Part shown: piece by piece, positions 1-64,000 of the stretch
Numbering within the stretch: position 1 is the first letter of the stretch
How the letters are laid out: each line of letters starts with the position of its first letter
NCBI GenBank assembly: GCA_003513495.1
Contig: DOPM01000043.1
Span: 907 to 64,906 of the forward strand
DNA: 64,000 bases
Reading direction: 5' to 3'
From: Desulfosporosinus sp.
Lineage (GTDB): Bacteria > Bacillota > Desulfitobacteriia > Desulfitobacteriales > Desulfitobacteriaceae
Position numbers and translations under genes: made by a program
Notes under the pieces: generated by a model
The model's input: the letters and a program-made list of their open reading frames with translations, nothing else
What the model was told of the DNA's origin: nothing
The model's database searches: none

Positions 1-461
1 AAAGATTCCCCTCCATATTAAAGAAAACTGGGAACAGAACACCGTTTTTTAGACGAAAGATAAAGGTACAGGTTGGATCTACCTATCGGTTATAGCTTTC
101 AGAGCGACACATACGCGCATTGATATAGATACTTACAGCCCGGAAGGGACTACGTTCTTCGTAGGGTTCCATAAGAAGATGAATTAAACACTCCGCTTTT
201 TGTCTATCAACATTCTTACATAAATACCATGGATTTTACTATTTATTGACTATGGGGTTCGGGGGACAAGACCCTCTCTGAACGAGATAGGTTTTTAGGA
301 TATTTTACTTCGACAAAGCTATTTTGTATAAAGTGAAAATTTCTGGTATATTAATGTTAGTTTTGCCTATAGAGAACTATGGAAGTCAGGAGTACCTAAA
401 GAGATAAATATCTGTTATATTTTATCAAGTTTTCAATATCGCAAATTGAGGTGATGGATTT

Positions 462-836
462 ATGCCGAGACCTAGGAAATGTAGAAAAGTGTGTTGTTTG
501 CCAGAAAGCAACCGATTTGGTCCACTCAACACAACCATTAGTCAAGATAATTTTGTTATTATGACTGTAGATGAGTATGAGACAATTCGACTCATTGACT
601 TAGAGGAATATACGCAGGAAGAGTGTGCAGACCAAATGAATATTGCACGCACAACTGTTCAGCGTATCTATACAGATGCAAGAAAAAAACTTGCTGAGTC
701 TCTGGTCAATGGGAAAGTGCTAAGAATAGAAGGTGGAGATTACAGGCTGTGTGAGGGCCATGAAAAATCATGTGGTTGTGGCGGTTGCCGCGGACTTAGA
801 TGCGGGAGAGATTTTATGGAAGATGATAACATGTAA
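462..836 (+). CDS. DUF134/UPF0251-family predicted DNA-binding protein with Cys-rich C-terminal tail
   Basis: 124-aa ORF. N-terminus [15 protein letters not shown] matches the conserved DUF134 start. GAGGTG RBS about 8 nt upstream. C-terminal [18 protein letters not shown] cluster. Confidence 0.7.
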
Positions 837-879
837 ATAATCGTCAATCTTAAGGGAGTAATATGAAATATACGGGGAT

Positions 880-915
880 AGACCTCTTGGGCAAAACGCT
901 CAGGAGGTCTTATTT
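880..915 (+). terminator. Probable intrinsic terminator after the DUF134 gene
   Basis: AGACCTCTTG (880-889) pairs with CAGGAGGTCT (901-910), one G-T wobble, followed by TATTT. Confidence 0.5.
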
Positions 916-1277
916 AGGTTCGAAAAATAATACCCCCCACCTTTCTATGTCTTTGTGAATACGTTGTTCTTCCACAAGTGCATGAAAGGTCGAGTTAATT
1001 GAAAGATAGCTAATATCATATATTCCTAGAAAGGACGTCGACAAATGAGAGTAATTACATTTCAAGGAGTAATGGGCAGGAACCCCTTTAGCATATATTC
1101 TTGATCAGACAAAATTGAAGGAAAGTACTGTGGATGTTTTCACAGGATCCAATTCAGGTCTTCGACCGGTTATGTATACACAAAAGCTATTGAAGAATAC
1201 TCGATTAATATTCAATGAATTATTGAGTCACTTTAGGAAAAGCTATCTAAGGATTTAATTTGAGGAGGCTTTTTTTA

Positions 1278-1775
1278 ATGAGCAAGGAAATGAAAGAAAT
1301 GAAATCTGTTATTATCGAGGATGCAAAGGCTGATATGGAGGTCGCAAGTGAATTAGGTCATCTAAAAGATAAGTTTTACCAAATGGAACAAGTTCTTATG
1401 AGTTTAAAAAGCCAAACTCTGCAACCTTCTCAGAATCAGCCACAACAACAAGCTCAGGGGCAGCAACAATTGAATCAGCTAGTACAACAAATGAAGCAAT
1501 TCAAGACCCAGTCACAGCAACAACAACAGCAAGCCTTTACTCAATTACAACAGAGCATCCAACAAGGAATGCAAGCCTTGAATCAAGCAGATCAATACAT
1601 TCAATCCACCCAGGTGCTTAATCAAATGAACACTTTTATCGATCAGGCACAACAGCAGCTTCAAAGTATGAGTCAAGGTCAACAAGGCCAACAAGGCATG
1701 CAAGGTCAACAGGGTCAAGGCCAGCAGAATCAACAAAATATGGGCTGGACAAATCAACAACATCAGTTCCAATAA
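1278..1775 (+). CDS. Gln-rich low-complexity protein, function unknown
   Basis: ORF 1260-1775. ATG at 1278 lies 9 nt after GAGGAGG. About 45 aa of ordinary sequence, then about 120 aa dominated by Q with CAA/CAG-rich DNA. A strong terminator follows. Confidence 0.6.
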   Translation: MSKEMKEMKSVIIEDAKADMEVASELGHLKDKFYQMEQVLMSLKSQTLQPSQNQPQQQAQGQQQLNQLVQQMKQFKTQSQQQQQQAFTQLQQSIQQGMQALNQADQYIQSTQVLNQMNTFIDQAQQQLQSMSQGQQGQQGMQGQQGQGQQNQQNMGWTNQQHQFQ

Positions 1776-1901
1776 TACTCAATGTCGACTAGCGAGCGAA
1801 GCTTACGGCATGGGCTGAAAGTGAACGGTATGCTTGAACGGTGTAAACTGTGACTGCTATAGCTCGGCAGATTAAAGTACTTTTGGATACAAGAATTAAA
1901 T

Positions 1902-1940
1902 ACTTTTCGCTGACCCCTTGTCAGCGAAAAGTATTTTTGT
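1902..1940 (+). terminator. Intrinsic terminator
   Basis: Perfect 13-bp stem ACTTTTCGCTGAC (1902-1914) / GTCAGCGAAAAGT (1920-1932), then ATTTTTGT. Confidence 0.85.
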
Positions 1941-2016
1941 TATCATATATCTTGAAAATCAAACATTTTTAATATAAAACAGTATGAATTACTAAATATA
2001 CAAAGGAGGAGTTTTA

Positions 2017-2436
2017 ATGACTATCAATGAAGAATTAACGCATGAACTTTTAGCATTTTTTAATGGGTTTTCATCCTGGGAAAATTCCATCGTGAGATCT
2101 AGTGAGCTCACGGTTTCTGAGGCACATGCTATTGAAGTACTTGGTGAACACGAAAAAATAAATATGAAAGGTTTATCCCAGAAGCTTGGAGTTACAACAG
2201 GTACTACTACCGTAACGGTAGATCGCTTAGAAAAGAAGAATTTTGCTCGCCGGGAATCGACGAAAGAAGATAGACGTGTTAATCTGATCAGTCTTACAGA
2301 TCTAGGGAGAAAGGCTTTTCAGGAACATCATGACTTTCATATGCACTTGACAGAGCAGATGATGTCAGTACTTACCGACGATGAAATAAAGCAGTTTTTG
2401 CATACCTTAAAGAAAATAAATGCTGAAACGTTTTAA
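2017..2436 (+). CDS. MarR-family transcriptional regulator
   Basis: 139 aa. Winged-helix region LSQKLGVTTGTTTVTVDRLEKKNFARRESTKEDRRVNLISLTDLG is typical of MarR. AAGGAGGAG RBS. Confidence 0.85.
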   Translation: MTINEELTHELLAFFNGFSSWENSIVRSSELTVSEAHAIEVLGEHEKINMKGLSQKLGVTTGTTTVTVDRLEKKNFARRESTKEDRRVNLISLTDLGRKAFQEHHDFHMHLTEQMMSVLTDDEIKQFLHTLKKINAETF

Positions 2437-2561
2437 ATACTGTTTATGAATCTTATGCGACTCCTCATTTGAACGGGTTTGATTAATAGAGTCAAGGATG
2501 GGTTACATAAGATTATCCAGAAATTTGTGAAAAAATGTACAAGAGGAGACTTGGTGTAAAA

Positions 2562-4433
2562 ATGACTACTTGGCACATAATTTGGGATAGGCACAAAGGG
2601 TTAATTGTTACGATCTTCAGTTTAGGATTTATTATCATGGCTTGGTATTCAGGTAAATATGGTCGCTCTGAACTCGAAGTTCCCTTTTACCTTTTGGCGT
2701 ATGCCATAGGTGGATATCAGAAAGCCTGGGAAGGTTTGCAGACTCTAATTAAGGAAAAAGATTTGGATGTCGATTTACTGATGGTTGTCGCAGCCATTGG
2801 TGCAGCGAGTATTGGGTTTTGGAGGGATGGAGCAATATTGATCTTAATTTTCTCCTTAAGTGGTGCTTTAGAAGGATATACTCTAGAACGAACGAATGGC
2901 GAAATTAAGTCCATCATGAAGCTACGCCCAGAAGAGGCTATTGTGTTACAAGGGAATGTAGAAAAACGAGTTAGAGTCGAAGAATTAAATCAAGGTGACT
3001 TTTTGTTAGTAAGGCCAGGAGAAAGGATCGCGGCGGACGGGATTGTGCGCGAAGGATATTCCTCTGTAAATCAAGCATCGATTACGGGTGAATCGATTCC
3101 CGTAGATAAATCTACAGGGGACGAAGTTTTTGCTGGAACTATGAATGGACAAGGAGCTTTAGTCATCGAAATGACTAAGCCCGCAGAAGCAACTCTGCTT
3201 GCTAAAATAATTCATCTTGTTCAGGAAGCCCAAAGCGAAAGACCTCCCAGTCAATTATTTATGGAGCGGTTTGAAGGTATTTATGCGAAAATCGTGATCA
3301 TTGGTGCAATTCTGATCGCAGTTCTATCACCTTTTGTTTTAGGATGGTCATGGGATGAAACAATTTATAAAGCGATGATCTTTCTCGTTGTAGCCTCCCC
3401 CTGTGCCTTAGTTTCCTCCATCATGCCAGCTGTTTTATCAGGGATATCGAATGGAGCACGCAAGGGCATCTTATTTAAAGGGGGCGCTTATCTGGAGGCA
3501 ATCGGTAATGTAAGCGTAGTGGCATTTGATAAAACCGGAACTCTCACCGAGGGAATACCGAGGATTACTCGGATAATACCTTATGGAAACTACACGGAAA
3601 ACGAGGTCTTAAGTATTGCAGCCTCCTTGGAGACATGGTCAGAACACCCGATTGCTAAAGCTATAATCCGGGAAGCAAAAGAGAAGGATCTTCACCTGAG
3701 TTCAGCCTCAAAGCTGGAAGCTGTTCCAGGGCTTGGGGTTCAGGGGATAGTAGAGGGGCAGGAATATCGAATAGGAAAACTAGATTTAGTAGGGGGGCAG
3801 AAATTACCGAATGAAGAATTGAAGGTTGTCCGAAAACTGGAGAGGCAAGGGAATACGGTTATTTTTGTTCAGGGGGAGAAAGAACGGATCGGTGTCTTAG
3901 CCGTACAAGATACTTTGCGGTCGCAAGCGAATGAATCTATTAAAAGACTTAAGAAAATGGGGATTAAGGTAGTAATGTTGACAGGTGACAGCTCTTCAAC
4001 TGCCCAAATCATTGGTGAGGAGGCAGGGGTTGATCAGGTATATTCAGACTTACTGCCGGAACATAAAGTGGATATTATCAAAAATTTACAGAAATCTGGA
4101 AAGGTTGCTATGGTCGGCGACGGTGTTAACGATGCACCGGCCTTAGCGGCGGCTTCCGTAGGTATTGCTATGGGTGCTGCCGGAACTGATGTAGCGTTGG
4201 AGACGGCTAATGTGGTCCTTATGGCAGATGATATTTCGAAGGTTTCTTATGCCATTGCCTTAGGGCGGCGTACGACTAAGGTGGTCAAACAAAATGTGAG
4301 CTTCGCTATTGCGGTGATGTTTCTGCTGATCTTGTCTAATTTTTTCGGAAATATTAATTTGCCCTTAGGAGTGATAGGGCACGAAGGAAGTACAATCCTT
4401 GTTATCATGAGTGGGCTGCGGTTACTTCGATAA
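2562..4433 (+). CDS. Heavy-metal P1B-type ATPase, P1B-4-like (SPC / HEGST motifs, no N-terminal metal-binding domain)
   Basis: DKTGTLT phosphorylation motif, GDGVNDAP hinge, TM motif VASPCAL, C-terminal HEGSTILV. Start moved to ATG 2562 (MTTWHIIW), preceded by AGGAGA. The track ORF starts at 2535. Confidence 0.9.
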   Translation: MTTWHIIWDRHKGLIVTIFSLGFIIMAWYSGKYGRSELEVPFYLLAYAIGGYQKAWEGLQTLIKEKDLDVDLLMVVAAIGAASIGFWRDGAILILIFSLSGALEGYTLERTNGEIKSIMKLRPEEAIVLQGNVEKRVRVEELNQGDFLLVRPGERIAADGIVREGYSSVNQASITGESIPVDKSTGDEVFAGTMNGQGALVIEMTKPAEATLLAKIIHLVQEAQSERPPSQLFMERFEGIYAKIVIIGAILIAVLSPFVLGWSWDETIYKAMIFLVVASPCALVSSIMPAVLSGISNGARKGILFKGGAYLEAIGNVSVVAFDKTGTLTEGIPRITRIIPYGNYTENEVLSIAASLETWSEHPIAKAIIREAKEKDLHLSSASKLEAVPGLGVQGIVEGQEYRIGKLDLVGGQKLPNEELKVVRKLERQGNTVIFVQGEKERIGVLAVQDTLRSQANESIKRLKKMGIKVVMLTGDSSSTAQIIGEEAGVDQVYSDLLPEHKVDIIKNLQKSGKVAMVGDGVNDAPALAAASVGIAMGAAGTDVALETANVVLMADDISKVSYAIALGRRTTKVVKQNVSFAIAVMFLLILSNFFGNINLPLGVIGHEGSTILVIMSGLRLLR

Positions 4434-4465
4434 TATTAAGCATGTTGTTTACATTCATTAAACTT

Positions 4466-4516
4466 AGATACCCAAGTATCAATCCGGCTAGGTTGAGACA
4501 TGGGTATCTGATTTTG
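4466..4516 (+). terminator. Possible terminator after the ATPase gene
   Basis: AGATACCCA (4466-4474) / TGGGTATCT (4501-4509), then GATTTTG. The 26-nt loop makes it atypical. Confidence 0.4.
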
Positions 4517-4682
4517 AGGAAATCTTATGTCAAGTAATCTATATAATAAGTCCCATATACCAGTGTGTTAATCAAAAAATTGCATAAAGAGTTTAGTGTT
4601 CATTTTTGAGCTGATCCCCGGGGAAAGAATTAAACGTGTCAAGCTAGGGAAAGATTCGTTCATCTTTAGCTAATCGAGTCCA

Positions 4683-5345
4683 CTATCCAGATCTCCCTAC
4701 ATTAGTCACGTTGGCTCTTTTCGAATTGTATAGATTAATAACTTGGTTTTTAATAATGTTGCACAATGCAGCACTATCTTCTATATGCATTTGTTTAGAT
4801 ATGGTACTATCAAAGAGAATTTGACAAGCTGAAGGTATATCCTCTTCTCCTTCCCAGAACTTGAGAAGGATGGGGATTCTGGGAGCAAAGAACCCTTTGG
4901 CAGTAAGATCGGCCTTGGTTTGGATCAATTCGAACCCCCCTTCAATTAAACAGTGACGCAATATAGCTTTGTCACAACTGGAAAAAAAGTCTCCTAGAAC
5001 TTCAAGTGTATACTTTTTAATGTGTGGATAGAAGACATTTCCGCTGGGTAAATCACGATAGGATACCCATTGACCCGAGAGAGGAAGATTTTGGGCATAG
5101 GATAAATAATTAAGAAGGAGTAATCTCTTATCGAGTGAAAGTGAATTCTCCAAACCCTGAGTCACTATTTGCCCTTCTGGATATGATATTTCAATTATCT
5201 GACCAAAGCATTTGACTGAAAACCAAGAATTTGCAAAGTTGCAAAGTGATTTTTCCATGATAGTTTGAGGGGTTAACTTACTAAGGCTCTCTCTGCTTTT
5301 CATGAATGCGGGTGCATACGCGCCTTCATTATGGTTTTTTGTCAT
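4683..5345 (-). CDS. Hypothetical protein, possibly DUF3786-like
   Basis: ORF 4683-5399. ATG at 5345 (MTKNHNEG) lies 7 nt after GGAGGTGG. The family name comes from memory of similar N-termini and was not verified. Confidence 0.55.
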   Translation of the reverse strand: MTKNHNEGAYAPAFMKSRESLSKLTPQTIMEKSLCNFANSWFSVKCFGQIIEISYPEGQIVTQGLENSLSLDKRLLLLNYLSYAQNLPLSGQWVSYRDLPSGNVFYPHIKKYTLEVLGDFFSSCDKAILRHCLIEGGFELIQTKADLTAKGFFAPRIPILLKFWEGEEDIPSACQILFDSTISKQMHIEDSAALCNIIKNQVINLYNSKRANVTNVGRSG

Positions 5346-5510
5346 ACATGATCCACCTCCAAATATTCCCTGTCCTAAGCTATTCTTTTTCCATCCCAAT
5401 AATCCTCTTCATAGGAAGTATTTTTTGGTGTTTCAAGTTCATATGCTAGCAATTGGTTTTTTACTTGCAATCAAGTACAGTATATTAAATAAAAATGATT
5501 AAGCAGGATG

Positions 5511-5538
5511 TGACGTAATCCGGAAAAAGTTGTATAAT
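5511..5538 (+). promoter_or_regulatory. Candidate sigma-A promoter with extended -10
   Basis: TGACGT (5511-5516), 16 nt spacer, TGTATAAT (5531-5538). Sits about 60 nt upstream of the metallophosphoesterase start. Confidence 0.4.
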
Positions 5539-5596
5539 ACCCCCTGTAGATAATAGCATTTAACCTAATGTCGGAACTCAGGAGGTAGCAATAGAT

Positions 5597-6757
5597 ATGA
5601 CAAGCCCCTTAGTTATTGTAGTGGGTACTGTTATTTTTCTAGTTTACTGTGGACTCAATTACTATATCGGCCTGCGTGGATGGCAGGCCTTATTTAGTTA
5701 TGTGCCTTTTTTAAGCTCTAAAGTATATTGGCTTGTCTTTTTTCTTCTTTCCTTCTCTTATTTAATCAGCCGGTTTAGCGAGAAATTTCTTCCGACGGTG
5801 TTATACGAAGGACTAACAATAGCAGGTGCTTATTGGATCGCTTTTATGTTCTACTTTTTACTACTCATCAGTGTACTAGATCTTCTAGGATTATTTGACC
5901 GCTGGCTAAGGATTGTACCACTGGATATAAAACAGAGTTTAAACCCCTCCTTGGGATTGAGCGTTTTTATCTTAGTCATTGGTATCGTAAGCTACGGAGC
6001 CTGGAATGCCAGTTATCCTAGGATTAATCATTATGATATATCAATTGCAAAACAAGCAGGAGCCTTAAAGCAATTGCAGGTTGTTATGGTTTCAGACATC
6101 CATTTAGGAACAATCGTTCATCATGATCACCTTCTAAAACTAGTCAATAAGGTAAATGGTTTAAAACCTGACCTGATTCTATTTGTGGGGGATGTGTTCG
6201 ATGAAGATATAGAGTCTAAGAATAAACTGCAAATATCAGAAACTTTTCGTGAACTTACATCAACATACGGTTCTTTTGCTGTACTGGGTAACCATGAATA
6301 CATAGGCGGTAATGCAGATGAAGCCATAAAATATTTGGGTGAAGCAGAGGTTAAGGTCTTAAGGGATAGTTCCCAGGAGATTGCCGGAAGTTTCTATCTG
6401 ATTGGGCGAGATGATTTATCAGGGTCACGTTTCAATGGTGTCAAAAGACAAGACTTAAAGGACATAATGCAAGGAGTAAATCGTTCTCTTCCGTTGATAT
6501 TAATGGATCATCAACCTTCACATTTGGAGGAACCAGTTAAACAAGGGGTGGATTTGCAAGTTTCCGGACATACACATAATGGACAAATGTTTCCCATTCA
6601 GTTCATTACGCAGCGAATTTTTGAACAGGACTGGGGATTACTGCACAAAGGTGATTTTCAACTCATTGTATCGTCGGGATATGGGACATGGGGTCCGCCA
6701 ATTCGAATAGGTAATACTCCAGAAATTGTTGATATTACAATTACGTTTAATCAATAA
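5597..6757 (+). CDS. Membrane-anchored calcineurin-like metallophosphoesterase (YkuE-like architecture)
   Basis: N-terminal hydrophobic segments, then the phosphoesterase motifs DIHLG, GDVFD, GNHE and GHTH. AGGAGG RBS. Confidence 0.85.
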   Translation: MTSPLVIVVGTVIFLVYCGLNYYIGLRGWQALFSYVPFLSSKVYWLVFFLLSFSYLISRFSEKFLPTVLYEGLTIAGAYWIAFMFYFLLLISVLDLLGLFDRWLRIVPLDIKQSLNPSLGLSVFILVIGIVSYGAWNASYPRINHYDISIAKQAGALKQLQVVMVSDIHLGTIVHHDHLLKLVNKVNGLKPDLILFVGDVFDEDIESKNKLQISETFRELTSTYGSFAVLGNHEYIGGNADEAIKYLGEAEVKVLRDSSQEIAGSFYLIGRDDLSGSRFNGVKRQDLKDIMQGVNRSLPLILMDHQPSHLEEPVKQGVDLQVSGHTHNGQMFPIQFITQRIFEQDWGLLHKGDFQLIVSSGYGTWGPPIRIGNTPEIVDITITFNQ

Positions 6758-6764
6758 AAAGATA

Positions 6765-6805
6765 AAGAAGCTCTGAAAGAAACATAGTCTTTAGAGCTTC
6801 TTTTT
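6765..6805 (+). terminator. Intrinsic terminator
   Basis: AAGAAGCTCTGAAAGA (6765-6780) / TCTTTAGAGCTTCTT (6788-6802), one bulge, then TTTA. Confidence 0.75.
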
Positions 6806-6832
6806 AAAGTTCTTATTTTACCCAGTTTAACG

Positions 6833-6889
6833 TTGACTGAAGGGGAGATAAGTGATACTATATTCACAAGTTAATGATACTGATTATCA
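6833..6889 (+). promoter_or_regulatory. Candidate promoter (TTGACT-17-TACTAT) with an overlapping Fur-like 7-1-7 box
   Basis: TTGACT 6833-6838 and TACTAT 6856-6861. TGATACTGATTATCA at 6875-6889 has one mismatch to the Bacillus Fur 7-1-7 consensus TGATAATnATTATCA. Confidence 0.4.
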
Positions 6890-7171
6890 ATTGCAGAGCT
6901 TGTTAATAGGGGTGATAAAAATGCGGACACAATAGAAGTAAAAGTTTGCGGGCATGAACAGCTCAGGGAGGATTATTAGTAAAATATTGTGAAGTAAGGT
7001 GCACCTGAAGTAAGGAAGGGGCATTTTTTTAGAGATATACTTGATAATTGCTTTCAATTACATAATCGGGGTTGAGTAGCTCGAGTTTACACTGTTTGGT
7101 ATATAAAGTAACAATTCGGACATCCGCGGATCTGGGGGAGTAGGAAAGAAATATTTAGGAGGGGTTAGACC

Positions 7172-7477
7172 ATGAGTATAGTATTGGTAGGTGGTCATGA
7201 CAGAATGCATAGCGAATATATGGGAATCTGCTCTAAGCGTGGGCACAGTGTAAAAGTCTATACCCAGATGCCTACTAAGTTTGATAAAGTGATCGGATCG
7301 CCTGATGGAATTGTTTTATTTACTTCGACAGTCTCTCATAAAATGATTCACACGGCAGTTAAAGAAGCGAAAAGAAAGAAAATACCAGTATTCAGAAGTC
7401 ATAGCAGCAGTGGTGCTTCCTTAGACAGACTGCTTAACGAACTTGAAGATACGATCGTTCAGAATTACGGGACATAA
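7172..7477 (+). CDS. DUF2325-family protein
   Basis: 101 aa. MSIVLVGGHDRM...DGIVLFTSTVSHKM...KKIPV fits the DUF2325 pattern as I remember it. AGGAGGGG RBS. Confidence 0.6.
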   Translation: MSIVLVGGHDRMHSEYMGICSKRGHSVKVYTQMPTKFDKVIGSPDGIVLFTSTVSHKMIHTAVKEAKRKKIPVFRSHSSSGASLDRLLNELEDTIVQNYGT

Positions 7478-7512
7478 GCTGCTAATCGACGATTCAAGTG
7501 GAGGAAACGTCA

Positions 7513-8211
7513 ATGTTTCAATTCATACAAAGACTTTTAAAACCGCAACACTTCCACGATATCATTGAGTGTTTAGCAGCTGCTCTGGAAGCGAAAGATT
7601 TATATACAAGCGGTCATTCTACTAGGGTGGGGGATATGTCCTATGATTTGGGGCGCACCATGGGGCTTAAAGGTTCAGAACTAGAAAATATTCATATAGC
7701 AGCACATCTTCATGATATTGGTAAGATGGGTATTTCAGAAAGCATTTTAAACAAAAGAGGTACACTTCTACCTCATGAATGGGCTCAAATACAAAACCAT
7801 TCAGAGATTGGCTATAAAATTCTAGCCAAATCAAAAGGGCTTAAACAAATCGCTGAAATTGTGCTTCACCATCATGAGCGATGGGACGGGAAAGGTTACC
7901 CTAATGGCTTACGAAAGAATGAAATACCATTGGGTTCAAGAATTATTGGGGTGGCTGATGCTATAGACGCAATTACTTCGATACGACCCTATCGAAAAGC
8001 TTTATCTTGGGAGGAATGCTGGGATGAGGTAATTCTAAACAAAGGAATACAATTCGACCCAGTGGTTGTAGAAGCGTCAGAAAAGCTGTGGAAAAAATGG
8101 AGAGACAGATGGCTGGAGTCTCAAAAGAATCATGACAAGGAAATTGAAGGTTATGTGAGTAAGTTCTTACATATAGAAGAGAAACTTTACCGAAAGCCTA
8201 ATGAGTTATGA
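7513..8211 (+). CDS. HD-GYP domain protein (probable c-di-GMP phosphodiesterase)
   Basis: HDIGK and HHHERWDGKGYP motifs. ATG 7513 follows GGAGGA. The track ORF starts at GTG 7498. Confidence 0.85.
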   Translation: MFQFIQRLLKPQHFHDIIECLAAALEAKDLYTSGHSTRVGDMSYDLGRTMGLKGSELENIHIAAHLHDIGKMGISESILNKRGTLLPHEWAQIQNHSEIGYKILAKSKGLKQIAEIVLHHHERWDGKGYPNGLRKNEIPLGSRIIGVADAIDAITSIRPYRKALSWEECWDEVILNKGIQFDPVVVEASEKLWKKWRDRWLESQKNHDKEIEGYVSKFLHIEEKLYRKPNEL

Positions 8212-8250
8212 ATAGAATAAATACATATGTAAATGAGTTTACTATAGGGA

Positions 8251-8297
8251 ATCATGAAGGAAGGGGAGCGTTTAATACGCTCCCCTTCCTTCATGAT
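8251..8297. terminator. Bidirectional terminator between convergent genes
   Basis: Perfect 20-bp stem ATCATGAAGGAAGGGGAGCG (8251-8270) / CGCTCCCCTTCCTTCATGAT (8278-8297), 7-nt loop. Confidence 0.8.
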
Positions 8298-8316
8298 ATA
8301 TAATTTTGCAAACTTC

Positions 8317-9513
8317 CTACTTAAGTGCTTCCCCGACACTCCGACCGAGTTCCAGACAACTTGCTGCTGCATCGCTATCCGGATTCCAGGTTACCCTTAG
8401 GCCTTCATTTAGAAGTTCAAATCCGCCTTTGCTTAATTCAGAGGAAATGAGTTTAGTGTTTTCACCACTCCAGCCATAACTACCAAAGGCAACCGCTTTT
8501 TTGTTTTTAAATCCTAAACCTTTAATCATTTCTAGAATCCCAGCAACGGAGAAGAGGATGCCTTTATTGATAGTCGGTGAACCTACAATAATCGCCTTTG
8601 ACTTAAAGACTTCAGAAATGATATCGTTTTTATCTGTGTGAGTAGAGTTGCAATTAAACAACTTTACGGTTACAGTTTTGTTACTTTGTTTGATTCCGGC
8701 GGCTATTGTCTCGGCCATATGTCGGGTACTGTTCCACATTGTGTCATAGATGATAGTAATTTGATTTTCTTGGTAATCCTTTGCCCATCCCATATACTTG
8801 TCAACTATTTGCAAAGGATTATCCCGCCAGATAACACCATGACTTGGACAAATCATATCCACAGGTAGGTTGAAGCTTAAGATTTCATTAATTTTATTTT
8901 CTACCATTTTACTGAACGGAGTTAAGATATTGGCATAATATTTAAGAGCTTCTTGATATAGCTCGGCTTGGTCGACTAAGTCATTAAACATATGCTCTGA
9001 TGCCAAATGCTGGCCAAATCCGTCATTGCTGAAAAGAATATTATCCCCGGTCATATAAGTAAACATGGTGTCAGGCCAATGAAGCATTCTAGCCTCAACA
9101 AAAATAAATTCTTTTGAGCCAAGACTTAGTTTGTCCCCCGTTTTGACGGGTATAAAGTTCCAATCCTGATGATACTGGCCTTTTAAGGACTTAATGGCAT
9201 TAGCGGTACAGTAGATAGGGGTGTTGGGAATTTCTCTCATTAATTCGGGTAAAGCTCCACTATGATCGGGTTCACCGTGATTCGCAATGATGTAATCGAT
9301 CGAATTTAGGTCGATTTCTTGTTTCAGTTTAGAGACAAATTCCTTGGCAAAAGGAGTCCAAACAGTATCAATGAGGGCTGTTTTTTCATCACGGACAAGG
9401 AACGAATTGTAGCTGGAACCTCGATGTGTAGAGTACTCGTCACCGTGGAACTTTTGCAATTCCCAGTCGATTTTACCTACCCATTTTACACTCTTGTTAA
9501 TTTCAAAACTCAT
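8317..9513 (-). CDS. Flavodiiron protein (FprA-type O2/NO reductase)
   Basis: Metallo-beta-lactamase-like di-iron motif HGEPDHSG plus a C-terminal flavodoxin-like domain. ATG 9513 (MSFEINK) follows AGGAGG. Confidence 0.9.
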   Translation of the reverse strand: MSFEINKSVKWVGKIDWELQKFHGDEYSTHRGSSYNSFLVRDEKTALIDTVWTPFAKEFVSKLKQEIDLNSIDYIIANHGEPDHSGALPELMREIPNTPIYCTANAIKSLKGQYHQDWNFIPVKTGDKLSLGSKEFIFVEARMLHWPDTMFTYMTGDNILFSNDGFGQHLASEHMFNDLVDQAELYQEALKYYANILTPFSKMVENKINEILSFNLPVDMICPSHGVIWRDNPLQIVDKYMGWAKDYQENQITIIYDTMWNSTRHMAETIAAGIKQSNKTVTVKLFNCNSTHTDKNDIISEVFKSKAIIVGSPTINKGILFSVAGILEMIKGLGFKNKKAVAFGSYGWSGENTKLISSELSKGGFELLNEGLRVTWNPDSDAAASCLELGRSVGEALK

Positions 9514-9639
9514 GATGCAACCTCCTGAATTTAATTTAATAGTAAAACTCCAACTTTCTAGTGGGAGTGGCACCCCGTTCTGCTTTTAGACATTCGATGT
9601 TCGCCTTTTTAAGAAATTTCAATTGGAATAAATTTAGAG

Positions 9640-10848
9640 TTAACCCTCGAAGTTAGCTAATTTATAACGATTACGACCCTCCTGTTTTGCTTGATAAAGA
9701 GCAGAATCTGCAGCTTCAACTAACGTTTTCGGTTGATATGTGTGATCAGCATGTCCGATAGCTACTCCTAGACTTATCGTGACTTTTGGTGTGATGGAGG
9801 AAAGGCGATGGGGAATTTCTAAACTTTCTAGATTTACTCGTAAAGTTTCAGCAACCGTTAAAGCTCCTTCGATATCCGTGTTAGGGAGAACGACCACAAA
9901 TTCTTCTCCACCATACCGAGCAACAAAATCTGAAGGGCGTTTGAGGGAGTTCTTTAAGGAAGACGCTACTTGCCTAAGGCATTCATCCCCTTGTAAGTGA
10001 CCATAAGTATCATTATACGCCTTAAAGAAGTCGATGTCACATAGTATGATTGCTATAGGTTCACTATTACGTGCGGAATGTAACCATAGCTGCTCGAGAA
10101 ATTGATCAAAATGACGGCGATTTGCTATACCGGTTAATCCATCGATTGAAGAAAGAAGACTGAGTTCTTGATTCGCCTTTTCTAATTGAGACCTTTCATT
10201 GAGTAAAGTGTCTGCTAATGGCCTAAAAATATACAAACCAAGAAAAGCAAGGGTTAAAAGAATTGCTGCGCCGCTTGTAATCTCAACCATCCCAAGGCGT
10301 TGAACTTTAGCCTCACTTTCTTTCTGAAACATTGATACTATCTGATCTAGTGATTCCAAGAGGTTTTCGCTGTTTTGAAGCAGGTAAGTAAAGTGAGGAT
10401 TATCTGGAGTAAGCAAATGCTCTGGTTCATTAGCTAAAGCAAGGGCCTCTGATGTATATCGGTTAAACCGTGTGTCCAAATTTATAGGTGGGCTAAAAAA
10501 CACTTTTTGCATTTGAGGGGTTAAACTTTGCGATGATATTATATTAGGAGTATCCTCGATCAAGGCTTTGTGATTTCTTTGTAATTGATTTATTATGCTT
10601 AATAGTTGCTTTCTAGATTGATCTCGCTCAGCAGAATCAGTGATGTAAACAAGTTCTACACTTAGAAGGGCCGCTTTCTGAGACAACCATCGTTGACTTC
10701 CACTTAAATTAACAAGTAAAGCACTATCCTTTTGAGTCAAGATTACAAGGTGCATTGTTATGAAAGTAGCAAGGGTCAATAAGGCAATCAAACCTAAGGC
10801 TGAAATATAAGTGCGCGTAAGCTTAGATAGGGAACGAATCTTCTTCAT
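9640..10848 (-). CDS. Membrane diguanylate cyclase (GGDEF) with a helical extracytoplasmic sensor domain
   Basis: GGEEF active site (RYGGEEFVVV), two TM segments flanking about 160 aa. ATG 10848 (MKKIRSL) follows an AGGGGG RBS. Confidence 0.85.
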   Translation of the reverse strand: MKKIRSLSKLTRTYISALGLIALLTLATFITMHLVILTQKDSALLVNLSGSQRWLSQKAALLSVELVYITDSAERDQSRKQLLSIINQLQRNHKALIEDTPNIISSQSLTPQMQKVFFSPPINLDTRFNRYTSEALALANEPEHLLTPDNPHFTYLLQNSENLLESLDQIVSMFQKESEAKVQRLGMVEITSGAAILLTLAFLGLYIFRPLADTLLNERSQLEKANQELSLLSSIDGLTGIANRRHFDQFLEQLWLHSARNSEPIAIILCDIDFFKAYNDTYGHLQGDECLRQVASSLKNSLKRPSDFVARYGGEEFVVVLPNTDIEGALTVAETLRVNLESLEIPHRLSSITPKVTISLGVAIGHADHTYQPKTLVEAADSALYQAKQEGRNRYKLANFEG

Positions 10849-11125
10849 AGCATACCCCCTAGAGGCAACGTTCATAGACAGCATAGATATAAGTTGTTCG
10901 CTACTGACATCCTGTTCTACCTTCTACGTTTCTCTAAAATAATCCTGCATAATGAATAAATTTATTTAAAAATATTATAACTTAAAAGGAAATACAATCA
11001 AGTAGTCGATTCTTATCCTAAGAAAAGTTGCTAACCTATTATTTGACCACTTTAGGATAACCTGCTACGCTAATATCGTATATTGATATCGGAGAAAGAT
11101 ATCGGTAATATGTAGAGGTGATACA

Positions 11126-11437
11126 GTGGAAAAACAAATCTACCGAAAGCTATTCTTGGGGTTTATTCAGATTCACATTCTTCATCATGCAAAAAAAGAT
11201 CCCATATTCGGTTCCTGGATGTTAAAGGAGCTTCGTGAGCATGGATATAATTTGAGCGCAGGGACTTTATATCCGCTCCTGCATACCATGGATTCAGCTG
11301 GTTTGTTAGAAAAAGAAGATAGGAACGTTGATGGAAAAATTCGAAAGTACTATAAAACGACGGAAAAAGGAAGCGATGTATTGCAGGAAGCGAAAAATAA
11401 AGCCTATGAGCTTTTCAAAGAACTTAATGAACAATGA
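11126..11437 (+). CDS. PadR-family transcriptional regulator
   Basis: 103 aa. LSAGTLYPLLHTMDSAGLL...RKYYKTTEKG is a typical PadR winged helix. GTG start after AGAGGTG. Confidence 0.85.
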   Translation: MEKQIYRKLFLGFIQIHILHHAKKDPIFGSWMLKELREHGYNLSAGTLYPLLHTMDSAGLLEKEDRNVDGKIRKYYKTTEKGSDVLQEAKNKAYELFKELNEQ

Positions 11438-11461
11438 ATTATACAAGGGAGTGATAATCAA

Positions 11462-12082
11462 ATGTACACACTACGTGGTGTGAAATATAAAAGTATATTA
11501 AATATAGACCAACTAGAAATTCCTAAAGAGAGGATCACCTGTATAATTGGAGAAAGCGGAAGTGGGAAGACAACACTTTTAAAGTTATTAAACCATTTAA
11601 TCAGCCCGGATGAAGGGCAAATCTTGTTTCAGAATAGACCTCTATCCCAATGGGATCCGATTGTGCTCAGACGAAAAGTCATGATGCTTTCACAGTCTCC
11701 AGTAATTTTTGAAGGATCTGTAAGGGATAATTTATTAATCGGATTTAAGTTTTGCGAAAAGCCTCAAGTAGGTGATGCTAAAATCCAGGAAGCCATAAAA
11801 ATCGTTCAATTAAATAAGGATATGTCACTTAATGCCAGTTTTCTATCTGGTGGGGAAAAACAACGTTTGGCTATGGCAAGAGTTTTACTGCTGGAACCAA
11901 ACGTTTTTCTTTTGGATGAACCTTCCTCAGCATTAGATGAAGAGACGGCCCAATCAGTAATGGAGCAAATGGTCAAAGAAGTCAAACGTTTGAAGAAAAC
12001 AATGATTATGGTAACCCACTCTAAAGCCTTAGTTCAAGGTTTTGCTGAGCATATCATAGAAATAAAAAAGGCAATGCAGTGA
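11462..12082 (+). CDS. fetA: ABC transporter ATP-binding protein, FetA/YbbL-like
   Basis: Walker A GESGSGKTT, signature LSGGEKQR, Walker B LLDEP. Paired with a UPF0014 permease. Confidence 0.8.
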   Translation: MYTLRGVKYKSILNIDQLEIPKERITCIIGESGSGKTTLLKLLNHLISPDEGQILFQNRPLSQWDPIVLRRKVMMLSQSPVIFEGSVRDNLLIGFKFCEKPQVGDAKIQEAIKIVQLNKDMSLNASFLSGGEKQRLAMARVLLLEPNVFLLDEPSSALDEETAQSVMEQMVKEVKRLKKTMIMVTHSKALVQGFAEHIIEIKKAMQ

Positions 12083-12101
12083 AAACAAAGGAGGCCATTT
12101 T

Positions 12102-12881
12102 ATGCAGGCGAACATAGATTTATCGATTTGGCAAATGACTGCAGCTTATATTTTTATTCTTGTGCTCATAGTCATAGTTAGATTCAAAGGGATTCCGAGA
12201 GAAAAAGAAATTCTAATTTCTTCCCTGAGAATGACCATTCAACTAGTGCTTGTTGGTTATATACTTGCTTTTGTATTTGAACATAGCCATCCCGTTTATA
12301 CTCTGGGGATTATCACCATTATGCTTATCTTTGCTATCAATAACATCTTTAATCGAACTATATTGCAGTTGTCATCTGAAATAAAGAAGGTCATAGCTCT
12401 TTCTATGACCTTGGGAATCCTTGCAAGTATAGCTTATTTTGTGCTTATAGTATTGCAGGTGTACCCTTGGTACGAACCCAGATATATCATCCCGATTGCA
12501 GGTATGATCATCGGCAACTCCATGACAGGTATCTCGTTGGGTGTTAAAACACTTGTCGAAGGAATGACGACCAATAAACAACTAGTTGAAGCTGCCCTGA
12601 TTCTTGGAGCGTCGCCTAAAATGGCCTCTGAGCAGGTTGTGAAAAGCGCGTTTGATGCCGCTATGATGCCGACCATTAACTCTATGGTCGGGATGGGTAT
12701 CGTCTTTTTACCGGGTATGATGACGGGTCAAATACTCGGCGGTGCTTCACCCGTTATAGCGATAGAATATCAAATCGCTGTGATGCTAGGTATTGTTGGC
12801 AGTGTTTCATTAACCGTATTACTTTTTGTACAGTTGGGCTACAAAACGTTTTTTAATTCTCGCAGTCAAATTAAGCTATAA
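12102..12881 (+). CDS. fetB: FetB/YbbM (UPF0014) family ABC permease, putative iron export
   Basis: 259-aa polytopic membrane protein directly downstream of the FetA-like ATPase. Confidence 0.75.
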   Translation: MQANIDLSIWQMTAAYIFILVLIVIVRFKGIPREKEILISSLRMTIQLVLVGYILAFVFEHSHPVYTLGIITIMLIFAINNIFNRTILQLSSEIKKVIALSMTLGILASIAYFVLIVLQVYPWYEPRYIIPIAGMIIGNSMTGISLGVKTLVEGMTTNKQLVEAALILGASPKMASEQVVKSAFDAAMMPTINSMVGMGIVFLPGMMTGQILGGASPVIAIEYQIAVMLGIVGSVSLTVLLFVQLGYKTFFNSRSQIKL

Positions 12882-12923
12882 CTGTATACGAATATATAAT
12901 AGCCATCTTAAAATACGTTAAGA

Positions 12924-12954
12924 GGGGTATGTAATTCTATGAATTACATACCCC
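12924..12954. terminator. Bidirectional terminator
   Basis: Perfect 14-bp stem GGGGTATGTAATTC / GAATTACATACCCC with a 3-nt loop, between convergent genes. Confidence 0.75.
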
Positions 12955-12999
12955 TGTCGTGTTATGGAGTATTTGGAAAACACTTATCGAGATTAAAGA

Positions 13000-14073
13000 T
13001 TACTTAGCTAGTTCAGGAAAATGTTTCTTAATCAATTCGATAAATGCAGGATTTCTTATCTCGGTTGGTTTTGTTGCAGGGTCGTCTTGAAGATCTTCAT
13101 ATTTCATTGCTCCGAAACTGTGATCTTTTGTGAAATGGCCTCGATCATCAGTTGGATTCTTCCACATTAATTTATCTAAATTAAAGGTTTTTCCAGCGTG
13201 GCATTTCAAACAATTATCAGTTGGTTTGTCCGTCGGTAGGAGAGAGCCATTGGCATTAGCCTTATGGGATGTATGACAAGTGAGACACTGATTCATTTCT
13301 GAGCTTTGAGCATGTTTACTAGCAAAGTAATTTCGTGTACCATAGTGATTGTTTGCAATAAAGGTTCCTTGATCATTTTTAGATGGATTACTTTCATGAC
13401 AGGTATTACACGAATTTCTCGCAACTTCAGAGCTCATTGTTCCCTTCTTATCGGTGGCACTGACGTGATTTCCAGCGGGTCCATGGCAAGATTCGCAGGA
13501 TATACCATAATTAGGAGATCCAGTTTCAACTCCAGGCGAATGACATTTTGCACAGTTGGCGTAACTTTCAGCAGTCCAATCGTTTTTGCCATCTTTGTCA
13601 ATATCAGCTTTCTTTGGAGGTTCAACCGCCCATTTGTCGTTTGTTTTCTTAAGTGCTCCAACACGATAAAATTGATTTTTAAATCCAGCTTCTTTAGGAA
13701 TTTCCGCAATAATATAGTTGTTCACCATAACCCCATAGACTTTCGCTTTAGATAAATCTAGAGTCGTCGATGTAGGTTTTTCCTTGTTGGCGGCATCAAA
13801 AATAGTAATTGGTTCTAGAGGTTTATCAAGCGGAAAGGCGGAAAGCGGTTTGAACGTATCATAGTGTTTTGTATGAGTTACATTCTCATAGGACTCAGTG
13901 TGGCAGGCTTTACATGATTCGTCACCAACATAGCTAACCTTTGGAGTTTCCGTTAGCTGCGGTCCAGATGGCTGAGTAGAAGGGGTTTCATCTGCTTGGT
14001 TGCAACCCATGGTTAATACTGTTAAGAATGTAAGAGAAATAATTGAGGCTAAAAAGGGTTTTTTCCAGTTCAT
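13000..14073 (-). CDS. Hexaheme c-type cytochrome, probable lipoprotein
   Basis: Six CxxCH motifs (CKACH, CAKCH, CESCH, CNTCH, CLTCH, CLKCH). Signal peptide ending LTMGC. AAGGAGG RBS. Confidence 0.85.
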   Translation of the reverse strand: MNWKKPFLASIISLTFLTVLTMGCNQADETPSTQPSGPQLTETPKVSYVGDESCKACHTESYENVTHTKHYDTFKPLSAFPLDKPLEPITIFDAANKEKPTSTTLDLSKAKVYGVMVNNYIIAEIPKEAGFKNQFYRVGALKKTNDKWAVEPPKKADIDKDGKNDWTAESYANCAKCHSPGVETGSPNYGISCESCHGPAGNHVSATDKKGTMSSEVARNSCNTCHESNPSKNDQGTFIANNHYGTRNYFASKHAQSSEMNQCLTCHTSHKANANGSLLPTDKPTDNCLKCHAGKTFNLDKLMWKNPTDDRGHFTKDHSFGAMKYEDLQDDPATKPTEIRNPAFIELIKKHFPELAK

Positions 14074-14441
14074 TGAGTCGTTCCTCCTTTAATCTTGTAT
14101 CCATATTTGTTATTTTCTTGACCAGATAGGTCAGGATGACAGGTGTTATTAGACTTTAAAGATTATGAGCTTAGTTTGCTTAGAAACTAATCGGATAATG
14201 CTTGGATATTAATATATTTCGCATGAAATTTATGGAAAAGAATCTCAAAATTCTCTATCCATATTCGAATGCCATAAAAATACCCAAGTTGAGTTACTTC
14301 TATATCATAAAGAAGCGTAAAGATTCGTTTTTTTTCAATAAATATGGCAGAAGTTAAAGGTTTTTGAATTTTATCCTCGAATTAAGTTCAAATAAACTAT
14401 TGGGGTATAGACATATGTAGTCGAAAGAGGTGAACTTCGTC

Positions 14442-15569
14442 GTGCGTTCGCTCAAACACCAGATTCTTATATTGTTGTTGAGTTCGCTCGTTTTGTTGGC
14501 AGTTAGCTTTCTCGTATTGGTTGGGGTATACATGAAAGATCGTGCCGTAGCCACCGCGATTATCAAAGTAAAAGCAGATTTGGCAACCTGTGAAGAGATT
14601 CTAAATAAGACATATCCCGGCTCGTGGTCAGAACAAGGCGGAAACCTTTATAAAGGACCCGTAAAAATAAGCCTTAATAATGATATTGTGGATCATTTAT
14701 CTAGTCTTACAGGGGACACTGTCACCGTATTTCTAGGAGACACGCGAGTCGCTACTACTGTACGTGGTTCAAACGGTGAACGAGTTATTGGGACGAAGGT
14801 TTCTTCTAATGTGGCCCAGACGGTATTGAAAAATGGTCAGACCTATGTGGGAGAGGCTGATGTTGTAGGTGAATGGCACCAAGCGGGTTACATTCCATTA
14901 CGTACAGATAATGGAAACATTATTGGGATTTTTTACGTAGGAATTTCTCATTCCTATGAGCAAGATATTTTTACTAGATCTTTACTTAAGATGGCTGGAA
15001 TAGGACTGGCCTTAACCATCCTGGTGGCGTTTCTTACCTGGTTTTTCCTTCAGAGAGTTATCGTTAATCCTTTGCACAATATCATGTTAGGAACTCGGGA
15101 CGTAGCAACCGGTCATCTCACTGAGAAGATAAACGTTTCCGGAGCTAAGGAAATAGGGGAGCTTGAGGATGCCTTTAACCAAATGGTTGAACAAATCCAA
15201 TCTCTAACTGGAGAGATAAACAGAGTCACTAGCAATAGTTCTGAAAATAGCCCACCTGAAACTAACCACCATGAAAATAACCATTCGATTTCTACTGGGT
15301 ATATACCTCTACCCAACCTATCGGCTGTTGGATCGTTCGGAGAAATGGTTTTGCCTAAAGGTTTGCATCAAGCTACTCTAGGCCAAATAGTTCAGTTTTT
15401 AAATGCGAATCGTCGTCCTCTTTCTGCTGAGGAAGTTGCAGAAGGAGTTAAGCTGACAAGGGTTACAGTACGCCGTTACCTAGAATTCCTCGAACAAAAT
15501 GGAACATTAAAATCTGAACAGAAGTATGGAACAGTGGGACGGCCCGTCAAGATCTTTATCCCGTTGTAA
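14442..15569 (+). CDS. Membrane one-component regulator: Cache-like sensor + HAMP + CitB/DcuR-type C-terminal HTH, with no kinase or receiver domain
   Basis: TM1, then a periplasmic Cache-like region (GDTVTVFLGDTRVATTV...GIFYVGIS). TM2, HAMP, a low-complexity linker, then an HTH LSAEEVAEGVKLTRVTVRRYLEFLEQNG...YGTVGRPVKIF. GTG 14442 lies 9 nt after AAGAGGTG. The track start is 14430. Confidence 0.8.
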   Translation: MRSLKHQILILLLSSLVLLAVSFLVLVGVYMKDRAVATAIIKVKADLATCEEILNKTYPGSWSEQGGNLYKGPVKISLNNDIVDHLSSLTGDTVTVFLGDTRVATTVRGSNGERVIGTKVSSNVAQTVLKNGQTYVGEADVVGEWHQAGYIPLRTDNGNIIGIFYVGISHSYEQDIFTRSLLKMAGIGLALTILVAFLTWFFLQRVIVNPLHNIMLGTRDVATGHLTEKINVSGAKEIGELEDAFNQMVEQIQSLTGEINRVTSNSSENSPPETNHHENNHSISTGYIPLPNLSAVGSFGEMVLPKGLHQATLGQIVQFLNANRRPLSAEEVAEGVKLTRVTVRRYLEFLEQNGTLKSEQKYGTVGRPVKIFIPL

Positions 15570-15617
15570 AAAGGTTCCCGATGGGGGCGTCCCATTTTAA
15601 AAAACATATATTTTTTC

Positions 15618-15652
15618 AGAGACTCCTCTTTAATTAGGTGGAGTCTTTTTTA
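15618..15652 (+). terminator. Intrinsic terminator
   Basis: AGACTCC (15620-15626) / GGAGTCT (15640-15646), followed by T6. Confidence 0.7.
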
Positions 15653-15984
15653 GTTCAAGGGTTGGGTACCGTTAGTTGTTATTATTATCAAGTGCAATTG
15701 TATTGTTATGGACAAATAGTTATCAGACTAGTATGCATATTTGGACTTAACTACTTACTTCGCCATTTTCTTAATTAATAAAATTTTCTTTATTCACAAA
15801 ACGCTTATTTAATGTCCAAAAACACGACAGATCGAGTGAAGGAAGCTAAACTAGAAATAAAAACCGACGTTCCCCATTAGATATCGATAAGCCGTAGAGA
15901 TTAAATTTGGAGAAAGCGCAAAATCAATTAAGAAAGAGGTGTAAATGAAGGTAACATTCGCTGGTAGTAAAAAGGAGGATTTTC

Positions 15985-16473
15985 ATGTGTGATACAGCTT
16001 CGCCAAATCAGTTTGTCAAAAAGCTAGATGATTATATCGACAGTTTGACCAATAAAAAGGAAAATCTTATTGGGGTCCTTCATTACGCTCAAGAAATATA
16101 TGGATACTTACCTAATAATGTTCAATGGCATATCGCTCAGAAACTGGATATACCTTCCGCAATGGTCTATGGTGTTGTCAGCTTTTATTCTTTTTTTACA
16201 ATGATACCCAGGGGAGAACACGTGGTTAATGTGTGCACCGGTACCGCTTGTTTTGTTCGAGGGGCTGAAAAATTAAAAGAAGAACTTGAAAATCAGCTTA
16301 AGATTAAAGCTGGGGAAACTACTCCAGATAATCTGTTTACCTTAGAAACTTTGCGTTGTGTTGGAGCCTGTGGGCTCGCTCCAGTCATGATCGTCGATGG
16401 TGAAGTGCATGGACGCATGCACGAACCCCAAGCCATTAACGAGGTCTTGGCAAAGTATCGCCCAGAAAGTTAA
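15985..16473 (+). CDS. hydC: NuoE-like [2Fe-2S] subunit of NADH-linked [FeFe]-hydrogenase (HydC)
   Basis: Thioredoxin-like 2Fe-2S pattern C-x4-C...C-x3-C (VCTGTAC...CVGACGLAP). First gene of the hydCBA order. AAGGAGG RBS. Confidence 0.9.
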   Translation: MCDTASPNQFVKKLDDYIDSLTNKKENLIGVLHYAQEIYGYLPNNVQWHIAQKLDIPSAMVYGVVSFYSFFTMIPRGEHVVNVCTGTACFVRGAEKLKEELENQLKIKAGETTPDNLFTLETLRCVGACGLAPVMIVDGEVHGRMHEPQAINEVLAKYRPES

Positions 16474-16491
16474 GCAGCGAATACATGAGGT

Positions 16492-16518
16492 GTGTCAAGG
16501 GGACGATCCTTTTGACAC
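16492..16518. repeat. 27-bp palindromic repeat, copy A (GTGTCAAGGGGACGATCCTTTTGACAC)
   Basis: Its reverse complement differs from copy B at one position. Lies in the hydC-hydB intergenic space. Confidence 0.9.
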
Positions 16519-16526
16519 GAAGAAGT

Positions 16527-16553
16527 GTGTCAAAAGGACCGTCCCCTTGACAC
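16527..16553. repeat. 27-bp palindromic repeat, copy B (GTGTCAAAAGGACCGTCCCCTTGACAC)
   Basis: Same family as 45136-45161 and 55841-55868. Inverted relative to copy A, 8 nt away. Confidence 0.9.
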
Positions 16554-16578
16554 GCCCTCGAAGGAAGGGAAAAGCCAT

Positions 16579-18465
16579 ATGAAACTCATAAATATAGATG
16601 CATTGAAGGCATTACAAGCCCAAAGTCTAAAACTCTTAGAATCACGGCGTGTTGCCGAAGCAATTACAACAAAAAATGCTCAAGGGCATGTAAGGCACGT
16701 TATGGTCTGCGGAGGACCTGGTTGTCACTCTTCAGGCAGTCCTCGAATCGCTGAAGTTCTAGAGGAAGAGCTAAATAGGCGTGGATTATCCGATACGATT
16801 AAAGTTTTCGAACCCGGCTGTTTTGGTTTTTGTGAAAAGGGTCCAATGATCGAGATTTTTCCCGATAAAGTAACTTATTGTGAAGTGTCGGCAGACGATG
16901 TAACAACCATAGTTGAAGAACACTTTATAAAAGGTAATGTAATAGAGCACCTCCTTTTTATGGATCCGAACACTAAAGAGCGTTTCGCCACCAACATTCC
17001 TTTTTATGATGGGCAACTTCGCATAGCCTTAAGGAATGTCGGTTCTATTGCTCCAGAAAACATTCTTGAATATATTGCCGCGGATGGCTATCAAGCTTTA
17101 TCCAAAGTCCTTTTCAGCATGAAGCCTTTTGAAGTTATTGATGTTCTAAAACAAAGCGGACTGCGGGGACGTGGTGGCGCCGGTTTTCCAACTGGTGTTA
17201 AATGGGAGTTGACTCGCAAGAGCGAAGCAGATCAACGCTATATCATTTGTAATGCCGATGAAGGGGATCCAGGCGCCTTTATGGACCGCTCTGTCTTGGA
17301 GGGTGACCCCCATAGTGTTTTAGAGGCAATGCTCATTGCAGGCGCAACGATTGGGGCTTCTGAAGGATTTATTTATGTCCGAGCAGAATACCCTGCAGCG
17401 ATTCACCGATTAAAAATTGCCATTGCCCAGGCCCGAGATTTTGGTTTACTTGGGAAAGAAATCTTAGGCAGTGATTTTTCCTTTGACATAGAGCTTAAAC
17501 TTGGAGCTGGAGCCTTTGTCTGTGGTGAAGAAACGGCATTGATCCATTCTATCGAAGGAGCCCGAGGAGAACCTTCTGTTAAACCTCCATTCCCCGCCCA
17601 AAAGGGGTTGTGGGGTAAACCAACCTGCGTTAACAATGTCGAAACCTTGGCTAATATTCCACCAATTATTTTAAATGGAGCGGAATGGTTTTCAGCAATA
17701 GGCACAGAAAAAAGCAAAGGAACAAAAGTATTTGCTTTGGCAGGAAAAGTCAATAATGTCGGGCTTGTGGAAGTTCCCATGGGGACCACTCTGCGTCAGA
17801 TAATTTTTGATATTGGTGGAGGGATTAAGCAACGTAAAACGTTTAAAGCCGCTCAAACCGGAGGCCCCTCTGGAGGGTGTATTCCTACCAAGTATTTGGA
17901 TTCTCCCATCGATTATGAATCTTTAGCTTCTATAGGATCTATGATGGGTTCTGGAGGACTCATTGTCCTGGATGAAGATGATTGTATGGTCAATATCGCC
18001 AAGTTTTTCCAGGAGTTCACAATGGATGAATCCTGTGGTCGTTGCACTGCTTGCCGCGTTGGGACGAAACGTCTTTATGAAATCCTGACCAAGATCACGG
18101 AAGGGAAAGCGACTTTAGAGGATTTAGATAATTTAGAGAAACTGTGTCATATCATTAAAGACACTGCCCTTTGCGGATTAGGACAAAGTGCACCAAACCC
18201 CATCCTTTCGACCTTAAAGTATTTCCGGGAAGAATATATCGCCCATGTTGTCGACAAAAACTGTCCGGCGGGCGTTTGTAGTCACTTGTTGAAATATGAA
18301 ATTACAGACAAATGTGTGGGTTGTACCCTATGCGTTAAAAAATGTCCTATGCATTGTATCACTGGGACAACCAAGAAGCGCCATGTCATCGATCAAGAAC
18401 GTTGCCTAAAATGTGGGGCCTGCATGGACCAATGCCGCGTTATCGGGGCCATTATTCGCCATTAA
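16579..18465 (+). CDS. hydB: NuoF-like NADH/FMN-binding subunit of [FeFe]-hydrogenase (HydB)
   Basis: GLRGRGGAGFPTG FMN/NAD motif, N-terminal thioredoxin-like domain, C-terminal 2x[4Fe-4S] CxxCxxCxxxCP. ATG 16579 (MKLINID) follows GGAAGGGA. The 18 upstream codons in the track ORF are a translation of the repeat. Confidence 0.9.
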   Translation: MKLINIDALKALQAQSLKLLESRRVAEAITTKNAQGHVRHVMVCGGPGCHSSGSPRIAEVLEEELNRRGLSDTIKVFEPGCFGFCEKGPMIEIFPDKVTYCEVSADDVTTIVEEHFIKGNVIEHLLFMDPNTKERFATNIPFYDGQLRIALRNVGSIAPENILEYIAADGYQALSKVLFSMKPFEVIDVLKQSGLRGRGGAGFPTGVKWELTRKSEADQRYIICNADEGDPGAFMDRSVLEGDPHSVLEAMLIAGATIGASEGFIYVRAEYPAAIHRLKIAIAQARDFGLLGKEILGSDFSFDIELKLGAGAFVCGEETALIHSIEGARGEPSVKPPFPAQKGLWGKPTCVNNVETLANIPPIILNGAEWFSAIGTEKSKGTKVFALAGKVNNVGLVEVPMGTTLRQIIFDIGGGIKQRKTFKAAQTGGPSGGCIPTKYLDSPIDYESLASIGSMMGSGGLIVLDEDDCMVNIAKFFQEFTMDESCGRCTACRVGTKRLYEILTKITEGKATLEDLDNLEKLCHIIKDTALCGLGQSAPNPILSTLKYFREEYIAHVVDKNCPAGVCSHLLKYEITDKCVGCTLCVKKCPMHCITGTTKKRHVIDQERCLKCGACMDQCRVIGAIIRH

Positions 18466-18489
18466 GGTATCCCTGAAGGAGGACTCCAT

Positions 18490-20232
18490 ATGGATATACA
18501 GCTAACCATTAATGACATATCTCTAACAGTGCCGGAAGGAATGTCCATCTTAGATGCTGCACGAACCATAAACATCGATATTCCGACCTTATGCTACTTG
18601 AAACTTAATGAAATGCATTACAACAACAACATTGCTTCCTGTCGGGTCTGTGTGGTCGAAATCGAAGGTCGACGTAATTTGGCATCCTCTTGTTCAACCC
18701 CAGTAGCAAGCGGTATGGTTGTCAAAACCGATTCGCTGCGCGCTATCCAGGCCAGACGGGCTATGGTTGAGCTTCTCCTTTCTGACCACCCTAAATCTTG
18801 TTTAACCTGTGCAAAAAACCAGGATTGTGACCTTCAATCCTTAGCCTCGGAATTAGGCGTGCGCCATATCTCCTATGAAGGAGAAGAGTCTGAGTTTGAA
18901 ATTGATCGCTCGAGTTCTTCCATTGTTCGAGATCCTAATAAATGTATTCGTTGCCGCCGTTGTGAAACCATGTGTAACGAGGTACAGACGGTGGGTGTTT
19001 ACTCTGCCGTGGGACGCGGTTTTGAGACGGTTGTTAAAACAGCCTTTGATCTACCTCTTAGCCAAACCGCTTGCACCTTCTGCGGACAGTGTATAGCAGT
19101 TTGCCCTACTGGTGCATTAACGGAATTGGATCAGGTAGACAAAGTTTGGAAAGCTCTCAACGACCCTAATCAATTTGTCGTTGTACAAACTGCTCCAGCC
19201 GTACGGGTTGCGCTAGGGGAGGAATTCGATTTAGAGCCGGGGACGATTGTGACAGGTAAAATGGTCGCGGCTCTTCGACGGCTTGGTTTTGACCGTGTCT
19301 TTGATACGGATTTTGCAGCTGATCTGACGATTATGGAGGAAGCAACCGAGCTTGTCCATCGTATAAAACATGGCGGTCGACTACCTCTGCTCACCAGTTG
19401 TTGCCCTGCCTGGGTTAAATTCTTCGAACATCAATTTCCAGATCTCTTGGACATTCCTTCAACTTGTAAATCTCCTCATGAAATGTTAGGGGTTTTGATT
19501 AAAAGTTATTATGCTAGAACCCTGGGAATCGATCCTAAGACCATTACGGTTGTATCCGTGATGCCCTGTGTTGCCAAAAAATACGAAGCCGCTCGTCCTG
19601 AACTAGCTCAAGGTTCAGAAACTGCGGATGTGGACATCGTCATCACGACTCGTGAACTTGCTCGTATGGTTCGGGAAGCCAGCATTCACTTTGATCATCT
19701 CAAAGACCAAGAATTTGACCACCCCTTGGGGGAATCCACTGGTGCCTCCGTAATCTTTGGAGCAACCGGTGGAGTGCTCGAGGCTGCCTTACGGACAGCC
19801 TATGAGGTAATCACAGGTGAAACTTTGGAGAAAGTGGAGTTTGAGGTTCTGCGAGGAATGGATGGACTTAAGGAAGCAGTGATCCCTATTGCGGGAAGGG
19901 ATTACCGAGCAGCAGTTATCCACGGCCTAGGTAACGCTCGTAAGGTCCTAGAGAAAATACAAGCAGGGGAAAGTAATTATGACGTAATTGAAATCATGGC
20001 TTGCCCTGGAGGATGTATTGGGGGAGGCGGACAACCCTATCATCATGGGAACTTAGATATTCTAACTGACCGAGCCGGAGCCTTATACCGTGAAGACCGA
20101 AATAAACCTTTGCGGAAGTCGCATGAAAATCCGGCCATTATAGGCCTTTATAAAGACTTCTTAGGCGAGCCCTATGGAGAAAGGGCTCATAAGCTGCTGC
20201 ATACCAGCTACGTGGGACGTAAGAAGATCTAG
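18490..20232 (+). CDS. hydA: [FeFe]-hydrogenase catalytic subunit (HydA) with N-terminal 2Fe-2S and 4Fe-4S domains
   Basis: H-cluster motifs TSCCPAWV, MPCVAKKYE and EIMACPGGCIGGGGQP. GAAGGAGG RBS. Confidence 0.95.
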   Translation: MDIQLTINDISLTVPEGMSILDAARTINIDIPTLCYLKLNEMHYNNNIASCRVCVVEIEGRRNLASSCSTPVASGMVVKTDSLRAIQARRAMVELLLSDHPKSCLTCAKNQDCDLQSLASELGVRHISYEGEESEFEIDRSSSSIVRDPNKCIRCRRCETMCNEVQTVGVYSAVGRGFETVVKTAFDLPLSQTACTFCGQCIAVCPTGALTELDQVDKVWKALNDPNQFVVVQTAPAVRVALGEEFDLEPGTIVTGKMVAALRRLGFDRVFDTDFAADLTIMEEATELVHRIKHGGRLPLLTSCCPAWVKFFEHQFPDLLDIPSTCKSPHEMLGVLIKSYYARTLGIDPKTITVVSVMPCVAKKYEAARPELAQGSETADVDIVITTRELARMVREASIHFDHLKDQEFDHPLGESTGASVIFGATGGVLEAALRTAYEVITGETLEKVEFEVLRGMDGLKEAVIPIAGRDYRAAVIHGLGNARKVLEKIQAGESNYDVIEIMACPGGCIGGGGQPYHHGNLDILTDRAGALYREDRNKPLRKSHENPAIIGLYKDFLGEPYGERAHKLLHTSYVGRKKI

Positions 20233-20312
20233 TCATAGGATTATTCCCTGCCTTAGGTTGGTTATACAATATTTGGGTCGAATCGATCAGATTAAAAATT
20301 GTAAAAATGAAC

Positions 20313-20363
20313 AAAAAAGGACTGGAATTTTTGTAATTACATACGAAAAACCGGTCCTTTTTG
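20313..20363. terminator. Possible bidirectional terminator between convergent hydA and a ferredoxin-subunit gene
   Basis: AAAAAAGGACTGG / CCGGTCCTTTTT with a roughly 25-nt loop. Confidence 0.4.
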
Positions 20364-20390
20364 CTTTTACCCATGATTTAGTTGGGCAAT

Positions 20391-20936
20391 TCATAGTTTA
20401 GTAGTTCTTGGTGGCTTATAGAAAACAGAGGGGCGCGTCAATCGAAGGCTCGGAACGGGGGCGGTAAGTCTTAATAACTGGTTTTCCGCAATGTCTTTTA
20501 GTTCTTTTAGCTTAAGCGCTCCAGTAAGGCAAGCTTGAATACAAAAAGGAGGCATACCTTGATCTAAACGTTCATGGCAGAGCTGGCATTTCCCCGCTTT
20601 GTTAGTCTGGAGATTGTATTGGGGAGCTCCAAAGGGACATGAGGCGACGCAGGACTTACAGCCCGTACACTTTTCGGAAAGATGTAGGACAATACCATCG
20701 CGGCGTTTGGCATAGGCCCCAGAAGGGCAGACCCTTAGACACTCGGGATCGCCGCAATGATTGCAGGCAGTGGATAAATAAAATATCTGAATCTGATCCT
20801 TGGAGATTTTCTCTACCCTACGAATCCGACGCCATAGAAGAGGGGCCAACTGATTTCCGTTTTGACAGGCTTTGGCACAGGCGCCGCAGCCCAGGCACCG
20901 ATTAACGTCAAGCACGAAACCCAATTGTTTGACCAT
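20391..20936 (-). CDS. 4Fe-4S ferredoxin-type electron-transfer subunit (DmsB-like), module 2
   Basis: Four Cys clusters (CLGCGACAKAC, CNHCGDPEC, CTGCKSCVASCP, CQLC...C). Follows the Tat-less catalytic subunit. AAGGAGAG RBS. Confidence 0.85.
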   Translation of the reverse strand: MVKQLGFVLDVNRCLGCGACAKACQNGNQLAPLLWRRIRRVEKISKDQIQIFYLSTACNHCGDPECLRVCPSGAYAKRRDGIVLHLSEKCTGCKSCVASCPFGAPQYNLQTNKAGKCQLCHERLDQGMPPFCIQACLTGALKLKELKDIAENQLLRLTAPVPSLRLTRPSVFYKPPRTTKL

Positions 20937-21036
20937 ACACCCACTCTCCTTTTGTCAGATGGCTTAGCGCCTCTCGAAAAGTTCAATTAAAAACCTCTGA
21001 TGGAGCTGAATTCCACCTGAAGCAAGTTGCCGATAT

Positions 21037-23091
21037 CTAAAGTTTCCGCAAATTTACAAAGGTTTCATTTAATGCAAATCCTCGAGCCCCAAGAGTGAGT
21101 TGCCCCATATCAGTTAAAGGCCCTTCGACTTGCTCCTGAAAAACAATGACAACATCATTCGAGATACCTAATATTGGTTGAATAACTACTTCTAATAGAC
21201 CTGATTCATTCCAAATTTGGGCTCGGTCTCCGACTGCTAAATCATAACGCTGGGCAAGTTCAGGCGCAAGATGTAAGACGTAATCGGGATTGGCCGTCCC
21301 AGTGGCATAAACTTGAGAGTTAATAGTAGAGTGGTGATGTGGAGTTAAAAGGCGCAATGGAGCATCAATCGAAGAGTTAAGAGGGGGGATAAAGATTGGA
21401 AGGGGTGAAAGATGGGCATCAGAAGCTCGGGATGAGAAAAATTCATAGCGTCTGGAAGGAGTTGCAAAGGTCCGATTTTCCCAAGCTGTTCTGGGATATT
21501 TTGCGCGTACCGGACCATTTAGAAGGTCTTCTGCTTTTTTTATACCCAGAATATCTAACATTGGGGGGCCGAGTTCACGTAAAAGGGTTTCCTTTTCATC
21601 GCCTGATATCGGAAATGCGCAGCTTCCGGGTTTAAGTTTATTTAATTTTGATGAAACATCCCAGGCAATCTGTAAATCAGAGCGAGATTCACCGACCGGA
21701 GGAATAGCGGGTTCGTTGACTCCTACCCAATAATGCCAATAACTGGAATTTAAATCCCAATGTTCATAATGGGTCGTGATCGGCAGAAAAAGATCGGCCG
21801 CTTCGGAGGATTTGGAATGGAAGAGATCACTCACGACGATCAAGTCCAGTTGGCTGATCAGTTTTTTCCATTGCTGCAGATTACCATCTTGGGATAGAGG
21901 GTTTCTCCCAGAAATCCAGAGCATTTTAACGGGTGGATCCGTACAATTGAAAGCCTCCTCCGCGAACTGATTGATATTAAGAAGTCGATCCGTCTGTTTT
22001 TGATTCAAAGTTAGGTTGTCTACAGAGGCTTGATCAGCGTTGGAAGAACTGTTGATTGGATGGAACGGATCCTGTATTGCCCCGGAAAAACGCCAGGTCT
22101 CGAATTGAGCGTATTGAACGCCGCCTCCTTCTTCACCAAGGTGTCCAGCAAGTGCTCCTAAGGCATCAATAGCGCGCAGGGTCTGTCCCCCATTAGTATA
22201 ACGCTGAAGGCCAAAACCAGCCCAGATACAAGCCGGATGAGTTTGACCGTATTCTATGGCTAGGTTGCGAATGGTTGATATAGGAACTCCTGTGATTTCC
22301 GAACAATGATCAAGAGATATTTCGGTTTCAATATAGTGGATGAATTCTTCGTGCCCAAAGGTATAAGACCCCAGGTTAGGGTCTATAAGACCTTCTTCTA
22401 GAAGAACCTTGGCGAACCCTAAAGCAAGAAGTCCATCGGTTCCTGGGCAAACCTTTACATATCGATGGGCTCGGGCGGCTGTAGCGCTAAAGTGGGTATC
22501 GAAACAAACCACCTTGGCCCCGTGATCAATGGCATCGAAAATGATCGGCATCTGGTGAACAGCAGTCCAGGCAGGGTTTACTCCCCAGAGCCAGATCAGC
22601 TTAGCTTTAGACATATCCAACGGATCAGAACAAAAGAATGTTCCAAAGTCCAGGGTTTGAGCTTCTACCCCTGCTGACCAACAGGGGGATCCAATCGCTC
22701 TCGTGGTTGCCCCGATACCCGTGAAGAGGCCTTCCATGGCATTGTGTAAGATGCCAAAATTTCCAGAGTACTTATTCAGAGCAAGAGGCAACGTTGTTCC
22801 ATACGTCTCTTCGAGGTTCAGGATTTTTTCAGCGATCAGGGTTAATGCCTCATCCCATGAAATTCGCTCCCAAAAACCACTGTAACGAACCTGTTGGCGC
22901 ATGGGGTAACGGATGCGCTGAGGACTGTAAACCTTTTTCACATCATCTAGAGCTTTAGGACAGAGTTTGCCCAAGGTGTATTCGTGAGCGGGGTTACCTT
23001 CAACAGAGATAAGCACTCCATTGTGGGTAGTGCTAATAATGCTGCACGTATCGTAGCAGTTGCGAGGGCAAATATTTTGATGAAATTCCAT
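21037..23091 (-). CDS. Molybdopterin (DMSO-reductase family) oxidoreductase catalytic subunit lacking a Tat signal, module 2
   Basis: Starts MEFHQNICPRNCYDTC (FS0 Cys motif at residue 8) after AGGGGGG. Paralogous along its length to 24745-26949. Substrate unknown. Confidence 0.85.
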   Translation of the reverse strand: MEFHQNICPRNCYDTCSIISTTHNGVLISVEGNPAHEYTLGKLCPKALDDVKKVYSPQRIRYPMRQQVRYSGFWERISWDEALTLIAEKILNLEETYGTTLPLALNKYSGNFGILHNAMEGLFTGIGATTRAIGSPCWSAGVEAQTLDFGTFFCSDPLDMSKAKLIWLWGVNPAWTAVHQMPIIFDAIDHGAKVVCFDTHFSATAARAHRYVKVCPGTDGLLALGFAKVLLEEGLIDPNLGSYTFGHEEFIHYIETEISLDHCSEITGVPISTIRNLAIEYGQTHPACIWAGFGLQRYTNGGQTLRAIDALGALAGHLGEEGGGVQYAQFETWRFSGAIQDPFHPINSSSNADQASVDNLTLNQKQTDRLLNINQFAEEAFNCTDPPVKMLWISGRNPLSQDGNLQQWKKLISQLDLIVVSDLFHSKSSEAADLFLPITTHYEHWDLNSSYWHYWVGVNEPAIPPVGESRSDLQIAWDVSSKLNKLKPGSCAFPISGDEKETLLRELGPPMLDILGIKKAEDLLNGPVRAKYPRTAWENRTFATPSRRYEFFSSRASDAHLSPLPIFIPPLNSSIDAPLRLLTPHHHSTINSQVYATGTANPDYVLHLAPELAQRYDLAVGDRAQIWNESGLLEVVIQPILGISNDVVIVFQEQVEGPLTDMGQLTLGARGFALNETFVNLRKL

Positions 23092-23199
23092 TAGTTTACC
23101 CCCCTGATCCACTCAATGTCTTTAGAAGATTATTCGTTAAGTTTACCTAAAAACCTTTAAGTATGCGTGAAAATCAAGTTTAGTCATTATTAACAATGA

Positions 23200-23243
23200 G
23201 CCCTGAAAGTTTGCGCTGAGGCTGCAAACTTTCAGGGCTTTTG
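23200..23243. terminator. Strong hairpin separating the two molybdoenzyme modules
   Basis: Perfect 15-bp stem GCCCTGAAAGTTTGC (23200-23214) / GCAAACTTTCAGGGC (23224-23238). The T-run is on the plus side only. Confidence 0.6.
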
Positions 23244-23259
23244 TGGGAGGAATCACCAT

Positions 23260-24162
23260 TTAGAACAAAGCTGTAATTTGGATGCCTGTTGCACTAAGGT
23301 AAAAAAGTGCTCGACCTAAGATTTCTCCTAAACCTACTAAGAGAGTAACGGTCAGGATAAGATTTTTTTTGCCGAGGTCAGGGCTTTTTAAGATGATAAC
23401 CAGCAGAAGGAGTGGGGCCAACCAACTCACTAGAGCACGGACCCAAAATAGAGGGCTGCTCAAATGATAGTTTAAGGAGGCGGCTCCTTCCATGCTTGCA
23501 CTGAGCATAGAACCATAAATAACAGAGAGGATGAGGCTGAAGATTGTGCACCCGAGTGACACTTGAAGAAGAAGCTTCTTTTGAGCGGTTTGAAGTAAGT
23601 TCCCTCCTAGTACTAAAGTGCAAAGAGCTCCTAGCAAGCCAGTGGTGAGTAAAAAGAAAAGAACGGGTCCGCCGTTATTCCAAGCAGGAACTCGGGGTAG
23701 AACATAAATCATGGCGCTGCTGGCAATACCTAACAGGCCTAGTAGAGAAGTGATCCCTAATCCGAGGGAGAGGTTGCTAGTTGGTTGTCCCCCAGCTGCA
23801 GTTTCAGCAGTCGTAATGATTGAGGCGCCTGACCCAAGGGTGTGGCTGCTTGTTTGTTGTCTCGACAGCCGAAAAAGATAGATCCAGGCCAAGAACGTGA
23901 GGAGGAAGAAGAGAATTTCGCGGCTTAACCAAGAGGAACCCAGGTGGGCTAAAGCGCGGTAAGCTGCTTCCGGATGTCCCAGATGAAAAAGTGAAGCCAA
24001 AAGAGCGATCAGTAAGAGACCCCCAGAAACATGGACCCCCCGTTTGAATAATTGGATATTCAGATTGCGGTTACGGGCGAGCCACCAGAGCATTAGAATT
24101 ATCCCAATCGCGATTTGTCCTAGAACGGTGAACAGAATTAAGGGCCATTCCCAGTCTCCCAT
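23260..24162 (-). CDS. DmsC-like polytopic membrane anchor subunit
   Basis: 300 aa with about 8 hydrophobic helices, directly downstream of the A and B subunits. AGGAGGG RBS. Confidence 0.7.
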   Translation of the reverse strand: MGDWEWPLILFTVLGQIAIGIILMLWWLARNRNLNIQLFKRGVHVSGGLLLIALLASLFHLGHPEAAYRALAHLGSSWLSREILFFLLTFLAWIYLFRLSRQQTSSHTLGSGASIITTAETAAGGQPTSNLSLGLGITSLLGLLGIASSAMIYVLPRVPAWNNGGPVLFFLLTTGLLGALCTLVLGGNLLQTAQKKLLLQVSLGCTIFSLILSVIYGSMLSASMEGAASLNYHLSSPLFWVRALVSWLAPLLLLVIILKSPDLGKKNLILTVTLLVGLGEILGRALFYLSATGIQITALF

Positions 24163-24165
24163 ATC

Positions 24166-24732
24166 TTAATCCCTCCTAATTTGTTTGCCCTGTTTCGGTC
24201 CGATAAAACGAATCGACGGCGATGTGATTTTCGGGCTTGGCAGCCCAGGTAAGGTTTTGAGTATACCGGTTTTTTGATCGAGACTATCATTGATTTCTAC
24301 CAGTTCCAGGGCTCCCGGAATGCAGGCGGTGACGCAAGCTGGTTTTTCACCTTGGTCAATTCGCTGGTAACATAAATTACATTTCTCGACTTTCTTTTTG
24401 GCAGGGTTAATTTGGGGACGATCATACGGGCAGGCCATGGTACATAAGCGACAGCCGATGCAACGATTGGGATCATGGATCACAATTCCATCCTCGCGTT
24501 TGGTGTAGGCCTTTACCGGGCAGACGCGCAGGCATTCTGGGTGAGCGCAGTGGTTGCAGGCCATCGAAAAGAACATTCGGGTAGGAAGGGAGAAGTCGTC
24601 TTCATGGAGTTGGAAAACTTTACGCCACTGGGGGGTTGCTTCAATTTGATATTCGTTTTTGCAGGCTATTTCACACCCCCGACAGCCCACACATTTCTCT
24701 GAGTTGTGTAAAAAGCCAAGCTGTTTACTCAA
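24166..24732 (-). CDS. 4Fe-4S ferredoxin-type electron-transfer subunit (DmsB-like), module 1
   Basis: CVGCRGCEIAC, CNHCAHPEC, CIGCRLCTMACP and CNLC clusters. TTG start 7 nt after AAGGAGG. Confidence 0.85.
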   Translation of the reverse strand: MSKQLGFLHNSEKCVGCRGCEIACKNEYQIEATPQWRKVFQLHEDDFSLPTRMFFSMACNHCAHPECLRVCPVKAYTKREDGIVIHDPNRCIGCRLCTMACPYDRPQINPAKKKVEKCNLCYQRIDQGEKPACVTACIPGALELVEINDSLDQKTGILKTLPGLPSPKITSPSIRFIGPKQGKQIRRD

Positions 24733-24744
24733 AGGGATTCCTCC

Positions 24745-26949
24745 TTATGCTTTTTCTATCATTACGAAATTATCGTGAAAGGCTAACCCGTCGTTGCCAG
24801 TCGCTTGTTTTCCCATATCACTGGGGATGGCTTTCAAGGTGTAATTAACATTGAAATTAGAGTTTTTATACCAGGCCTCATAGGCGACGATGACATTTGT
24901 TGAGGTTGTCCGGGTTAGGTGGGCTTTGACCGTAATTGAACCCAGGTCATTGTAGATTTTAACCATAGTGCCCTCAGTAATACCGTATTTGGCAGCTAGA
25001 TTCGGATGAATCTCCACCTTAGGCTCAGGGTTAGTAGTCATCATCCAGTCCAGGTTTTGGAACTGGGAGTGTAAAGCATACTGCGGATGGGGTGTCATAA
25101 AGCGGATCGGATATTTCTCGGGGGTTTTCATTTCATCAACCCAGATTGGGAGCGCCGGCAGTCCATTCTTCTCGGCAAGTTCACTATGGATTTCAATTTT
25201 CTTCGAAGGTGTGCGGAAATTCCCATCGGACCAGGAAGCGGGAGGCATTTTTGCCTTACGAGGCCCATCAATGAGTTCTTTATAATCGTTAATGCCGAGC
25301 ATTTGATGTATTCCGGGGTTGAATTCTTTGGCTAACCATTCTTCCGGTGTTCCCGAAGTTGGGAAGGTACAAGATCCAGGTTCTAGGGCATTCATTTTTT
25401 CAGAAAGTTCTATAGCGATTTCAACATCACTTTTACATTCATACAGAGGGTCAATAGCGCGTTGGTTGATGCCGACCCAATAGTGCCAATAGCTGGCCAT
25501 GACATCCCAGTCCTCAAAATGGGTGGTTGCTGGCAAGACAATATCAGACATCTCGACGGTTTTATTGAAAAAGGAATCTACAGTAACCACAAATTCCATA
25601 GAGGAGAACATTTTTTCAATGGCATTAGTGTCAGGATCTTGAGCTCCGGGATTCCGGCACGCCAGCCAGAGCATTTTTACTGGAGGGTCGCTTTGGGCGG
25701 AGACATCGTGGGCAAAGTTATTCATGTTGATGGCACGATCCCCTTCTTTGCCATCGGGACCAATGAATCCTTTAGACCCTTTGGGAGGGGCATTGACCAT
25801 CGCATTATAGTTAAAGCCCCAGGTTTCTAGGTGACCGTAGTTGACTCCTCCACCAGATTTTCCTACATTGCCGGTCATGACTCCAAGGGCATCGATGATC
25901 CGTACGTTCTGACCGCCGTTCGTGTGACGCTGCATACCGTAACCGACCCACATACTGGCTGGTTTAGCGGTTGCGTATTCGCGGGCAATTTCCATGATGA
26001 TGTCTTTAGGCACGCCGGTTTTTTCAGAAGCCCAGTCTAGAGTAATAGACTTTTTGACATACTCGACCCATTCATCAAAGCCGAGACTGTTGGCCCGGGC
26101 ATACTCCCAATCGACCCAATTGTTGTCGATAATATAGCGAGCCATGCCCAAAGCGAGAGCACCATCTGTACTGGGGTTAATTTGTATATAGAGATCGGCC
26201 TTTGAAGCAGTGGAGGTTAAGATAGGATCGATCACCACGAGTTTAGCGCCGCGTTCCCGAGCTTCGTTGATGAAGGGTAAGCTGTGAATCGCTGTCCAGG
26301 CGGCATTTTGTCCCCAGAGAATAATATACTTGGCATTAACCATGTCTTCGGGGTCGTTGCTATAAAGGGTGCCAAAATCATAGGTTTGAGCATCAATCCC
26401 GGCGGGCCAGCAGGGTGTTCCTACGGCGCGGGTTGTGTAGCCGATGCTTGACATAGTCCCCTCTATTCCATAGTGAACAATACCAAAATTTCCGGAGTAC
26501 TTATCTAAGCAGATCGGGAGTGTAGAACCGTAGCGCTTCTTCAAATCTAGGATTTTCTTGGCAATCGTATCCATAGCTTCATCCCAACTGATACGGGTCC
26601 AGTTGCCGGAACCACGAGGGGATTGCTTCATGGGGTATTTGATGCGATCCGGGCTATAGACACGGCGCGGATAAGAGTACCCTTTTAGGCAAAGCTTTCC
26701 GTTGGTATAGCCGTGTTTAGGGTCTCCTTCAACCTTTTTGAGGACTCCGTCTTCTACATAGGTAATCATCCCGCAGGTATCATAACAGTTACGAGGACAG
26801 ACATTTCGGAAGGTTTTTATAGCCTCAGAGGGTTGATCCGCTGCAGAGGCAGAGGGGGAATTTGTTAATAAATTAAAGTTGAAAAGAGTCATACTAGAGG
26901 CAGCAACGGCTGCTGCTCCTCCGAGAAATTTGCGGCGCGTAAGTTTCAT
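24745..26949 (-). CDS. Tat-exported molybdopterin (DMSO-reductase family) oxidoreductase catalytic subunit, module 1
   Basis: Twin-arginine signal MKLTRRKFLGGAAAVAASS...ASAADQ, FS0 motif CPRNCYDTCG, GAAGGAGG RBS. Substrate unknown. Confidence 0.9.
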   Translation of the reverse strand: MKLTRRKFLGGAAAVAASSMTLFNFNLLTNSPSASAADQPSEAIKTFRNVCPRNCYDTCGMITYVEDGVLKKVEGDPKHGYTNGKLCLKGYSYPRRVYSPDRIKYPMKQSPRGSGNWTRISWDEAMDTIAKKILDLKKRYGSTLPICLDKYSGNFGIVHYGIEGTMSSIGYTTRAVGTPCWPAGIDAQTYDFGTLYSNDPEDMVNAKYIILWGQNAAWTAIHSLPFINEARERGAKLVVIDPILTSTASKADLYIQINPSTDGALALGMARYIIDNNWVDWEYARANSLGFDEWVEYVKKSITLDWASEKTGVPKDIIMEIAREYATAKPASMWVGYGMQRHTNGGQNVRIIDALGVMTGNVGKSGGGVNYGHLETWGFNYNAMVNAPPKGSKGFIGPDGKEGDRAINMNNFAHDVSAQSDPPVKMLWLACRNPGAQDPDTNAIEKMFSSMEFVVTVDSFFNKTVEMSDIVLPATTHFEDWDVMASYWHYWVGINQRAIDPLYECKSDVEIAIELSEKMNALEPGSCTFPTSGTPEEWLAKEFNPGIHQMLGINDYKELIDGPRKAKMPPASWSDGNFRTPSKKIEIHSELAEKNGLPALPIWVDEMKTPEKYPIRFMTPHPQYALHSQFQNLDWMMTTNPEPKVEIHPNLAAKYGITEGTMVKIYNDLGSITVKAHLTRTTSTNVIVAYEAWYKNSNFNVNYTLKAIPSDMGKQATGNDGLAFHDNFVMIEKA

Positions 26950-27613
26950 AAGGGGCCTCCTTCGTGTTTAATGGTGCGTTAAGAGTTGAGAGCGCAACTA
27001 GAATCTCGCTTAAGGCAGAAAAGAGAGGATGTTTGGCTGACTGGGAAACTGTGTGAGCAAATGTTTTTAACCAGAGGCCAAGGTGTTGTTGCCAAAACTC
27101 CTGGTATAAGGTTTTATAGAGTTGTATTTTAGCGCTGTTCTTGGCAGCTTGTGTCTCAATAATCCGACTCAAGAGGTATGCAACGAATTCGAGTTCGGTT
27201 GAGATAAAATCATCTGGTTCATGCCTTTGCCCTATGGTCTGTAAATTTTCTCGCTGGTAGAATTTGCGGACAGCTAAGGTTTGTTCTCCCATCACTAAAT
27301 GGTCGGAGGATAAATACACAGACTCATAAGGGGGGGCAACAGGAGCATTGGGACCGACGAAGAGGCGGTTAAACTCGTAGCACATAACGAGATATTCTCC
27401 GTCATTCGTTTCAGAGTATTGAGCTAAGATTTGGTTGGCTTGAAGCAGTCTAGAGGTATTATAGTGTTCGGCTATGGCCGAACAGGATTTAACCAGTGGA
27501 CTCAAGGTTTGAGATAAGTTTTCCCCTCCTTGGGCGAAGAGATGGCTAAGCGCGAGTAGTAGTTCGCCATGAGTTTTCAGAACTTGGGGAGGGCAGTCCT
27601 CGAAAAAGGTCAT
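26894..27613 (-). CDS. TorD/DmsD-family redox-enzyme maturation chaperone
   Basis: About 240 aa with the family-typical HEPDDFISTELEF motif. ATG 27613 follows AAAGGAGG. The 3' end overlaps the Tat-signal codons of the next gene by 56 nt. Confidence 0.7.
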   Translation of the reverse strand: MTFFEDCPPQVLKTHGELLLALSHLFAQGGENLSQTLSPLVKSCSAIAEHYNTSRLLQANQILAQYSETNDGEYLVMCYEFNRLFVGPNAPVAPPYESVYLSSDHLVMGEQTLAVRKFYQRENLQTIGQRHEPDDFISTELEFVAYLLSRIIETQAAKNSAKIQLYKTLYQEFWQQHLGLWLKTFAHTVSQSAKHPLFSALSEILVALSTLNAPLNTKEAPYETYAPQISRRSSSRCCL

Positions 27614-27736
27614 TAATATAGTCCTCCTTTCTTTTAGCCAAGATTCTTGTACCAATGTTCACTTTACATGCCTATAATTCGGCTTTCTCAGTTTTGTTCC
27701 TTTAGAGTAAAAAATGAAATGAAAGGGCATTCGTTG

Positions 27737-27778
27737 TAAAAAGAAACAAAAGCCCCTCTCCACAAGGTGTGAAGGGGG
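27737..27778 (-). terminator. Intrinsic terminator, second of a look-alike tandem pair
   Basis: Minus strand: CCCCCTTCACA-CCT-TGTGGAGAGGGG, followed by CTTTTGTTTCTTTTT. Confidence 0.65.
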
Positions 27779-27807
27779 ATGTAGCCTTCCATCTTCTTTT
27801 CTTAAGT

Positions 27808-27853
27808 GGCTAACAAAGACAAATTCCCCTCTCCACCGGGAGAAGGGAATTTG
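27808..27853 (-). terminator. Intrinsic terminator after the PucR-like gene
   Basis: 14 paired positions around one C-A mismatch, CAAATTCCC(C)TCTCC / GGAGA(A)GGGAATTTG (27820-27853), 4-nt loop. TCTTTGTT follows on the minus strand. Confidence 0.65.
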
Positions 27854-27888
27854 TTTGGGATATTCGAACCACGAAAATGGGATAGTAA

Positions 27889-29460
27889 CTAGTCTGGCCA
27901 TAATGATTTTATTCGACCGATCTTAAGAGCGAGAAAAAGATTAACCTGATTCTCCAGAGAGGATAGATCACGGTCTAGGATTTCAGAAGCTTTTTTAAGG
28001 CGATAGCGGAGGGTGTTGGGATGAAGATAAAGCTTCTCACCCGCTGCATTCAAGTCTGTGTTGCACGAGAAATAGGCTAATAATGTTTCTTCAAGAGCAA
28101 GATTACTTTCTTTGTCGAATTTAAGTAGAGGACCCAGAATTTCTGAACGATAGTCTTCTAATTCCTGGCGATCCAAACGGTGTAATAATCGCATAATGCC
28201 AAGGTCATAAAAAGGAATTAAGCGATCTGGTTTATCAAAGAGTTTTCCCAATTCGAGCGCTGTCCTTGCTTCTTGAAAACTCCGGTGTAGATAGCGCGCA
28301 GAATTATAAAGATTGCCAAGACCATATTGAAACGGTTGTTTGCCAGGGATGGAGTTGATAATTTTCAGGATCGGCTCAAGCAGCCCGAGCGCTTTACTGT
28401 GCCATTCTGATTGTGGAAGCATGTCCTGGAGGGGAAAGAGTAAAACAACCTGACCATTGCGTTCAAGACAAATTGTCTTAGGTTGGCGTTTATGCAAAAG
28501 TGTGGTCATTTCAGTCAATAATTCTTCGAAACGTTCGCGGTCGGCGGAATCGGGATCATAGCCAGTTATTTCGCCAACCACGACAAAGTGAGGTTTAGAG
28601 AAGTCCCATCCCCATAACTTGCCCCGCGAAATGATCACTTCTAGAGAATCAAAATTATTGTAAAGCAAATCAAAGAGAAAATCTCGATGGTGTTGGCGTT
28701 CGCTGTCCTGTATGCTTTGGGTCTTAACAAGTTCGAGTAAAATTAAAGTGGTTGTCTTATGAAGAAAGAATTGTTTGATACTTCCTATATTCTGGATGTC
28801 TTCCGCAAGTCCTAAGAAGCCTAGGACTCCTTTTGGCCCAGATAGAGGGCACCAGGTTAGTGGAACTGGATGAAGCTTTTTATCAGCCCATTGTCCTGTA
28901 TAGAGTGGGGCGAAGGGTTTAGGGAGGTTGGGTGATATGCGGGGAGGCTTGAAAGAGATGGGGACTAAGGGGACGGTTTTTCCTCCAGCCCATCCGAGGA
29001 CTTCGAGTTGCTTATTGATTAGGAAGATATCACACCCGAAAATTTCTTGTAAGCTGGCTAGAAATGAAAACCCCTTCCCACGAGTCAAATGTTCAGCGAT
29101 CATTTGTGTATAGCGTTCACTGGTCATAAGGACGCGTCCCAGTTCACGTTCCAACCAATCCGATGCTTTATCACAAATGATCGGCCAGGGAGAAGGGTTC
29201 TCTTGGGAAAAAAATAAGGTAATTTTTTGGTTAGAAACCTCGACAGTTAAAGAAATGGATCCGTTTGCCGTAGGTTCCAGAATTATAGTTTCACCGACAA
29301 GAGGTAATGAGAAGGTATTAATCCCTGAGAAGAGGATCGTTTGAATGGACAACTGGGAGATACTTTGGGTTAAAGTGTTATTGGAGCCGATGGCCTGTAA
29401 CGATAAAGCTTCTTGGAGGCGTCCCACCGTGATTGATTGGGGTAAATCGAGGTTGTCCAT
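27889..29460 (-). CDS. PucR/CdaR-family transcriptional regulator
   Basis: C-terminal PucR-type HTH (LNAAGEKLYLHPNTLRYRLKKASEIL). ATG 29460 follows GAGGTGG. The track start at 29469 is a GTG inside the RBS. Confidence 0.8.
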   Translation of the reverse strand: MDNLDLPQSITVGRLQEALSLQAIGSNNTLTQSISQLSIQTILFSGINTFSLPLVGETIILEPTANGSISLTVEVSNQKITLFFSQENPSPWPIICDKASDWLERELGRVLMTSERYTQMIAEHLTRGKGFSFLASLQEIFGCDIFLINKQLEVLGWAGGKTVPLVPISFKPPRISPNLPKPFAPLYTGQWADKKLHPVPLTWCPLSGPKGVLGFLGLAEDIQNIGSIKQFFLHKTTTLILLELVKTQSIQDSERQHHRDFLFDLLYNNFDSLEVIISRGKLWGWDFSKPHFVVVGEITGYDPDSADRERFEELLTEMTTLLHKRQPKTICLERNGQVVLLFPLQDMLPQSEWHSKALGLLEPILKIINSIPGKQPFQYGLGNLYNSARYLHRSFQEARTALELGKLFDKPDRLIPFYDLGIMRLLHRLDRQELEDYRSEILGPLLKFDKESNLALEETLLAYFSCNTDLNAAGEKLYLHPNTLRYRLKKASEILDRDLSSLENQVNLFLALKIGRIKSLWPD

Positions 29461-29498
29461 TATTTCCACCTCACTTGATCAATAGTTAAGATTGGAGC

Positions 29499-29528
29499 AC
29501 TTGTTATATTTAAGTATAACAAGTTTTT
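29499..29528. terminator. Hairpin between the ABC operon end and the PucR-like gene start
   Basis: Perfect 10-bp stem ACTTGTTATA / TATAACAAGT, 6-nt loop. T4 on the plus side, A-run on the other. Confidence 0.5.
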
Positions 29529-29606
29529 AGGAAATAGAGACATTTGAAGGAGTGATGAAGAACCTTTCTGCTTCGTGATAACAAAATCCAGCTAAAATAA
29601 GAGAAC

Positions 29607-30356
29607 TTACATCGTGGATATAAACGAGTCTCGCAACTCTTTCTTCAAAGCAAGAAAGTCAGGGTCATCCGGGCAACGAGGATAAGGAAAGGGGACGGAG
29701 ATAATTTCCCGAATTCTTCCCGGTGAGGATTCCATGACGATGATTCTTTGACCAAGGATTAAGGCCTCGTCGATGTCATGTGTGACATGAATGCAAGTTT
29801 TATGCGTGGATTTCCATAAGTTTAGAAAATCAGTCTGTAATTTAGTTCGGGTTTGTGCATCGAGAGCGGCGAAAGGCTCATCTAGTAATAAAATTAAGGG
29901 ATCAGCTGCCAAAGCCCGTGCAATTGCTGCTCTTTGAGCCATGCCCCCAGATAGTTGATTTGGCCAAGCTTTGGCAAAATTGCTTAACCCGACTATCTCA
30001 AGGAGTTCTTCGACAATCCTTTGCAGTCTTTTTTTTTCATACCGACCCTTTATCCCAAACCCAACATTCTCTTCAAGGGTCAACCATGGAAAAAGGCGGG
30101 GTTCTTGAAAAATCATACCTCGTTCTGGACCAGTAGTAGTTATTACCTTGCCATGAAGCAGGATTTGGCCTGATGCCTGTTTTTCTAAACCAGCGATTAT
30201 CCTAAGTAGGGTCGTCTTTCCGCATCCACTGGGGCCAAGTAAGCAAATTAACTCCCCCGAAGCCATCTCAAAGTGAATATTCTCAAGAGCAAGAACCTGC
30301 CCTTTACCTATAGTAAAGAATTTCGAGATATTTTTGATTTCTAGGAAATTTGCCAT
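29607..30356 (-). CDS. ABC transporter ATP-binding protein (NitT/TauT family: nitrate/sulfonate/bicarbonate type)
   Basis: Walker A GPSGCGKTT, signature LSGGMAQR, Walker B LLLDEP. Overlaps the permease gene by 16 nt. Confidence 0.9.
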   Translation of the reverse strand: MANFLEIKNISKFFTIGKGQVLALENIHFEMASGELICLLGPSGCGKTTLLRIIAGLEKQASGQILLHGKVITTTGPERGMIFQEPRLFPWLTLEENVGFGIKGRYEKKRLQRIVEELLEIVGLSNFAKAWPNQLSGGMAQRAAIARALAADPLILLLDEPFAALDAQTRTKLQTDFLNLWKSTHKTCIHVTHDIDEALILGQRIIVMESSPGRIREIISVPFPYPRCPDDPDFLALKKELRDSFISTM

Positions 30357-31204
30357 TTTTGTACCTCTTCAGTGTCTACCTTTTCTTGCCAAGGTAAGAA
30401 TCTCTTTTCTAAACGAGTAACGATGAAATCTAAGGAGAGACCGATTAGGCCGATCACGAATACCCCTACGAGCATTAAATCGGGCTGAGCCATTTCACGG
30501 CCTTCCTGGATCAAATAGCCAATGCCCCTAGAAGCCCCCAGTAATTCGGCTGCAACTAAGGAACGCCAACAAAAGCTAAGACCGAGCCTCATACCGACAA
30601 ACACAGAAGGAGCAGCTGATGGAAGATAGACTCGTCTCATTAGACCCCAGTGAGAAAGACCATAGGTGTAAGCAACTTCCTTCAGCTTGGGATCGGTACT
30701 GGCGATGCCTAGGAACGTATTAAGAAAAATGGGAAAAAAGGCAGAATAAACAATGATAGCAATCTTAGAGGCCTCGTCAATGCCCAACCAGAGGATGAAC
30801 ATAGGAATCCATGCAATGGCAGGTATTTGTTGAAAAAAGCTTAAACTGGGAGATAGAAAGCCGCGGACGCCCGGCAATAGGCCAAGGAGGAAGCCTAAAG
30901 GAAGAGCCAGAGCCAGGGCCAGGCCGAAACCGAAAAACACACGGTACAGGCTGGCTCCAATGTGTCTTACGAGTTGTCCGTTAACGGCAGCTGTTAAAAG
31001 GCGATCCCAAATCTGTGAGGGCGGGGGTAGGAGGTAGGTATTTATATAGCCCAAACGACTAAGAACCTCCCAGAGAACTAAGAGCAATATGGGAAGAGCT
31101 AACCCCTTCAACATTTTAATACAAAGTTGTTTTTCGGTGGGCAGTATAAACGCTCCCGTCAAAGTTGTCGGCATTTCTCGCTGGTGATTTGCGGAAGCCT
31201 TCAT
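30341..31204 (-). CDS. ABC transporter permease (NitT/TauT family)
   Basis: Polytopic BPD-transporter-like protein. ATG 31204 (MKASANH) follows GGAGG. The track start is 31216. Confidence 0.85.
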   Translation of the reverse strand: MKASANHQREMPTTLTGAFILPTEKQLCIKMLKGLALPILLLVLWEVLSRLGYINTYLLPPPSQIWDRLLTAAVNGQLVRHIGASLYRVFFGFGLALALALPLGFLLGLLPGVRGFLSPSLSFFQQIPAIAWIPMFILWLGIDEASKIAIIVYSAFFPIFLNTFLGIASTDPKLKEVAYTYGLSHWGLMRRVYLPSAAPSVFVGMRLGLSFCWRSLVAAELLGASRGIGYLIQEGREMAQPDLMLVGVFVIGLIGLSLDFIVTRLEKRFLPWQEKVDTEEVQKWQIS

Positions 31205-31334
31205 ATTAACCTCCATTTGCCGCTATCACAGGCGACACAATATATAGCAATGAAAAATGGTACATCCGGAAGATTCTTCACTTCGTTCAGAATTCCCACG
31301 CGTTGCAGCGCCACAATAAACGAAAAATTATACC

Positions 31335-31395
31335 TGTCATCCTGAGCGTCAGCGAAGGGTCTAGATCCTTCAGTCGTACCTCTTTCAGGATGACA
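31335..31395. repeat. REP/MITE-like compound hairpin inside the ABC operon intergenic gap
   Basis: TGTCATCCTGA (31335-31345) / TCAGGATGACA (31385-31395), perfect 11 bp, with an inner GAAGG..CCTTC stem. Belongs to the GTCATCCTGAGCG...AGCGAAGG sequence type seen as intergenic repeats in many genomes. Confidence 0.6.
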
Positions 31396-31410
31396 TAGTG
31401 CTTGGGTTGC

Positions 31411-32403
31411 CTACGTCGTAGGTAAGTAACTTGGATCGACTAAATCGTTTATGACCTTATTAATGTCTACGTCGGAACGGATCATGCCCTCTTTTTGCAA
31501 AAAGGAAGCAGATTTCAGCAAGTCACTCTTAACCTCATCGAGATTCATCTCAAAGTTAAAGATAGGATAAAGAGCCTTGACTGCTTTGATGTCCATTTGA
31601 TTTTTCTGAGCGGTCATGGTTAAGGCTTCCTCTATGTTGGCTTCGCTCCAGTCAATGGAAGCCTTGTGGACGTTTAGGTAACGTTTTACTAGCTCGGGTT
31701 GAGTTTGGGCAAATTCACTGCGCACGGCAATCACGGCTAAACCGGGAATTAATCCTTCCGCCGAATTCAGTTTTTTAATCTTACCAGTAGCAACGGCCTT
31801 GGAAAGCAGTGGTTCAGGGAGAATTGTGGCATCAACATGTCCTGCAGCAAGAGCAGCTGTCGCGGCCGTTGAATCCATATTAATTAGTTCAAGGTCCTGA
31901 GTCGTTAGTTGAACGTCTGCCAAAGCCCGGATTAACATCTCATGGAGCATGGTTCCCTTTTGCAAAGCAATTTTCTTTCCTTTGAGGTCGGCCACTGTGT
32001 TTACTGATCCGTCCGTTTTAACAACCAGATTGATTCCTTTAGGAAAGCGGGAGTAGGAGGCTACGATTTTAAGGTCATTACCATTGGCTTTGGCTAAAAT
32101 AGCCGAAACATAGTTAAGGCTATTGGCAAAATCAAGTGATTTGGCAGCTAACGCTTCAAGTTGGTTGCTTGGAACAGAAATATCATGCCATTTGAATTCT
32201 ATACCATCTTTCTGAAACTCACTTTCGAACAGCTTTTTTTCCTGAGCTACAATCGAAGGGACGTTAATAGGTCTAGAGACGTAAGAGGCGTTGATTGTTT
32301 TAGGTTTTTCGGGTAAGGATTGATTGGAGGTTTTTAAGGGTGTACACCCCGCAAGGAGGATGGTAAATAATGCAAGAACGAAGAACATCTTTGAGCGAAA
32401 CAT
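31411..32403 (-). CDS. ABC transporter substrate-binding lipoprotein (NMT1/sulfonate-type)
   Basis: Signal peptide with lipobox LLAGC. Gene order is SBP-permease-ATPase. ATG 32403 was chosen over GTG 32412. Confidence 0.8.
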   Translation of the reverse strand: MFRSKMFFVLALFTILLAGCTPLKTSNQSLPEKPKTINASYVSRPINVPSIVAQEKKLFESEFQKDGIEFKWHDISVPSNQLEALAAKSLDFANSLNYVSAILAKANGNDLKIVASYSRFPKGINLVVKTDGSVNTVADLKGKKIALQKGTMLHEMLIRALADVQLTTQDLELINMDSTAATAALAAGHVDATILPEPLLSKAVATGKIKKLNSAEGLIPGLAVIAVRSEFAQTQPELVKRYLNVHKASIDWSEANIEEALTMTAQKNQMDIKAVKALYPIFNFEMNLDEVKSDLLKSASFLQKEGMIRSDVDINKVINDLVDPSYLPTT

Positions 32404-32703
32404 AATAATCACAATCCTTTACTTTCTGCTTGAGCTTAAACGATACACTCACTTGTTCTATAGTTTAACATAACCAAGCCGTAGGAACTACTCTATAAAA
32501 TGGAAAACTAGACAGCTATCCGCATGTAAACAAGTGGATACACGTATTGATTTGTTTACATAGTCTAGAGTCGAGAATCCAATGCAGATCAGGTATTCTA
32601 ATGTGTCAAAATGTGTATGAGAGTATACATCTATAAATCTTAGTGTTTTCGGGATTTGATAAGGTTAAAGTGGATTAATCCTTGACTGGACTTAAAGCAG
32701 AAG

Positions 32704-32767
32704 ATTCTAAATATACAGATAAGATACTTGGCATGGCAATTGCATAATAATTCTGTATATTTAGAAT
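32704..32767. promoter_or_regulatory. Perfect 16-bp inverted repeat in a divergent intergenic region
   Basis: ATTCTAAATATACAGA (32704-32719) and TCTGTATATTTAGAAT (32752-32767), separated by 32 nt. Confidence 0.4.
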
Positions 32768-32903
32768 AGAGTGTCAAGACATGTAGTATTTTCATCGATC
32801 AACAAGGGGCATTGATTTCAACACAAAGACTGATAAGTGGACCTCCCCTACCTTAAGTTGACCTTTGACTTGACGGGGAAGAGCGAAGAAAGAGGTGAAT
32901 ACA

Positions 32904-33455
32904 TTGAGTGTGATGCAGTCCACAGCGAGCATAGCCAAGCGTGGTTTGGTGATGGTAATTACGGGTAACGGCAAGGGCAAGACAACATCATCCTTTGGCC
33001 AGGCCTTACGGGCTATTGGACAGGGCTACAAGGTATGCATTATTCAGTTTATGAAGGGACGTAAATATGGAGAGGTGATTGCCGCGGAAAAGTACCTCCC
33101 GGACTTGCATGTCTATCAATTTGGACTGGATAGTTTTGTCATGCGGAACAATCCTGCGCCTGTAGACGTGGAGATGGCCCAGCAAGGTTTCGAAAAAGCT
33201 AAAGAGATCATTGCCAGTAGGGAATATAACATGGTCATCCTGGATGAGATTAATGTGGCCGTGGACTTTAAGCTTATTCCGGAGGAAGAAGTGCTAGAGA
33301 TGGTTAAAAATAAGCCAGCAGAATTGGATTTATTGTTAAGCGGCCGCTATGCTTCCGATAAGTTGAGAGAGATAGCAGATTTGGTAAGTGAAGTTACTGA
33401 GATAAAACATCACTATAGTGCGGGGATTAAAGATAGGGCAGGAATTGAGTACTAG
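32904..33455 (+). CDS. cobO: Cob(I)alamin / cob(I)yrinic acid a,c-diamide adenosyltransferase (CobA/CobO/BtuR type)
   Basis: P-loop GNGKGKTTSSFG and the family-typical C-terminus HHYSAGIKDRAGIEY. TTG 32904 lies 6 nt after AGAGGTG. The track start is 32895. Confidence 0.85.
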   Translation: MSVMQSTASIAKRGLVMVITGNGKGKTTSSFGQALRAIGQGYKVCIIQFMKGRKYGEVIAAEKYLPDLHVYQFGLDSFVMRNNPAPVDVEMAQQGFEKAKEIIASREYNMVILDEINVAVDFKLIPEEEVLEMVKNKPAELDLLLSGRYASDKLREIADLVSEVTEIKHHYSAGIKDRAGIEY

Positions 33456-33488
33456 TATTAAACAATGAACCATGAGGAGGGAATAACT

Positions 33489-35171
33489 TTGATTACTGAT
33501 GATTTAGTAAACAAGTCGAGCGCCTTAAGACAAAAATGGGAAGATGAAGTTAAAAAAATAGTGGCCAAACACCCTGACCAAAAAGAAAGCTGGACCACCG
33601 TTTCTGATTTGGGAATCAAGAGAATATATGGCCCCGAGGACATTAAAGATATGGATTTTGAGCGGGATATAGCTTATCCGGGACAATATCCCTATTTGAG
33701 AGGCTGTCAGCCCTCCGGTTACCGTGGAAAATACTGGACCTTCAGAATGTTTTCCGGTATGGGTACAGCTGTTGAAACCAATAAGCGCTGGAAATACCTG
33801 TTAGCCACCGGCCAGACCGGCCTGAGTACTGCCTTTGATTTCCCGACCCTGATGGGTTATGATACTGATTCCCCCAAAGCCAGGGGTGAGTGTGGAAAAG
33901 TAGGGGTGGCTATTGATAGCATCGATGATTTCAGAGACCTGATCAGCGGGATTCCTCTGGATAAGATAACCACCTCTATGACCATTAACCCGCCTGCAAC
34001 TATATTATGGGCCATGTATATTGCCTGTGCCCAGGAACAGGGAATTCCTCTGAACAAAATCGGCGGTACCATTCAGAATGATATGTTAAAAGAATTTATT
34101 GCTCAGAAAACCTTTATGTGCCCGCCCGAGCCGTCAGTAAAATTAATTAGCGATACCATAGAGTTTGGTACCAAATATGTGCCCAAGTGGAATACCGTCA
34201 GTATCAGCGGTTATCACATCAGAGAAGCCGGGTCAACTGCTGTACAGGAACTGGCCTTCACTTTAAGAGACGGAATGGAATATGTAGAAGACGTGGTCAG
34301 ACGTAAAGGTTTACAGGTTGATGAATTTGCGCCCAGGTTATCCTTCTTCTTTAACTCGCATATCGATTTCTTTGAAGAAATTGCTAAATTAAGAGCTGCT
34401 CGCCGGATCTGGGCTAAAGCAATGCGTGAGCGTTATGGTGCCAAGGACCCGCGTTCCTTATGGATGAGATTCCATACCCAGACTGCCGGTTGTTCGCTTA
34501 CCGCCCAGCAGCCCTACAATAACGTGGTGCGGACTGCTATTCAAGCTCTGGCTGGTGTTCTCGGCGGCACCCAGTCACTGCACACCAACTCGCTGGACGA
34601 AGTTCTGTGTCTGCCTTCAGACCATGCAGTGCAAATTGCCCTGCGGACTCAGCAGATTATCGCTGAAGAAACCGGTGTGGCCAGCACTATTGACCCGCTG
34701 GCCGGTTCATATTTCGTGGAAGCGCTGACCAATGAAATGGAAGAAAAAGCTTGGGAATATATTCATAAGATCGACGATATGGGCGGTATGGTTGCTGCTA
34801 TCGAGAAGGGCTTCCCGCAGCTGGAAATTTCCGATGCTTCTTATAAATTCCAAAAGCAAATTGATGCTCAGGAAAAAGTCATGATCGGTGTGAACAAGTA
34901 TGTTCAGGAAGATGAACAGGTTGACATTCCGATAGTAGAAATAGATGACTCCGTTGAAGCAGAACAGCTCAATCGTCTGGCTGAAGTTAAGAGAAAGCGC
35001 GACAACCGTAAAGTGGCCGAAACACTTAAAGACATCGAGGCGGCTTGTAAGAAAGGCGAAAATGTTATGCCTTATTGTATTGAGGCGGTTAAGAACTATG
35101 CCACTGTTCAGGAAATCTGCGATGTTTACAGGGGAGTTTATGGTGAGTATCGCGACCCTGGCATTTACTAA
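33489..35171 (+). CDS. Adenosylcobalamin-dependent acyl-CoA mutase large (substrate-binding) subunit, ICM/HCM-sized
   Basis: About 560 aa TIM-barrel mutase: GQTGLSTAFDFPTLMGYD, GTIQNDMLKEFIAQK, ISGYHIREAG. TTG 33489 lies 7 nt after GAGGAGGG. The alternative ATG 33465 lacks an RBS. Confidence 0.9.
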   Translation: MITDDLVNKSSALRQKWEDEVKKIVAKHPDQKESWTTVSDLGIKRIYGPEDIKDMDFERDIAYPGQYPYLRGCQPSGYRGKYWTFRMFSGMGTAVETNKRWKYLLATGQTGLSTAFDFPTLMGYDTDSPKARGECGKVGVAIDSIDDFRDLISGIPLDKITTSMTINPPATILWAMYIACAQEQGIPLNKIGGTIQNDMLKEFIAQKTFMCPPEPSVKLISDTIEFGTKYVPKWNTVSISGYHIREAGSTAVQELAFTLRDGMEYVEDVVRRKGLQVDEFAPRLSFFFNSHIDFFEEIAKLRAARRIWAKAMRERYGAKDPRSLWMRFHTQTAGCSLTAQQPYNNVVRTAIQALAGVLGGTQSLHTNSLDEVLCLPSDHAVQIALRTQQIIAEETGVASTIDPLAGSYFVEALTNEMEEKAWEYIHKIDDMGGMVAAIEKGFPQLEISDASYKFQKQIDAQEKVMIGVNKYVQEDEQVDIPIVEIDDSVEAEQLNRLAEVKRKRDNRKVAETLKDIEAACKKGENVMPYCIEAVKNYATVQEICDVYRGVYGEYRDPGIY

Positions 35172-35226
35172 GATTGAGTTTGAAAATTAGAAATTGTTTC
35201 TCGCAAAATTGGAGGAGGTAAGTGTG

Positions 35227-35631
35227 ATGGCAGAGAGAAGAATTCGTATACTATTGTCTAAACCCGGCCTGGATGGCCATGATCGCGGGGCTAAGGTCTT
35301 AGCTAGGTGCTTCAGGGATGCCGGCTTTGAGGTAATTTATACCGGATGTCACCAGACGCCGGAGCAAATAGCTGCTGCTGCTATTCAGGAAGATGTTGAT
35401 GTTGTAGGCTTAAGCTGTTTATCAGGTGCACACAAGTACCTGTTCCCTCAAGTAGTTAAACTTTTGAAGGCGGAAGGTGCCGACGATATCACCGTTATCG
35501 GTGGAGGGATTATTCCGGAGCAGGATATGCAGCCTCTTTATGACGCAGGTCTAAAAGCATTATTTACACCGGGAGCCAAACTTGATTCACTGGTGGAGTG
35601 GATTAATACAAATGTAACTCCAAGGGCGTGA
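35227..35631 (+). CDS. Acyl-CoA mutase small subunit (B12-binding domain)
   Basis: Canonical DxHxxG (LDGHDRG), SxL and GGG motifs. ATG 35227 follows GGAGGAGG. Confidence 0.9.
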   Translation: MAERRIRILLSKPGLDGHDRGAKVLARCFRDAGFEVIYTGCHQTPEQIAAAAIQEDVDVVGLSCLSGAHKYLFPQVVKLLKAEGADDITVIGGGIIPEQDMQPLYDAGLKALFTPGAKLDSLVEWINTNVTPRA

Positions 35632-36599
35632 GTGCGATGAAAGAATTAGGACAAAAAGTATTGGCGGGAGATGTGCGTTCAGCCTCCCGCCTCATCAGAA
35701 ACCTGGAAGATCAAATACCCGGTACCCACGTTGCTATGCAGGAGATTTTTACGAAAACCGGTAATGCCCATGTCATAGGGATTACCGGTGCCCCGGGAGC
35801 CGGTAAAAGTACCTTGACAGATGAACTGGTTTTTTCCTGGCGTCAGAGAAACAAGACTGTCGGTGTTCTGGCAGTAGACCCCACCAGCCCCTTTACCGGG
35901 GGGGCACTTTTGGGAGATAGAATCCGTATGCTGCGGCATGCTGAGGATAAAGGGGTATTTCTGCGCAGCCTGGCTACTAGGGGTTCTATGGGCGGTATAT
36001 CCAAGGCTGTGGGAGAAGGCATCCATGTCATGGATGCTATGGGCAAAGACACCATAATCGTGGAAACTGTAGGGGTGGGTCAGCAAGAGGTAGAAATCAT
36101 TAATCACGCTCATACCGTAATAGTTGTCCTGGTGCCCGGTATGGGGGATGAAATACAGGCTCTTAAAGCCGGTTTAATGGAGATAGCAGACATCTTTATC
36201 ATTAATAAGGCAGACCGTGACGGTGCCGCGAGCTTGTATAAAGAAGTCACGAACATGGTTCACATGTCTGTTACTAAAGGTGGTTGGGAGATACCTGTAT
36301 TACTGGTGGAAAGCGTACAGGAACCTAAAAAATTCGCCGAAAGTGTGTCGGCTGTATGCGATAAGATAGAAGATCATTATCGCTACCTGGTGGACAAAAA
36401 CCTTTTGTCTGAGCGTTTGCGCCGTAAGACTGCTGCTGAATTTAATGAAGCTCTGTGGGCGGCAATCCTGCAGCCGGTATTAAATGACCTGGATGCAGGC
36501 GGAGAAATGGAAAAAATGGTTGATCAGTTATTGAAAAAAGAAACAGATCCATATACTCTGGCAGCGGAAGTAGCCGTCAGGTATAAAAACAAGGTCTAA
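35628..36599 (+). CDS. meaB: MeaB/ArgK-type G-protein chaperone for B12 mutases
   Basis: P-loop GAPGAGKST, NKADR (NKxD). GTG start overlaps the stop of the small subunit gene. Confidence 0.9.
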   Translation: MSAMKELGQKVLAGDVRSASRLIRNLEDQIPGTHVAMQEIFTKTGNAHVIGITGAPGAGKSTLTDELVFSWRQRNKTVGVLAVDPTSPFTGGALLGDRIRMLRHAEDKGVFLRSLATRGSMGGISKAVGEGIHVMDAMGKDTIIVETVGVGQQEVEIINHAHTVIVVLVPGMGDEIQALKAGLMEIADIFIINKADRDGAASLYKEVTNMVHMSVTKGGWEIPVLLVESVQEPKKFAESVSAVCDKIEDHYRYLVDKNLLSERLRRKTAAEFNEALWAAILQPVLNDLDAGGEMEKMVDQLLKKETDPYTLAAEVAVRYKNKV

Positions 36600-36613
36600 A
36601 ATTATGACATTAG

Positions 36614-36728
36614 CTTCTGATATAGTTAGGGCTTATGCTTGCTTAGAGCACCTGTCCTTTCTGAGTTAACTTTGCTGTGGTATGCCTTTGTTATATCAGA
36701 AGGGCGGGTGCTTCTACATTATTTTTTT
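36614..36728 (+). promoter_or_regulatory. Leader with two mutually exclusive pairings ending in a T-run (possible attenuator)
   Basis: A CTTCTGATATA (36614-36624) pairs with A' TATATCAGAAG (36692-36702), 11/11. A' overlaps AGAAG, which can instead pair with CTTCT (36711-36715). B TAGAGCACC (36644-36652) pairs with B' GGTGCTTCTA (36707-36716). T7 lies at 36722-36728. Confidence 0.35.
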
Positions 36729-36841
36729 GCATTGAGAAATGTTTATTGCATTTAATTTTGCATAAACCTTTACTTTATCGGCACAGTGGAGTGACTTATC
36801 TTTAAAGTTTATTTAACACTGGCTTTGAAGGATGTTAGAGC

Positions 36842-37270
36842 ATGAATAAGAGACCCATAAAGGTTCTACTGGCCAAGGCCGGGATGGATAATCAGAATAA
36901 GGAAATCCGTATTCTAGCTCGCGGTTTAAGAGAACAGGGCGGCATGGAAGTTATTTATTCCGGTTTGTATTGTTCACTTGAGGAAATAGCTGCAACAGCA
37001 CTGCGGGAGGCTGTTGATCTGGTGGGGTTATTTGTGCATAATGGTTCCCACTTGGATTTATACCCGCGCTTGCATGAGCTGCTGGCTGCCCAAAATGCTG
37101 GGTATATCCCCCCGGTTTTCGGAGGGGGCTTGATACCCGAGCGGCATCGGCAGGAACTTAAAGCTCAAGGGTCGGCAACTGAGATATTCGGGCCAGGCAC
37201 CTCCACCGGCAGCATAATTGCCTGGATTAATCAGGTGCTGGCTGCCGGTGAGGGAGGAGAACTATTATGA
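36842..37270 (+). CDS. B12-binding-domain paralog with a degenerate DxHxxG motif (D-N-Q-N-K-E)
   Basis: 142 aa, alignable by eye to the small subunit along its length (VLLAKAGMDNQNKEIRILA vs ILLSKPGLDGHDRGAKVLA). The GGG motif is retained. The His ligand is replaced by Gln. Confidence 0.7.
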   Translation: MNKRPIKVLLAKAGMDNQNKEIRILARGLREQGGMEVIYSGLYCSLEEIAATALREAVDLVGLFVHNGSHLDLYPRLHELLAAQNAGYIPPVFGGGLIPERHRQELKAQGSATEIFGPGTSTGSIIAWINQVLAAGEGGELL

Positions 37271-37464
37271 GAATATTAAAAGAAAATGTTATCATTCCTC
37301 TTGGCCGCATGTATTTTATACCTAAAGAAGACGGCCTGAAAGCGGAAGACTTAATCATTGAAACGGTCGGTAAATACAAGGTATTTGATAAGCCCGATTG
37401 TATTGCCGTGCATAATGACGACTGCTGCAAGAGTATTAAGGTTACTATAAAAATTAAAGATTAG
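37267..37464 (+). CDS. Small hypothetical protein (65 aa), start overlaps the upstream stop (ATGA)
   Basis: ATGA start/stop overlap with the preceding gene. No recognisable family. Composition shifts to AT-rich. Confidence 0.4.
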   Translation: MRILKENVIIPLGRMYFIPKEDGLKAEDLIIETVGKYKVFDKPDCIAVHNDDCCKSIKVTIKIKD

Positions 37465-37953
37465 TCTGCCTGCTTTTTTTGCTAAGAAGATTTCTTGAAG
37501 GCAGAGAACAATTTACGCGACTGACTTCCAACCACTGGCATTATGACAGGATGGTTCGGCTTTGTAATTATCACCGAAAAATTTGATCCTCCTGACCTCT
37601 GGCATCCCTATATGTCGGTTACCGTTACCTGTTAGGTTCTAAGGTGACCGGATAAAGGTGAAGTATGCCAGAGCACAATCCAATCCGGGGTAGAGCTTTT
37701 GACTCTTAAGTTATGAGGCAGCAAATGTCAAACTGGAAAGAGAATAAATTCAAATAATATCGAAGTGTTCTAATATCAAAACAACATTTGAATGACCAAT
37801 GGGACATTAATTAATAATTCTGAGGTAACATAAGTGTTGAATTCTTAACTAACATATAATCAGTTAGGAAGTGGAATTAAATAAAGATTCAGAGAATTAT
37901 GACCCCTGATCCCTTAACCATAAGTCCCAATCATAAGGTTTGCGAGGTAGTAA

Positions 37954-38034
37954 ATAGCTGAAGCTTTATTTACGCCGGGTGCAACTTCCAGTGAGATTGT
38001 GAGTTGGATTAAGGATAGAGTAACCGCTAGTTAA
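37954..38034 (+). pseudogene. Relic 3' fragment of a mutase B12-binding small-subunit gene
   Basis: Translates to IAEALFTPGATSSEIVSWIKDRVTAS-stop. Compare KALFTPGAKLDSLVEWINTNV at the end of 35227-35631. An in-frame stop lies immediately upstream. A strong terminator follows. Confidence 0.5.
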
Positions 38035-38049
38035 AGAGAACGTTATAAT

Positions 38050-38097
38050 AAAAACAAGAGGCGCATGTTCAGTATTGAACGTGCACCTCTTGTTTTT
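38050..38097. terminator. Bidirectional terminator
   Basis: About 24-bp imperfect stem AAAACAAGAGGCGCATGTTCA / TGAACGTGCACCTCTTGTTTT with A- and T-runs on the flanks. Confidence 0.8.
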
Positions 38098-38141
38098 ATT
38101 ATATTGCCTTTATACGACATAAAATGTCTATAAGTATTGCT

Positions 38142-38528
38142 TTAGAATAATGTAAACTGCACCGCCTCTGGAGTTAAATGAGCCTTTTGGAATTCATTTC
38201 CAATAACAATACTACATTCAACTGCACTAATTTCGCATTTTGAAAAACTCCCTAGTTCAAGAAGTTCGAAGGTTGCTAGTGTTTTGTTCCAAATAACTTT
38301 GTAAATGACAGATGAGATTTTGACTAAATCACCTTCATAAACGTCTGTTCCGTTGTTATCACAAAAACCAGTCCATTGAAGCAATATGTATTTCCCAATG
38401 GGTTCCCAAGATCGACCTGGCACGCTCACTGCAAATGGGGACGTACTGTTCGTATCAAAACTTATGGCCTGAGGCTTTAACATTTTCTCCTGAATCCTGT
38501 CCCAAACTCTTAACTTTATTTCTCTCAA
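38142..38528 (-). CDS. YopX-family phage protein (orphan)
   Basis: N-terminus (M)REIKLRVWD is the typical YopX start. TTG start 9 nt after AAGGAGG. No other phage genes nearby. Confidence 0.65.
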   Translation of the reverse strand: MREIKLRVWDRIQEKMLKPQAISFDTNSTSPFAVSVPGRSWEPIGKYILLQWTGFCDNNGTDVYEGDLVKISSVIYKVIWNKTLATFELLELGSFSKCEISAVECSIVIGNEFQKAHLTPEAVQFTLF

Positions 38529-38617
38529 TTTGCGGTACCTCCTTTGAAACTAGAAACGCTTATTAGATAAATACGTTCAAAGGGAGAAAATATAAGAGGG
38601 TTAGGAGATATCTTTTT

Positions 38618-39484
38618 TCATTCGCTGAAGATTGAGGCGTTATCCTTCACAAACATTTCGACCGTTCGTGGCATTCTGCCGGTTAGCTTTTTATAGTCCT
38701 CAGTAATCCTCTTGGCTGTGCCAAGCCGAGTCATAAGATAGAGCATAATTGTAACGTTGACATACTCCCTGTCTAGCCTTCGGATATCCAACATGTGTTT
38801 CCGATAAGCATAGATCGAAGGTTTTTGGTAAACGATCTTCCGACCCAACACGTTAGTTAGAATTTTAGCTATCTGAAAGTAGTCCAGTGATTCAGGACCG
38901 GTTAGAGTATGAGCAGTATTTCTGTACTTATCCGGATTAGCCAGGAGAACGGCTGCAGCATACCCGATATCCTTCGAATCAATGAAACTACACTTACTAT
39001 TCCCGGCTGGGATGAATATCTCGCCTTTATCACGTATCTCAGGAAGGTGGGCGCCGGTTAGGTTCTGCATGAAGAAACCTGGACGGATATGGGCGTAGGG
39101 GATACCTGCCTTCTCAAGATATTTCTCAATTTTATGGTGAGGTGGGATAGGATTCTTCTCGACCCCCATTAGGGATAAAAAAGATACAAGGCGAATATTA
39201 GCATTTTTCATGGCTGTTATGAATGGCTTTAAATCTTCAGGTTTGCCAAGATGGGGTGGTCTCATCAGGAACACTCTGTCAACATTCTGGAGTGCTGTAG
39301 AAAAAGTTGATTGGTTTTCAAAATCAAACAGAACACATTCGGCACGGCTGTCTACTTGAGCAATCTTGGCAGCAGACATCGAAATAAGGCCTGCCTTAAC
39401 GGGTTCTCCCATATCTAGAAGTGAGCTACAGACGTATCTGCCGACATTTCCAGTTACGCCTGTTACCAGTATTTTTTTCATCAT
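38618..39484 (-). CDS. NmrA-like / atypical SDR NAD(P)-binding protein
   Basis: Rossmann motif VTGVTGNVGRY at the N-terminus, 288 aa, AAGGAG RBS. Confidence 0.8.
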   Translation of the reverse strand: MMKKILVTGVTGNVGRYVCSSLLDMGEPVKAGLISMSAAKIAQVDSRAECVLFDFENQSTFSTALQNVDRVFLMRPPHLGKPEDLKPFITAMKNANIRLVSFLSLMGVEKNPIPPHHKIEKYLEKAGIPYAHIRPGFFMQNLTGAHLPEIRDKGEIFIPAGNSKCSFIDSKDIGYAAAVLLANPDKYRNTAHTLTGPESLDYFQIAKILTNVLGRKIVYQKPSIYAYRKHMLDIRRLDREYVNVTIMLYLMTRLGTAKRITEDYKKLTGRMPRTVEMFVKDNASIFSE

Positions 39485-39679
39485 ATTGTCTCCTTTGTGT
39501 GTGTACCCTCTGCGCTGGGTGTTTACTAATTAATAACTTAGTCTTAACCTTCCCAGTGTTGGAGAAGCGAATGCAAATAATAGTCTTGACAAAGATCTTA
39601 AAATTGATAGACTTAGATTTGTAAGTGAGTAATCACTCATAAAGAGTCTGCTTCATGATCAAATATTTGGAGGACAATT

Positions 39680-40303
39680 ATGAAACTAAATCAAGAAACT
39701 CAACAACAGAAATCCAGTAGAAAGAAAACAGCAGATGAACGGCGCCAAGATATCCTTGAAGCCGCAATAAACATATTTACAAAGAAAGGCTATAATGGCT
39801 CCACAACGGCTGAAATTGCCCGAGCAGCAGGTGTTGCTGAAGGAACTATTTTCCGTCATTTTGCTACTAAGAAGGAATTGCTGATTGCAGTTTTGACGCC
39901 GAAAATACTTAATGGAATTATCTCTCTCGATAAGGAACACAAAGATCCTGTAGAGTTTTTTCGGTGTTTTCTAAGGGATCGCTTAGAATTAATCAAAGAA
40001 AATGAAGGTCTTGTTCGCTTTATGTTTGCCGAAGCACAGTACCATAATGAAGTTAGGGAAGCCCTGTTTAATGGAATTCTGGGACAAGGAATTAGTATTG
40101 TCAAGCCTTGGTTTGATAAGGGTGTTAAAGAAGGGGTTTTTAAACCCGTTCCATTTCCATCCATGATGCGAAGTTTTATGGGGACGGTATTATTTTACGG
40201 GATCTTCAATCACGTTTTTCCTGGGTTTTCCCCAGAAAAAACTATCGAAGAGGCAGCAGATCAAATATTAGATCTTTTTTTACATGGGCTCCTGGTTGAG
40301 TAA
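39680..40303 (+). CDS. TetR/AcrR-family transcriptional regulator
   Basis: N-terminal HTH ILEAAINIFTKKGYNGSTTAEIARAAGVAEGTIFRHF. GGAGGA RBS. Confidence 0.9.
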   Translation: MKLNQETQQQKSSRKKTADERRQDILEAAINIFTKKGYNGSTTAEIARAAGVAEGTIFRHFATKKELLIAVLTPKILNGIISLDKEHKDPVEFFRCFLRDRLELIKENEGLVRFMFAEAQYHNEVREALFNGILGQGISIVKPWFDKGVKEGVFKPVPFPSMMRSFMGTVLFYGIFNHVFPGFSPEKTIEEAADQILDLFLHGLLVE

Positions 40304-40368
40304 TGGGTAAGAACATAAAGCAGTCGTAGATACACTATAAACAATGTGCAAGGGCAGGAGGAGAAAGC

Positions 40369-41385
40369 ATGAGAAAAAAAGCTGTAGTTATGGTCATTGT
40401 TCTAATTTTTATTGCCCTGTCGGTCATAGGGGATCGATACCTAAATCGATCTAACGATTCAAACGTCTTTTCTGGTACTATTGAAGGGACTGAACTACCA
40501 GTACAATCAGAGCTTGGTGGGAGAGTGGTCGATTTGCTAGTAAGTGAAGGTCAGGTCGTTAAAGCAGGGGACATCATCGCTAAACTGGATGACAGTCAGG
40601 CTAAAATTTCCTTGGCTATTGCGAAGAGTCAACACACTCAAGCACAAGCAAAACTGAATGACCTTTTAGGTGGAGCAAGGGCTGAAGAAATTCGTCGGCT
40701 TGAGCACTTAGTGAGTCAGGCGAAGGCCAATTTATCCGCACTGGAACCAAGTCTAAAATTAGAGGAAGATAATCTAGCTGCCAATCTAAAACTCTATGAG
40801 AGTGGTGCAATTAGTAAACAGGTGGTGGATACTCAGCGAACCAAACTTGATACTTTAAAAGCCCAGTATCAGAGCGCCCAAGCGAGTGTTGACGCCACTC
40901 AGGCAAGTTTGGATCAAGCCCAGGCCGGCTATACTCAACCGACGATTCAAGCACAAAAAGCAGCCGTTGATATTGCAGCGCAGTCTATTAAGACGGCAGA
41001 ACTTGGTCTAAGCAAGCTTACTCTTAAGAGTCCTGCCAGCGGTCAGGTACTCTATCAAAATGTAGAGTTAGGTCAAGTTGTCAATCCTGGCTCAACCTTG
41101 GCAACGATTCTGGACCCTAATGATTTGTGGATTAAAGTATATGTCCCTGGAGCTAAGCTGAGTCAGATAAAAATGGGTGGGACAGTTTCCATTGCAGCGG
41201 ATGCCTACCCGGATAAGACATTCAAGGGCCAGATTCAGTATATCAGTACTCAAGCGGAGTTTACACCGAAGAATGTGCAAACTAAAGAAGAGCGTACGAC
41301 GACGGTTTATGCTGTGAAAATTGGCATAACAAACACTGAAGATCAATTGAAAGCAGGTATGCCAGCAGATATAACCCTGGAATAA
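40369..41385 (+). CDS. HlyD-family membrane-fusion/periplasmic adaptor protein
   Basis: N-terminal TM, lipoyl-like hairpin, long coiled coil, beta-barrel C-terminus. Precedes the ABC and ABC-2 genes. Confidence 0.85.
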   Translation: MRKKAVVMVIVLIFIALSVIGDRYLNRSNDSNVFSGTIEGTELPVQSELGGRVVDLLVSEGQVVKAGDIIAKLDDSQAKISLAIAKSQHTQAQAKLNDLLGGARAEEIRRLEHLVSQAKANLSALEPSLKLEEDNLAANLKLYESGAISKQVVDTQRTKLDTLKAQYQSAQASVDATQASLDQAQAGYTQPTIQAQKAAVDIAAQSIKTAELGLSKLTLKSPASGQVLYQNVELGQVVNPGSTLATILDPNDLWIKVYVPGAKLSQIKMGGTVSIAADAYPDKTFKGQIQYISTQAEFTPKNVQTKEERTTTVYAVKIGITNTEDQLKAGMPADITLE

Positions 41386-41399
41386 AGGAGTGAAGCAGA

Positions 41400-42167
41400 A
41401 TGAATTTAGCGATTGATTGCCAGGGTTTGGTAAAGCGCTTTGGCACGTATACAGCGGTTCAAGGGGTTAGCTTCCAACTCCCTGCCGGGGCAATTATGGG
41501 TTTTGTCGGGCCGAACGGTGCTGGAAAAACAACGCTCATCCGTATGCTCTGCGGAGTTTTGCTACCGACAGAAGGAAAAGCGACTGTGTTGGGTTATGAT
41601 GTTTTAACTCAACCAGAGGAAATTAAACAGCGTATTGGCTATATGTCTCAAAAGTTTAGTCTTTATGAAGATCTAACTGTGAAGGAGAACCTGGACTTCT
41701 ATGCAGGGGTATATAGTTTACATGGAAAGACAGCCCAAGAACAGAAGGCAAGGGTCATTAAACGAATTGGCCTGCTTGAACGAACCACTCAGTTAGTTTC
41801 TTCCCTTTCGGGTGGTTGGAAGCAAAGAGTGGCGTTAGCTTGTGCTTTACTGCATAGTCCCCAACTGCTCATTCTTGATGAACCAACTGCAGGAGTGGAT
41901 CCGGTTTCACGACGTATTTTTTTGGATTTGATCCATCAGTTAGCCAAAGAAGGAATGACAATTCTAGTCAGCACTCATTACATGGATGAAGCGGCAACCT
42001 GTGATTATTTGGGTTTCGTTTTCTATGGGCGATTAATAGCCTTTGGCTCGCCGGAGGATATGAAAAGAAAAGAAGCTAAAGAAACTTTAGATGATCTCTT
42101 CATCTATTATGTCGAACATGAAGCTTCGGATGATCCTCGCAATCTCGTTCTTAGGAAAGGAGGGTGA
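41400..42167 (+). CDS. ABC transporter ATP-binding protein (ABC-2 subfamily partner)
   Basis: Walker A GPNGAGKTT, signature LSGGWKQR, Walker B LILDEP. Confidence 0.9.
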   Translation: MNLAIDCQGLVKRFGTYTAVQGVSFQLPAGAIMGFVGPNGAGKTTLIRMLCGVLLPTEGKATVLGYDVLTQPEEIKQRIGYMSQKFSLYEDLTVKENLDFYAGVYSLHGKTAQEQKARVIKRIGLLERTTQLVSSLSGGWKQRVALACALLHSPQLLILDEPTAGVDPVSRRIFLDLIHQLAKEGMTILVSTHYMDEAATCDYLGFVFYGRLIAFGSPEDMKRKEAKETLDDLFIYYVEHEASDDPRNLVLRKGG

Positions 42168-42173
42168 CCCTAA

Positions 42174-43319
42174 ATGGGAAGATTTTCCTGGGTTCGTTTT
42201 TTAGCCGTCTTGAAAAAGGAATTCCTCCACATTCGGCGAGACCGTGCCAGTTTAATCATGGCCATGGTCATGCCGATCGGTATGCTTCTTCTATTTGGTT
42301 ATGCGGTCAATACGGATGTCGATCATCTGCCTACAGTTATTTGGGATCAATCTCAAACAACCGATAGCCGAGACTTTATCGCGTCTATACGGAACACTCA
42401 ATATTTAGATCCCGATGAATATGTCCAAGGATATCATCAGATCGAAAGCTATCTGGACAGCGGTAAAGCTCGGGTAGCCGTCATCATTCCGCCTAATTTT
42501 GGCAAAGAGTTACAGAGAGATAATGGTCAAGGCAACGTTCAGGTTTTAGTCGATGGGTCTGATCCTACTATAGCTCGAGCGGCCATGTCCGCGGTTCAGA
42601 TGCTTGGTCTTAATAAATCCTTAGAGATACAAGGGGTTCGTCTTGCCGCTAGGGGAGCGGCATTGGGTACGAACATGCCACTTAATATAGAGACTAGAGT
42701 TTGGTACAACCCGGACATGAAGTCAATGGTCTTTAACATTCCAGCTTTAATCGGTCTGATCTTACAAAATGTTATAGCAATGTTAACTTCGTTTTCTATT
42801 GTGCGTGAAAAAGAACGTGGTACCATGGAACAAGTGGTCGTGACTCCTATTCGCTCTCTTGAATTGCTTATGGGCAAGCTTCTTCCTTTTGTGTTTATCG
42901 GTTTTGTTTCTTTGACCTTAATTTTAGCGACGGCGATTTTTTGGTTTGGAGTTATGCCGGCAGGAAGTATTCCTCTTTTAGTAATCTTATCCACCATTTT
43001 TCTGTTTACGATTCTAGCCATTGGACTCTTGATTTCCAGTGTTGCCAAGACTCAGCTTCAAGCGATGCAAATGACCTTTATCCTGATTTTGCCCTCAATC
43101 CTCTTATCGGGCTTCATCTTCCCTCGGGAAACCATGCCTACGTTTCTAAAAATTATAGGTGGATTATTTCCATTGACATATTTTCTGGAGATCGTAAGGG
43201 GAATCTTCCTTAAAGGGGTAGGGATGGAGTATCTTTGGCAGGATACGCTCATCCTTTGTGCCTTCGCTATTGTCCTAGTAGGGATAGCAGCTAAGAAGTT
43301 TAAGAAAAACCTGGATTAG
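42174..43319 (+). CDS. ABC-2 type transporter permease (YbhS/YbhR-like)
   Basis: 381 aa: N-terminal TM, large extracytoplasmic loop, then five C-terminal TMs. Confidence 0.85.
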   Translation: MGRFSWVRFLAVLKKEFLHIRRDRASLIMAMVMPIGMLLLFGYAVNTDVDHLPTVIWDQSQTTDSRDFIASIRNTQYLDPDEYVQGYHQIESYLDSGKARVAVIIPPNFGKELQRDNGQGNVQVLVDGSDPTIARAAMSAVQMLGLNKSLEIQGVRLAARGAALGTNMPLNIETRVWYNPDMKSMVFNIPALIGLILQNVIAMLTSFSIVREKERGTMEQVVVTPIRSLELLMGKLLPFVFIGFVSLTLILATAIFWFGVMPAGSIPLLVILSTIFLFTILAIGLLISSVAKTQLQAMQMTFILILPSILLSGFIFPRETMPTFLKIIGGLFPLTYFLEIVRGIFLKGVGMEYLWQDTLILCAFAIVLVGIAAKKFKKNLD

Positions 43320-43660
43320 CGGAGGATGTGAAGTTGCTCCGGTCACCCACGGCGCCGTCACTATCGCACTTGATTCCGAAGCGAGCGTTGGCAAACCTCT
43401 GGGCGTTCTGGCCGCATGCTATGCCATCCTTGGCGCATGCGGCACTAGGAACATCGTGTTCCGTCGCATGTGTGTTGCTCCTTGCCATCCTTGGCACCGC
43501 AACATCAGTCCATCCATGGACAAGTCCCGTGCCACGCTGGCACTTCGGAATCTAAGCGCGATTAACGCGACTCTGCCTAAAGGGTTCGCTCTGCAACATC
43601 ACACCCTCTGGTCTGGAGTGACGGGAGTTTAAGAACGGAAGGGTTTGATGCTGCTCAGGT
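43320..43660. ncRNA. GC-rich multi-hairpin intergenic element (candidate structured RNA, orientation unknown)
   Basis: Long-range helix 43372-43381 / 43543-43552 (10/10), with extensions, encloses four hairpins. The 12-mer GCCATCCTTGGC occurs twice. No ORF has a usable RBS. See findings. Confidence 0.35.
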
Positions 43661-43701
43661 AAAAAGCCTGTCGTTAGGTTTTAACTAGCGACAGGCTTTT
43701 T
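43661..43701. terminator. Bidirectional terminator
   Basis: AAAAA-GCCTGTCG (43666-43673) / CGACAGGC (43689-43696)-TTTTT. Confidence 0.8.
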
Positions 43702-43704
43702 ATG

Positions 43705-44943
43705 TTAGCTGTTCATTTTGGTTCGAATTCGTTCGATAGCTTTTTCCGTATTCTCTCGGGTCCCAAAGGCCGTTAAGCGGAAGTACCCTTCGCCATTAGC
43801 ACCAAAGCCTGCACCTGGGGTACCCACAACATTAGCTTCTTTCATGAGCTTGTCGAAAAACTCCCAAGAACTCATATTATTGGGGGTTTTCATCCAGATA
43901 TAAGGGGCATTAATTCCACCAAATACTTCATAGCCCGCTTTCGTCAGTCCTTCTCGAATGATTCGGGCATTTTCCATATAGTAGTCAATGGTTTCTTTAA
44001 CTTGCTTTTTTCCTTCTTCAGTGTATATCGCTGCTGCTGCAGCTTGCACTGGATAAGAGACCCCATTAAACTTTGTGGTTTGTCTTCTCAGCCATAGTTT
44101 ATTTAGACTATGAGGCTCACCTTTTGAATCATAGACCATAACTTCTTTTGGTACAACAGTATAGGCACACCGTGTTCCGGTAAAGCCCGCTGTTTTGGAA
44201 AAGCTTCGGAACTCTACAGCGACTTCGCGGGCACCTTCAACCTCATAGATCGAGCGAGGGACGTTTTCTTCACGTATGTAAGCTTCGTAAGCAGAATCGT
44301 ACAGGATAATGGATTTATTTTTCTTTGCGTAGTCCACCCATTGCTTTAGCTCTGATTTAGTTAAGGTCATTCCGGTTGGATTGTTTGGGAAACAGAGGTA
44401 AATCATATCTACATGAGTTGTTGGAAACGCGGGTTTCATTCCGTTTTCTTCGGTACAGGGAAGATAAACAATACGTTCATACTGCCCTTTATCTGCATTG
44501 AAGTTCCCAGTACGCCCTGCCATCACGTTACTGTCTACATAAACCGGATAGACAGGGTCAGTGACTGCCATGATATTGCCGGTACCAAAAATCTCTTGAA
44601 AGTTTGCGGTATCACTTTTTGCTCCATCGCTGACGTAGACTTCATCTAAGGTAAGATCGACTCCCCGGGTCTTGTAATCGTTTTCGATAATTTTTTGAAT
44701 TAGAAAGTCATAACCTTGCTCGGGACCATACCCTCTAAAGGTTTCGGCGTTCCCCATTTCATCAACAGCTTTTTTCATAGCTTCAATAACCGCGGGAGGA
44801 AGTGGACGAGTTACATCTCCAATCCCTAAGCGAATGATATCCGCATTAGGGTTCTCGTTTTTAAACTGATTCACCCTGCGGGCAATCTCCGAAAACAGAT
44901 AACTTCCAGGTAACCTAAGATAATTCTCGTTCATTAGTGCCAT
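43705..44943 (-). CDS. dapL: LL-diaminopimelate aminotransferase
   Basis: N-terminus [24 protein letters not shown] and the PLP-lysine context [10 protein letters not shown] are typical of DapL. Confidence 0.85.
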
Positions 44944-45012
44944 AAATTCATAAGTCTCCCTTCTTAACCATTAGCTTTAATCGAAGTATTCTCTAATAAA
45001 ACGATTTCTATA

Positions 45013-45023
45013 ATTATAGCACA
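45013..45023 (-). promoter_or_regulatory. Candidate extended -10 (TGTGCTATAAT) for dapL
   Basis: The minus strand reads TGTGCTATAAT about 70 nt upstream of the dapL start. No good -35 was found. Confidence 0.35.
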
Positions 45024-45135
45024 TTTTTTTCCCTAGTCATTTCATCTCAAGAAAAGGGCTTCTGGAAATTGTTAATTTACCTTTATTATACTGCGATTAA
45101 CGTGGTAAAATAAGAAAGTATGGATGTGTCATGGT

Positions 45136-45161
45136 GTGTCAAAGGACCGTCCCCATGACAC
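45136..45161. repeat. Palindromic repeat, copy C (GTGTCAAAGGACCGTCCCCATGACAC)
   Basis: Same family as 16492-16553 and 55841-55868. Lies in the 5' leader of the aminotransferase gene. Confidence 0.85.
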
Positions 45162-45181
45162 ACAAGAACGGAGTGTATGAT

Positions 45182-46351
45182 ATGCTGCCATCGAAACGAT
45201 TAGAAGGATTAGGAGCGTCCGTTTTTACGGAAATGGATAATCTGAAAAGGGAATTGGAGAGGGCTGGAAAGAGTTTAATTAATCTTAGTATAGGAAGTCC
45301 AGATCGTGCCCCAGCTCATGAAATCCGCAATGTTCTTAGTAAAGCAGTTCTGGATGATGATCAATATGGTTATACATTAACCCGCGGGACAGACGATTTT
45401 CGTAAAGTTTGTGCGGAATGGTATCAAGAACGTTTTGGTGTTACTTTAAACCCAGAAACTGAAGTTTTGCCACTGATGGGTTCTCAGGATGGTCTGGCAC
45501 ATGTTTTTTTAGCCTATATCGACTCTGGGGATCTAGCCTTGATTCCTGATCCGGGCTATCCAATTTATACGGCGGGTTTGTTGCTGGCTGGTGGAGAGAA
45601 AGTAGCAATTCCTTTGCTGGAAGAGAATGGTTTCCTACCTGATCTAAAGCAAATTGACCCGAATATCGCTCGCAAGGCAAAGCTTATGTTCTTGAATTAT
45701 CCCAATAACCCCACGGCTGCCGTGGCTAACCTCGAGTTTTTTGACGAGGTTGTAGAATTTGCTAAAGAGTATGATCTGCTCATTTGTCATGATGCTGCCT
45801 ATTCCGAATTAGCGTTTGAGGGCTTCAAACCTGTGAGTTTTTTGCAAGCAGGGGGGGCAAAAGAGGTTGGTATTGAATTCCATTCTGTTTCTAAGACGTA
45901 TAATTTAGCAGGAGCGAGATTAGGATTTGTTGTCGGCAATGCCGATGTCATTGGAACTCTCTCTCAACTCAAATCAAATATTGACTATGGTGTCTTCGCT
46001 CCCGTTTTGACTGCTGGCGCTTATGCCCTTCGTAATGCGCAAGGATCTATCGAAGAGAATAAGAGTGCCTATCAGAGACGTCGGGATCTCTTGATAGAGG
46101 GTTGTGCCTCTGCCGGTTGGAAAATGCCGATCCCGCAAGGTTCCATGTTTATCTGGGCACCTGTACCGACTGGACAAAGCTCGGTATCCTTTGCAATGGA
46201 TTTAGCCCGCGAAGTTGGAGTAATTGTAGTGCCAGGGATAGCCTTCGGAGAACATGGCGAAGGATTCGTAAGGATTGCTATGGTTCAAGATGAAGGTGTA
46301 CTGCAGGAAGCAGTACAGCGAATTCAACAGTTTTTAAAACATTGTAGATAG
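45182..46351 (+). CDS. Class I/II PLP-dependent aminotransferase
   Basis: SVSKTYNLAGARLG PLP-lysine motif and NYPNNPT. ATG 45182 (MLPSKRLEGL). The upstream 17 codons in the track ORF translate the repeat. Confidence 0.85.
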   Translation: MLPSKRLEGLGASVFTEMDNLKRELERAGKSLINLSIGSPDRAPAHEIRNVLSKAVLDDDQYGYTLTRGTDDFRKVCAEWYQERFGVTLNPETEVLPLMGSQDGLAHVFLAYIDSGDLALIPDPGYPIYTAGLLLAGGEKVAIPLLEENGFLPDLKQIDPNIARKAKLMFLNYPNNPTAAVANLEFFDEVVEFAKEYDLLICHDAAYSELAFEGFKPVSFLQAGGAKEVGIEFHSVSKTYNLAGARLGFVVGNADVIGTLSQLKSNIDYGVFAPVLTAGAYALRNAQGSIEENKSAYQRRRDLLIEGCASAGWKMPIPQGSMFIWAPVPTGQSSVSFAMDLAREVGVIVVPGIAFGEHGEGFVRIAMVQDEGVLQEAVQRIQQFLKHCR

Positions 46352-46571
46352 GTAATCCCTTACGGTTATTTCTCAGTTTCTTAAGGCAGTTTGGGCACTG
46401 GGCACGATTTTAATTAAATGATGATTATGAAATTATTTTGGCGAAATGACAACTTGTTATATCGCCTTTTTATTTAGTTATAGGGGGGATAGAAATAAGG
46501 AATGTGAAACCGGCCTTCCTATAGAAGGTAAACAATGCTTTTGGGTTGAATAACTCAATTAGTTGTAAACT

Positions 46572-46665
46572 TAAAATACGCAAACCTAATGAAAGTTAGG
46601 GACGCAAAGCCACGGGTCTAAGGGTCGTACTTTGTACAATCACGATAGCCGGGTTGCAGAAGCGC
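46572..46665 (+). promoter_or_regulatory. c-di-GMP-I (GEMM-I) riboswitch aptamer
   Basis: ACGCAAACC-UAAUGAAAGUUAGG-GACGCAAAGCC-ACGGGUCUAA...AGCCGGGUUGC matches the conserved GEMM-I core (GCAAACC, GNRA loop, GGGACGCAAAGCC, CGG.CUAA, AGC.GGGUU.C). Confidence 0.85.
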
Positions 46666-46675
46666 ACACTAAAAT

Positions 46676-46714
46676 GTCTATCTGCTGAAAGTTCGGTAGT
46701 TTAGGCATTTTTTT
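46676..46714 (+). terminator. Riboswitch expression-platform terminator
   Basis: GTCTATCTGCTG (46676-46687) pairs with CGGTAGTTTAGGC (46694-46706), including wobbles and a small internal loop, then A + T7. Confidence 0.6.
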
Positions 46715-46823
46715 GTTCTGGTTATGAATTGGGGGGATATTAAGGCGGTATCACTGTCATCTTTGAATGAAAGGCCGATGTCGAATAATAATATTTGATC
46801 ATTACATGAATGGGGATGAAGGT

Positions 46824-48887
46824 ATGTTTAAGAAACTATTTAATATTTCTAGCCTCAGTAGTAAGACAATGGTGACGATTTTACCCTTAGTACTATTAAC
46901 TTTAGTGGCTATGTCAGTAATCAGCTATAAATATTCAGAAAATCTACTTAAGAATGAGATTCAAAATAAAATGACTGCTCAATTAAAAGGTACGATCAAA
47001 GATATCGAGAAGCAATTAACGGCCCATGATACGCTGCTTCAAGGTCTAGCGCGTACTGTAGAGTCTATTGGTAACGGTGTAAGTACTGAAGAGTATGCAA
47101 GTTTGCTCCAGAAAATGATAACAGCTAATAGCGTTACCTTTGGAGCAGGGGTGTGGTATGAACCTTATGCTTATAACAGTGATACTCAGTACTTTGGACC
47201 TTATGTATATAAAGATAAAGACGGTAAAGTAGTGTTTACCAATGAATATGCTGACCCTAAATATGATTATCCCGCTCAGAAATGGTATACCATAAGTAAA
47301 GGTATTACTGAGAAATCCATTTGGACTGATCCCTATTATGATGAAGGTACTAAGGCTACCATATTAACGGACAATGTCCCGTTTTATGATAATAGTGGAA
47401 ATTTCAAGGGTACAATAACCGGTGGGATTGATTTCACTACGTTACAAACGTTAATTAGTAATATTCAATTAGATATCGAAGCAGATATTTACCTCTTGAA
47501 TAAAGAAGGTAAGTATCTGGCGAATCCAAATCCAAAAAAGATCATGAATATCAAAATTACGGAAGAAGAGAACCTCAGCTTGAAAGAAGCTGCAGAAAAG
47601 ATGATGGCTGAGAAAAGCGGCACGGTTCCTTACAATAACAATGGGGCCAGGCAAGTTTACTATGCAGAAGTTCCGCAGTTTGGTTGGATTTTAGCAATTG
47701 ATGTTTCGGAAAATGACTTGATGGCTCCGTTAAAGGATCTATTGAATCGAATGCTAATTCTAATTGTACTGGCAATGGCGGTAACCTGCACAGTGCTCAT
47801 CTTATATAGTCGCTATATAGTTAAAAATATCAAAATGGTCAATCGGTTTGCATCAGCTATTGTTCAAGGGGATCTTAGCCAAACCATGGTCGTTCGTTCG
47901 AAAGATGAGTTCGGACAGATGACTGAAAATCTTAATAGGATGATGAACAACTATAAAGGAATTATTAATGGTATTGTAAATAGTTCCGAACAATTAGCAG
48001 CCTCTGCAGAAGAATTAACTGCTAGTGCCGATGAAGGGAGTAGGACAACGGAGCAAATTGTTTACTCCATTCAAGAAGTTTCTGACGGGGTTAAGGAAAA
48101 GCTAACGGGTGTCGACGCCACGGCGCAGTCTGCCCAATTAGTCTCTGTGCATATGCATACTATCACCCAGGATATCAATTTAGTAACGGCAGGGTCCCAC
48201 GCTACATCAGTGAAGGCTGCTAATGGGAATAGTGTTGTTAAAAAAGCTGTAGACGAGATGCAAGCGATTAGTACTAAGGTCATAGAGGCAGCAGATGTGG
48301 TGAATAGTTTAGGGGAAAAATCAGCGGAAATTGGTGAGATAGTAGGAATAATAACCAGTATTGCGGCTCAAACAAATCTCCTCGCTCTAAATGCTGCTAT
48401 TGAGGCCGCACGGGCAGGCGACCAGGGAAGGGGGTTTGCAGTTGTCGCTGATGAAGTCCGTAAACTTGCTGAACAGTCGAGTGATGCCGCCGGCAAAATA
48501 AGTGGTTTGGTGGGCGAGATTCAAAAAGAAACCTCAAAGGCAGTTAAGACTATGAATGATGGAACTGCCGCGGTTCAAGACGGGATTACTATGGTTAATT
48601 CGGCGGGTGAAGCGTTTCAAGATATCTTGCAGGGAGTTAACGACTTTTCAAAACAGGCACAAGCTGTTGCTGACGTGATAGAGAAGGTTGGGACAAGTAC
48701 TGAGACAATTGTTGCTTCAATCATGGAAGTAGCCAGCATTCCTAAGGAAATTGCCGGTAGTCTTGAAAATGTAGTTGCAGGGACAGAAGAACAGAGTGCT
48801 TCTATGGAAGAAATTCGTAGATCGGCTACCTCACTTGCCCAAATGGCAACAGACTTCCAGGGCAGTGTGACCATGTTTAAACTTTAA
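46824..48887 (+). CDS. Methyl-accepting chemotaxis protein with double-Cache-like sensor and HAMP
   Basis: Highly conserved signalling hairpin [39 protein letters not shown]. Periplasmic region of about 280 aa between two TMs. ATG 46824 (MFKKLFN). Confidence 0.9.
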
Positions 48888-48911
48888 TTTGGGAAATGTT
48901 ACCTAATCATT

Positions 48912-48950
48912 AAGCTGTGCAGGGTCTTAAACCTTACACAGCTTTCTTAA
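48912..48950 (+). terminator. Probable intrinsic terminator
   Basis: AAGCTGTG (48912-48919) / CACAGCTT (48937-48944), then TCTT. Confidence 0.5.
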
Positions 48951-49074
48951 ATGTTAAGAAGAACCTATAAATTCCCTTATACTTACAATGCGGAATTTCC
49001 TTCATTTGGTGAAGAATGATATAATTATTTAAAAGGCTTAACATATTCATTAGTTTTAGGGAGGTAATTGATCG

Positions 49075-51234
49075 TTGGATTTCAATGAAGTTATTGCCAA
49101 GGAACTTGGATTGAACATAAACCAAGTTAAAGAGGCAGTTAATTTACTGGATGGGGGAAATACGATCCCGTTTATTGCACGCTATCGTAAAGAAGTAACT
49201 GGGGAACTGGATGAGAATGTTTTGCGTGATATTGTGGATCGTTTAGATTATTTGCGACGCCTGGAACAGAGGAAAGCAGAGGTTCTGCGCCTGATTGACG
49301 AGCAAGGAAAGCTTACAGAAGATCTGTCGGCTCAAATTACCGCGGCAACTGTTCTCCAAGACGTCGAAGATCTCTACCGACCTTACAAACAGAAACGGCG
49401 CACACGAGCAACGATAGCGAAAGAGAAAGGTCTGGAACCTTTGGCGGATTGGTTATTAGTTCAATATACTAGAGGTGATCCTCAAGCGGAGGCAGAAAAG
49501 TACTTAAATGCAGAGTTGGAGGTTAATTCCGTGGAGGAAGCTTTAGCAGGCGCCATGGATATTATTGCAGAAACCATCGCAGATGATGCTGCCCTCCGTA
49601 AACGGATCAGAGAGCAAACCTTAAGAAGCGCAGATGTCGTAGCGGTTGCTGCAGCTAAGAAGGCAACAGAACGGTCTCCGTTTGAAATGTACTATGATTA
49701 TCGAGAGCCGGTTCGAAAGATCCCGCCGCACCGGATTTTGGCTCTGAATCGTGGGGAAAAGGAAGAGTTCCTCTCCGTAAAGATTGATGTTCCACTGGAA
49801 AATTTGCAGAGAATTATTGAATTGCGCTATGTCAAAACAGGTCCATGTTCTCTTCTAGTGCAAAAAGCGGCCCTTGATGCATATAAGCGCTTGATCGAAC
49901 CTTCGATTGAACGTGAAGTGCGAGGGGAACTTTCTGCTCAAGCAGAAGAGCAAGCTATCAAAGTCTTTGCGGCAAATTTACGCCAGCTTTTATTACAGCC
50001 TCCTGTGCGTGGGAAAATGGTTCTTGGACTTGACCCGGGGTTTCGGACGGGATGTAAGTGGGCCATTGTAGACGAGACCGGCAAGCTTCATCAAGTGGGG
50101 GTAATCTATCCACATACGGGAAAGAGTAAACGTGAAGAGGCTAAAGCAATTTTGCGGAAGGCGATAAAAGAGTTTAACGCTAATATCATTGCGATTGGAA
50201 ATGGGACGGCTTCTAGGGAGACAGAAGAGGTTGTAGCAGAAATGATTCAAGAAGATGGAATCTCGGTGGAATTCACTCTGGTGAGTGAAGCAGGGGCCTC
50301 TGTATATTCAGCTTCGAAGTTAGCGGGAGAGGAATTCCCTGATTTTGATCTTTCCTTACGAAGTGCTGTTTCCATTGCTAGAAGGCTTCAAGATCCTTTG
50401 GCAGAATTGGTCAAAATTGAACCAAAAGCTGTTGGTGTAGGTCAATATCAGCATGATGTCCAGCCAAAACGGTTGGAGGAATCCCTGCACGGGGTTGTGG
50501 AATCTTGTGTTAATGTGGTAGGGGTTGATCTGAATACTGCCTCATCCTCACTTCTCCAATACGTGGCAGGGTTGAAGCCGGCAGTTGCTAAGAATATCGT
50601 TGCTTGGCGGGATGAACATGGAAAGTTCACCCGTCGGGATCAGCTTAAAAAAATACCCAGGCTTGGTGCACAAACCTATATACAGTGTGCTGGATTTATT
50701 CGTTTACCAGATGGGGATAGCCCCTTGGAGAATACGCCTGTTCACCCGGAATCATATAAGCTTGCCGAAGATATCTTAAAGAGTATTGGGCATACTTCCG
50801 GACATTTAAGAGATCGCCTTACTGAAGTGCGTAATAAATTGTCTCTTCTAGATCCTAAGGAGCTGGCGGACAAGTTTGGTGCAGGAGTTCCGACGGTTCG
50901 AGATATTTTAGATGCCCTGCAAAGACCTGGTAGAGATCCCCGTGAAGATTTGCCTAGGCCGTTACTTCGAAGGGATGTCACTCATATGGAGGATCTCAGC
51001 GAAGGGATGATCTTAGAAGGAACGGTGCGTAATGTCGTAGATTTCGGAGCCTTTGTAGATATTGGTGTTAAACATGATGGCCTAGTGCATATTTCCCAGT
51101 TGTGTGATAAGTTTATTAAACACCCCATGGAAGTGGTTGCTGTAGGTGATATTGTAAGAGTTCGTGTGATCGGTCTTGATAAGACGAGAGAACGAGTAAG
51201 CCTATCTATGCTGGATCTCCAGACGAGTGCTTAG
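49075..51234 (+). CDS. tex: Tex-like transcription accessory protein (S1 domain RNA-binding)
   Basis: N-terminal IPFIARYRKE motif, YqgF/RuvC-like and HhH regions, C-terminal S1 domain. TTG start after GGGAGG. Confidence 0.95.
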   Translation: MDFNEVIAKELGLNINQVKEAVNLLDGGNTIPFIARYRKEVTGELDENVLRDIVDRLDYLRRLEQRKAEVLRLIDEQGKLTEDLSAQITAATVLQDVEDLYRPYKQKRRTRATIAKEKGLEPLADWLLVQYTRGDPQAEAEKYLNAELEVNSVEEALAGAMDIIAETIADDAALRKRIREQTLRSADVVAVAAAKKATERSPFEMYYDYREPVRKIPPHRILALNRGEKEEFLSVKIDVPLENLQRIIELRYVKTGPCSLLVQKAALDAYKRLIEPSIEREVRGELSAQAEEQAIKVFAANLRQLLLQPPVRGKMVLGLDPGFRTGCKWAIVDETGKLHQVGVIYPHTGKSKREEAKAILRKAIKEFNANIIAIGNGTASRETEEVVAEMIQEDGISVEFTLVSEAGASVYSASKLAGEEFPDFDLSLRSAVSIARRLQDPLAELVKIEPKAVGVGQYQHDVQPKRLEESLHGVVESCVNVVGVDLNTASSSLLQYVAGLKPAVAKNIVAWRDEHGKFTRRDQLKKIPRLGAQTYIQCAGFIRLPDGDSPLENTPVHPESYKLAEDILKSIGHTSGHLRDRLTEVRNKLSLLDPKELADKFGAGVPTVRDILDALQRPGRDPREDLPRPLLRRDVTHMEDLSEGMILEGTVRNVVDFGAFVDIGVKHDGLVHISQLCDKFIKHPMEVVAVGDIVRVRVIGLDKTRERVSLSMLDLQTSA

Positions 51235-51269
51235 ACGGAATAAACCAATATTTTCCAAAAACTATTCGT

Positions 51270-51302
51270 AGAGACATTAAGGATCTTGATGTCTCTTTTT
51301 TG
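51270..51302 (+). terminator. Intrinsic terminator
   Basis: AGAGACAT (51270-51277) / ATGTCTCT (51289-51296), followed by T5. Confidence 0.8.
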
Positions 51303-51861
51303 TTTCTATCAGTAAACACCTTCCATGTTAATGGTAAGTTCGAGAGCGTAGCACATAAAGCAGTAGTCAGTAGTGTATATTATTCCAATTTTAGGAATGA
51401 ATTTGGATTAGCCTTACAAGTTGTTTTAAATAATGAAATGTTTCAGGCGAGGTAGGAATATATATAGGTCGCTTTTTACAAACGATGGAAAATATGGGCT
51501 ATTTGTTTGTCGATTTTGGTTTTAATTAAGAATAATGAAACAATATAAATGTAAGTTTTATAAAGACCATGTTTTTTATATTAAGTTTAGAACTAAATCC
51601 TATTTATAAGAATGTTTTACTTAATTCATTGTGTTTTTCATTGTGAAAATAAACTCTATTATTGAAAAAGTTTAGACTTTAGTATAAAATATGACTACAC
51701 AAACTTATAAGACTTTTTTGACAATTGTGGTATGATAGGTTAACCATTCTACTGTTCTAATGAGTGGTTCCTATTATGATGAAGGGAGGTTGAATCAAGA
51801 TTTAATTGTGTAAAAAAGGATTTATACTTTATTTTTAAGAAAATTATGAGGAGGTTTCGAG

Positions 51862-53646
51862 ATGAATACTGGATTATTAGCTATTCTTTCCCTACTCCCC
51901 ATCGCTGTTGTAGGAATCTTTCTAGTGGGGTTAAAATGGCCTGCAAGTAAAGCTATGCCGCTCTCATTTATTACAGCAGTCATACTCGCACTTTTTGTTT
52001 GGAAAATTCCCGGTGCCCAGGTAGCAGCTGCATCTGTTAATGGTGTTATTGTAGCGGGTACACTCATGTACATTATTTTCGGCGCTATCCTTCTATTAAA
52101 TACATTACAAGAAAGCGGAGCGATTCAGGCCATTAGGAGAGGCTTTACAGGAATCACCGCTGACCGAAGAATTCAAGTTATTATTGTCGCTTGGCTCTTT
52201 GGTTCCTTTATTGAAGGTGCCTCAGGATTTGGTACTCCTGCTGCCGTTGCGGTTCCGTTGATGGTTGGGCTGGGTTTCCCAGCTATGGCTGCCGTCGTCG
52301 CTGGAATGATGATTCAAAGTACTCCCGTTTCCTTCGGAGCTGTAGGAACTCCAATGCTGGTTGGAGTCAGTACAGGACTTAAAACTCCTGAACTAGAAGC
52401 TTATGCCGCATCCTTAGGGTATACTGATTGGACAGCATTCGTCGGATTTGCGGTTGCAACCAAAGTTGCCTTCCTGCATTTTGCGGCAGGTGCCCTTATT
52501 CCCCTCTTCGTTGTTGCTTTTATGACACGCTATTTTGGTAAAAACAAATCCTTTAGCGAAGGTCTCAAAATTTGGAAATTTGCACTTTTTTCCGCGTTTT
52601 CCATGACTATTCCCTACCTACTAGTGGCCAACTTACTCGGACCTGAATTCCCTTCCATAATTGGTGGTCTAACAGGTCTGGCAATTGTTGTAACTGCTGC
52701 TAAGAATGGCTTCCTCATGCCAAAAGGAGAAGCTTGGGATTTTGAAGCAAAAGACAAATGGGATCCCTCTTGGACTGGTTCGATTGAGATTAAGGATATT
52801 TCTGCTAAGACTGCCATGAGCGGCCTAACTGCTTGGATGCCGTATGTCCTCGTTGGTTTATTCCTTGTCCTTTCTAGACTCTCATTTTTACCCTTTGCGG
52901 GTTGGCTCAAGGCTTGGACGGTTAAGTGGCCAGCAATTTTTGGAACAGGAATCACGGCCTCCTTCCAACCTCTCTATTTACCCGGTACCATCTTTATCTT
53001 AGTCTCCCTTATTACGTTCTTCCTGCATAAGATGAATGGAACTGCTTATGCCAGAGCATGGAAAGGCTCAGCAAAAACCATGCTTGGAGCAGGTTCCGCG
53101 CTTATTTTCACCGTCCCCATGGTTCAAGTGTTCATGAATTCGAAAGGTGGCGCGGCTGGCCTAGCTAGTATGCCGATTGTCCTCGCTGAAGCCGTTGCAG
53201 GATTAGCTGGGTCTGCATGGCCCATCTTCGCTCCTTTGATCGGTGGACTTGGAGCTTTCGTAGCTGGAAGTAACACTGTTTCTAACATGATGTTCTCCTT
53301 GTTCCAGTTCGGTGTAGGTGAACGTATCGGAGTTGATCCAACCTGGATTGTAGCCCTTCAAGCCGTTGGGGGTGCAGCAGGAAATGTCATCTGTGTACAC
53401 AATGTTGTCGCTGCTTCGGCCGTCGTAGGTCTGCTTGGAAAAGAAGGTTATGTTATTCGTAAGACTGCGGTCGTATTCGCATATTACGCTTTACTTCCAG
53501 GAGCTGTGGGTTATGCCATTCTCTATAGCGCTCAAAACGGATTGATCAATGCCGGAACGATTATTGCTGCATCGATTTGGGCTGCTGTAGTCTATATTAT
53601 CGCAACTAATAATAGTAGACTTAAGAATCTCCCTGGTGCAAAATAA
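51862..53646 (+). CDS. lctP: L-lactate permease (LctP family)
   Basis: 594-aa polytopic protein with LctP-typical regions ([31 protein letters not shown]). GAGGAGG RBS. Confidence 0.9.
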
Positions 53647-53676
53647 ATCTATAAAAAAATAATACAATAGTCCGAG

Positions 53677-53711
53677 GACCCCTCAATTACTGATAATTGA
53701 GGGGTCTTTTT
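53677..53711 (+). terminator. Intrinsic terminator
   Basis: Perfect 13-bp stem GACCCCTCAATTA / TAATTGAGGGGTC, 4-nt loop, T5. Confidence 0.9.
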
Positions 53712-53763
53712 GTTACTCCATGGCCTGCGCCTGTAAGTTTTTACGACAAGCTAACTCGTGCCG

Positions 53764-53884
53764 TGCAAAGACAATGTCTGTAAGAAGGGTTATTACGTGC
53801 GAAGACAGTGTCTGCAAGAAGGGTTACTACGTGCGAAGACAGTGTCTGCAAGAAGGGTTACTACGTGCGAAGACAGTGTCTTCG
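53764..53884. repeat. 34-nt direct tandem repeat, 3.5 copies, each carrying an AGACA-N-TGTCT palindrome
   Basis: Units at 53764-53797, 53798-53831, 53832-53865 and a partial unit 53866-53884. Units 2 and 3 are identical (TGCGAAGACAGTGTCTGCAAGAAGGGTTACTACG). Unit 1 has 4 substitutions. Confidence 0.95.
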
Positions 53885-53904
53885 TGTGTGTGTGTGTGTG
53901 TGTG
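53885..53904. repeat. (TG)10 dinucleotide microsatellite
   Basis: Uninterrupted TGTGTGTGTGTGTGTGTGTG immediately after the tandem array. Confidence 0.95.
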
Positions 53905-54135
53905 CCGGACAAGTTTTTTACATGCTTAGAAATTATGAAAAGAATTAATCAAATGATATACTTTGGCTAGGAAACAGGTTGAAAAGCCTTGGCACCTTTA
54001 ATTCCTTGCTGTGATAATGTTAAGAGTCTGTTATAATAATCAGATGAGTACATTGGTCTGATTATAAGATTATTAGAGATGCTTACTCTTGATTATTAAC
54101 AGGGATCAAGGGTATGGCAGAAGTGAGGTAAAAAG

Positions 54136-55314
54136 GTGAATAAAGAAATCAAGAAGCTCTTTATAAAGAACGGTCAAATTAAAACAATGGCCGGACGTGA
54201 ATTTTTAGGAAATATCCTCATTGAGGGAACAAAAATAGTAGCTCTCATAGAAACTACGGATGTAGAAGTACCAGCAGATGCTGAGATGATCGATGCTCAA
54301 GGATGCCTAGTACTACCGGGATTTATTGATGCCCATTGTCACGTAGGAATTGGAGAAGAGATCTATCGGTGGGAAGGTGAAGACTTTAACGAAATGACAG
54401 ATCCTGTTACGCCGGACATGCGGGCGATTGATGGAATTAACCCGGAAGACGAGGGGTTTCGTGACGCGCGTTTAGGTGGAGTGACAGCTGTGTTCACGGT
54501 TCCAGGGAGCGCAAATGTGATTGGGGGAACCGGCGTTGTAATGAAGACGGCAGGAAAGATTGTAGATAAAATGATTGTTCGTGACCCGGCCGGTTTGAAA
54601 ATTGCTTTCGGGGAAAATCCTAAGATGGTTTACGGCGAACAAAAGAAAATGCCTATGACTCGGATGGGAACTGCAGCACTTCTTCGTCAAACCTTAGTTG
54701 ATGCTCAGACGTATAAGGATAAATTAGAGCAGGGGAAAACAGATCCTGATAAACTCCCAGAGCGAGATTTAGGGTTAGAAGTCCTAGTAAGAGTTATCAA
54801 TCGTGAAATTCCTTTGAGAGCTCATGCTCATCGTGCGGACGATATTATGACTGCAATTCGTATTGCCCGAGAATTTAATGTGGATTTAGTGATCGAACAC
54901 TGTACGGAAGGACATAAGATTGCGGAAGAGCTTGGAGAACTGGGTTACCCAGCTGTAGTCGGGCCGTTATTGACCAATCGTGCAAAGGTTGAGCTTAAGG
55001 ATAAGTCCTTTAAAACTCCCGGCGTTTTAGCCCAAGCCGGCGTAAAAGTGGCGATTATGACTGACCATTCTGTTACACCAATAGAGCAACTCCCTCTCTG
55101 TGCGGCTTTAGCTTGCAAAGCAGGGATGGACAGAGAAGATGCTCTACGGGCCATTACCATCAATTCGGCAGAAATTTTAGGTGTGTCCCATCGCATAGGG
55201 TCTCTTGAAGTTGGAAAAGATGCAGATATTGTTATTTGGTCGGAACATCCGTTTACAATCACTGCCATACCCCTCTATGTTATTATTAATGGAAAAGTTG
55301 TAAAGCCAGAATAG
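54136..55314 (+). CDS. Metal-dependent amidohydrolase (imidazolonepropionase/chlorohydrolase-like superfamily)
   Basis: FIDAHCHVG metal-binding HxH motif and a C-terminal GKDADIVIW motif. GTG start after GTGAGGT. Confidence 0.8.
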   Translation: MNKEIKKLFIKNGQIKTMAGREFLGNILIEGTKIVALIETTDVEVPADAEMIDAQGCLVLPGFIDAHCHVGIGEEIYRWEGEDFNEMTDPVTPDMRAIDGINPEDEGFRDARLGGVTAVFTVPGSANVIGGTGVVMKTAGKIVDKMIVRDPAGLKIAFGENPKMVYGEQKKMPMTRMGTAALLRQTLVDAQTYKDKLEQGKTDPDKLPERDLGLEVLVRVINREIPLRAHAHRADDIMTAIRIAREFNVDLVIEHCTEGHKIAEELGELGYPAVVGPLLTNRAKVELKDKSFKTPGVLAQAGVKVAIMTDHSVTPIEQLPLCAALACKAGMDREDALRAITINSAEILGVSHRIGSLEVGKDADIVIWSEHPFTITAIPLYVIINGKVVKPE

Positions 55315-55367
55315 AAGAGTGTCTTTAGATACAATAATTAGTATTGTTGTATCGGGAGGAATAGTAA

Positions 55368-55838
55368 ATGAACTATAGAGTTACAAGTTTAACGGTTCAA
55401 CAAACCCGAGAACTGGGAAAACAGCTAAGCGAGCATTTAATCGGTGGAGATGTCGTTGCACTGATAGGGGATTTAGGTGCCGGAAAAACAGCCTTTGCTC
55501 AAGGGATAGGTGAGGGGCTAGGGGTCGTTGGCTCTATGACCAGCCCAACCTTCACTTTAATACATGAGTATAAGGGCTTTATTCAAAATACTAAGCTCCG
55601 ATTAATTCACATGGATCTTTATCGATTACGACACCCGGAAGAAGCGGAGATTATTGGGATTGAAGATGCCTTTGTAGATGATGCGGTTTGTTTAATTGAA
55701 TGGCCAGAAATTGCAGAGGATTATTTGCCAGACGATCGGTTAACTGTTGAGATTAAAGGAAGTGGGGACATGCCTCGTGAGATTATCTTTAAGGCTAAGG
55801 ATCCAAATTGGGAGCAACGTCTAAAGTTTCTATCCTAA
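55368..55838 (+). CDS. tsaE: tRNA t6A37 biosynthesis ATPase TsaE
   Basis: P-loop GDLGAGKTAFAQG, SPTFTL motif. Gene order tsaE-tsaB-rimI-tsaD. Confidence 0.9.
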   Translation: MNYRVTSLTVQQTRELGKQLSEHLIGGDVVALIGDLGAGKTAFAQGIGEGLGVVGSMTSPTFTLIHEYKGFIQNTKLRLIHMDLYRLRHPEEAEIIGIEDAFVDDAVCLIEWPEIAEDYLPDDRLTVEIKGSGDMPREIIFKAKDPNWEQRLKFLS

Positions 55839-55840
55839 GC

Positions 55841-55868
55841 GTGTCAAAAAGGACCGTCCCCGTGACAC
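55841..55868. repeat. Palindromic repeat, copy D (GTGTCAAAAAGGACCGTCCCCGTGACAC)
   Basis: Starts 2 nt after the tsaE stop. Flanks extend the palindrome (AGC...GCT). Same family as copies A-C. Confidence 0.9.
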
Positions 55869-55905
55869 GCTTAAAACGTAAAAATTATAAGACTCGGAGG
55901 ATCCA

Positions 55906-56631
55906 ATGAAGTACTTAACCATAGATACAACAACTAAAGTTACAGCCGTAGCACTAGCTGAGGACGAGAAGCTGGTTGGCGAGGGTTTTCTACATACCAC
56001 TAAGACACATTCAGAGCGTATCATTCCGATGCTTGATCAGCTGCTTAATGCTGCGGCTTGGAAACTTCAGGACCTGGATATGATTGGTGTGGTACGTGGA
56101 CCAGGCTCGTTTACTGGAATCAGAATTGGAATTGCCACAGCCCAGGGATTGGCCCAGGTTTTGAAGATCCCCATCATTTCCGTAGTGTCCTTAGATGCCT
56201 TAGCTTGGGCAGGTAAGGGAAGAACAGAGGATATTGTTCCTATTTTAGATGCGCGGAAGAATGAGTGGTATACGGGGCGTTATCGTTGGATTCAAGGAGT
56301 AGAGAAGCCAGAGTGTTTAACCTCGCCGCAAGCCATGCCTACAGGTCAATGGTTGGAATTTTTATGGGGATTAGATCGTCCTATATGTTTCGTTGGAGAT
56401 GCAGTTGGTAAGGCTAAAGGGCATATAGAACAGGTATTTGGTGATCGAGCAGTGATTCTACCAGAGTATGCTTGCTTACCTCGAGGGGCTTATGCCGTAG
56501 AAGCGGTTTGGCAGAGATGGTTACAAACGGGAAAAGGGGAATTGGTTGAACCCTATTACATTCGCTTTTCTGAGGCAGAGGTCAATTGGGCGAAGAAAGA
56601 GAAAGCGCGAAGGAGCGAGGGACATGAATGA
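55906..56631 (+). CDS. tsaB: tRNA t6A37 biosynthesis protein TsaB
   Basis: MKYLTIDTTT start, GPGSFTGIRIG motif. Confidence 0.9.
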   Translation: MKYLTIDTTTKVTAVALAEDEKLVGEGFLHTTKTHSERIIPMLDQLLNAAAWKLQDLDMIGVVRGPGSFTGIRIGIATAQGLAQVLKIPIISVVSLDALAWAGKGRTEDIVPILDARKNEWYTGRYRWIQGVEKPECLTSPQAMPTGQWLEFLWGLDRPICFVGDAVGKAKGHIEQVFGDRAVILPEYACLPRGAYAVEAVWQRWLQTGKGELVEPYYIRFSEAEVNWAKKEKARRSEGHE

Positions 56632-57091
56632 CGGGATTGTACGTCCCATGTGTATGGACGATCTCGAGGCAATCTTGAAGATCGAGATTGCCTCTTTTTC
56701 TACCCCTTGGTCTTTGCAAGCTTTTCAAGCGGAGCTTAAAGATAATGAATATGCGCGTTATGTTTGCTTAGAGGTAGAAGGTAAGGTCATAGGTTACATG
56801 GGGTTATGGTTTATCTTGGATGAAGGTCATATTACGAATGTGGCTATTGCTCCCAACTATCGGGGACAACATTGGGGGGAGTTTCTTATGCGTTCGGTGA
56901 TGTCGAAAATGAAGGATGAGGGTATGGAACGGATGACCCTCGAAGTTCGAGCATCCAATAGGCCTGCTCAGTCTTTATACAATCGATTAGGTTTTTTTAC
57001 AGCTGGTATTCGCAAAGGATATTATGCGGATACTGGAGAGGACGCCCTGATCATGTGGGCGGAATTGGGAACGGAAGTGAATAAATCATGA
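56624..57091 (+). CDS. rimI: Ribosomal-protein-alanine N-acetyltransferase RimI (GNAT)
   Basis: GNAT motif A (RGQHWGEFLM). ATG 56624 overlaps the tsaB stop (ATGAATGA). The track ORF begins earlier inside tsaB. Confidence 0.85.
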   Translation: MNDGIVRPMCMDDLEAILKIEIASFSTPWSLQAFQAELKDNEYARYVCLEVEGKVIGYMGLWFILDEGHITNVAIAPNYRGQHWGEFLMRSVMSKMKDEGMERMTLEVRASNRPAQSLYNRLGFFTAGIRKGYYADTGEDALIMWAELGTEVNKS

Positions 57092-58116
57092 CAGAGAATC
57101 CAAAGAGCGAGGTTGTTATTTTAGGAATTGAAACAAGCTGTGATGAGACATCAGCCGCTGTATTGTTGAATGGGACGGATTTACGAAGTCATGTTATTTC
57201 ATCACAAATTACGACGCATCAGAAATATGGAGGGGTTGTGCCGGAGATTGCCTCTCGTGAACACAGCCTCCATTTTCAACCAGTAGTACAACAAGCCCTA
57301 GATGAAGCAGGGCTGACCTTCGGGGATTTATCAGCGATTGCAGTGACCTATGGTCCAGGATTAGTCGGATCCTTATTGGTCGGAGTTTCAGGGGCAAAAG
57401 CAATGGCCTATGCGGCTGGAGTTCCTCTGATTGGTATTAATCACCTGGAAGCTCATATTTATGCCAACTTTTTAGAGCATCAAGATTTAAGTTTTCCTCT
57501 TCTCGCCTTACTAGTTTCAGGGGGACACTCTCATCTTATTTTGTTTGAAGCCCACGGACAGTACAAGGTCTTGGGGCGCACACGAGATGATGCGGCCGGA
57601 GAAGCATTAGATAAAGTAGCAAGAACGTTAGGATTAGCTTATCCAGGAGGCCCTCAAATTCAAAGAGTAGCGCAGGAGGGGGATGCCCAGGCCTATACCT
57701 TTCCTCGCGCTATGTTAGAGCCAGATAGTTTGGATTTCAGTTTTAGTGGTATGAAATCAGCGGTTTTAAACACCTTGAACTCTGCCCGCATGCGCGGTGA
57801 AACCTTAAGTGTTCCAGATATAGCTGCATCCTTCCAGCAAGCCGTAGTAGATGTTTTAGTTAGGAAAGCACTGATGGCTCTTGAACGGACCAACGTCAAA
57901 ACCTTGCTCTTAGCGGGTGGGGTTGCTGCTAATAAGCTATTACGTGAAACACTAGACCAATCGTTGTCAGTCCGAGGTGTTCGCTTAGTTTATCCATCCC
58001 CTATATACTGTACTGACAATGGAGCCATGATTGCGACGGCTGGGTATTATCATTATCTAGAAGGGGACTTTGCTCCTTGGACCTTAAATGCGGTTCCAGG
58101 TTTGAATCTGACGTAA
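57088..58116 (+). CDS. tsaD: tRNA N6-adenosine threonylcarbamoyltransferase TsaD (Gcp/Kae1)
   Basis: ILGIETSCDETSAAV N-terminus and HLEAHI metal motif. ATGA overlap with rimI. Confidence 0.95.
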   Translation: MTENPKSEVVILGIETSCDETSAAVLLNGTDLRSHVISSQITTHQKYGGVVPEIASREHSLHFQPVVQQALDEAGLTFGDLSAIAVTYGPGLVGSLLVGVSGAKAMAYAAGVPLIGINHLEAHIYANFLEHQDLSFPLLALLVSGGHSHLILFEAHGQYKVLGRTRDDAAGEALDKVARTLGLAYPGGPQIQRVAQEGDAQAYTFPRAMLEPDSLDFSFSGMKSAVLNTLNSARMRGETLSVPDIAASFQQAVVDVLVRKALMALERTNVKTLLLAGGVAANKLLRETLDQSLSVRGVRLVYPSPIYCTDNGAMIATAGYYHYLEGDFAPWTLNAVPGLNLT

Positions 58117-58140
58117 GTGAAGTTCAAAATCTAAACAAAC

Positions 58141-58175
58141 GAAGCGAGAATTATGTTTTTCTTGCTTCTTTGTTA
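58141..58175 (+). terminator. Intrinsic terminator after tsaD
   Basis: GAAGCGAGAA (58141-58150) / TTCTTGCTTC (58159-58168), one G-T wobble, then TTTGTT. Confidence 0.75.
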
Positions 58176-58214
58176 TTCAAGGGTTTTTTTAGAAAGATAA
58201 AGAATCATATGTTC

Positions 58215-58389
58215 TGGGGATAAGATGGACCTGTGGACAATGTGGATAAGTCTGTAGATAACTCAAAATAGCGGTTTTGAAGGTCTGTACAAAATTTTTG
58301 GGTTTGGGATAGATTTTATCCACAAGACCTGTGGATAATGTGGATAACTTATGAACAAGGCTAAAGTCTTAGATTCTATAAGTGGATAA
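58215..58389. promoter_or_regulatory. DnaA-box cluster: 4 perfect and 4 one-mismatch TTATCCACA boxes
   Basis: Perfect boxes: TGTGGATAA 58241-58249, 58330-58338 and 58339-58347, and TTATCCACA 58316-58324. One mismatch: 58215-58223, 58232-58240, 58253-58261 and 58381-58389. Confidence 0.8.
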
Positions 58390-58557
58390 CTTTGTGGGTT
58401 GAAATACTGATTGTTTTGTGTAAATAATAGAAAAGAGAGATGATATGTTTGCATATTGATAAAATTCACAAAATATTTCATTTATAACAGAAGGATTTTG
58501 CCTATATTAATCGAATATTTTTAAATGCACGATATTTTACCGAAAGGGAAGCACCAC

Positions 58558-59139
58558 ATGAATGAGGAAAAAATGAACTTAAAGGCCGAAGTGCGCAAAG
58601 AGTGTTTGACTCAACGAGCCTTATTGGGAGAGGAAGAGAGAAGGACCAAAAGTTTAATTATTCAGCAAAAACTTAGGGATTTACCAGACTTCCAAAAGGC
58701 CCGTACAGTGATGTTATTTCTTAACTTTAGAGATGAAGTGGAAACGACTGACTTGGCAGAGGCGACAATAGCGTGTAATAAAAAGCTCATATTACCTCGT
58801 TGTGCACCTAAGGGCATACTTCTTCCACTTGAGGTCCGCGATCTGGCAGTCGATCTTGAGCCGGGAGCTTGGGGAATTCGTGAGCCCAAACTTACAAAAG
58901 AAGAGGTAAATCCTTTAGAGATTGATTTAGTCGTTGTGCCTGGAGCGGGTTTTGATCTGCGAGGGAATCGTTTGGGGTATGGGGGAGGCTTTTATGATCG
59001 CTTTTTTATGCGGCTGAAACCTTCAACGCCCAGAGTTGCGCTTGCTTTCGAATGTCAAATTATTGAACAAGTTCCCGTGGACAAGCATGATGCTAAAATG
59101 ACTAAATTAATTACGGAGAAAACAGTCTACGATTTTTAG
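58558..59139 (+). CDS. 5-formyltetrahydrofolate cyclo-ligase
   Basis: VVPGAGFDLRGNRLGYGGGFYDRF signature. Start is ATG 58558 or 58573. The track ORF starts at 58525. Confidence 0.85.
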   Translation: MNEEKMNLKAEVRKECLTQRALLGEEERRTKSLIIQQKLRDLPDFQKARTVMLFLNFRDEVETTDLAEATIACNKKLILPRCAPKGILLPLEVRDLAVDLEPGAWGIREPKLTKEEVNPLEIDLVVVPGAGFDLRGNRLGYGGGFYDRFFMRLKPSTPRVALAFECQIIEQVPVDKHDAKMTKLITEKTVYDF

Positions 59140-59173
59140 AAACAACAACAGTAATTCAATAGGGGGGATTTTT

Positions 59174-59656
59174 TTGAGCACCGCGTGTGAGGAGTTAGTG
59201 GATCCTAAGCAAATTAAGTTGGATGAGATTATTAACAAGCATAGGTATGACAATGGGCCGCTTATCCCGATTCTGCAAGGAGCACAAGAGGTATATGGGT
59301 ATTTGCCAGCCCATGTGATTAAACACATTAGTAAAGCAATTCGTATTCCGGTGGCAAGAATTTATGGTGTAGTAACATTTTATGCTCAGTTTCGTCTAAC
59401 CCCAGTAGGGCGAAATTTGATCAATATTTGCTTAGGAACAGCTTGCCATGTTCGTGGAGGCGCCAAAGTCGTTGAAACCATTGAGAAAGAATTAAAGATT
59501 AAAGATGGGGCTACGACTGAAGATGGGCGTTTTACATTAGAAGTTGTGGCATGTATTGGAGCTTGTGGTCTGGCACCGGTGATTTCTATTAATAATGAGG
59601 TTCATGGACGATTGTCACCGGACAAAATTGCCGGGATATTGGCCAAATACGAGTAG
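59174..59656 (+). CDS. NuoE-like [2Fe-2S] subunit of the formate dehydrogenase complex
   Basis: Paralog of hydC (ICLGTACHVRG...CIGACGLAP). TTG start 6 nt after AGGGGGG. Confidence 0.9.
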   Translation: MSTACEELVDPKQIKLDEIINKHRYDNGPLIPILQGAQEVYGYLPAHVIKHISKAIRIPVARIYGVVTFYAQFRLTPVGRNLINICLGTACHVRGGAKVVETIEKELKIKDGATTEDGRFTLEVVACIGACGLAPVISINNEVHGRLSPDKIAGILAKYE

Positions 59657-59668
59657 GAGGATAAAGGG

Positions 59669-61465
59669 ATGGCTGAGAACCAACGGATTCTAGTTTGTGC
59701 AGGGACGGGATGTGCCTCTTCGGGAGCGCTTCCTATCATTGATATTCTGAATGATGAAATCAAGCGGCAAGGACTTGAGGAAACTGTAACCGTGGTTGGT
59801 ACAGGATGTCAAGGATTTTGCGAAAAAGGACCAACACTCGTCATTGAGCCGCAGCAGATCTTATATACCCGGGTTACTGGGGAAGATGTTGCGGAAATTG
59901 TAAGTCAAGAGCTTGTCAAAGGGGAACGAGTTGAACGACTTCTTCTTGTCGATCAAGCAACTCAAAAACCAGTTAGTTCAATGGCTGACATAAGGTTTTT
60001 CTCTAAACAACATCGAATTGTTCTTCACAATTGCGGGGTTATTGACCCTAAGAAGATTGAAGATTACACCGCACGTGATGGATATAAAGGCATTGAAAAG
60101 GCCCTTAAGGGTATGTCCCCGGAAGAGGTCATGGAAGAGGTCAAGAAGTCCGGTCTTCGTGGTCGTGGAGGTGCTGGCTTCCCTACAGGAGTTAAGTGGG
60201 GTTTCTGTCGGTCTACCCCAAGTGATAAAAAGTATATTATTTGCAACGCTGACGAAGGAGATCCTGGAGCATTCATGGATCGAAGTGTACTTGAGGGAGA
60301 TCCCCATTCTGTTATTGAGGGAATGCTCATTGGAGCTTATGCCATCGGAGCAGACGAAGGATACGTTTACTGTCGTGCAGAGTATCCATTAGCTATTAAG
60401 AACTTAGGTATAGCAATCAAGCAAGCGAAAGAAGCAGGTTATCTAGGAGATAACATTTTGGGCTCAGGCTTTAATTTTCATCTGAAAATTTTTGAAGGGG
60501 CTGGAGCCTTTGTCTGCGGAGAGGAAACCGCATTAATGGCTTCAATAGAAGGGAAACGCGGAATGCCTAGAGTTCGCCCACCTTTTCCTGCGGTTAGCGG
60601 ACTTTGGGGCAAACCAACCAATATCAATAACGTTGAAACTTGGTCAAATATTCCGCATATTTTACGCAACGGAGCAGACTGGTATTCCCAATTCGGGACG
60701 GAAAAGAGCAAAGGGACTAAAATCTTTGCCTTGACCGGTAAAGTTAATAATACAGGCTTAGTAGAAGTCCCGATGGGTACAACTCTCAGAGAGATTATCT
60801 TTGACATTGGAGATGGCATTCAAGGCGGTAAGAAGTTTAAAGCAGTGCAAATTGGAGGACCCTCTGGTGGATGCTTGCCTGAAGATATGCTCGATCTAGC
60901 CGTTGATTATGATACCTTGACACAAGCTGGAGCAATGGTTGGCTCAGGTGGACTAGTTATCATGGATGAGACCACTTGTATGGTGGATATTGCCCGTTAT
61001 TTCTTAAACTTTTCGAAGAAGGAATCTTGTGGTAAATGTACCCCTTGTCGTGAGGGAACCACGAGGATGTATGAGATTCTAGATAGAATCACAAAAGGTG
61101 AAGGTAAAGAGGAAGATCTCGATACCTTAGAAAATCTCGCAATAACCATCAAGGAAACCTCACTCTGTGGATTGGGTCAGTTTGCACCTAGCCCCATTCT
61201 TGCAACTCTTAAATACTTTAGGCATGAGTATCTAGCACATATTCATGACCATAAGTGTCCTGCCCATAATTGCACGGCCCTACTAAGCTATTCAATTGAT
61301 ACAGAGAAATGTAAAATGTGTAGTCTCTGTGCTAAGAATTGCCCGACGAATTGCATTTCAGGAGATAAGAAAACTAATACTCCGTATGTCATTGATGTTG
61401 AGAATTGCATCAAATGTGGAACCTGTATGGACAAATGTAAGTTTGGTGCAGTTAGTCGAGCCTAG
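59669..61465 (+). CDS. NuoF-like NAD(P)H/FMN-binding subunit of the formate dehydrogenase complex
   Basis: [13 protein letters not shown] motif, N-terminal thioredoxin-like domain, C-terminal 2x[4Fe-4S]. Paralog of hydB. Confidence 0.9.
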   Translation: [598 protein letters not shown]

Positions 61466-61520
61466 TGAGTGAGGATCGAAACTACCCATTCGGATGGATA
61501 AACTGAGAGGAGTGAACATT

Positions 61521-64000
61521 TTGGAGTGGCTTACCTTAACAATTGATGGACGTGAAGTCAGCGTTCCCAAGGGAACGACCGTACTTGATGCCTGTCGGAT
61601 GAATAATATTCCAATTCCTACCTTGTGTCATGCCCCAGAGCTTACCTCTGCTGGAGCCTGCCGTTTGTGTGTTGTTCAAATCGAAGGAATGCGTAATCTT
61701 CCACCTTCGTGCGTTACTCAAGTCGCTCAGGGTATGAAAGTAGAAACACAAAATCCTAAAGTTCGTAATGCACGTAAAACAATCTTAGAGCTTTTGGTTG
61801 CAAATCATCCTTTAGATTGCATGACCTGTCAGAAAATGGGAGATTGTTCCTTAGCAGAGTATGCTTATGACTATGGAGTAACTGGGACCGTTTATCAAGG
61901 GGAGAAACGTTGTCTCCCGATTGATGACGGAAATCCTTTCATATTACGTGATCCCAATAAATGTATTCTTTGTGGCAAATGTATCAAAGCATGTACTGAA
62001 ATCCAAGGAAAAAGCATTCTAGACTTTTCATTTCGAGGATTTGATACCCAGGTGGGCCCCGCCTTCAATTTACCTTATAATGAATCGGATTGTGATTTCT
62101 GTGGATCCTGTGTCTCAGTCTGCCCAGTTGGTGCGCTGACTGAAAAGCAAATGGCCGGTAAAGGACGTCCTTGGGAAGTATCCAAAGTCCAAACCACTTG
62201 TCCTTTCTGCGGAGTAGGTTGCAACTTTGACCTAAATGTCAAAGACGGAAAAGTCATTGGGGTAACTTCTAATCCTGAGGTACCTGTTAATGGTAAAGCT
62301 TTATGTGTTAAAGGTCGTTTTGGGATGGACATGATCTATAGCGACAATCGCATAACCACACCTTTAATTAGGAAAAATGGAGAACTAGTTCCGGCAGAGT
62401 GGGATGAGGCTCTGGATTTGGTTGCCACTAAGTTGGGTGAGATTAAAAAGACCTATGGTCCCAACTCTATTGCAGCTTTAAGTTCAGCTCACTGCACTAA
62501 TGAAGAAAACTATCTTATGCAAAAATTCATGCGCGCGGTAATCGGCACAAACAATGTCGATCACTGCGCCAGGACTTGACACGCTCCCACTGTGGCCGGT
62601 CTGGCCACCTCATTTGGATCCGGAGCGATGACTAACTCAATTAATGAAATTCCTAACGTTAAGGCTATGTTTGTAATTGGTTCTAATCCGACAGAAGCGC
62701 ATCCGGTAATCGGAACAAAAATGAAACAAGCCCTCGCAAAAGGTGCTAAACTTATTGTTGCTGACCCTCGGTGCATTGATCTTGCCGAGCATGCAGATGT
62801 TTGGCTAAGACTTAGACCTGGAACGGATATTGCTTTGATCAACGGAATCATGAACATTATTCTTGCTAACGAGTGGGAAAATAAAGAATTTATTGCTGAA
62901 CGAACAGAAGGCTTTGAAAAAGTTCGTGAAGCAGTACAGCAATATACTCCAGAAGTAGTAAGTAAAATAACGGGAGTTCCTGTAGAACAGCTCCAAGAGG
63001 CTGCCAAAATCTATGCTACCGCTGAACGAGCTTCAATCTTCTATACCTTAGGGATAACTGAACATACCTGCGGTACAGATAATGTCATGAGTTTGGCAAA
63101 CCTCGCTATGCTGACAGGAAATATTGGTAAGGAGAGTTCAGGGGTTAACCCAATGCGCGGGCAGAATAACGTACAGGGTGCCTGCGATATGGGAGCACTT
63201 CCTAATGTTTATCCCGGTTACCAACAGGTTGCTAGCCCAGAAGTACGGGCCAAGTTCGAAGCAGCTTGGGGAGTTCCCCTAGATCCTAATCCCGGCTTTA
63301 TGATTCCAGATATGTTTGGGGCTGCAGTTAGTAAGGATCTGCGTGCTCTGTATGTCATGGGAGAAGATCCGGTCATTACTGATGCTGATGCGAACCATGT
63401 ACGCAAAGGTCTTGAGGCATTAGACTTCCTTGTTGTTCAAGAAATTTTCTTGTCTGAAACAGCAAAGCTTGCAGATGTCGTCTTACCTGGTGCTAGTTTT
63501 GCAGAGAAGACAGGCACCTTCACAAATACTGAGCGAAGAGTGCAAATGGTAAATCAGGCCATTAAGCCTATTGGAAATGCTAAGACAGATGGGGAGATCA
63601 TTTGTGAGCTGGCTACTCGTATGGGTTACCCCTTCAACTATGAATCTTCTGCAGAAGTCATGCAGGAAATTTCAAAGCTCGCGCCACAATTTGGGGGTAT
63701 AACCCATGAGCGATTAGGAACACAAGGGTTGCAATGGCCTGTACCGCATGCAGAGCACCCAGGCACCAAGTTCCTGCATGAAGGGAAGTTTAACCGGGGC
63801 AAAGGACTCTTTATGGCTATTGAAAATCAGCTGCCTGCTGAAATGCCTGATGAGGAATATCCTTTCTTGCTCAATACCGGGCGTAAACTCTCTCACTATA
63901 ATGTTTTCACACAACACTCACCTTCATTAGGCGACCATTCTCCTGAAGAACTTGCTGAGGTTAATCCTTCAGACGCTAAGAAGCTGGGAATTGAAGATGG
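61521..64000 (+). CDS. fdhA: Selenocysteine-containing formate dehydrogenase alpha subunit with NuoG-like N-terminal Fe-S domains (3' partial; in-frame TGA at 62577-62579)
   Basis: The frame reads [29 protein letters not shown], the canonical Sec/Cys active-site context of FdhA/FdhF. It stays open from 62580 to the window end. A hairpin follows the TGA directly. TTG 61521 lies 8 nt after GAGAGGAG. The alternative ATG 61494 lacks an RBS. Confidence 0.9.
62577..62608 (+). other. UGA selenocysteine codon plus candidate SECIS hairpin
   Basis: TGA at 62577-62579. GTGGCC (62592-62597) / GGCCAC (62603-62608) with loop GGTCT begins 13 nt after the TGA. Confidence 0.75.

Follow-up and report, generated by a model that had tools for sequence, protein, structure and literature searches.

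The characterised regulators of the CitB family (CitB, DcuR, CitT, DctR and MalR) are activators, and the operators known for CitB-type regulators are AT-rich and repeated and lie upstream of activator-dependent promoters. The sensors CitA and DcuS are not known to carry HAMP domains, and the ligands of the sCache class include many carboxylates. The DNA-binding domain of CadC is connected to its membrane anchor by a disordered linker in the cytoplasm that tolerates changes in length. The FhlA regulon, for which formate is the inducer, includes formate dehydrogenase, hydrogenase and hyp maturation genes, and FhlA itself is soluble, belongs to the sigma-54 enhancer-binding proteins and senses formate inside the cell. 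Formate-specific sCache/dCache chemoreceptors described to date include PacF, Atu0526, O. ruminantium R6 (8PY0) and A. benevestitus R3 (8PY1) (PMC11804620). Both 8PY0 and 8PY1 are sCache chemoreceptor domains with formate bound in the structure, and their pocket residues have been defined: an Arg (PacF R142, R6 R111) salt-bridges formate, Thr and Tyr donate hydrogen bonds, and a Phe on the pocket floor (R6 F175) keeps out ligands larger than formate (Monteagudo-Cascales et al. 2025, PMC11804620). ArnR/ArnR1 of Sulfolobus acidocaldarius is a membrane-bound one-component activator with an HTH and a putative HAMP domain (PMC6396743). Fourteen sCache_3_3 proteins with transcription-factor outputs were entered, without description, in a census table of 2016.

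The regulator considered here is encoded in the window, the whole 64-kb stretch of Desulfosporosinus DNA that was analysed, and is probably a formate-activated, membrane-tethered activator of the hydCBA operon. From N- to C-terminus it comprises TM1, an extracytoplasmic sCache_3_3 domain, TM2, a HAMP domain, a disordered linker and a CitB/DcuR-type winged HTH (Table 1), a layout that an earlier note had proposed and that was borne out by a Pfam scan, NCBIfam models and hydropathy. The ORF is intact on the + strand from 14430/14442 to 15569. The start at 14442 is the likely one because the alternative GTG at 14430 falls within the Shine-Dalgarno-like AAAGAGGTGA and homologues start with MRSLKHQ. 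Residue positions of Pfam matches are given below in 379-aa numbering, feature coordinates in 375-aa numbering. The HAMP match (residues 206-257, E 2.1e-12, 47.6 bits against a cut-off of 25) directly follows TM2, which ends at about residue 207 in the 379-aa numbering, and HAMP is kept in paralogue types A, B and C; in the AlphaFold2 model, residues 8-61 form a helix. Among NCBIfam models, those for MCPs match the TM2-HAMP region only, and the DpiB model reaches an E value of only 8e-4. The Pfam scan returned no match to Response_reg, HisKA, HATPase, MCPsignal or Trans_reg_C, and none to Response_reg at E values up to 1, the N-terminus being occupied by TM1 and then the Cache domain; the absence of receiver and kinase reported earlier thus holds in the domain scan. 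A frameshift hiding a kinase or receiver was rejected, since the ORF is intact, relatives are similar in length and a hairpin follows the stop codon. Similar GC hairpins with T-runs stand right after the stop codon in homologous loci; the stock terminator scan missed the one in the window, probably because its plain-stem rule misfits an interrupted stem.

Table 1. Features of the regulator locus and its neighbours (window coordinates; residues in 375-aa numbering).
Feature	Position	Strand	Details
Divergent hexahaem cytochrome c gene	13000-14073	-	six CXXCH motifs; probably not a target
Shine-Dalgarno-like AAAGAGGTGA	14424-14433	+	ends ~9 nt before GTG start 14442; read from sequence
Regulator gene	14442-15569	+	375 aa; sCache_3_3 / HAMP / CitB-type HTH; membrane-bound one-component regulator
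TM1	14463-14519	+	residues 8-26; Kyte-Doolittle 19-residue window score 3.05
Extracytoplasmic formate-type sCache domain	14520-14993	+	residues 27-184; Pfam, Foldseek, phmmer
sCache pocket codons	14724-14726 (T95); 14745-14747 (R102); 14889-14891 (Y150); 14934-14936 (Y165)	+	also T105, T118
TM2	14994-15050	+	residues 185-203; hydropathy score 2.26
HAMP domain	15045-15200	+	residues 202-253; canonical Pro in AS1, KEIGELEDAFNQM motif in AS2
Low-complexity disordered linker	15231-15344	+	residues ~264-301; AlphaFold2 pLDDT <50
CitB/DcuR/DpiA-type winged HTH	15351-15566	+	residues 304-375; invariant LPKGL at start; recognition helix LTRVTVRRYLEFLE
Terminator-like hairpin (GAGACUCC...GGAGUCU), then U6	15618-15654	+	RNA fold; predicted end of the regulator's transcription unit
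Three tandem direct operator repeats (predicted sites)	15765-15822	+	position weight matrix
Operator repeat 1	15765-15784	+	19.0 bits
Operator repeat 2	15783-15802	+	24.9 bits
Operator repeat 3	15803-15822	+	10.2 bits
hydCBA promoter, weak, inferred	15824-15852	+	-35-like ACGACA 15824-15829, 17-nt spacer, -10-like TAAACT 15847-15852
Target operon (predicted)	15985-20232	+	hydC 15985-16473, hydB 16525-18465, hydA 18490-20232; Pfam

The assignment of the C-terminus to the CitB/DcuR type, also made in the earlier note, was confirmed by end-to-end alignment with the output domains of receiver-containing regulators. Pfam places HTH_11 at residues 319-367 (31.7 bits, cut-off 25) and HTH_64 'DpiA-like' at residues 332-376, the latter at 24.2 bits and slightly under its cut-off of 27; seven of eight distant relatives scanned pass for HTH_64 (28.1-35.8 bits; P0230 scores 26.5), and many close homologues have precomputed PF20714 matches. 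The regulator C-terminus aligns to NCBIfam DcuR positions 154-222 of 239 (E 1.2e-10) and, for DpiA, to model positions 155-223 of 226. The motifs LPKG[LIV], RVTxRRYL and GRP are common to the regulator HTH and 14 aligned Response_reg-type proteins, LPKG is invariant in 98/98 family members examined, and the domain is modelled by AlphaFold2 with pLDDT values of 84-90.

The regulator belongs to a family conserved in Desulfitobacteriaceae, whose genomes contain three paralogues at most; D. youngiae, D. orientis and D. acidiphilus are among the carriers of orthologues or paralogues. Relatives measure 343-448 aa in all 120 of the 90%-identity clusters listed, of 449 matches, and nearly all of these clusters have the same Pfam domain set as the regulator; the best 80 matches in reference genomes gave 78 same-family loci. 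No paper characterising the regulator or its family was found in the literature searched, in line with the earlier statement that the architecture was not recognised as characterised, but it is no one-off, given the 78 loci and the 2016 census entry. A downstream gene was called in 79 loci, and in 71 of them it belongs to one of three sets, encoded on the regulator's strand immediately after it and confirmed in identity by NCBIfam: hydCBA (25 regulator copies; conserved downstream neighbour in 24 loci), a FocA-like FNT gene (21) and fdnG(Sec)HI-fdhE (25). Of the eight exceptions, four show one of these contexts with an IS element or a single additional ORF inserted, and two distant family members precede fdnGHI and hypABFCDE. 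Pocket signature, recognition helix and operator are the same in the three paralogue types. The locus sequence is present in DNA metagenomes only (rock porewater, cold seep and groundwater); no RNA-seq runs with it were found, and the Ca. D. infrequens metatranscriptome paper makes no gene-level statement on these genes under formate amendment.

In the window, hydC starts 416 nt downstream of the regulator and the hexahaem cytochrome gene diverges from it, as reported earlier. The operon encodes an NADH-dependent [FeFe] hydrogenase (NCBIfam group A6, 918 bits against a cut-off of 765), and the true start of hydB may be an ATG near 16576. Whereas either neighbour had previously been viewed as a possible target, the downstream operon is conserved and carries a shared operator, and the cytochrome-regulator spacer (14074-14441) has none, its best score of 10.3 bits being at control level. 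The cytochrome gene, which is the upstream neighbour in only seven loci, was therefore rejected as a target, and regions upstream of regulators behave like controls across loci. Palindromes shared by both spacers were likewise rejected, the operator being a direct repeat found in the downstream spacer only. No Rfam elements were detected in the spacers or in the ~130-nt hydC leader, the sole Rfam match of the window lying elsewhere.

The sensor is matched by sCache_3_3 at residues 79-179 (E 5.5e-35, model positions 2-102 of 107) with 120.4 bits, against 36.5 bits for the CitA/DcuS model sCache_3_2, and partially by Cache_3-Cache_2 (model positions 84-197 of 299). By fold, its top PDB matches in Foldseek are 8PY0 (E 5.8e-8, target TM-score 0.74, 32% identity) and 8PY1. 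The same two entries are the best PDB matches by sequence (E 2.1e-15 and 1.6e-12), and a phmmer comparison with 8PY0 (E 1.9e-13) provided a residue-by-residue alignment. By fold and sequence, the sensor is thus closest to chemoreceptor domains crystallised with formate. In this alignment, R111, T100 and Y160 of R6 correspond to R102, T95 and Y150 of the regulator, and T145 and T158 of PacF correspond to T105 and T118. This formate-pocket set (R102, T95, T105, T118 and Y150) is conserved in 82-85 of 85 family members, the Arg being present in 82/85 and both Thr95 and Tyr150 in 85/85. The key Arg is missing in a distant member beside an FDH operon (P0134) and in two type-A members (L049 and L053). 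The equivalent of R6 F175 is Tyr165, a conservative change (Tyr in 78/85 members and invariant in an 18-sequence alignment); since this Tyr replaces the pocket-limiting Phe, ligand size selectivity could differ. Formate is the putative ligand. With architecture, targets and operator unchanged, the Cache domain could instead sense another small molecule such as acetate, bicarbonate/CO2 or a short carboxylate; this would be in keeping with the Phe-to-Tyr replacement, with an identity to 8PY0 of just 32%, with members that retain the same gene contexts despite lacking the Arg and with the range of carboxylates bound by the sCache class. We nevertheless consider another ligand unlikely, in view of the near-complete conservation of the Arg, two Thr and Tyr of the formate pocket, the two formate complexes heading both structure and sequence searches, and the formate specificity of two of the three target sets (FocA-like channel and FDH-N).

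Formate, once bound as proposed, would have to act on the HTH across the linker. The low-complexity linker quoted in the earlier note is present and has pLDDT values below 50 in the AlphaFold2 model (residues 268-305); across the family it spans 28-78 aa, is rich in Glu, Ser, Thr, Asn and Pro and varies widely in sequence. Such a disordered segment of variable length cannot rigidly pass a conformational change from HAMP on to the HTH. Our preferred guess is that the HAMP state controls signal-dependent release or alignment of the dimer's two tethered HTH domains, and DNA is probably bound while the regulator is still tethered to the membrane. Alternatively, the signal might trigger proteolysis of the linker, the freed soluble HTH then activating transcription. 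The linker, being disordered and exposed, would be open to proteases, and release would remove the HAMP-HTH coupling problem and explain why linker length is unconstrained. This route is nonetheless doubtful: no cleavage motif is conserved in a linker that varies completely between homologues, the neighbourhoods contain no conserved protease gene, irreversible cleavage is poorly suited to sensing a fluctuating metabolite, and ToxR and CadC are precedents for DNA binding by tethered regulators.

If the regulator does act while tethered, a new signalling design may be envisaged, although we hold it with little confidence, in which HAMP controls a DNA-binding domain over a long disordered linker with no phosphotransfer or proteolysis and the paralogues act in cis. 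Insertion into the membrane during synthesis would hold the regulator gene and the adjacent promoter at the membrane, so that the tethered HTHs would reach the next-door operator only. Action in cis would explain why a genome can carry up to three paralogues with the same pocket, recognition helix and operator, and why each stands directly before its own target operon.

The candidate operator consists of tandem direct repeats with the consensus ATTTTCTTTATTTACAAAAT, common to all three spacer kinds (hydCBA, FocA-like and fdnGHI-fdhE). A 20-nt matrix was trained on two context types with the third held out and compared with 124 control intergenic regions; it gave a cross-validated AUC of 0.98-0.99 against controls, with 88-92% of targets beating the 95th percentile of controls, statistics that overstate independence because the loci are evolutionarily related, which the cross-type test reduces but does not remove. 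The sites point towards the target in 65/66 cases, with repeats spaced by 18-20 or 29-31 bp. The two strongest sites (15765-15802) are the top two of the window on both strands, the next scoring 13.2; a pattern search built from these two sites is circular and shows only their uniqueness within the window. A common layout of proximal repeat, nnGAC[AT], a 16-18 nt spacer and TAnnnT was found in 65/66 non-redundant loci, with a spacer of 17 nt in 59/65 and a gap of 1 bp between repeat and -35 box in 48. Across loci, the TT that opens TTGACA is consistently missing from the -35 box. The candidate hydCBA promoter, from which transcription of hydC is predicted to start at about 15859, matches 8/12 consensus positions, which is why a strict sigma-70 scan does not report it, and the stock promoter scan found no + strand promoter before hydC, as would fit a weak, activator-dependent promoter. 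The regulator would probably activate rather than repress. Since the operator reaches right up to the -35 box and all but overlaps it, a place where RNA polymerase could be blocked, the protein might instead repress hydCBA or serve as its ligand-released anti-activator. This seems quite improbable, as the -35 hexamer is non-consensus (nnGACA) in 65/66 loci, the repeats lie upstream of it and not over the -10 box or start site and are spaced by whole helical turns, an arrangement typical of activators, and known members of the CitB family are activators.

The earlier view of the protein as a collapsed CitA/CitB pathway found no support, and sensing of citrate or C4-dicarboxylates, possibly with control of the hexahaem cytochrome gene, is highly improbable: its output domain does belong to the CitB/DcuR type, sCache_3_2 gives a weaker match (36.5 bits) and the fold search lists sensor domains of CitA and DcuS among its distant matches (ranks 10-22), but sCache_3_3 scores 120 bits, formate-bound domains are far better matches, the 85 neighbourhoods hold no citrate or dicarboxylate genes, and the cytochrome gene is adjacent in seven loci only, with no operator in its spacer.

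Together, a formate-activated, membrane-tethered activator would work as follows. Formate outside the cell would bind the extracytoplasmic sCache domain, and the signal would pass via TM2 into the canonical HAMP domain. The CitB/DcuR-type winged HTHs, on flexible tethers of ~40 residues, would then bind the tandem repeats at 15765-15822, which have ~20 bp per unit and end 1 bp before the weak -35 box, and would thereby bring RNA polymerase to the hydCBA promoter, so that the NADH-dependent [FeFe] hydrogenase would be expressed in a formate-dependent manner. Sister paralogues in the same genomes, with the same pocket, recognition helix and operator, would act before the FocA-like formate channel and the selenocysteine-containing FDH-N-type formate dehydrogenase; regulator paralogues and targets together may form a formate/H2 regulon in Desulfitobacteriaceae. 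Physiological reasoning is what ties formate to a cytoplasmic NADH-dependent hydrogenase.

Were this prediction true, the regulator would be a formate-responsive transcription factor sensing outside the cell, of which no earlier description was found in the literature searched. It would fill a gap in the regulation known for formate/H2 metabolism in sulfate-reducing and organohalide-respiring Firmicutes (Desulfosporosinus and Desulfitobacterium), bacteria of importance to the cycling of carbon and sulfur in peat, groundwater and the subsurface. It would also pose the mechanistic question of how HAMP controls a DNA-binding domain through a floppy tether, a question that is directly testable because the ligand, the key pocket residue R102, operator, promoter and target operon are all predicted. 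For biosensor construction, a transmembrane formate sensor made of one protein and paired with a known operator would be a compact part.

The regulator's nearest relatives in output are CitB/DpiA, DcuR, CitT, DctR and MalR (Response_reg + HTH_64), whose winged HTH is homologous to its own over the whole length, with LPKG[LIV], an RVTxRRYL-type recognition helix and YGxVGRP in common. AT-rich repeated operators are a further likeness, those of the regulator being predicted from sequence. Unlike these response regulators, it has no receiver, phospho-acceptor Asp or partner kinase, and its input is a transmembrane Cache-HAMP module on the same polypeptide, so that its control cannot proceed via phosphorylation-driven dimerisation. 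Compared with CitA/DcuS-type sensor kinases, it lacks the kinase core, and sCache_3_2 is not its best model. With ToxR, CadC, TcpP and PsaE-type proteins it shares a single membrane-spanning polypeptide that senses outside and binds DNA inside, but the order is reversed: ToxR/CadC-type regulators begin with an OmpR-type wHTH, cross the membrane by one TM helix and end in a periplasmic sensor, whereas the regulator has two TM helices, Cache and HAMP domains and, at its C-terminus, the CitB-type wHTH. A functional analogue of the proposed formate/H2 regulon is the FhlA formate regulon of E. coli, FhlA being unrelated to the regulator in sequence and mechanism. ArnR differs in being archaeal, with an N-terminal HTH, two C-terminal TM helices and no extracytoplasmic Cache domain, and in responding to starvation under Ser/Thr kinase control (PMC6396743). 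The formate chemoreceptors share with the regulator the sensor fold, the sCache_3_3 model, the formate-coordinating Arg/Thr/Tyr and a sensor placed between two TM helices and followed by HAMP; the regulator departs from them in its output, a DNA-binding domain in place of the MCP signalling domain, and in its pocket-floor Tyr in place of Phe (PMC11804620). The family was counted earlier in a census, and the regulator looks like a product of domain shuffling, in which an MCP-like formate sensor module was joined to a CitB-type output domain.

The regulator gene is intact, and the start at 14442 adopted in the earlier note (375 aa) is the best choice because homologues open with MRSLKHQ and the GTG at 14430 falls within a Shine-Dalgarno-like stretch, AAAGAGGTGA, upstream of 14442. 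Pfam analysis of the product identified sCache_3_3 (E 5.5e-35), HAMP (E 2.1e-12) and a C-terminal HTH, for which HTH_11 exceeded its cut-off and the DpiA-like HTH_64 reached 24.2 bits (cut-off 27); the scan detected neither a receiver nor a kinase or MCP signalling domain. The last ~70 residues align with the output region of the NCBIfam DcuR (E 1.2e-10) and DpiA models, and hydrophobic segments at residues 8-26 and 185-203 lie on either side of the Cache domain. In an AlphaFold2 model built from an 18-sequence alignment, the Cache and winged-HTH modules were predicted confidently, and residues 268-305, scoring below 50, coincide with the low-complexity linker recognized at first reading. The architecture proposed there, Cache, HAMP, linker and HTH with neither receiver nor kinase, is thus borne out, as are the neighbours, an opposite-strand hexahaem cytochrome c gene and, 416 nt downstream, the start of hydCBA.

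With the HTH as sole query, 1.84 billion representative proteins gave 725 relatives, with the Cache-(HAMP)-HTH layout in ~20 clusters at 50% identity. The remaining matches examined were 220-240-aa Response_reg + HTH_64 regulators, so the output domain was grouped with CitB/DcuR/DpiA; the regulator HTH aligns end to end with these receiver-containing proteins, sharing the LPKG[LIV], RVTxRRYL and GRP motifs, in agreement with the CitB/DcuR-type assignment of the earlier note. The whole protein gave 449 matches among 5.8 billion proteins. The 120 clusters listed are all relatives (343-448 aa, 57-99% identity), nearly all with the same Pfam domain set and, where a source is named, nearly all from Desulfosporosinus or Desulfitobacteriaceae; they are named automatically only, e.g. 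'cache domain-containing protein' or 'response regulator of citrate/malate metabolism'. GTDB genomes, one for each species, were scanned as well and gave 335 relatives; the best 80 fell into 78 loci, nearly all from Desulfosporosinus, Desulfitobacterium, Acididesulfobacillus and related MAGs, with up to three paralogues in some genomes. In the family alignment TM1, Cache, TM2, HAMP and HTH are all conserved and every member carries LPKGL at the HTH start; the HAMP-HTH linker varies from 28 to 78 residues without conserved sequence.

The gene neighbourhood was surveyed by calling and clustering ORFs in 85 loci. Of the 79 loci in which a downstream gene was called, 71 have one of three gene sets directly after the regulator and on its strand: hydC-hydB-hydA (type A, 25 regulator copies, window included), a formate/nitrite-family (FNT) transporter (type B, 21 copies), or fdnG with an in-frame TGA selenocysteine codon, fdnH, fdnI and fdhE (type C, 25 copies). 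Half of the eight exceptions are these same contexts with an IS element or a single additional ORF in between. Curated models place HydA above the cut-off for NADH-dependent [FeFe] hydrogenase, group A6 (918 vs 765 bits), favour FocA over NirC for the type B transporter (247 vs 105 bits), and match the type C subunits to FDH-N alpha, beta and gamma. One regulator paralogue per context is present in, for example, D. paludis, D. nitroreducens, D. lacus and D. hippei, and two distant family members precede fdnGHI and hypABFCDE. As judged from gene content, formate and hydrogen metabolism is the theme common to these neighbourhoods. In L051 (7386-10508) and the other type C loci, the in-frame TGA shortly after the HQARI motif divides fdnG into two ORFs, which fits an FDH-N-type enzyme that contains selenocysteine and is exported through Tat. 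In Desulfosporosinus acidiphilus SJ4 (L005), a DDE transposase (IS element, 7501-9105) lies between the regulator and the FocA-like gene and may uncouple them.

AT-rich repeats occur in the regulator-target spacers of all three contexts and were captured in a 20-nt matrix (consensus ATTTTCTTTATTTACAAAAT, about 16 bits), cross-validated by training on two context types and testing on the third. Against 124 further intergenic regions from these loci, target spacers were recognised with an AUC of 0.98-0.99, and 88-92% of targets exceeded the 95th percentile of these controls. Of the 66 best sites, 65 are oriented towards the target. Sites form tandem direct repeats at intervals of 18-20 or 29-31 bp, i.e. 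two or three helical turns. Downstream of the proximal repeat, 65 of 66 non-redundant loci show nnGAC[AT], 16-18 nt and TAnnnT; of these 65, 59 have a 17-nt spacer and 48 a gap of exactly 1 bp between repeat and hexamer. Two of the window's repeats have the highest matrix scores on either strand of the 64 kb, the next being 13.2 bits. A strict sigma-70 scan found no consensus promoter before hydC, which fits an activator-dependent promoter; the predicted hydC leader has no Rfam match. The earlier note had left the choice of target between the cytochrome gene and hydCBA. This no longer holds, as the hydCBA context is conserved, the upstream neighbour differs among loci, with the cytochrome gene there in only 7, and regions upstream of the regulator gave control-like operator scores; the cytochrome gene is probably outside the regulator's control.

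Features of the window, with coordinates and strand
Feature	Position	Strand	Remark
Small operon: PadR-family regulator, ABC ATPase, UPF0014 membrane protein	11126-12881	+	
Hexahaem cytochrome c gene	13000-14073	-	Six CXXCH motifs
Regulator ORF	14430/14442 to 15569	+	Intact
Terminator-like hairpin and U-run	15618-15654	+	Would end the regulator's own transcript
Predicted operator repeats (matrix)	15765-15784, 15783-15802, 15803-15822	+	19.0 bits (first), 24.9 bits (second)
Inferred hydC promoter	ACGACA 15824-15829, 17 nt, TAAACT 15847-15852	+	Layout common to loci
Predicted hydC leader	15853-15984	+	About 130 nt; 10-307 nt among loci
c-di-GMP-I riboswitch aptamer, RF01051	46569-46661	+	69.9 bits (gathering score 35), full-length; only Rfam match in window

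The N-terminal signal of the cytochrome ends in LTMGC, resembling a lipoprotein lipobox; this would point to a multihaem cytochrome anchored at the surface of a Gram-positive cell.

The top two PDB entries were 8PY0 and 8PY1, whether the model was searched with Foldseek or the family profile with hmmsearch; both are chemoreceptor sCache sensor domains crystallised with formate (Monteagudo-Cascales et al., PNAS 2025, PMC11804620). The idea that the protein collapses a CitA/CitB pathway fails on these matches by fold and sequence. Residue-level alignment with the formate-specific chemoreceptors R6 of O. ruminantium (8PY0) and PacF pairs R6 R111, T100 and Y160 with R102, T95 and Y150 of the window protein, and PacF T145 and T158 with T105 and T118. 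These five residues are kept in 82-85 of the 85 family members, whichever of the three contexts they come from; the single difference in the window protein is the pocket-floor Phe (R6 F175), replaced by Tyr (Y165). Gene context and sensor similarity are independent lines and both point to formate as the probable ligand. The key Arg is retained in only 6/13 more distant HAMP-less relatives, which may sense something other than formate. Three distant members (L085 6001-7152, L086 6001-7050, L087 6001-7110) combine sCache_3_3 and HTH_64 without a Pfam HAMP match, often missing the formate Arg; one lies ahead of hypABFCDE, genes for [NiFe]-hydrogenase maturation, another ahead of fdnGHI, where the operator scores 18.5 bits, and the third ahead of MauE/DoxX-like genes. 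In Desulfosporosinus sp. BG and sp. OT (L049 and L053), the type A regulators at about 6001 carry Pro for the key Arg, Gly for Thr118 and Cys for Tyr165, with hydCBA context and strong operator arrays still present; these regulators may be ligand-blind or altered in specificity.

In the best-supported model, the regulator would be an activator of hydCBA, tethered to the membrane and itself activated by formate. The extracytoplasmic Cache domain would bind formate and TM2 relay the signal to a canonical HAMP dimer, whereupon two flexibly tethered CitB-type winged HTH domains would sit on the direct repeats beside a weak -35 box and bring in RNA polymerase. By our estimate the tether, at least 28 residues, could span roughly 10 nm when extended, enough for sites 20-30 bp apart. 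HAMP might control the HTH by freeing it from a docked state, by altered higher-order clustering, or by linker cleavage; the family alignment holds no conserved cleavage motif in the linker, and the 85 neighbourhoods no conserved protease neighbour. Types A, B and C have the same pocket signature, use the same recognition helix, LTRVTVRRYLEFLE, and share the operator; type C forms a clean clade, and types A and B are intermixed. Each paralogue strictly adjoins its own target, which suggests, speculatively, that paralogues may act mainly in cis. In Desulfosporosinus fructosivorans (L013, about 6004-13000), a regulator, FocA-like gene, regulator and hydCBA stand in tandem, each spacer with its own operator, which may be a snapshot of intermixed type A and B paralogues arising through local duplication. 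On evidence from sequence, predicted structure and comparative genomics, these proteins form a conserved family of membrane-bound one-component regulators, lineage-restricted and with predicted ligand (formate), operator, promoter and targets.

Fusions of sCache_3_3 to transcription factors are already on record, since a table in the 2016 Cache census has 14 sCache_3_3 proteins with transcription-factor outputs, with no further comment. No study of such proteins was found in the literature searched, which supports the earlier note in regarding the architecture as uncharacterised. The output domain is kindred to that of CitB/DcuR regulators, but the window protein lacks their defining receiver domain and, by domain content, is not a response regulator. 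It resembles ToxR and CadC as a one-polypeptide transmembrane regulator, although their topology is reversed and their domains are unlike. The FhlA formate regulon of E. coli is a functional parallel to the family. The sensor has the published features of formate-specific sCache sensors (PMC11804620), apart from the Phe-to-Tyr change. The nearest described membrane regulator with HTH and HAMP is ArnR of Sulfolobus (PMC6396743), in which the order is opposite and there is no Cache domain.

Follow-up and report, generated by a model that had tools for sequence, protein, structure and literature searches.

The window (the whole stretch of Desulfosporosinus sp. DNA that was analysed, 64,000 nucleotides) carries on its plus strand a gene for an ABC-2 transporter permease (42174–43319; Pfam PF12698, E = 5.8e-50), whose product matches a Desulfosporosinus sp. 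protein with 100% identity; the gene stands last in a cluster (TetR / HlyD-type / ABC ATPase / permease). Downstream lies a bidirectional intrinsic terminator (43661–43701), recognized in an earlier reading made from the letters alone (hereafter the sequence-only reading) and borne out here by its A-tract, 14-bp stem and T-tract. It serves both the permease operon and a convergent aminotransferase gene, and it is kept in D. meridiei, D. hippei and D. nitroreducens. The DNA between the permease gene and the terminator is GC-rich, with a G+C content of 0.57 in 43300–43599 versus about 0.40–0.46 in the flanks, and no sigma-70-like promoter was found near it on either strand.

Most of this interval is occupied by a single palindromic unit of 292 nt at 43320–43611 of the plus strand. 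We set these limits because a helix reaches the very ends of the unit: the 5′ terminal arm CGGAGGATGTGAAGTTGC (43320–43337) pairs with the 3′ terminal arm GCAACATCACACCCTCTG (43594–43611), an outermost helix absent from the sequence-only reading. The covariance model of the repeat family described below (R1) and an nhmmer profile match the unit end to end (43321/2–43611), and the terminator lies outside it. The unit begins one nucleotide beyond the permease stop codon TAG (43317–43319) and is located in the 3′ UTR of the permease gene; the plus-strand 3′ UTR placement proposed earlier agrees with the gene context. The minimum free energy (MFE) of the plus-strand RNA of 43320–43705 was −173 kcal/mol (z −6.75, as good in 0 of 100 shuffles) and that of the minus-strand RNA was −165.7 kcal/mol (z −7.36); with DNA parameters the element folded with a z of −5.84. 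Both the long-range helices and the four enclosed hairpins that had been proposed from the letters appear in the MFE fold, and every earlier position that we checked was correct, including those of GATTCCGAAG, CTTCGGAATC, the repeated 12-mer GCCATCCTTGGC and GCTCCTTG (43477–43484), as was the G+C content of about 57%.

The 5′ terminal arm resembles a Shine-Dalgarno sequence and bears a TGA that is invariant in the family, T9, G10 and A11 being unchanged in all 11 copies compared. Further inside, the inner 5′ arm (43363–43393, including GATTCCGAAG at 43372–43381 and AGCGTTGGCA) pairs with the inner 3′ arm (43530–43562, including TGCCACGCT and, at 43543–43552, CTTCGGAATC). In other copies the pair GATTCCGAAG/CTTCGGAATC is replaced by GATTTCTCGG/CCGAGAAATC or GATTACTCGG/CCGAGTAATC. 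The inner arms enclose an apex module (43394–43533, delimited by alignments), which is enlarged here; the short form of the element has about 22–30 nt at this place. Four hairpins make up the module. Hairpin 1 (43411–43443) consists of GCCGCATGC / GCATGCGGC capped by GCCA-TCCT-TGGC, and hairpin 2 (43448–43462) is GGAACA-TCG-TGTTCC; both come from the MFE fold. Hairpin 2 is unique to the window copy, and hairpin 1 occurs in no other copy than this one and the identical metagenome and Logan copies. Hairpin 3 (43474–43503) is GTTGC...GCAAC capped by TGCCA-TCCT-TGGCA, and hairpin 4 (43508–43521) is GTCCA-TCCA-TGGAC. The 12-mer GCCATCCTTGGC is found at 43423–43434 and 43484–43495, its only two matches in the window with up to one mismatch, and two or more matches appeared in 5 of 100 shuffles. 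Hairpin 1 may have arisen locally, by its appearance, as a partial duplication of hairpin 3.

Of the four apex hairpins, two (those with CCATCCWTGG) are found again at other loci and in D. orientis, and the conservation of such hairpins in other loci and other species speaks for the sequence-only reading. The 3′ 80 nt of the apex module recur behind hslO of D. sp. BICA1-9 (L021) and behind the thiamine pyrophosphokinase (TPK) gene of D. orientis (L025), and are partly present at three more loci (L018, L019 and L023). The stem of hairpin 3 shows compensatory changes, being GTTGC/GCAAC in the window, GTCGC/GCGAC in BICA1-9 and GCCGC/GCGGC in D. orientis, and the CATCAGTCCATCCATGGACAAG of hairpin 4 is identical in all three. 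A stretch of 22 nt around hairpin 4 is unchanged between the window and D. orientis, whose synonymous sites are saturated relative to each other; at the fourfold-degenerate sites of the flanking genes the two are only 33% identical. On the 3′ side of the 3′ arm, a G-rich, C-poor tail follows (43609–43653), which is present in nearly all copies. The 45-nt tails of 11 copies contain on average 46% G and 11% C, compared with 24% and 19% window-wide, and the motif TGGGCT.GAG..CGACGGGGAG recurs among them. At the position of the tail D. hippei has a full cheD gene and D. meridiei a 5′-truncated one, and in the window cheD is gone; the window tail may also keep the last traces of the lost gene.

Searches of databases gave no known counterpart. 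The Rfam 15 covariance models gave no match in 43320–43660 at the gathering score or at E values up to 10, and none in the tandem short copies of D. hippei; the weak matches obtained were on the terminator hairpin only. Distant-mode blastn against plasmid and phage collections gave no match, and neither did Pfam within the element. No reading frame is conserved among the homologs, all frames being interrupted by stops in other copies, and the variable columns show no codon periodicity. The stop-free peptides from all six frames of three copies, concatenated and compared with 5.8 billion proteins, returned nothing at E values up to 1. The view that the interval is non-coding, highly structured and free of Rfam families therefore stands. 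A literature search combining Desulfosporosinus with MITE, palindromic or REP returned no Desulfosporosinus paper among the 15 top-ranked matches.

Within the 64-kb window no second copy was found by a repeat finder, motif searches allowing 3 mismatches, the nhmmer profile or covariance model R1. Other Desulfosporosinus genomes do contain copies, often in tandem, which sit at the stop codons of unrelated genes or a few nucleotides away from them. Full copies stand behind this ABC-2 permease gene in D. meridiei, in D. shakirovi and, as a tandem pair, in D. hippei; full copies also follow hslO, which encodes Hsp33, in an HMP52-like metagenome contig (two in tandem), BICA1-9 and D. shakirovi. Behind the TPK gene we found copies in D. 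shakirovi and remnants in BICA1-9 and D. orientis. In D. shakirovi (GCA_020595055.1) the element occupies at least three loci, and four copies were seen at three loci. A metagenome scan with a pattern from the 5′ arm yielded two true loci (L012 and L015); five further matches (L011, L013, L014, L016 and L017) were discarded as chance matches in high-GC coding DNA. A scan of a genome collection with the exact 21-base pattern CTTCGGAATCN{12,42}CTAAAGGGTTC matched only the D. hippei locus, and it says little on copy number because the pattern was too strict, missing D. meridiei despite its fitting sequence.

The family members range from 152 to 292 nt. The commonest form is a rod-like hairpin of 185 nt, and the form with CCATCCWTGG hairpins at the apex measures 235–290 nt; the window copy, the longest variant found, has the same arms as the rod and an enlarged apex. 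In 7 of the 10 full-length copies the GGA/UCC hairpins are lacking and the arms are equally conserved. All 10 full-length copies and every 5′-end remnant lie in the sense orientation relative to the upstream gene, between its stop codon and a terminator or the next gene, and on the reverse strand there is a single match, weak and 38 nt long, in D. orientis. The permease locus is without the element in D. orientis and L020, as is the hslO locus in D. orientis, and at the hslO locus of D. youngiae a 12-nt match to the 5′ end of the element is all that is present. Remnants of the 5′ end, 35–42 nt long, were found in D. nitroreducens, BICA1-9, L019 and D. orientis, and internal deletions in the L018 copy and in the second TPK copy of L023. 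In D. orientis, the loop of hairpin 3 is split by a nested, different repeat (a 34-nt unit; 37 nt).

The copies are 72–87% identical to one another and 72–82% identical within a genome. The BICA1-9 hslO copy shares 85% identity with the TPK1 copy of D. shakirovi versus 72% with the D. shakirovi hslO copy, and the permease copy of D. shakirovi shares 86–87% with the hslO copies of the HMP52-like contig. The copies thus do not group by locus, and therefore movement or conversion between loci has to be assumed. As the identity within a genome is only 72–82%, any transposition must have been old or slow, and the recurrence of three loci across several species calls for either a site preference or vertical descent with conversion. 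The sequence-only reading had named a MITE-like repeat as an alternative; its dispersed family was found, whereas the near-identical copies expected of it were not, and no direct repeat is common to the flanks of 11 copies. On the left the flanks differ from one another, and on the right the conserved G-rich tail blurs the boundary. Comparison of filled and empty sites is confounded at hslO, where the native gene end, GAGAGGGCRTGATG, resembles the 5′ end of the element. This 5′ end occurs once in the window, and an IS4-type gene in L024 has unrelated flanks.

To assess the helices in homologs, which the sequence-only reading had left to a covariation check, we examined the pairs of the family consensus, in which 92.7% of the cells are paired. 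Double-sided changes were found in 16 of 55 pairs, versus 7.8 ± 1.8 in shuffles (0 of 500 reached 16) and 1–4 pairs in slid controls. Six of these pairs belong to the 17 of consensus helix 1, the terminal helix, which every full copy has and in which 90.9% of the cells are paired, and ten to consensus helix 5/6, formed by the inner arms. Compensatory changes thus back the helices. The pair cells comprise 504 Watson-Crick, 15 G·U, 12 A·C and 19 other combinations, and since G·U is no commoner than A·C there is no signature of an RNA strand. Folding is equally good on both strands and with DNA parameters, and the constraint looks like one on Watson-Crick pairing rather than on RNA pairing. Orthologous copies are 81–86% identical, versus 42–54% at the fourfold-degenerate sites of the flanking genes.

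Based on these results, we consider it probable that 43320–43611 is one copy of a new small dispersed palindromic repeat family of the MITE/ERIC/bcr1 kind, restricted to the genus Desulfosporosinus. Its two arms are long and imperfectly complementary and are closed by a 17-bp terminal helix; the apex is either short or hairpin-bearing, and one strand has a G-rich tail. Like MITEs, the units have terminal inverted repeats, are small, and carry neither a transposase nor a conserved ORF; several dispersed copies exist in one genome, that of D. shakirovi, and at the same loci the copies are missing or reduced to remnants in D. orientis, D. youngiae and D. nitroreducens. Because the copies of the family stand behind the stop codons of unrelated genes, a small selfish repeat is the most likely identity of the element, rather than a regulatory RNA gene that exists only here. 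Of the proposed novel structured RNA, therefore, the structure holds, and the locus-specific RNA gene does not, since the repeat occupies three or more unrelated loci and its copies include tandem, truncated and nested ones. We suggest that the family acts as a non-autonomous element that was spread or copied among a few preferred sites. The hairpin would be required for propagation, as single-stranded DNA or as a cruciform, and would be recognized by a trans-acting enzyme. As a by-product, transcription would place a very stable hairpin in the 3′ UTR or between cistrons, where it may protect the upstream mRNA from 3′ exonucleases or give a processing site.

A possible but distinctly less probable explanation is that the hairpin, with or without the apex hairpins and the G-rich tail, is a cis-acting RNA module recruited by the host and selected in 3′ UTRs or intercistronic RNA. 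Such a module would stabilize, process or insulate transcripts, for example as a barrier to 3′ exonucleases, a site for RNase III/Y or an uncoupler of downstream translation. [quoted passage not shown] Conservation far above that of neutral sites, a strand-specific tail that gives the unit a polarity, and the steady sense orientation between stop codon and terminator or next gene also fit a host-recruited function. However, the RNA-strand signature is absent from the pair cells, and a drug-type ABC exporter, Hsp33 and thiamine pyrophosphokinase have no obvious common functional theme. Moreover, sister species manage without the element, and truncated copies as well as a repeat-invaded one are tolerated.

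It is improbable, in our judgement, that the repeat carries a functional ligand-binding unit in the form of its apex module (hairpins 3 and 4, CCAUCCWUGG). In one version of this idea, antisense read-through RNA with CAAGGAUG hairpins could titrate CsrA; in the other, the sense UCCU/UCCA loops in 3′ UTRs, together with the G-tract tail, could bind ribosomes or a specific protein and thereby co-regulate scattered genes. If the module binds a factor, scattered genes would be joined in one post-transcriptional circuit, and titration of CsrA by the apex RNA, if true, would make it the first RNA antagonist of CsrA in a Firmicute.

More doubtful still, and in our opinion very unlikely, is that the element as a whole serves as a sponge for CsrA or another GGA-binding protein through the minus-strand CAAGGAUG / CAUGGAUG loops, or that the plus-strand CAUCCUUG loops act as anti-Shine-Dalgarno decoys or sRNA-like seeds. 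The consensus for CsrA obtained by SELEX is RUACARGGAUGU. On the minus strand, hairpins 1 and 3 read GCCA-AGGA-UGGC, CAAGGAUG fits the core of this consensus, and the conservation of hairpins 3 and 4 extends to other loci and species, with compensatory changes in the stems. The minus strand offers three GGA-type loops (AGGA, AGGA and UGGA), each of just 4 nt, and the gene context favours plus-strand transcription. The CsrA sponge suggested in the sequence-only reading was not upheld: the copies are sense to the upstream gene, and the minus strand has no promoter-like site. On that strand the only terminator, that of the aminotransferase gene, lies upstream of the element, and none of the copies was found to have its own terminator. 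Furthermore, most of the full-length members do without such hairpins, the hairpin 3 loop of D. orientis is interrupted, and the element is present as a single copy in the 64-kb window with no more than three sites in any family member.

We rejected, as scarcely credible, the readings as a decayed protein-coding gene (cheD or another) or as a cheD leader or riboswitch left after the loss of cheD: in D. hippei two copies lie directly upstream of full cheD, in D. meridiei one copy lies upstream of the truncated gene, and a 104-codon stop-free frame crosses the window copy, but the hslO and pyrophosphokinase copies have no cheD nearby, every frame is interrupted by stops in other copies, codon periodicity and Pfam, protein or Rfam riboswitch matches are lacking.

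As far as we found, intergenic repeats had not been described in this genus, to which the family with its covariance model R1 is now added; the family also accounts for a GC-rich "orphan" structure that would otherwise be flagged repeatedly as a candidate novel RNA. It combines an unusual set of traits: abutment on stop codons, an invariant TGA, the same few loci occupied by different subfamily versions, tandem arrays, a one-stranded G-rich tail and covariation by Watson-Crick pairs only. This combination points to a copying mechanism that depends on the hairpin and prefers certain sites.

Among known systems, the CsrB/RsmZ sponges bear a partial likeness to the Desulfosporosinus repeat in having several short hairpins with GGA loops, which here are found only on the minus strand of long-form copies; they differ in that the repeat has no promoter or terminator of its own, is antisense to the surrounding transcription, offers three sites and lacks the hairpins in most members. 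A dedicated cheD riboswitch or leader was discarded for its inconsistent association, since cheD follows the element in D. hippei and, truncated, in D. meridiei only. Assignment to REP / BIME (RAYT) was likewise rejected. Such sequences are high-copy and usually carry a GTAG or CGTC tag, whereas the unit here has 185–292 nt with a 5′-to-3′ polarity and is not defined by a short palindrome with either tag. REP sequences are described as GC-rich palindromes of 20–40 nt (PMC3184786, PMC3733652). The BOX, SPRITE and RUP elements of Streptococcus pneumoniae resemble the present repeat in belonging to a Firmicute and in being modular, variable in length and extensively structured (PMC3049150). They are co-transcribed, biased to 3′ ends and convergent gene pairs, and were judged to be slow-moving parasitic elements (PMC3049150). 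BOX, however, is built of boxA, repeated boxB and boxC modules and exceeds 100 copies, whereas the modularity of the Desulfosporosinus repeat resides in the apex of its palindrome and its copy number may be low.

Bacterial MITE-like repeats have terminal inverted repeats, form a long RNA stem-loop, lie at 3′ ends of genes and are co-transcribed (PMC3184786). Classical MITEs (Correia/nemis, Nezha, Chunjie and others) share with the Desulfosporosinus repeat terminal inverted repeats, a length below 400 bp without a transposase, and an RNA that forms a long stem-loop; in both, copies may be tandem or nested and can supply stop codons. They are defined, however, by a target-site duplication and a parent insertion sequence, and the 11 copies here are without a common direct repeat. 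The ERIC / IRU sequences of Enterobacteriaceae, imperfect palindromes of 127 bp, are similarly long, transcribed, intergenic and often located 3′ of genes. Internal insertions or deletions give rise to shorter and longer variants of ERIC. They come from an unrelated phylum with unrelated sequence and occur in both orientations, whereas the copies described here are nearly all sense. ERIC influences the stability of the upstream mRNA (PMC3184786).

The bcr1 repeats of the Bacillus cereus group, about 155 bp long (Okstad 2004, Klevan 2007, as summarised in PMC3184786), are likewise Firmicute, genus- or group-restricted, non-coding and dispersed in intergenic regions, with a distribution that differs between close relatives. 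Both families have a stable predicted structure maintained by compensatory changes, and bcr1 is transcribed with its neighbours (PMC3184786). The two have no sequence similarity: bcr1 forms a cruciform-like two-stem structure with 5-bp direct repeats, and the Desulfosporosinus repeat folds into one long rod, to which a multi-hairpin apex may be added, and has a G-rich tail; no common flanking direct repeat was found for it. The element at 43320–43611 exemplifies, with good support, a kind of genomic feature that is already known.

The hairpin-rich region between the ABC-2 permease gene and the bidirectional terminator at 43661-43701 folds as the sequence-only reading had described it, and the terminator itself was also recovered. 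GATTCCGAAG (43372-43381) pairs with CTTCGGAATC (43543-43552) at ten out of ten positions, and the four enclosed hairpins (hairpins 1-4: 43411-43443, 43448-43462, 43474-43503 and 43508-43521) are reproduced in the minimum-energy RNA fold. The 12-mer GCCATCCTTGGC, reported to occur twice, is found at 43423 and 43484 and has no other match within the window. The G+C content of the element region is 0.57 vs ~0.40-0.46 in the flanks. RNA folding of 43320-43705 gave -173 kcal/mol (z -6.75) for the plus strand and -165.7 kcal/mol (z -7.36) for the minus strand, and DNA folding of 43320-43613 (plus strand) gave -69.1 kcal/mol (z -5.84). A terminal pairing of 43320-43337 with 43594-43611 had been missed; since pairing reaches both ends, we define the unit as 43320-43611, starting one base past the permease stop codon. 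The element is non-coding, has no match in Rfam even at E up to 10, and is present in the 64-kb window as a single copy.

The element is flanked by the permease gene, which is the final gene of a TetR/membrane-fusion/ATPase/permease cluster, and by a convergent aminotransferase gene. The permease shares 100% identity with a Desulfosporosinus sp. protein and 88-94% with its counterparts in named species of the genus, and an identical locus exists in two public contigs. The orthologous locus was retrieved from D. meridiei, D. hippei, D. shakirovi, D. nitroreducens, D. orientis and two further contigs (L019 and L020) and compared. Behind the permease gene, D. meridiei carries one 184-nt homolog followed by a 5'-truncated cheD, D. 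hippei two 184-nt homologs in tandem followed by a full cheD, D. shakirovi a single 190-nt copy with the right arm partly deleted, Logan contig L019 a degenerate copy and, after it, a peptidyl-prolyl isomerase gene, and D. nitroreducens the element's first ~35 nt only; D. orientis and L020 have no element at this position. The short form is one long imperfect rod hairpin (-101 kcal/mol, z -9.1, plus strand; -100 kcal/mol, z -8.0, minus strand). In the window copy the arms are the same, and ~125 nt with the four hairpins take the place of ~22-30 nt at the tip.

A pattern scan of metagenomes revealed two tandem copies directly after hslO (Hsp33), convergent with rpmB; the five remaining matches were chance. 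A 236-nt long-form copy follows hslO in D. sp. BICA1-9, and D. shakirovi has a copy after hslO and 1.7 further copies after the adjacent thiamine pyrophosphokinase (TPK) gene. Remnants of the 5' end (39-42 nt) lie after the TPK gene in BICA1-9 and D. orientis. No copy was found directly behind hslO in D. orientis, and the hslO locus of D. youngiae contains nothing but a 12-nt match to the element 5' end, a possible remnant. At least three unrelated loci (permease, hslO and TPK) are occupied, all of them in D. shakirovi, and the homologs found so far come from Desulfosporosinus only. The scan of the genome collection used an exact pattern, too strict to give a copy number per genome; it returned D. 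hippei only and missed the D. meridiei locus although the sequence of the latter (L004) fits the pattern, so the collection seems to lack or mask this region and its negatives need care. The candidate novel structured RNA of the sequence-only reading is a real structured element, but most likely one of a familiar kind of repeat rather than a novel regulatory RNA. All ten full-length copies and all 5'-end remnants have the same orientation as the upstream gene and begin at its stop codon or within ~25 nt of it, the sole exception in orientation being a weak 38-nt opposite-strand match in D. orientis. The element's invariant TGA ends the TPK gene in BICA1-9 and hslO in the HMP52-like metagenome contig L012.

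The spacer between TPK and hslO in D. orientis (CP003108.1; 1.07 kb, L025 934-2001) has no called gene and is crowded with repeat pieces: the 42-nt element 5' end, units of a 34-nt repeat, the weak opposite-strand match and a very divergent long-form copy, whose arms are different yet still complementary. In BICA1-9, the spacer (L021/L022 1218-1779) contains a PhdYeFM antitoxin/ParE toxin pair downstream of the 39-nt remnant; nothing occupies this position in D. shakirovi, D. youngiae or D. orientis, and the spacer is therefore an insertion hotspot. Comparison of hslO 3' ends (L012, L021, L023, L024 and L025) showed that the native end in most species, GAG AGG GCR TGA TG (...ERA stop), is almost the same as the element 5' end GAGGGCRTGATGTTGC; D. 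orientis hslO, which has no copy, ends with GAG CAA GCA TAA (...EQA stop). The element either targets sequences resembling its own end or overwrote the last hslO codons.

The helices are backed by changes in homologs. In an 11-copy alignment 92.7% of cells pair, and double-sided changes occur at 16 of 55 pairs, compared with 7.8 +/- 1.8 in shuffles (0/500 reach the observed value) and 1-4 in slid controls; for example, GATTCCGAAG/CTTCGGAATC is replaced by GATTTCTCGG/CCGAGAAATC or GATTACTCGG/CCGAGTAATC, and ATCGCGC/GCGCGAT by ACCATGC/GCATGGT. Orthologous copies at the permease locus are 81-86% identical, compared with 42-54% at fourfold-degenerate sites of the flanking genes; the element must either be under constraint or postdate the species. 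The hslO copy of BICA1-9 is 85% identical to the first TPK copy of D. shakirovi and 72% identical to its hslO copy; copies do not group by locus, which points to movement between loci or to conversion among them. Nearly every copy is followed, on one strand, by a G-rich tail (46% G, 11% C; motif TGGGCT.GAG..CGACGGGGAG), indicating that the unit has polarity. Together with the consistent sense orientation and the conservation of copies, this tail would suit an RNA module recruited by the host for its 3' UTRs. We consider such recruitment possible but rather unlikely, because decay of copies is tolerated and G·U is not enriched: the 550 cells include 15 G·U, 12 A·C and 19 other non-Watson-Crick combinations. 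These counts carry no RNA-strand signature, and the constraint therefore resembles simple complementarity, as expected of a DNA hairpin or cruciform.

An apex module of approximately CTGCATGTGTG-CGCTCCTTGCCATCCTTGGCACCGCG-CATCAGTCCATCCATGGACAAGTCC is common to the window copy, BICA1-9 (hslO locus) and D. orientis (TPK locus); it is partly kept in three degenerate copies and wholly missing from 7 of 10 full-length ones. The hairpin-3 stem covaries (GTTGC/GCAAC, GTCGC/GCGAC, GCCGC/GCGGC), and a 22-nt stretch around hairpin 4 has the same sequence even in D. orientis, so that both hairpins count as conserved features of the family. Only the window copy has hairpins 1 and 2 (43411-43462), which look like a local partial duplication. 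In D. orientis, 37 nt inserted into the hairpin-3 loop (L025, about 1240-1276) interrupt it; this insertion is one unit of a different small repeat. If the element still holds a surprise, it would be in the conserved apex module. A role of the hairpins as a CsrA sponge, as had been proposed, or as an anti-Shine-Dalgarno decoy is very improbable, given the wrong strand context, the failure to find a promoter and the lack of the hairpins in most family members.

An orphan cheD gene, encoding a chemoreceptor glutamine deamidase, occupies the interval between the permease and aminotransferase genes. It is intact in D. hippei (L008 4061-4531), shortened at its 5' end to 75 codons in D. meridiei (L004 3900-4127), and gone from the window (about 43612-43660), D. 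shakirovi and D. nitroreducens; this series is a stepwise gene loss beside the repeat. That the element itself is a cheD leader or coding remnant is hardly credible, being contradicted by the copies at the hslO and TPK loci.

Other features of the window include a c-di-GMP-I riboswitch (RF01051, 69.9 bits, E = 1.2e-11) at 46569-46661 (+); a methyl-accepting chemotaxis protein gene (46767-48887) with dCache, HAMP and MCPsignal domains begins ~100 nt downstream of it. At 53762-53885, in the intergenic region after the ORF 51862-53646, ~4 tandem copies of the 34-nt unit ACGTGCGAAGACAGTGTCTGCAAGAAGGGTTACT, which includes the small hairpin CGAAGAC-AGT-GTCTTCG, precede a (TG)n run that extends to about 53905. 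The same unit sits in the D. orientis hairpin-3 loop, with a related hairpin ~100 nt upstream, and seems to represent a second family of small repeats. The 26-28-nt palindrome GTGTCAAAAGGACCGTCCCCTTGACAC occurs four times (16489-16556, 45136-45161, 55841-55868), including one inverted pair and one site in the 5' region of the second aminotransferase gene (45131-46351), and may be an operator or REP-like hairpin.

We conclude that the element is probably a new, genus-restricted small dispersed palindromic repeat of the MITE, ERIC, BOX or bcr1 type. Such a repeat would be non-autonomous, would favour a few sites adjoining stop codons and may depend on its hairpin for copying, and its passive transcription would yield a very stable hairpin in 3' UTRs or intercistronic RNA. 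The MITE-like alternative considered earlier holds as far as a dispersed palindromic family at three or more loci is concerned, but strict membership of that class is unproven, since neither a target-site duplication nor a parent insertion sequence was found. The traits of the element agree with those given for small dispersed repeats (PMC3184786; PMC3049150).

Follow-up and report, generated by a model that had tools for sequence, protein, structure and literature searches.

A cluster of eight DnaA boxes directly after tsaD in Desulfosporosinus, a probable non-origin counterpart of the Bacillus subtilis gcp-ydiF cluster

What does a dense cluster of DnaA boxes do directly 3' of tsaD (gcp), away from any dnaA gene? 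The cluster in question lies in a 64-kb stretch of DNA (hereafter the window), a Desulfosporosinus contig whose source is rock porewater. The initial annotation pointed to a similar arrangement in Bacillus subtilis, and the literature bears this out: DBC[gcp-ydiF] is one of six DnaA-box clusters outside oriC in that organism (Okumura 2012, PMC3245932). The B. subtilis cluster contains eight boxes, four of them perfect, and is 'highly conserved' in Bacillaceae (Ishikawa 2007, PMC2533591); it binds with a Kd of 0.15 uM, with ATP-DnaA favoured 16-fold (Smith and Grossman 2015, PMC4447404). It is among the strongest and most ATP-selective DnaA sites of B. subtilis and has had no assigned function since 2007. 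The cluster described here is most likely a non-origin DnaA-binding or sequestering locus, and it possibly acts on a neighbouring promoter too.

A scan of the 64-kb window recovered all eight boxes of the initial annotation within 58215-58389 (about 175 bp), four perfect and four with one mismatch. The perfect TTATCCACA boxes, at 58241 (minus strand), 58316 (plus), 58330 (minus) and 58339 (minus), are the only perfect boxes in the window, four against a mean of 0.53 per window in shuffles. Those with one mismatch are all on the minus strand (58215, TTATCCCCA; 58232, TTGTCCACA; 58253, TTATCTACA; 58381, TTATCCACT). Boxes in both orientations and back-to-back pairs had been described, and the scan gives a ratio of 7:1 and two such pairs, 58232/58241 and 58330/58339. 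Seven boxes are co-oriented and read TGTGGATAA along the direction of tsaD, the sole opposite box being that at 58316. There are two head-to-tail arrays in which neighbouring boxes are separated by no gap or by 3 bp, and boxes 5 and 6 form a 9-bp inverted repeat around a 5-nt gap (TTATCCACAAGACCTGTGGATAA). The individual boxes are as follows, with per-base conservation counted among 23 distinct Desulfosporosinus-type sequences and with L001, L003 and L004 denoting aligned relatives.

58215-58223, minus strand: DnaA box 1, TTATCCCCA, one mismatch; TGTGGATAA in 21-23 of the 23 sequences per base
58232-58261, minus strand: DnaA boxes 2, 3 and 4, the head-to-tail core TGTGGACAATGTGGATAAgtcTGTAGATAA, with spacings of 9 and 12 bp; box 3 is perfect
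58316-58324, plus strand: DnaA box 5, perfect, in the opposite orientation; 16-23 of 23 per base
58330-58347, minus strand: DnaA boxes 6 and 7, a perfect back-to-back tandem pair TGTGGATAATGTGGATAA, invariant in the window, L001, L003 and L004; 19-23 of 23 per base
58381-58389, minus strand: DnaA box 8, TTATCCACT, one mismatch; kept within Desulfosporosinus, not in L003 or L004

Elsewhere in the window another 20 boxes occur that have at most one mismatch, a background of 0.055 per 175 bp, at which the probability of eight or more boxes in 175 bp is 1.9e-15, or about 1e-10 when corrected for all start positions. Measured against a threshold of at least four to five boxes (at most one mismatch, some perfect) in about 200 bp of intergenic DNA, the cluster has eight, four of them perfect, in 175 bp. 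Its first box begins 99 bp past the stop codon of tsaD, directly 3' of the gene as the initial annotation had placed it, and the surrounding elements are listed below.

57088-58116, plus strand: tsaD (gcp), last gene of a tsaE-tsaB-rimI-tsaD operon (Pfam TsaD, 1.1e-100)
58141-58168, plus strand: terminator-like hairpin after tsaD, with 10 pairs, an 8-nt loop and the T-rich tail TTTGTTATTC (consensus scan)
58263-58481, minus strand: 72-aa open reading frame over the cluster, judged not to be a gene
58399-58526, plus strand: AT-rich region upstream of the next gene, with three promoter-like hexamer pairs (consensus scan, sequence reading)
58573-59139, plus strand: gene for 5-formyltetrahydrofolate cyclo-ligase (5-FCL; Pfam 5-FTHF_cyc-lig, 1e-44); the start at 58573 is the public-assembly call
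59174-62579, after 5-FCL: NuoE-like, NuoF-like and formate-dehydrogenase/NuoG-like genes (Pfam 2Fe-2S_thioredx, Complex1_51K, Fer2_4/Molybdopterin)

The genes before tsaD match TsaE, a TsaB-type TsaD-fold protein and a GNAT (rimI-type) protein in Pfam, and the tsaD product is 90% identical to TsaD of Desulfosporosinus sp. SRJS8. The hairpin is not conserved among the relatives compared. The promoter-like hexamers, TTGAAA-18-AATAAT (58399-58428), TTTATA-16-TATATT (58481-58508) and TTGCCT-17-TTAAAT (58498-58526), come from a consensus scan whose site count was no higher than in shuffles, and the AT-rich stretch is alignable, and partly conserved, among Desulfosporosinus relatives only. Rfam gave no match at E<=1 in 58100-58620, its single match in the window lying elsewhere, and a tRNA/tmRNA search found none. 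A plasmid or mobile origin was also considered and set aside, as megablast of tsaD through 5-FCL against plasmids returned no match. Public reads carrying the cluster sequence are DNA metagenomes only; one soil metatranscriptome shares 10% of its words, too little for use, and a search for RNA or ChIP runs of this organism gave no usable one.

Conservation at the locus follows the boxes. When the window was aligned with L001, L003 and L004 (TsaD 76-90% identical), the invariant blocks were the boxes, and the spacers, the hairpin and the AT-rich part diverged. Counted per base over the 23 Desulfosporosinus-type sequences, boxes 1, 5, 6, 7 and 8 score 16-23, and nearly every position reaches 21-23. 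Lower counts occur at position 4 of box 5 (16) and at the final base of box 6 (19), and the opening base of box 8 is variable (10 of 23). Spacers range from 10 to 23 per base and contain indels. The initial annotation had suggested that the position after tsaD is itself conserved and had proposed comparing downstream regions across Firmicutes. Direct comparison now supports this, with clusters after tsaD in many Clostridia and several Bacilli: of 77 diverse loci, 21 have at least three boxes within 500 bp past the tsaD stop codon, compared with 3 of the 1015 control windows. The corresponding Fisher value of 7e-23 is overstated because the loci share kinship and are not phylogenetically independent. 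Box orientation after tsaD across the diverse loci is 95:17, and a head-to-tail core, TGTGGATAATGTGGATAAgtcTGTwGATAA, recurs in several clostridial orders. The exact 30-nt core TGTGGAYAATGTGGATAAGTCTGTWGATAA is present in 69 genomes, and in the 43 of these where it is adjacent to tsaD its orientation is always the same.

Clusters directly after tsaD were found in Desulfosporosinus, Thermincola, Syntrophomonas, Ruminiclostridium/Acetivibrionales, Oscillospiraceae, Clostridiaceae, Sedimentibacter and Thermoanaerobacterium, as well as in several Bacilli. A search in the reverse direction, starting from the exact tandem pair, placed it beside tsaD, always in one orientation, in Syntrophomonas, Oscillospiraceae, Thermincola, Kroppenstedtia, Amphibacillus, Pseudalkalibacillus, Saccharibacillus and Paenibacillus. 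In Paenibacillus, 60 of 78 loci have a cluster of at least four boxes within 4 kb downstream of tsaD, usually with a leuA-like gene in between. Closed Paenibacillus records place tsaD about 1-2 Mb from the record start, where dnaA is assumed to lie. The Lachnospiraceae tsaD loci are without the cluster, and in at least four Desulfosporosinus genomes it precedes 5-FCL with no tsaD upstream, so that the link to tsaD is not absolute. The downstream gene differs by lineage (5-FCL, lgt, 2-hydroxyacid dehydrogenase) and is often convergent (SLT transglycosylase, ABC-F). The layout of tsaD followed by the cluster and a convergent ydiF-type ABC-F gene, as in B. subtilis, recurs in Sedimentibacter, one Clostridiaceae genome and Pseudalkalibacillus (relatives L035, L061, L262), and this arrangement may be the ancestral one. 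The 30-nt core was considered as proof of common descent and rejected as such, because it also occurs at comFC/hpf, MFS, kinase and other non-tsaD loci, and core identity alone would therefore reflect constraint on DnaA binding. A second TsaD scan seeded with Paenibacillus returned Paenibacillaceae only, so that the B. subtilis comparison draws on published work and on further Bacilli from the pattern search. We found no paper on DnaA boxes with tsaD, and broader clostridial searches gave oriC studies only. Published conservation covers Bacillaceae only, and the present comparisons show the same site kept across many Clostridia and Bacilli. We regard the cluster as very probably an orthologous non-origin DnaA-binding cluster.

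We give practically no credence to a reading of the region as a chance grouping of boxes or as a real gene for the 72-aa minus-strand frame (92 aa in the JGI annotation). Chance is opposed by a probability of about 2e-15. Public annotation calls a gene here, and in relatives an open minus-strand stretch of 45 to 108 aa is present; however, the TTATCCACA box has no stop codon in any frame of that strand, so open frames arise automatically. The frame has no Pfam match, its residues are the boxes in translation (YPHYPQ and similar), and the JGI coordinates span 277 bases, which is no multiple of three, and cross a stop codon in the window sequence. In the aligned relatives the conserved units are whole 9-mers, invariant at all three codon positions, and single-base gaps fall in the spacers; these results support the initial annotation, which had called the frame probably spurious, and we flag a recurrent false gene call over DnaA boxes. 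The same annotation had left room for a cryptic or secondary replication origin formed by the cluster and the adjoining AT-rich stretch, which we now consider highly improbable. Eight boxes do lie beside a stretch (58400-58520) that is, as had been noted, AT-rich, at 77.7% A+T and in the top 0.2% of 120-bp windows. Against this, all but one of the 32 2-kb bins have a positive GC skew (the remaining bin, at -0.007, is about 28 kb from the cluster) and cumulative skew rises across the whole window, so there is no switch. A six-frame translation of the window contains no DnaA signature and clostridial DnaA and DnaN queries gave no tblastn match there, in keeping with the earlier statement that the cluster lies away from any dnaA; dnaA, dnaN and a skew switch are thus all absent from the 58 kb upstream and the 6 kb downstream. 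With an origin scored by at least three DnaA-trios (3'-GAT/AAT-5' type) within 16 bp of a DnaA box, 58100-58600 contains no (TAR)x3 or (YTA)x3 run, and a permissive (NAN)x3 rule (PMC8287927) is too loose to inform. The AT-rich part immediately precedes the next gene and is unconserved where that gene differs, and the B. subtilis counterpart is treated as a non-origin site (PMC3245932, PMC2533591, PMC4447404). A box cluster beside AT-rich DNA should not pass for an origin.

Two further readings grant DnaA binding and differ on its purpose. The cluster could mainly serve DnaA-dependent control of an operon of 5-FCL, NuoE, NuoF and formate-dehydrogenase-like genes, with DnaA upstream of the promoter activating or dampening it by replication status, as at B. 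subtilis sda, ywlC and yydA. The last box lies 10 bp before the promoter-like sequence at 58399-58428 and 109 bp before that at 58498-58526, the latter showing partial conservation across the genus; the Desulfosporosinus genomes that have no tsaD upstream still keep the cluster in front of 5-FCL; and in Thermincola and Syntrophomonas the last box stops a few tens of bp short of the start codon of lgt. DnaA is moreover a transcription factor at other B. subtilis clusters (PMC2533591). As the main role this is nevertheless unlikely, since the gene downstream changes with lineage and, where it is convergent, leaves no promoter to control; the -35/-10 hexamers lie clear of the boxes, and the B. 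subtilis site lies between two 3' ends, a position 'uncharacteristic for transcriptional regulation' (PMC2533591). Such control would be compatible with DnaA sequestration. A catalytic site acting on the nucleotide state of DnaA, a Bacillota analogue of E. coli datA or DARS and not a passive sink, seems decidedly improbable. Box number, spacing (9 and 12 bp) and orientation are kept over very large evolutionary distances, which is more than a passive sink needs, the B. subtilis counterpart strongly prefers ATP-DnaA (PMC4447404), and B. subtilis has no known counterpart of datA or DARS (PMC13220808). However, deleting the B. subtilis cluster singly gave no initiation phenotype (PMC3245932), the same core sits at several unrelated loci, and IHF, which datA and DARS2 require, is absent from B. 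subtilis (PMC13220808). Framed more broadly, the tsaD-linked cluster might be an ancient Bacillota cis-element with an active function exerted through its fixed array and orientation, for example a DnaA nucleotide-state switch or a DnaA-dependent roadblock that couples read-through from the tsaD operon to replication status. Orientation fixed relative to tsaD is probably also fixed relative to fork movement. We think such an active function rather improbable; if true, it would explain the lack of a titration phenotype at the Firmicutes' most conserved non-origin DnaA site.

The explanation we favour, and consider reasonably probable, is that the cluster is a non-origin DBC, the clostridial counterpart of DBC[gcp-ydiF], that sequesters DnaA. 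ATP-DnaA would bind the arrays cooperatively and with high affinity, by analogy with the affinity measured for the B. subtilis cluster, and would form a stable oligomer without unwinding DNA. The locus would in this way keep a share of the cell's DnaA off oriC, and initiation would then be buffered jointly with other such clusters. In Desulfosporosinus the complex would sit 10-110 bp upstream of the promoter-like sequences of the 5-FCL/NuoEF/formate-dehydrogenase genes and may tune them. That sequestration is the main role is a more tentative proposition, somewhat short of an even chance. Titration, the function put forward in the initial annotation, holds as a published proposal for the six B. 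subtilis clusters jointly, deletion of all six causing early initiation (PMC3245932). The same data do not show it for the gcp-ydiF cluster: its single deletion left ori/ter unchanged (0.99), and its re-insertion at 353 degrees in the six-cluster deletion gave no rescue (1.35 versus 1.37; PMC3245932). With a deletion that has no effect and a re-insertion that does not rescue, titration is not demonstrated for DBC[gcp-ydiF].

The same position, orientation and array geometry in many Clostridia argue for selection across the Bacilli-Clostridia divergence, as the element follows tsaD in Desulfosporosinus, Thermincola, Syntrophomonas, Ruminiclostridium, Clostridiaceae, Thermoanaerobacterium and others. 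Its function becomes easier to test with a defined 30-nt core, natural 'knock-outs' (Lachnospiraceae) and lineages in which the cluster is split from tsaD.

Compared with known systems, the cluster resembles Bacillota oriC, the basal unwinding system, in its TTATCCACA boxes, tandem pairs and AT-rich neighbour, but is without dnaA or dnaN, a skew switch and a DnaA-trio array. E. coli datA stimulates ATP-DnaA hydrolysis and DARS regenerates ATP-DnaA; we know of no catalytic activity for any Bacillota cluster. Like datA, DARS1 and DARS2, which control initiator availability, the cluster is a non-origin group of boxes of fixed number and orientation, but it shares no sequence or positional homology with them, and the E. 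coli sites need IHF/Fis and box arrangements that it does not have. It shares with the B. subtilis sda, ywlC/tsaC, yydA and dnaA DBCs a position near promoter-like sequences and a co-directional gene, and ywlC, like tsaD, is a t6A-synthesis gene; here, however, the boxes lie upstream of the promoter hexamers and not across them, and in other lineages of the tsaD-linked cluster a downstream promoter is often absent. DBC[gcp-ydiF] differs in its convergent ydiF, in contrast to the co-directional 5-FCL of the present cluster (the 64-kb window contains no ydiF-type ABC-F gene), and the host here is a clostridial sulfate reducer in which DnaA binding is predicted from sequence. In both organisms, however, the cluster lies outside oriC and immediately 3' of tsaD, after a tsaE-tsaB-rimI-tsaD operon, with eight boxes, four of them perfect, and with tight co-oriented boxes, four in 47 bp here and a 49-bp four-box core in B. 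subtilis (PMC2533591); and genomes of both classes with the intermediate layout, tsaD followed by the cluster and a convergent ABC-F gene, connect the two.

The DnaA-box cluster after tsaD was recovered in full, as sequence reading (57000-59400) and pattern searches reproduced every one of the eight boxes listed in the initial annotation, four perfect and four with one mismatch, together with its back-to-back tandem pairs and both orientations. Its placement downstream of tsaD is upheld by the Pfam match to that gene, and the features of the region are as follows.

55368-55838: tsaE (Pfam)
55906-56631: tsaB (Pfam)
56546-57091: rimI-type GNAT gene (Pfam)
57088-58116: tsaD (Pfam)
58141-58168: terminator-like hairpin
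58241, 58330 and 58339, minus strand, and 58316, plus strand: perfect TTATCCACA DnaA boxes (pattern search)
58215, 58232, 58253 and 58381, minus strand: DnaA boxes with one mismatch (pattern search)
58232/58241 and 58330/58339: back-to-back box pairs
58232-58261: head-to-tail array of three boxes, spacings 9 and 12 bp
58316-58338: inverted box pair, TTATCCACA-5 nt-TGTGGATAA
58263-58481, minus strand: 72-aa ORF
58573 (start in public assemblies): 5-formyl-THF cyclo-ligase (5-FCL) gene, 3' of the intergenic region (Pfam)
after 5-FCL: NuoE-like, NuoF-like and formate-dehydrogenase/NuoG-like genes (Pfam)

Seven of the eight boxes are TGTGGATAA when read in the tsaD direction. All four perfect boxes of the 64-kb window lie within the cluster (shuffles gave a mean of 0.53 per window), box density in the rest of the window is 0.055 per 175 bp, and the probability of at least eight boxes by chance is 1.9e-15, or about 1e-10 when corrected for all start positions. 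A 196-kb JGI contig from a rock-porewater metagenome contains the window, whose TsaD shares 90% identity with the Desulfosporosinus sp. SRJS8 protein and whose other genes are ordinary chromosomal ones (P-type ATPase, GGDEF proteins, Tex, lactate permease, MCP gene). The MCP gene (46767-48887; dCache, HAMP, MCPsignal) lies directly downstream of a c-di-GMP-I riboswitch at 46569-46661 on the plus strand (Rfam RF01051, 69.9 bits, E = 1e-11), and two GGDEF-related genes lie elsewhere in the window (e.g., 9640-10884). Positions 1-16000, whose genes include those for a P-type ATPase, a metallophosphoesterase, a flavodiiron-type protein, a GGDEF protein and a Cache/HAMP/HTH protein, have a G+C of 0.37-0.41 compared with 0.42-0.47 in the remainder.

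The initial annotation had suggested that the position after tsaD is conserved and had proposed a comparison across Firmicutes, and searches in both directions support the suggestion. Loci coding for proteins related to the window's TsaD were retrieved and their boxes counted; at least three boxes lay within 500 bp 3' of the tsaD stop in 21 of 77 usable loci, compared with 3 of the 1015 control windows that these loci supplied (Fisher 7e-23, an upper bound on significance because the loci are phylogenetically related). Positive loci came from Desulfosporosinus and neighbours, Gracilibacteraceae, Thermincola, Ruminiclostridium/Acetivibrionales, Oscillospiraceae, Clostridiaceae, Sedimentibacter and Thermoanaerobacterium, and their boxes favoured TGTGGATAA reading with tsaD by 95:17; the tested loci labelled Lachnospiraceae, Halobacteroidaceae or non-Bacillota had no box cluster after tsaD. 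In the reverse direction, all species genomes were scanned for the exact pair TGTGGATAATGTGGATAA; among the first 120 matches, which were inspected, it adjoined tsaD in 9 loci, always in one orientation, about as often as it adjoined dnaA (7-8 loci) or dnaN (5 loci). These matches included Syntrophomonas, Thermincola ferriacetica and an Oscillospiraceae genome on the Clostridia side, and Kroppenstedtia, Amphibacillus, Pseudalkalibacillus, Saccharibacillus and Paenibacillus among Bacilli. A cluster of at least four boxes was present within 4 kb downstream of tsaD in 60 of 78 Paenibacillus loci, directly after the gene in 13 and mostly 2.3-3.6 kb away; in L070, the sole locus of the distant type inspected, a leuA-like gene separates tsaD from the cluster, which abuts the 3' end of a ydiF-type ABC-F gene. 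The first 70 bp after tsaD contain an opposite-orientation perfect box in the Amphibacillus locus L204, in the loop of a 15-bp stem, and in the Pseudalkalibacillus locus L262, where TTATCCACA and TGTGGATAA themselves form the hairpin stem; because these boxes lie in hairpin-forming sequence, a DnaA box may overlap the tsaD terminator in both.

The arrangement of the boxes is shared as well. Desulfosporosinus, Thermincola and Syntrophomonas have the core ccTGTGGATAATGTGGATAAgtcTGTtGATAA in common, Bacilli have the tandem pair with the same flank as the clostridial core, and Ruminiclostridium and relatives have the mirror spacing, 12 + 9 bp. The exact 30-mer TGTGGAYAATGTGGATAAGTCTGTWGATAA was found in 69 genomes, including many Desulfosporosinus and Syntrophomonadaceae, Thermincola, Desulfoscipio, Desulfofundulus, Desulfovirgula and Gelria; it is tsaD-adjacent in 43 of the 69, in one orientation throughout, and elsewhere adjoins comFC/hpf, MFS-transporter and histidine-kinase genes. 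The 30-nt core is thus predicted to be a general high-affinity module used at several loci.

Other contexts of these motifs were also observed. The tandem pair or three-box core lies next to hpf and a comFC-like gene in Peptococcaceae, Desulfovirgula and Desulfofundulus (loci L170, L285, L322, L334, L347, L249), with a comFC-like context also in Desulfosporosinus sp. FKB, and is probably a second non-origin cluster in those genomes. About 29-33 of the 120 matches listed place the exact tandem pair in Lachnospiraceae and related gut Clostridia that lack the tsaD cluster (loci L165, L174, L177, L184, L190, L194, L195, L208 and others), often in two to four copies at intervals of 100-180 bp, with a murC-type Mur ligase gene on one side and a DnaB_2-domain gene (DnaD/DnaB-like replication initiation protein) on the other, which suggests a different conserved DnaA-box cluster before a replication gene. 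Contigs labelled as Sumerlaeota, Solirubrobacterales and Chitinophagales MAGs that carry the 30-nt core (L285, L296, L321) are probably mis-binned Bacillota.

Conservation is concentrated in the boxes. In four sequences whose TsaD proteins are 76-90% identical, the invariant blocks are the boxes, while the spacers, hairpin and AT-rich part diverge. Among 23 distinct Desulfosporosinus-type sequences, boxes 1, 5, 6, 7 and 8 (numbered left to right), which lie outside the search pattern that gathered these sequences, were kept in 16-23 of 23 per base, nearly all in 21-23; the first base of box 8 is variable (10/23), and the spacers score 10-23, with indels. At least four Desulfosporosinus genomes (L283, L286, L323, L338) have an intact cluster and intact 5-FCL/NuoEF genes with a different upstream neighbour in place of tsaD (a ParA-like ATPase plus a histidine kinase in L323, an unassigned 214-aa ORF in L283), and in three more tsaD lies 2-3.3 kb from the cluster. 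Insertion or rearrangement has therefore recurred at the tsaD-cluster junction. The gene on the other side varies by lineage.

Gene following the cluster and its direction relative to tsaD
Desulfosporosinus group: 5-FCL, co-directional
Thermincola (L006): lgt, co-directional
Thermoanaerobacterium: 2-hydroxyacid dehydrogenase, co-directional
Ruminiclostridium group: SLT transglycosylase, convergent
Sedimentibacter, a Clostridiaceae genome and Pseudalkalibacillus: ydiF-type ABC-F, convergent

The simplest history would be an ancestral tsaD> DBC <ydiF arrangement (DBC, DnaA-box cluster) older than the Bacilli-Clostridia split, with later insertions or replacements on either side.

The 72-aa ORF, already suspected to be spurious, was rejected as a gene: it has no Pfam match, its sequence is largely translated boxes (e.g., ...SYPHYPQ...), the minus-strand open stretch varies from 45 to 108 aa across relatives, and spacer indels break its frame. 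Open frames arise here automatically because TTATCCACA has no stop codon in any frame on the ORF strand. JGI record 3300002735 (contig BICA1a_1067609) carries a 92-aa gene call over the boxes (58205-58481, minus strand) that, at 277 bases, is not divisible by three and is interrupted by a stop codon in the sequence of the window; this is probably a false call of a kind that recurs over DnaA-box clusters.

The initial annotation placed the cluster away from any dnaA gene, which holds within the window: a scan of all six reading frames found no DnaA signature, and clostridial DnaA and DnaN gave no tblastn match. It also allowed for a cryptic or secondary origin, or for proximity to the true oriC, and neither is borne out. 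Of the 32 2-kb bins, 31 have a positive GC skew and one, distant from the cluster, reads -0.007; cumulative skew climbs across the entire window. The plus strand is therefore the leading one, which puts any origin beyond the window's left end, at a distance of more than 58 kb from the cluster. The basal unwinding system of Bacillota origins requires three or more DnaA-trios (most often 3'-GAT-5') no further than 16 bp from a box (PMC8287927), and no run of three or more trios occurs in 58100-58600. The adjacent 58400-58520 stretch is AT-rich as described (77.7% A+T, top 0.2% of windows); it lies directly upstream of the cyclo-ligase start, carries promoter-like hexamers and is alignable only among Desulfosporosinus relatives with 5-FCL downstream. 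Skew without a switch and the lack of DnaA and DnaN in the window and of trios in 58100-58600 indicate that the cluster is not a replication origin. Upstream of the 5-FCL start, 58490-58572 (GAAGGATTTTGCC...ATTAATCGAATA...AAATGCACGAGATTTTACCGAAAGGGAAGC) is common to many Desulfosporosinus genomes, contains TTGCCT-17-TTAAAT, matches no Rfam family at E<=1 and could simply be promoter plus 5' UTR.

The comparisons show an oriented array of consensus DnaA boxes under strong selection, at a non-origin position that is conserved. B. subtilis has six DnaA-box clusters outside oriC, with gcp-ydiF among them as the initial annotation states (PMC3245932), and in vitro the latter is among the strongest sites (Kd 0.15 uM for ATP-DnaA), its DNA being recovered at 55 nM DnaA 16 times more with ATP-DnaA than with ADP-DnaA (PMC4447404). 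By analogy with these measurements, ATP-DnaA would cooperatively fill the head-to-tail arrays and form a stable complex, one that could not unwind DNA for want of trios and a proper unwinding element. The most likely consequence is that the locus would sequester the initiator and buffer initiation jointly with other clusters, a weak reading because the B. subtilis counterpart alone gives no phenotype. The titration role given for such clusters in the initial annotation is a published proposal for the six together, whose deletion causes earlier initiation, but the data do not show it for gcp-ydiF singly: its deletion did not advance initiation (ori/ter 0.99 of wild type), and its return at 353 degrees did not rescue the six-fold deletion (1.35 vs 1.37) (PMC3245932). 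The six-cluster result is still the only one cited in a 2026 review (PMC13220808).

A local effect of the cluster on transcription of the cyclo-ligase/NuoEF/Fdh genes is plausible in Desulfosporosinus, where promoter-like sites lie 10 and 109 bp past the last box and the cluster is retained with 5-FCL, but the presence of convergent genes there in many lineages precludes it as the conserved function. The conserved box geometry and orientation also allow for an active role (for instance, controlling the nucleotide state of DnaA, or serving as a transcriptional roadblock), which we consider improbable.

The finding is unsurprising in kind. A 2007 publication already described this type of element and its conservation after gcp within Bacillaceae, and in our incomplete coverage of the literature we found no paper linking DnaA boxes with tsaD or describing the cluster in Clostridia. 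What is new here is comparative, namely the conservation, orientation and shared core across two classes, and it sharpens the long-standing question of what the gcp/tsaD cluster does. The B. subtilis cluster has eight boxes, four matching TTATNCACA and three of those being TTATCCACA, with a four-box core of 49 bp, and sits between gcp and ydiF, two convergent genes whose 3' ends flank it, a position termed 'uncharacteristic for transcriptional regulation' (PMC2533591). That layout, tsaD> DBC <ydiF, is exactly the one found in Sedimentibacter, a Clostridiaceae genome and Pseudalkalibacillus.
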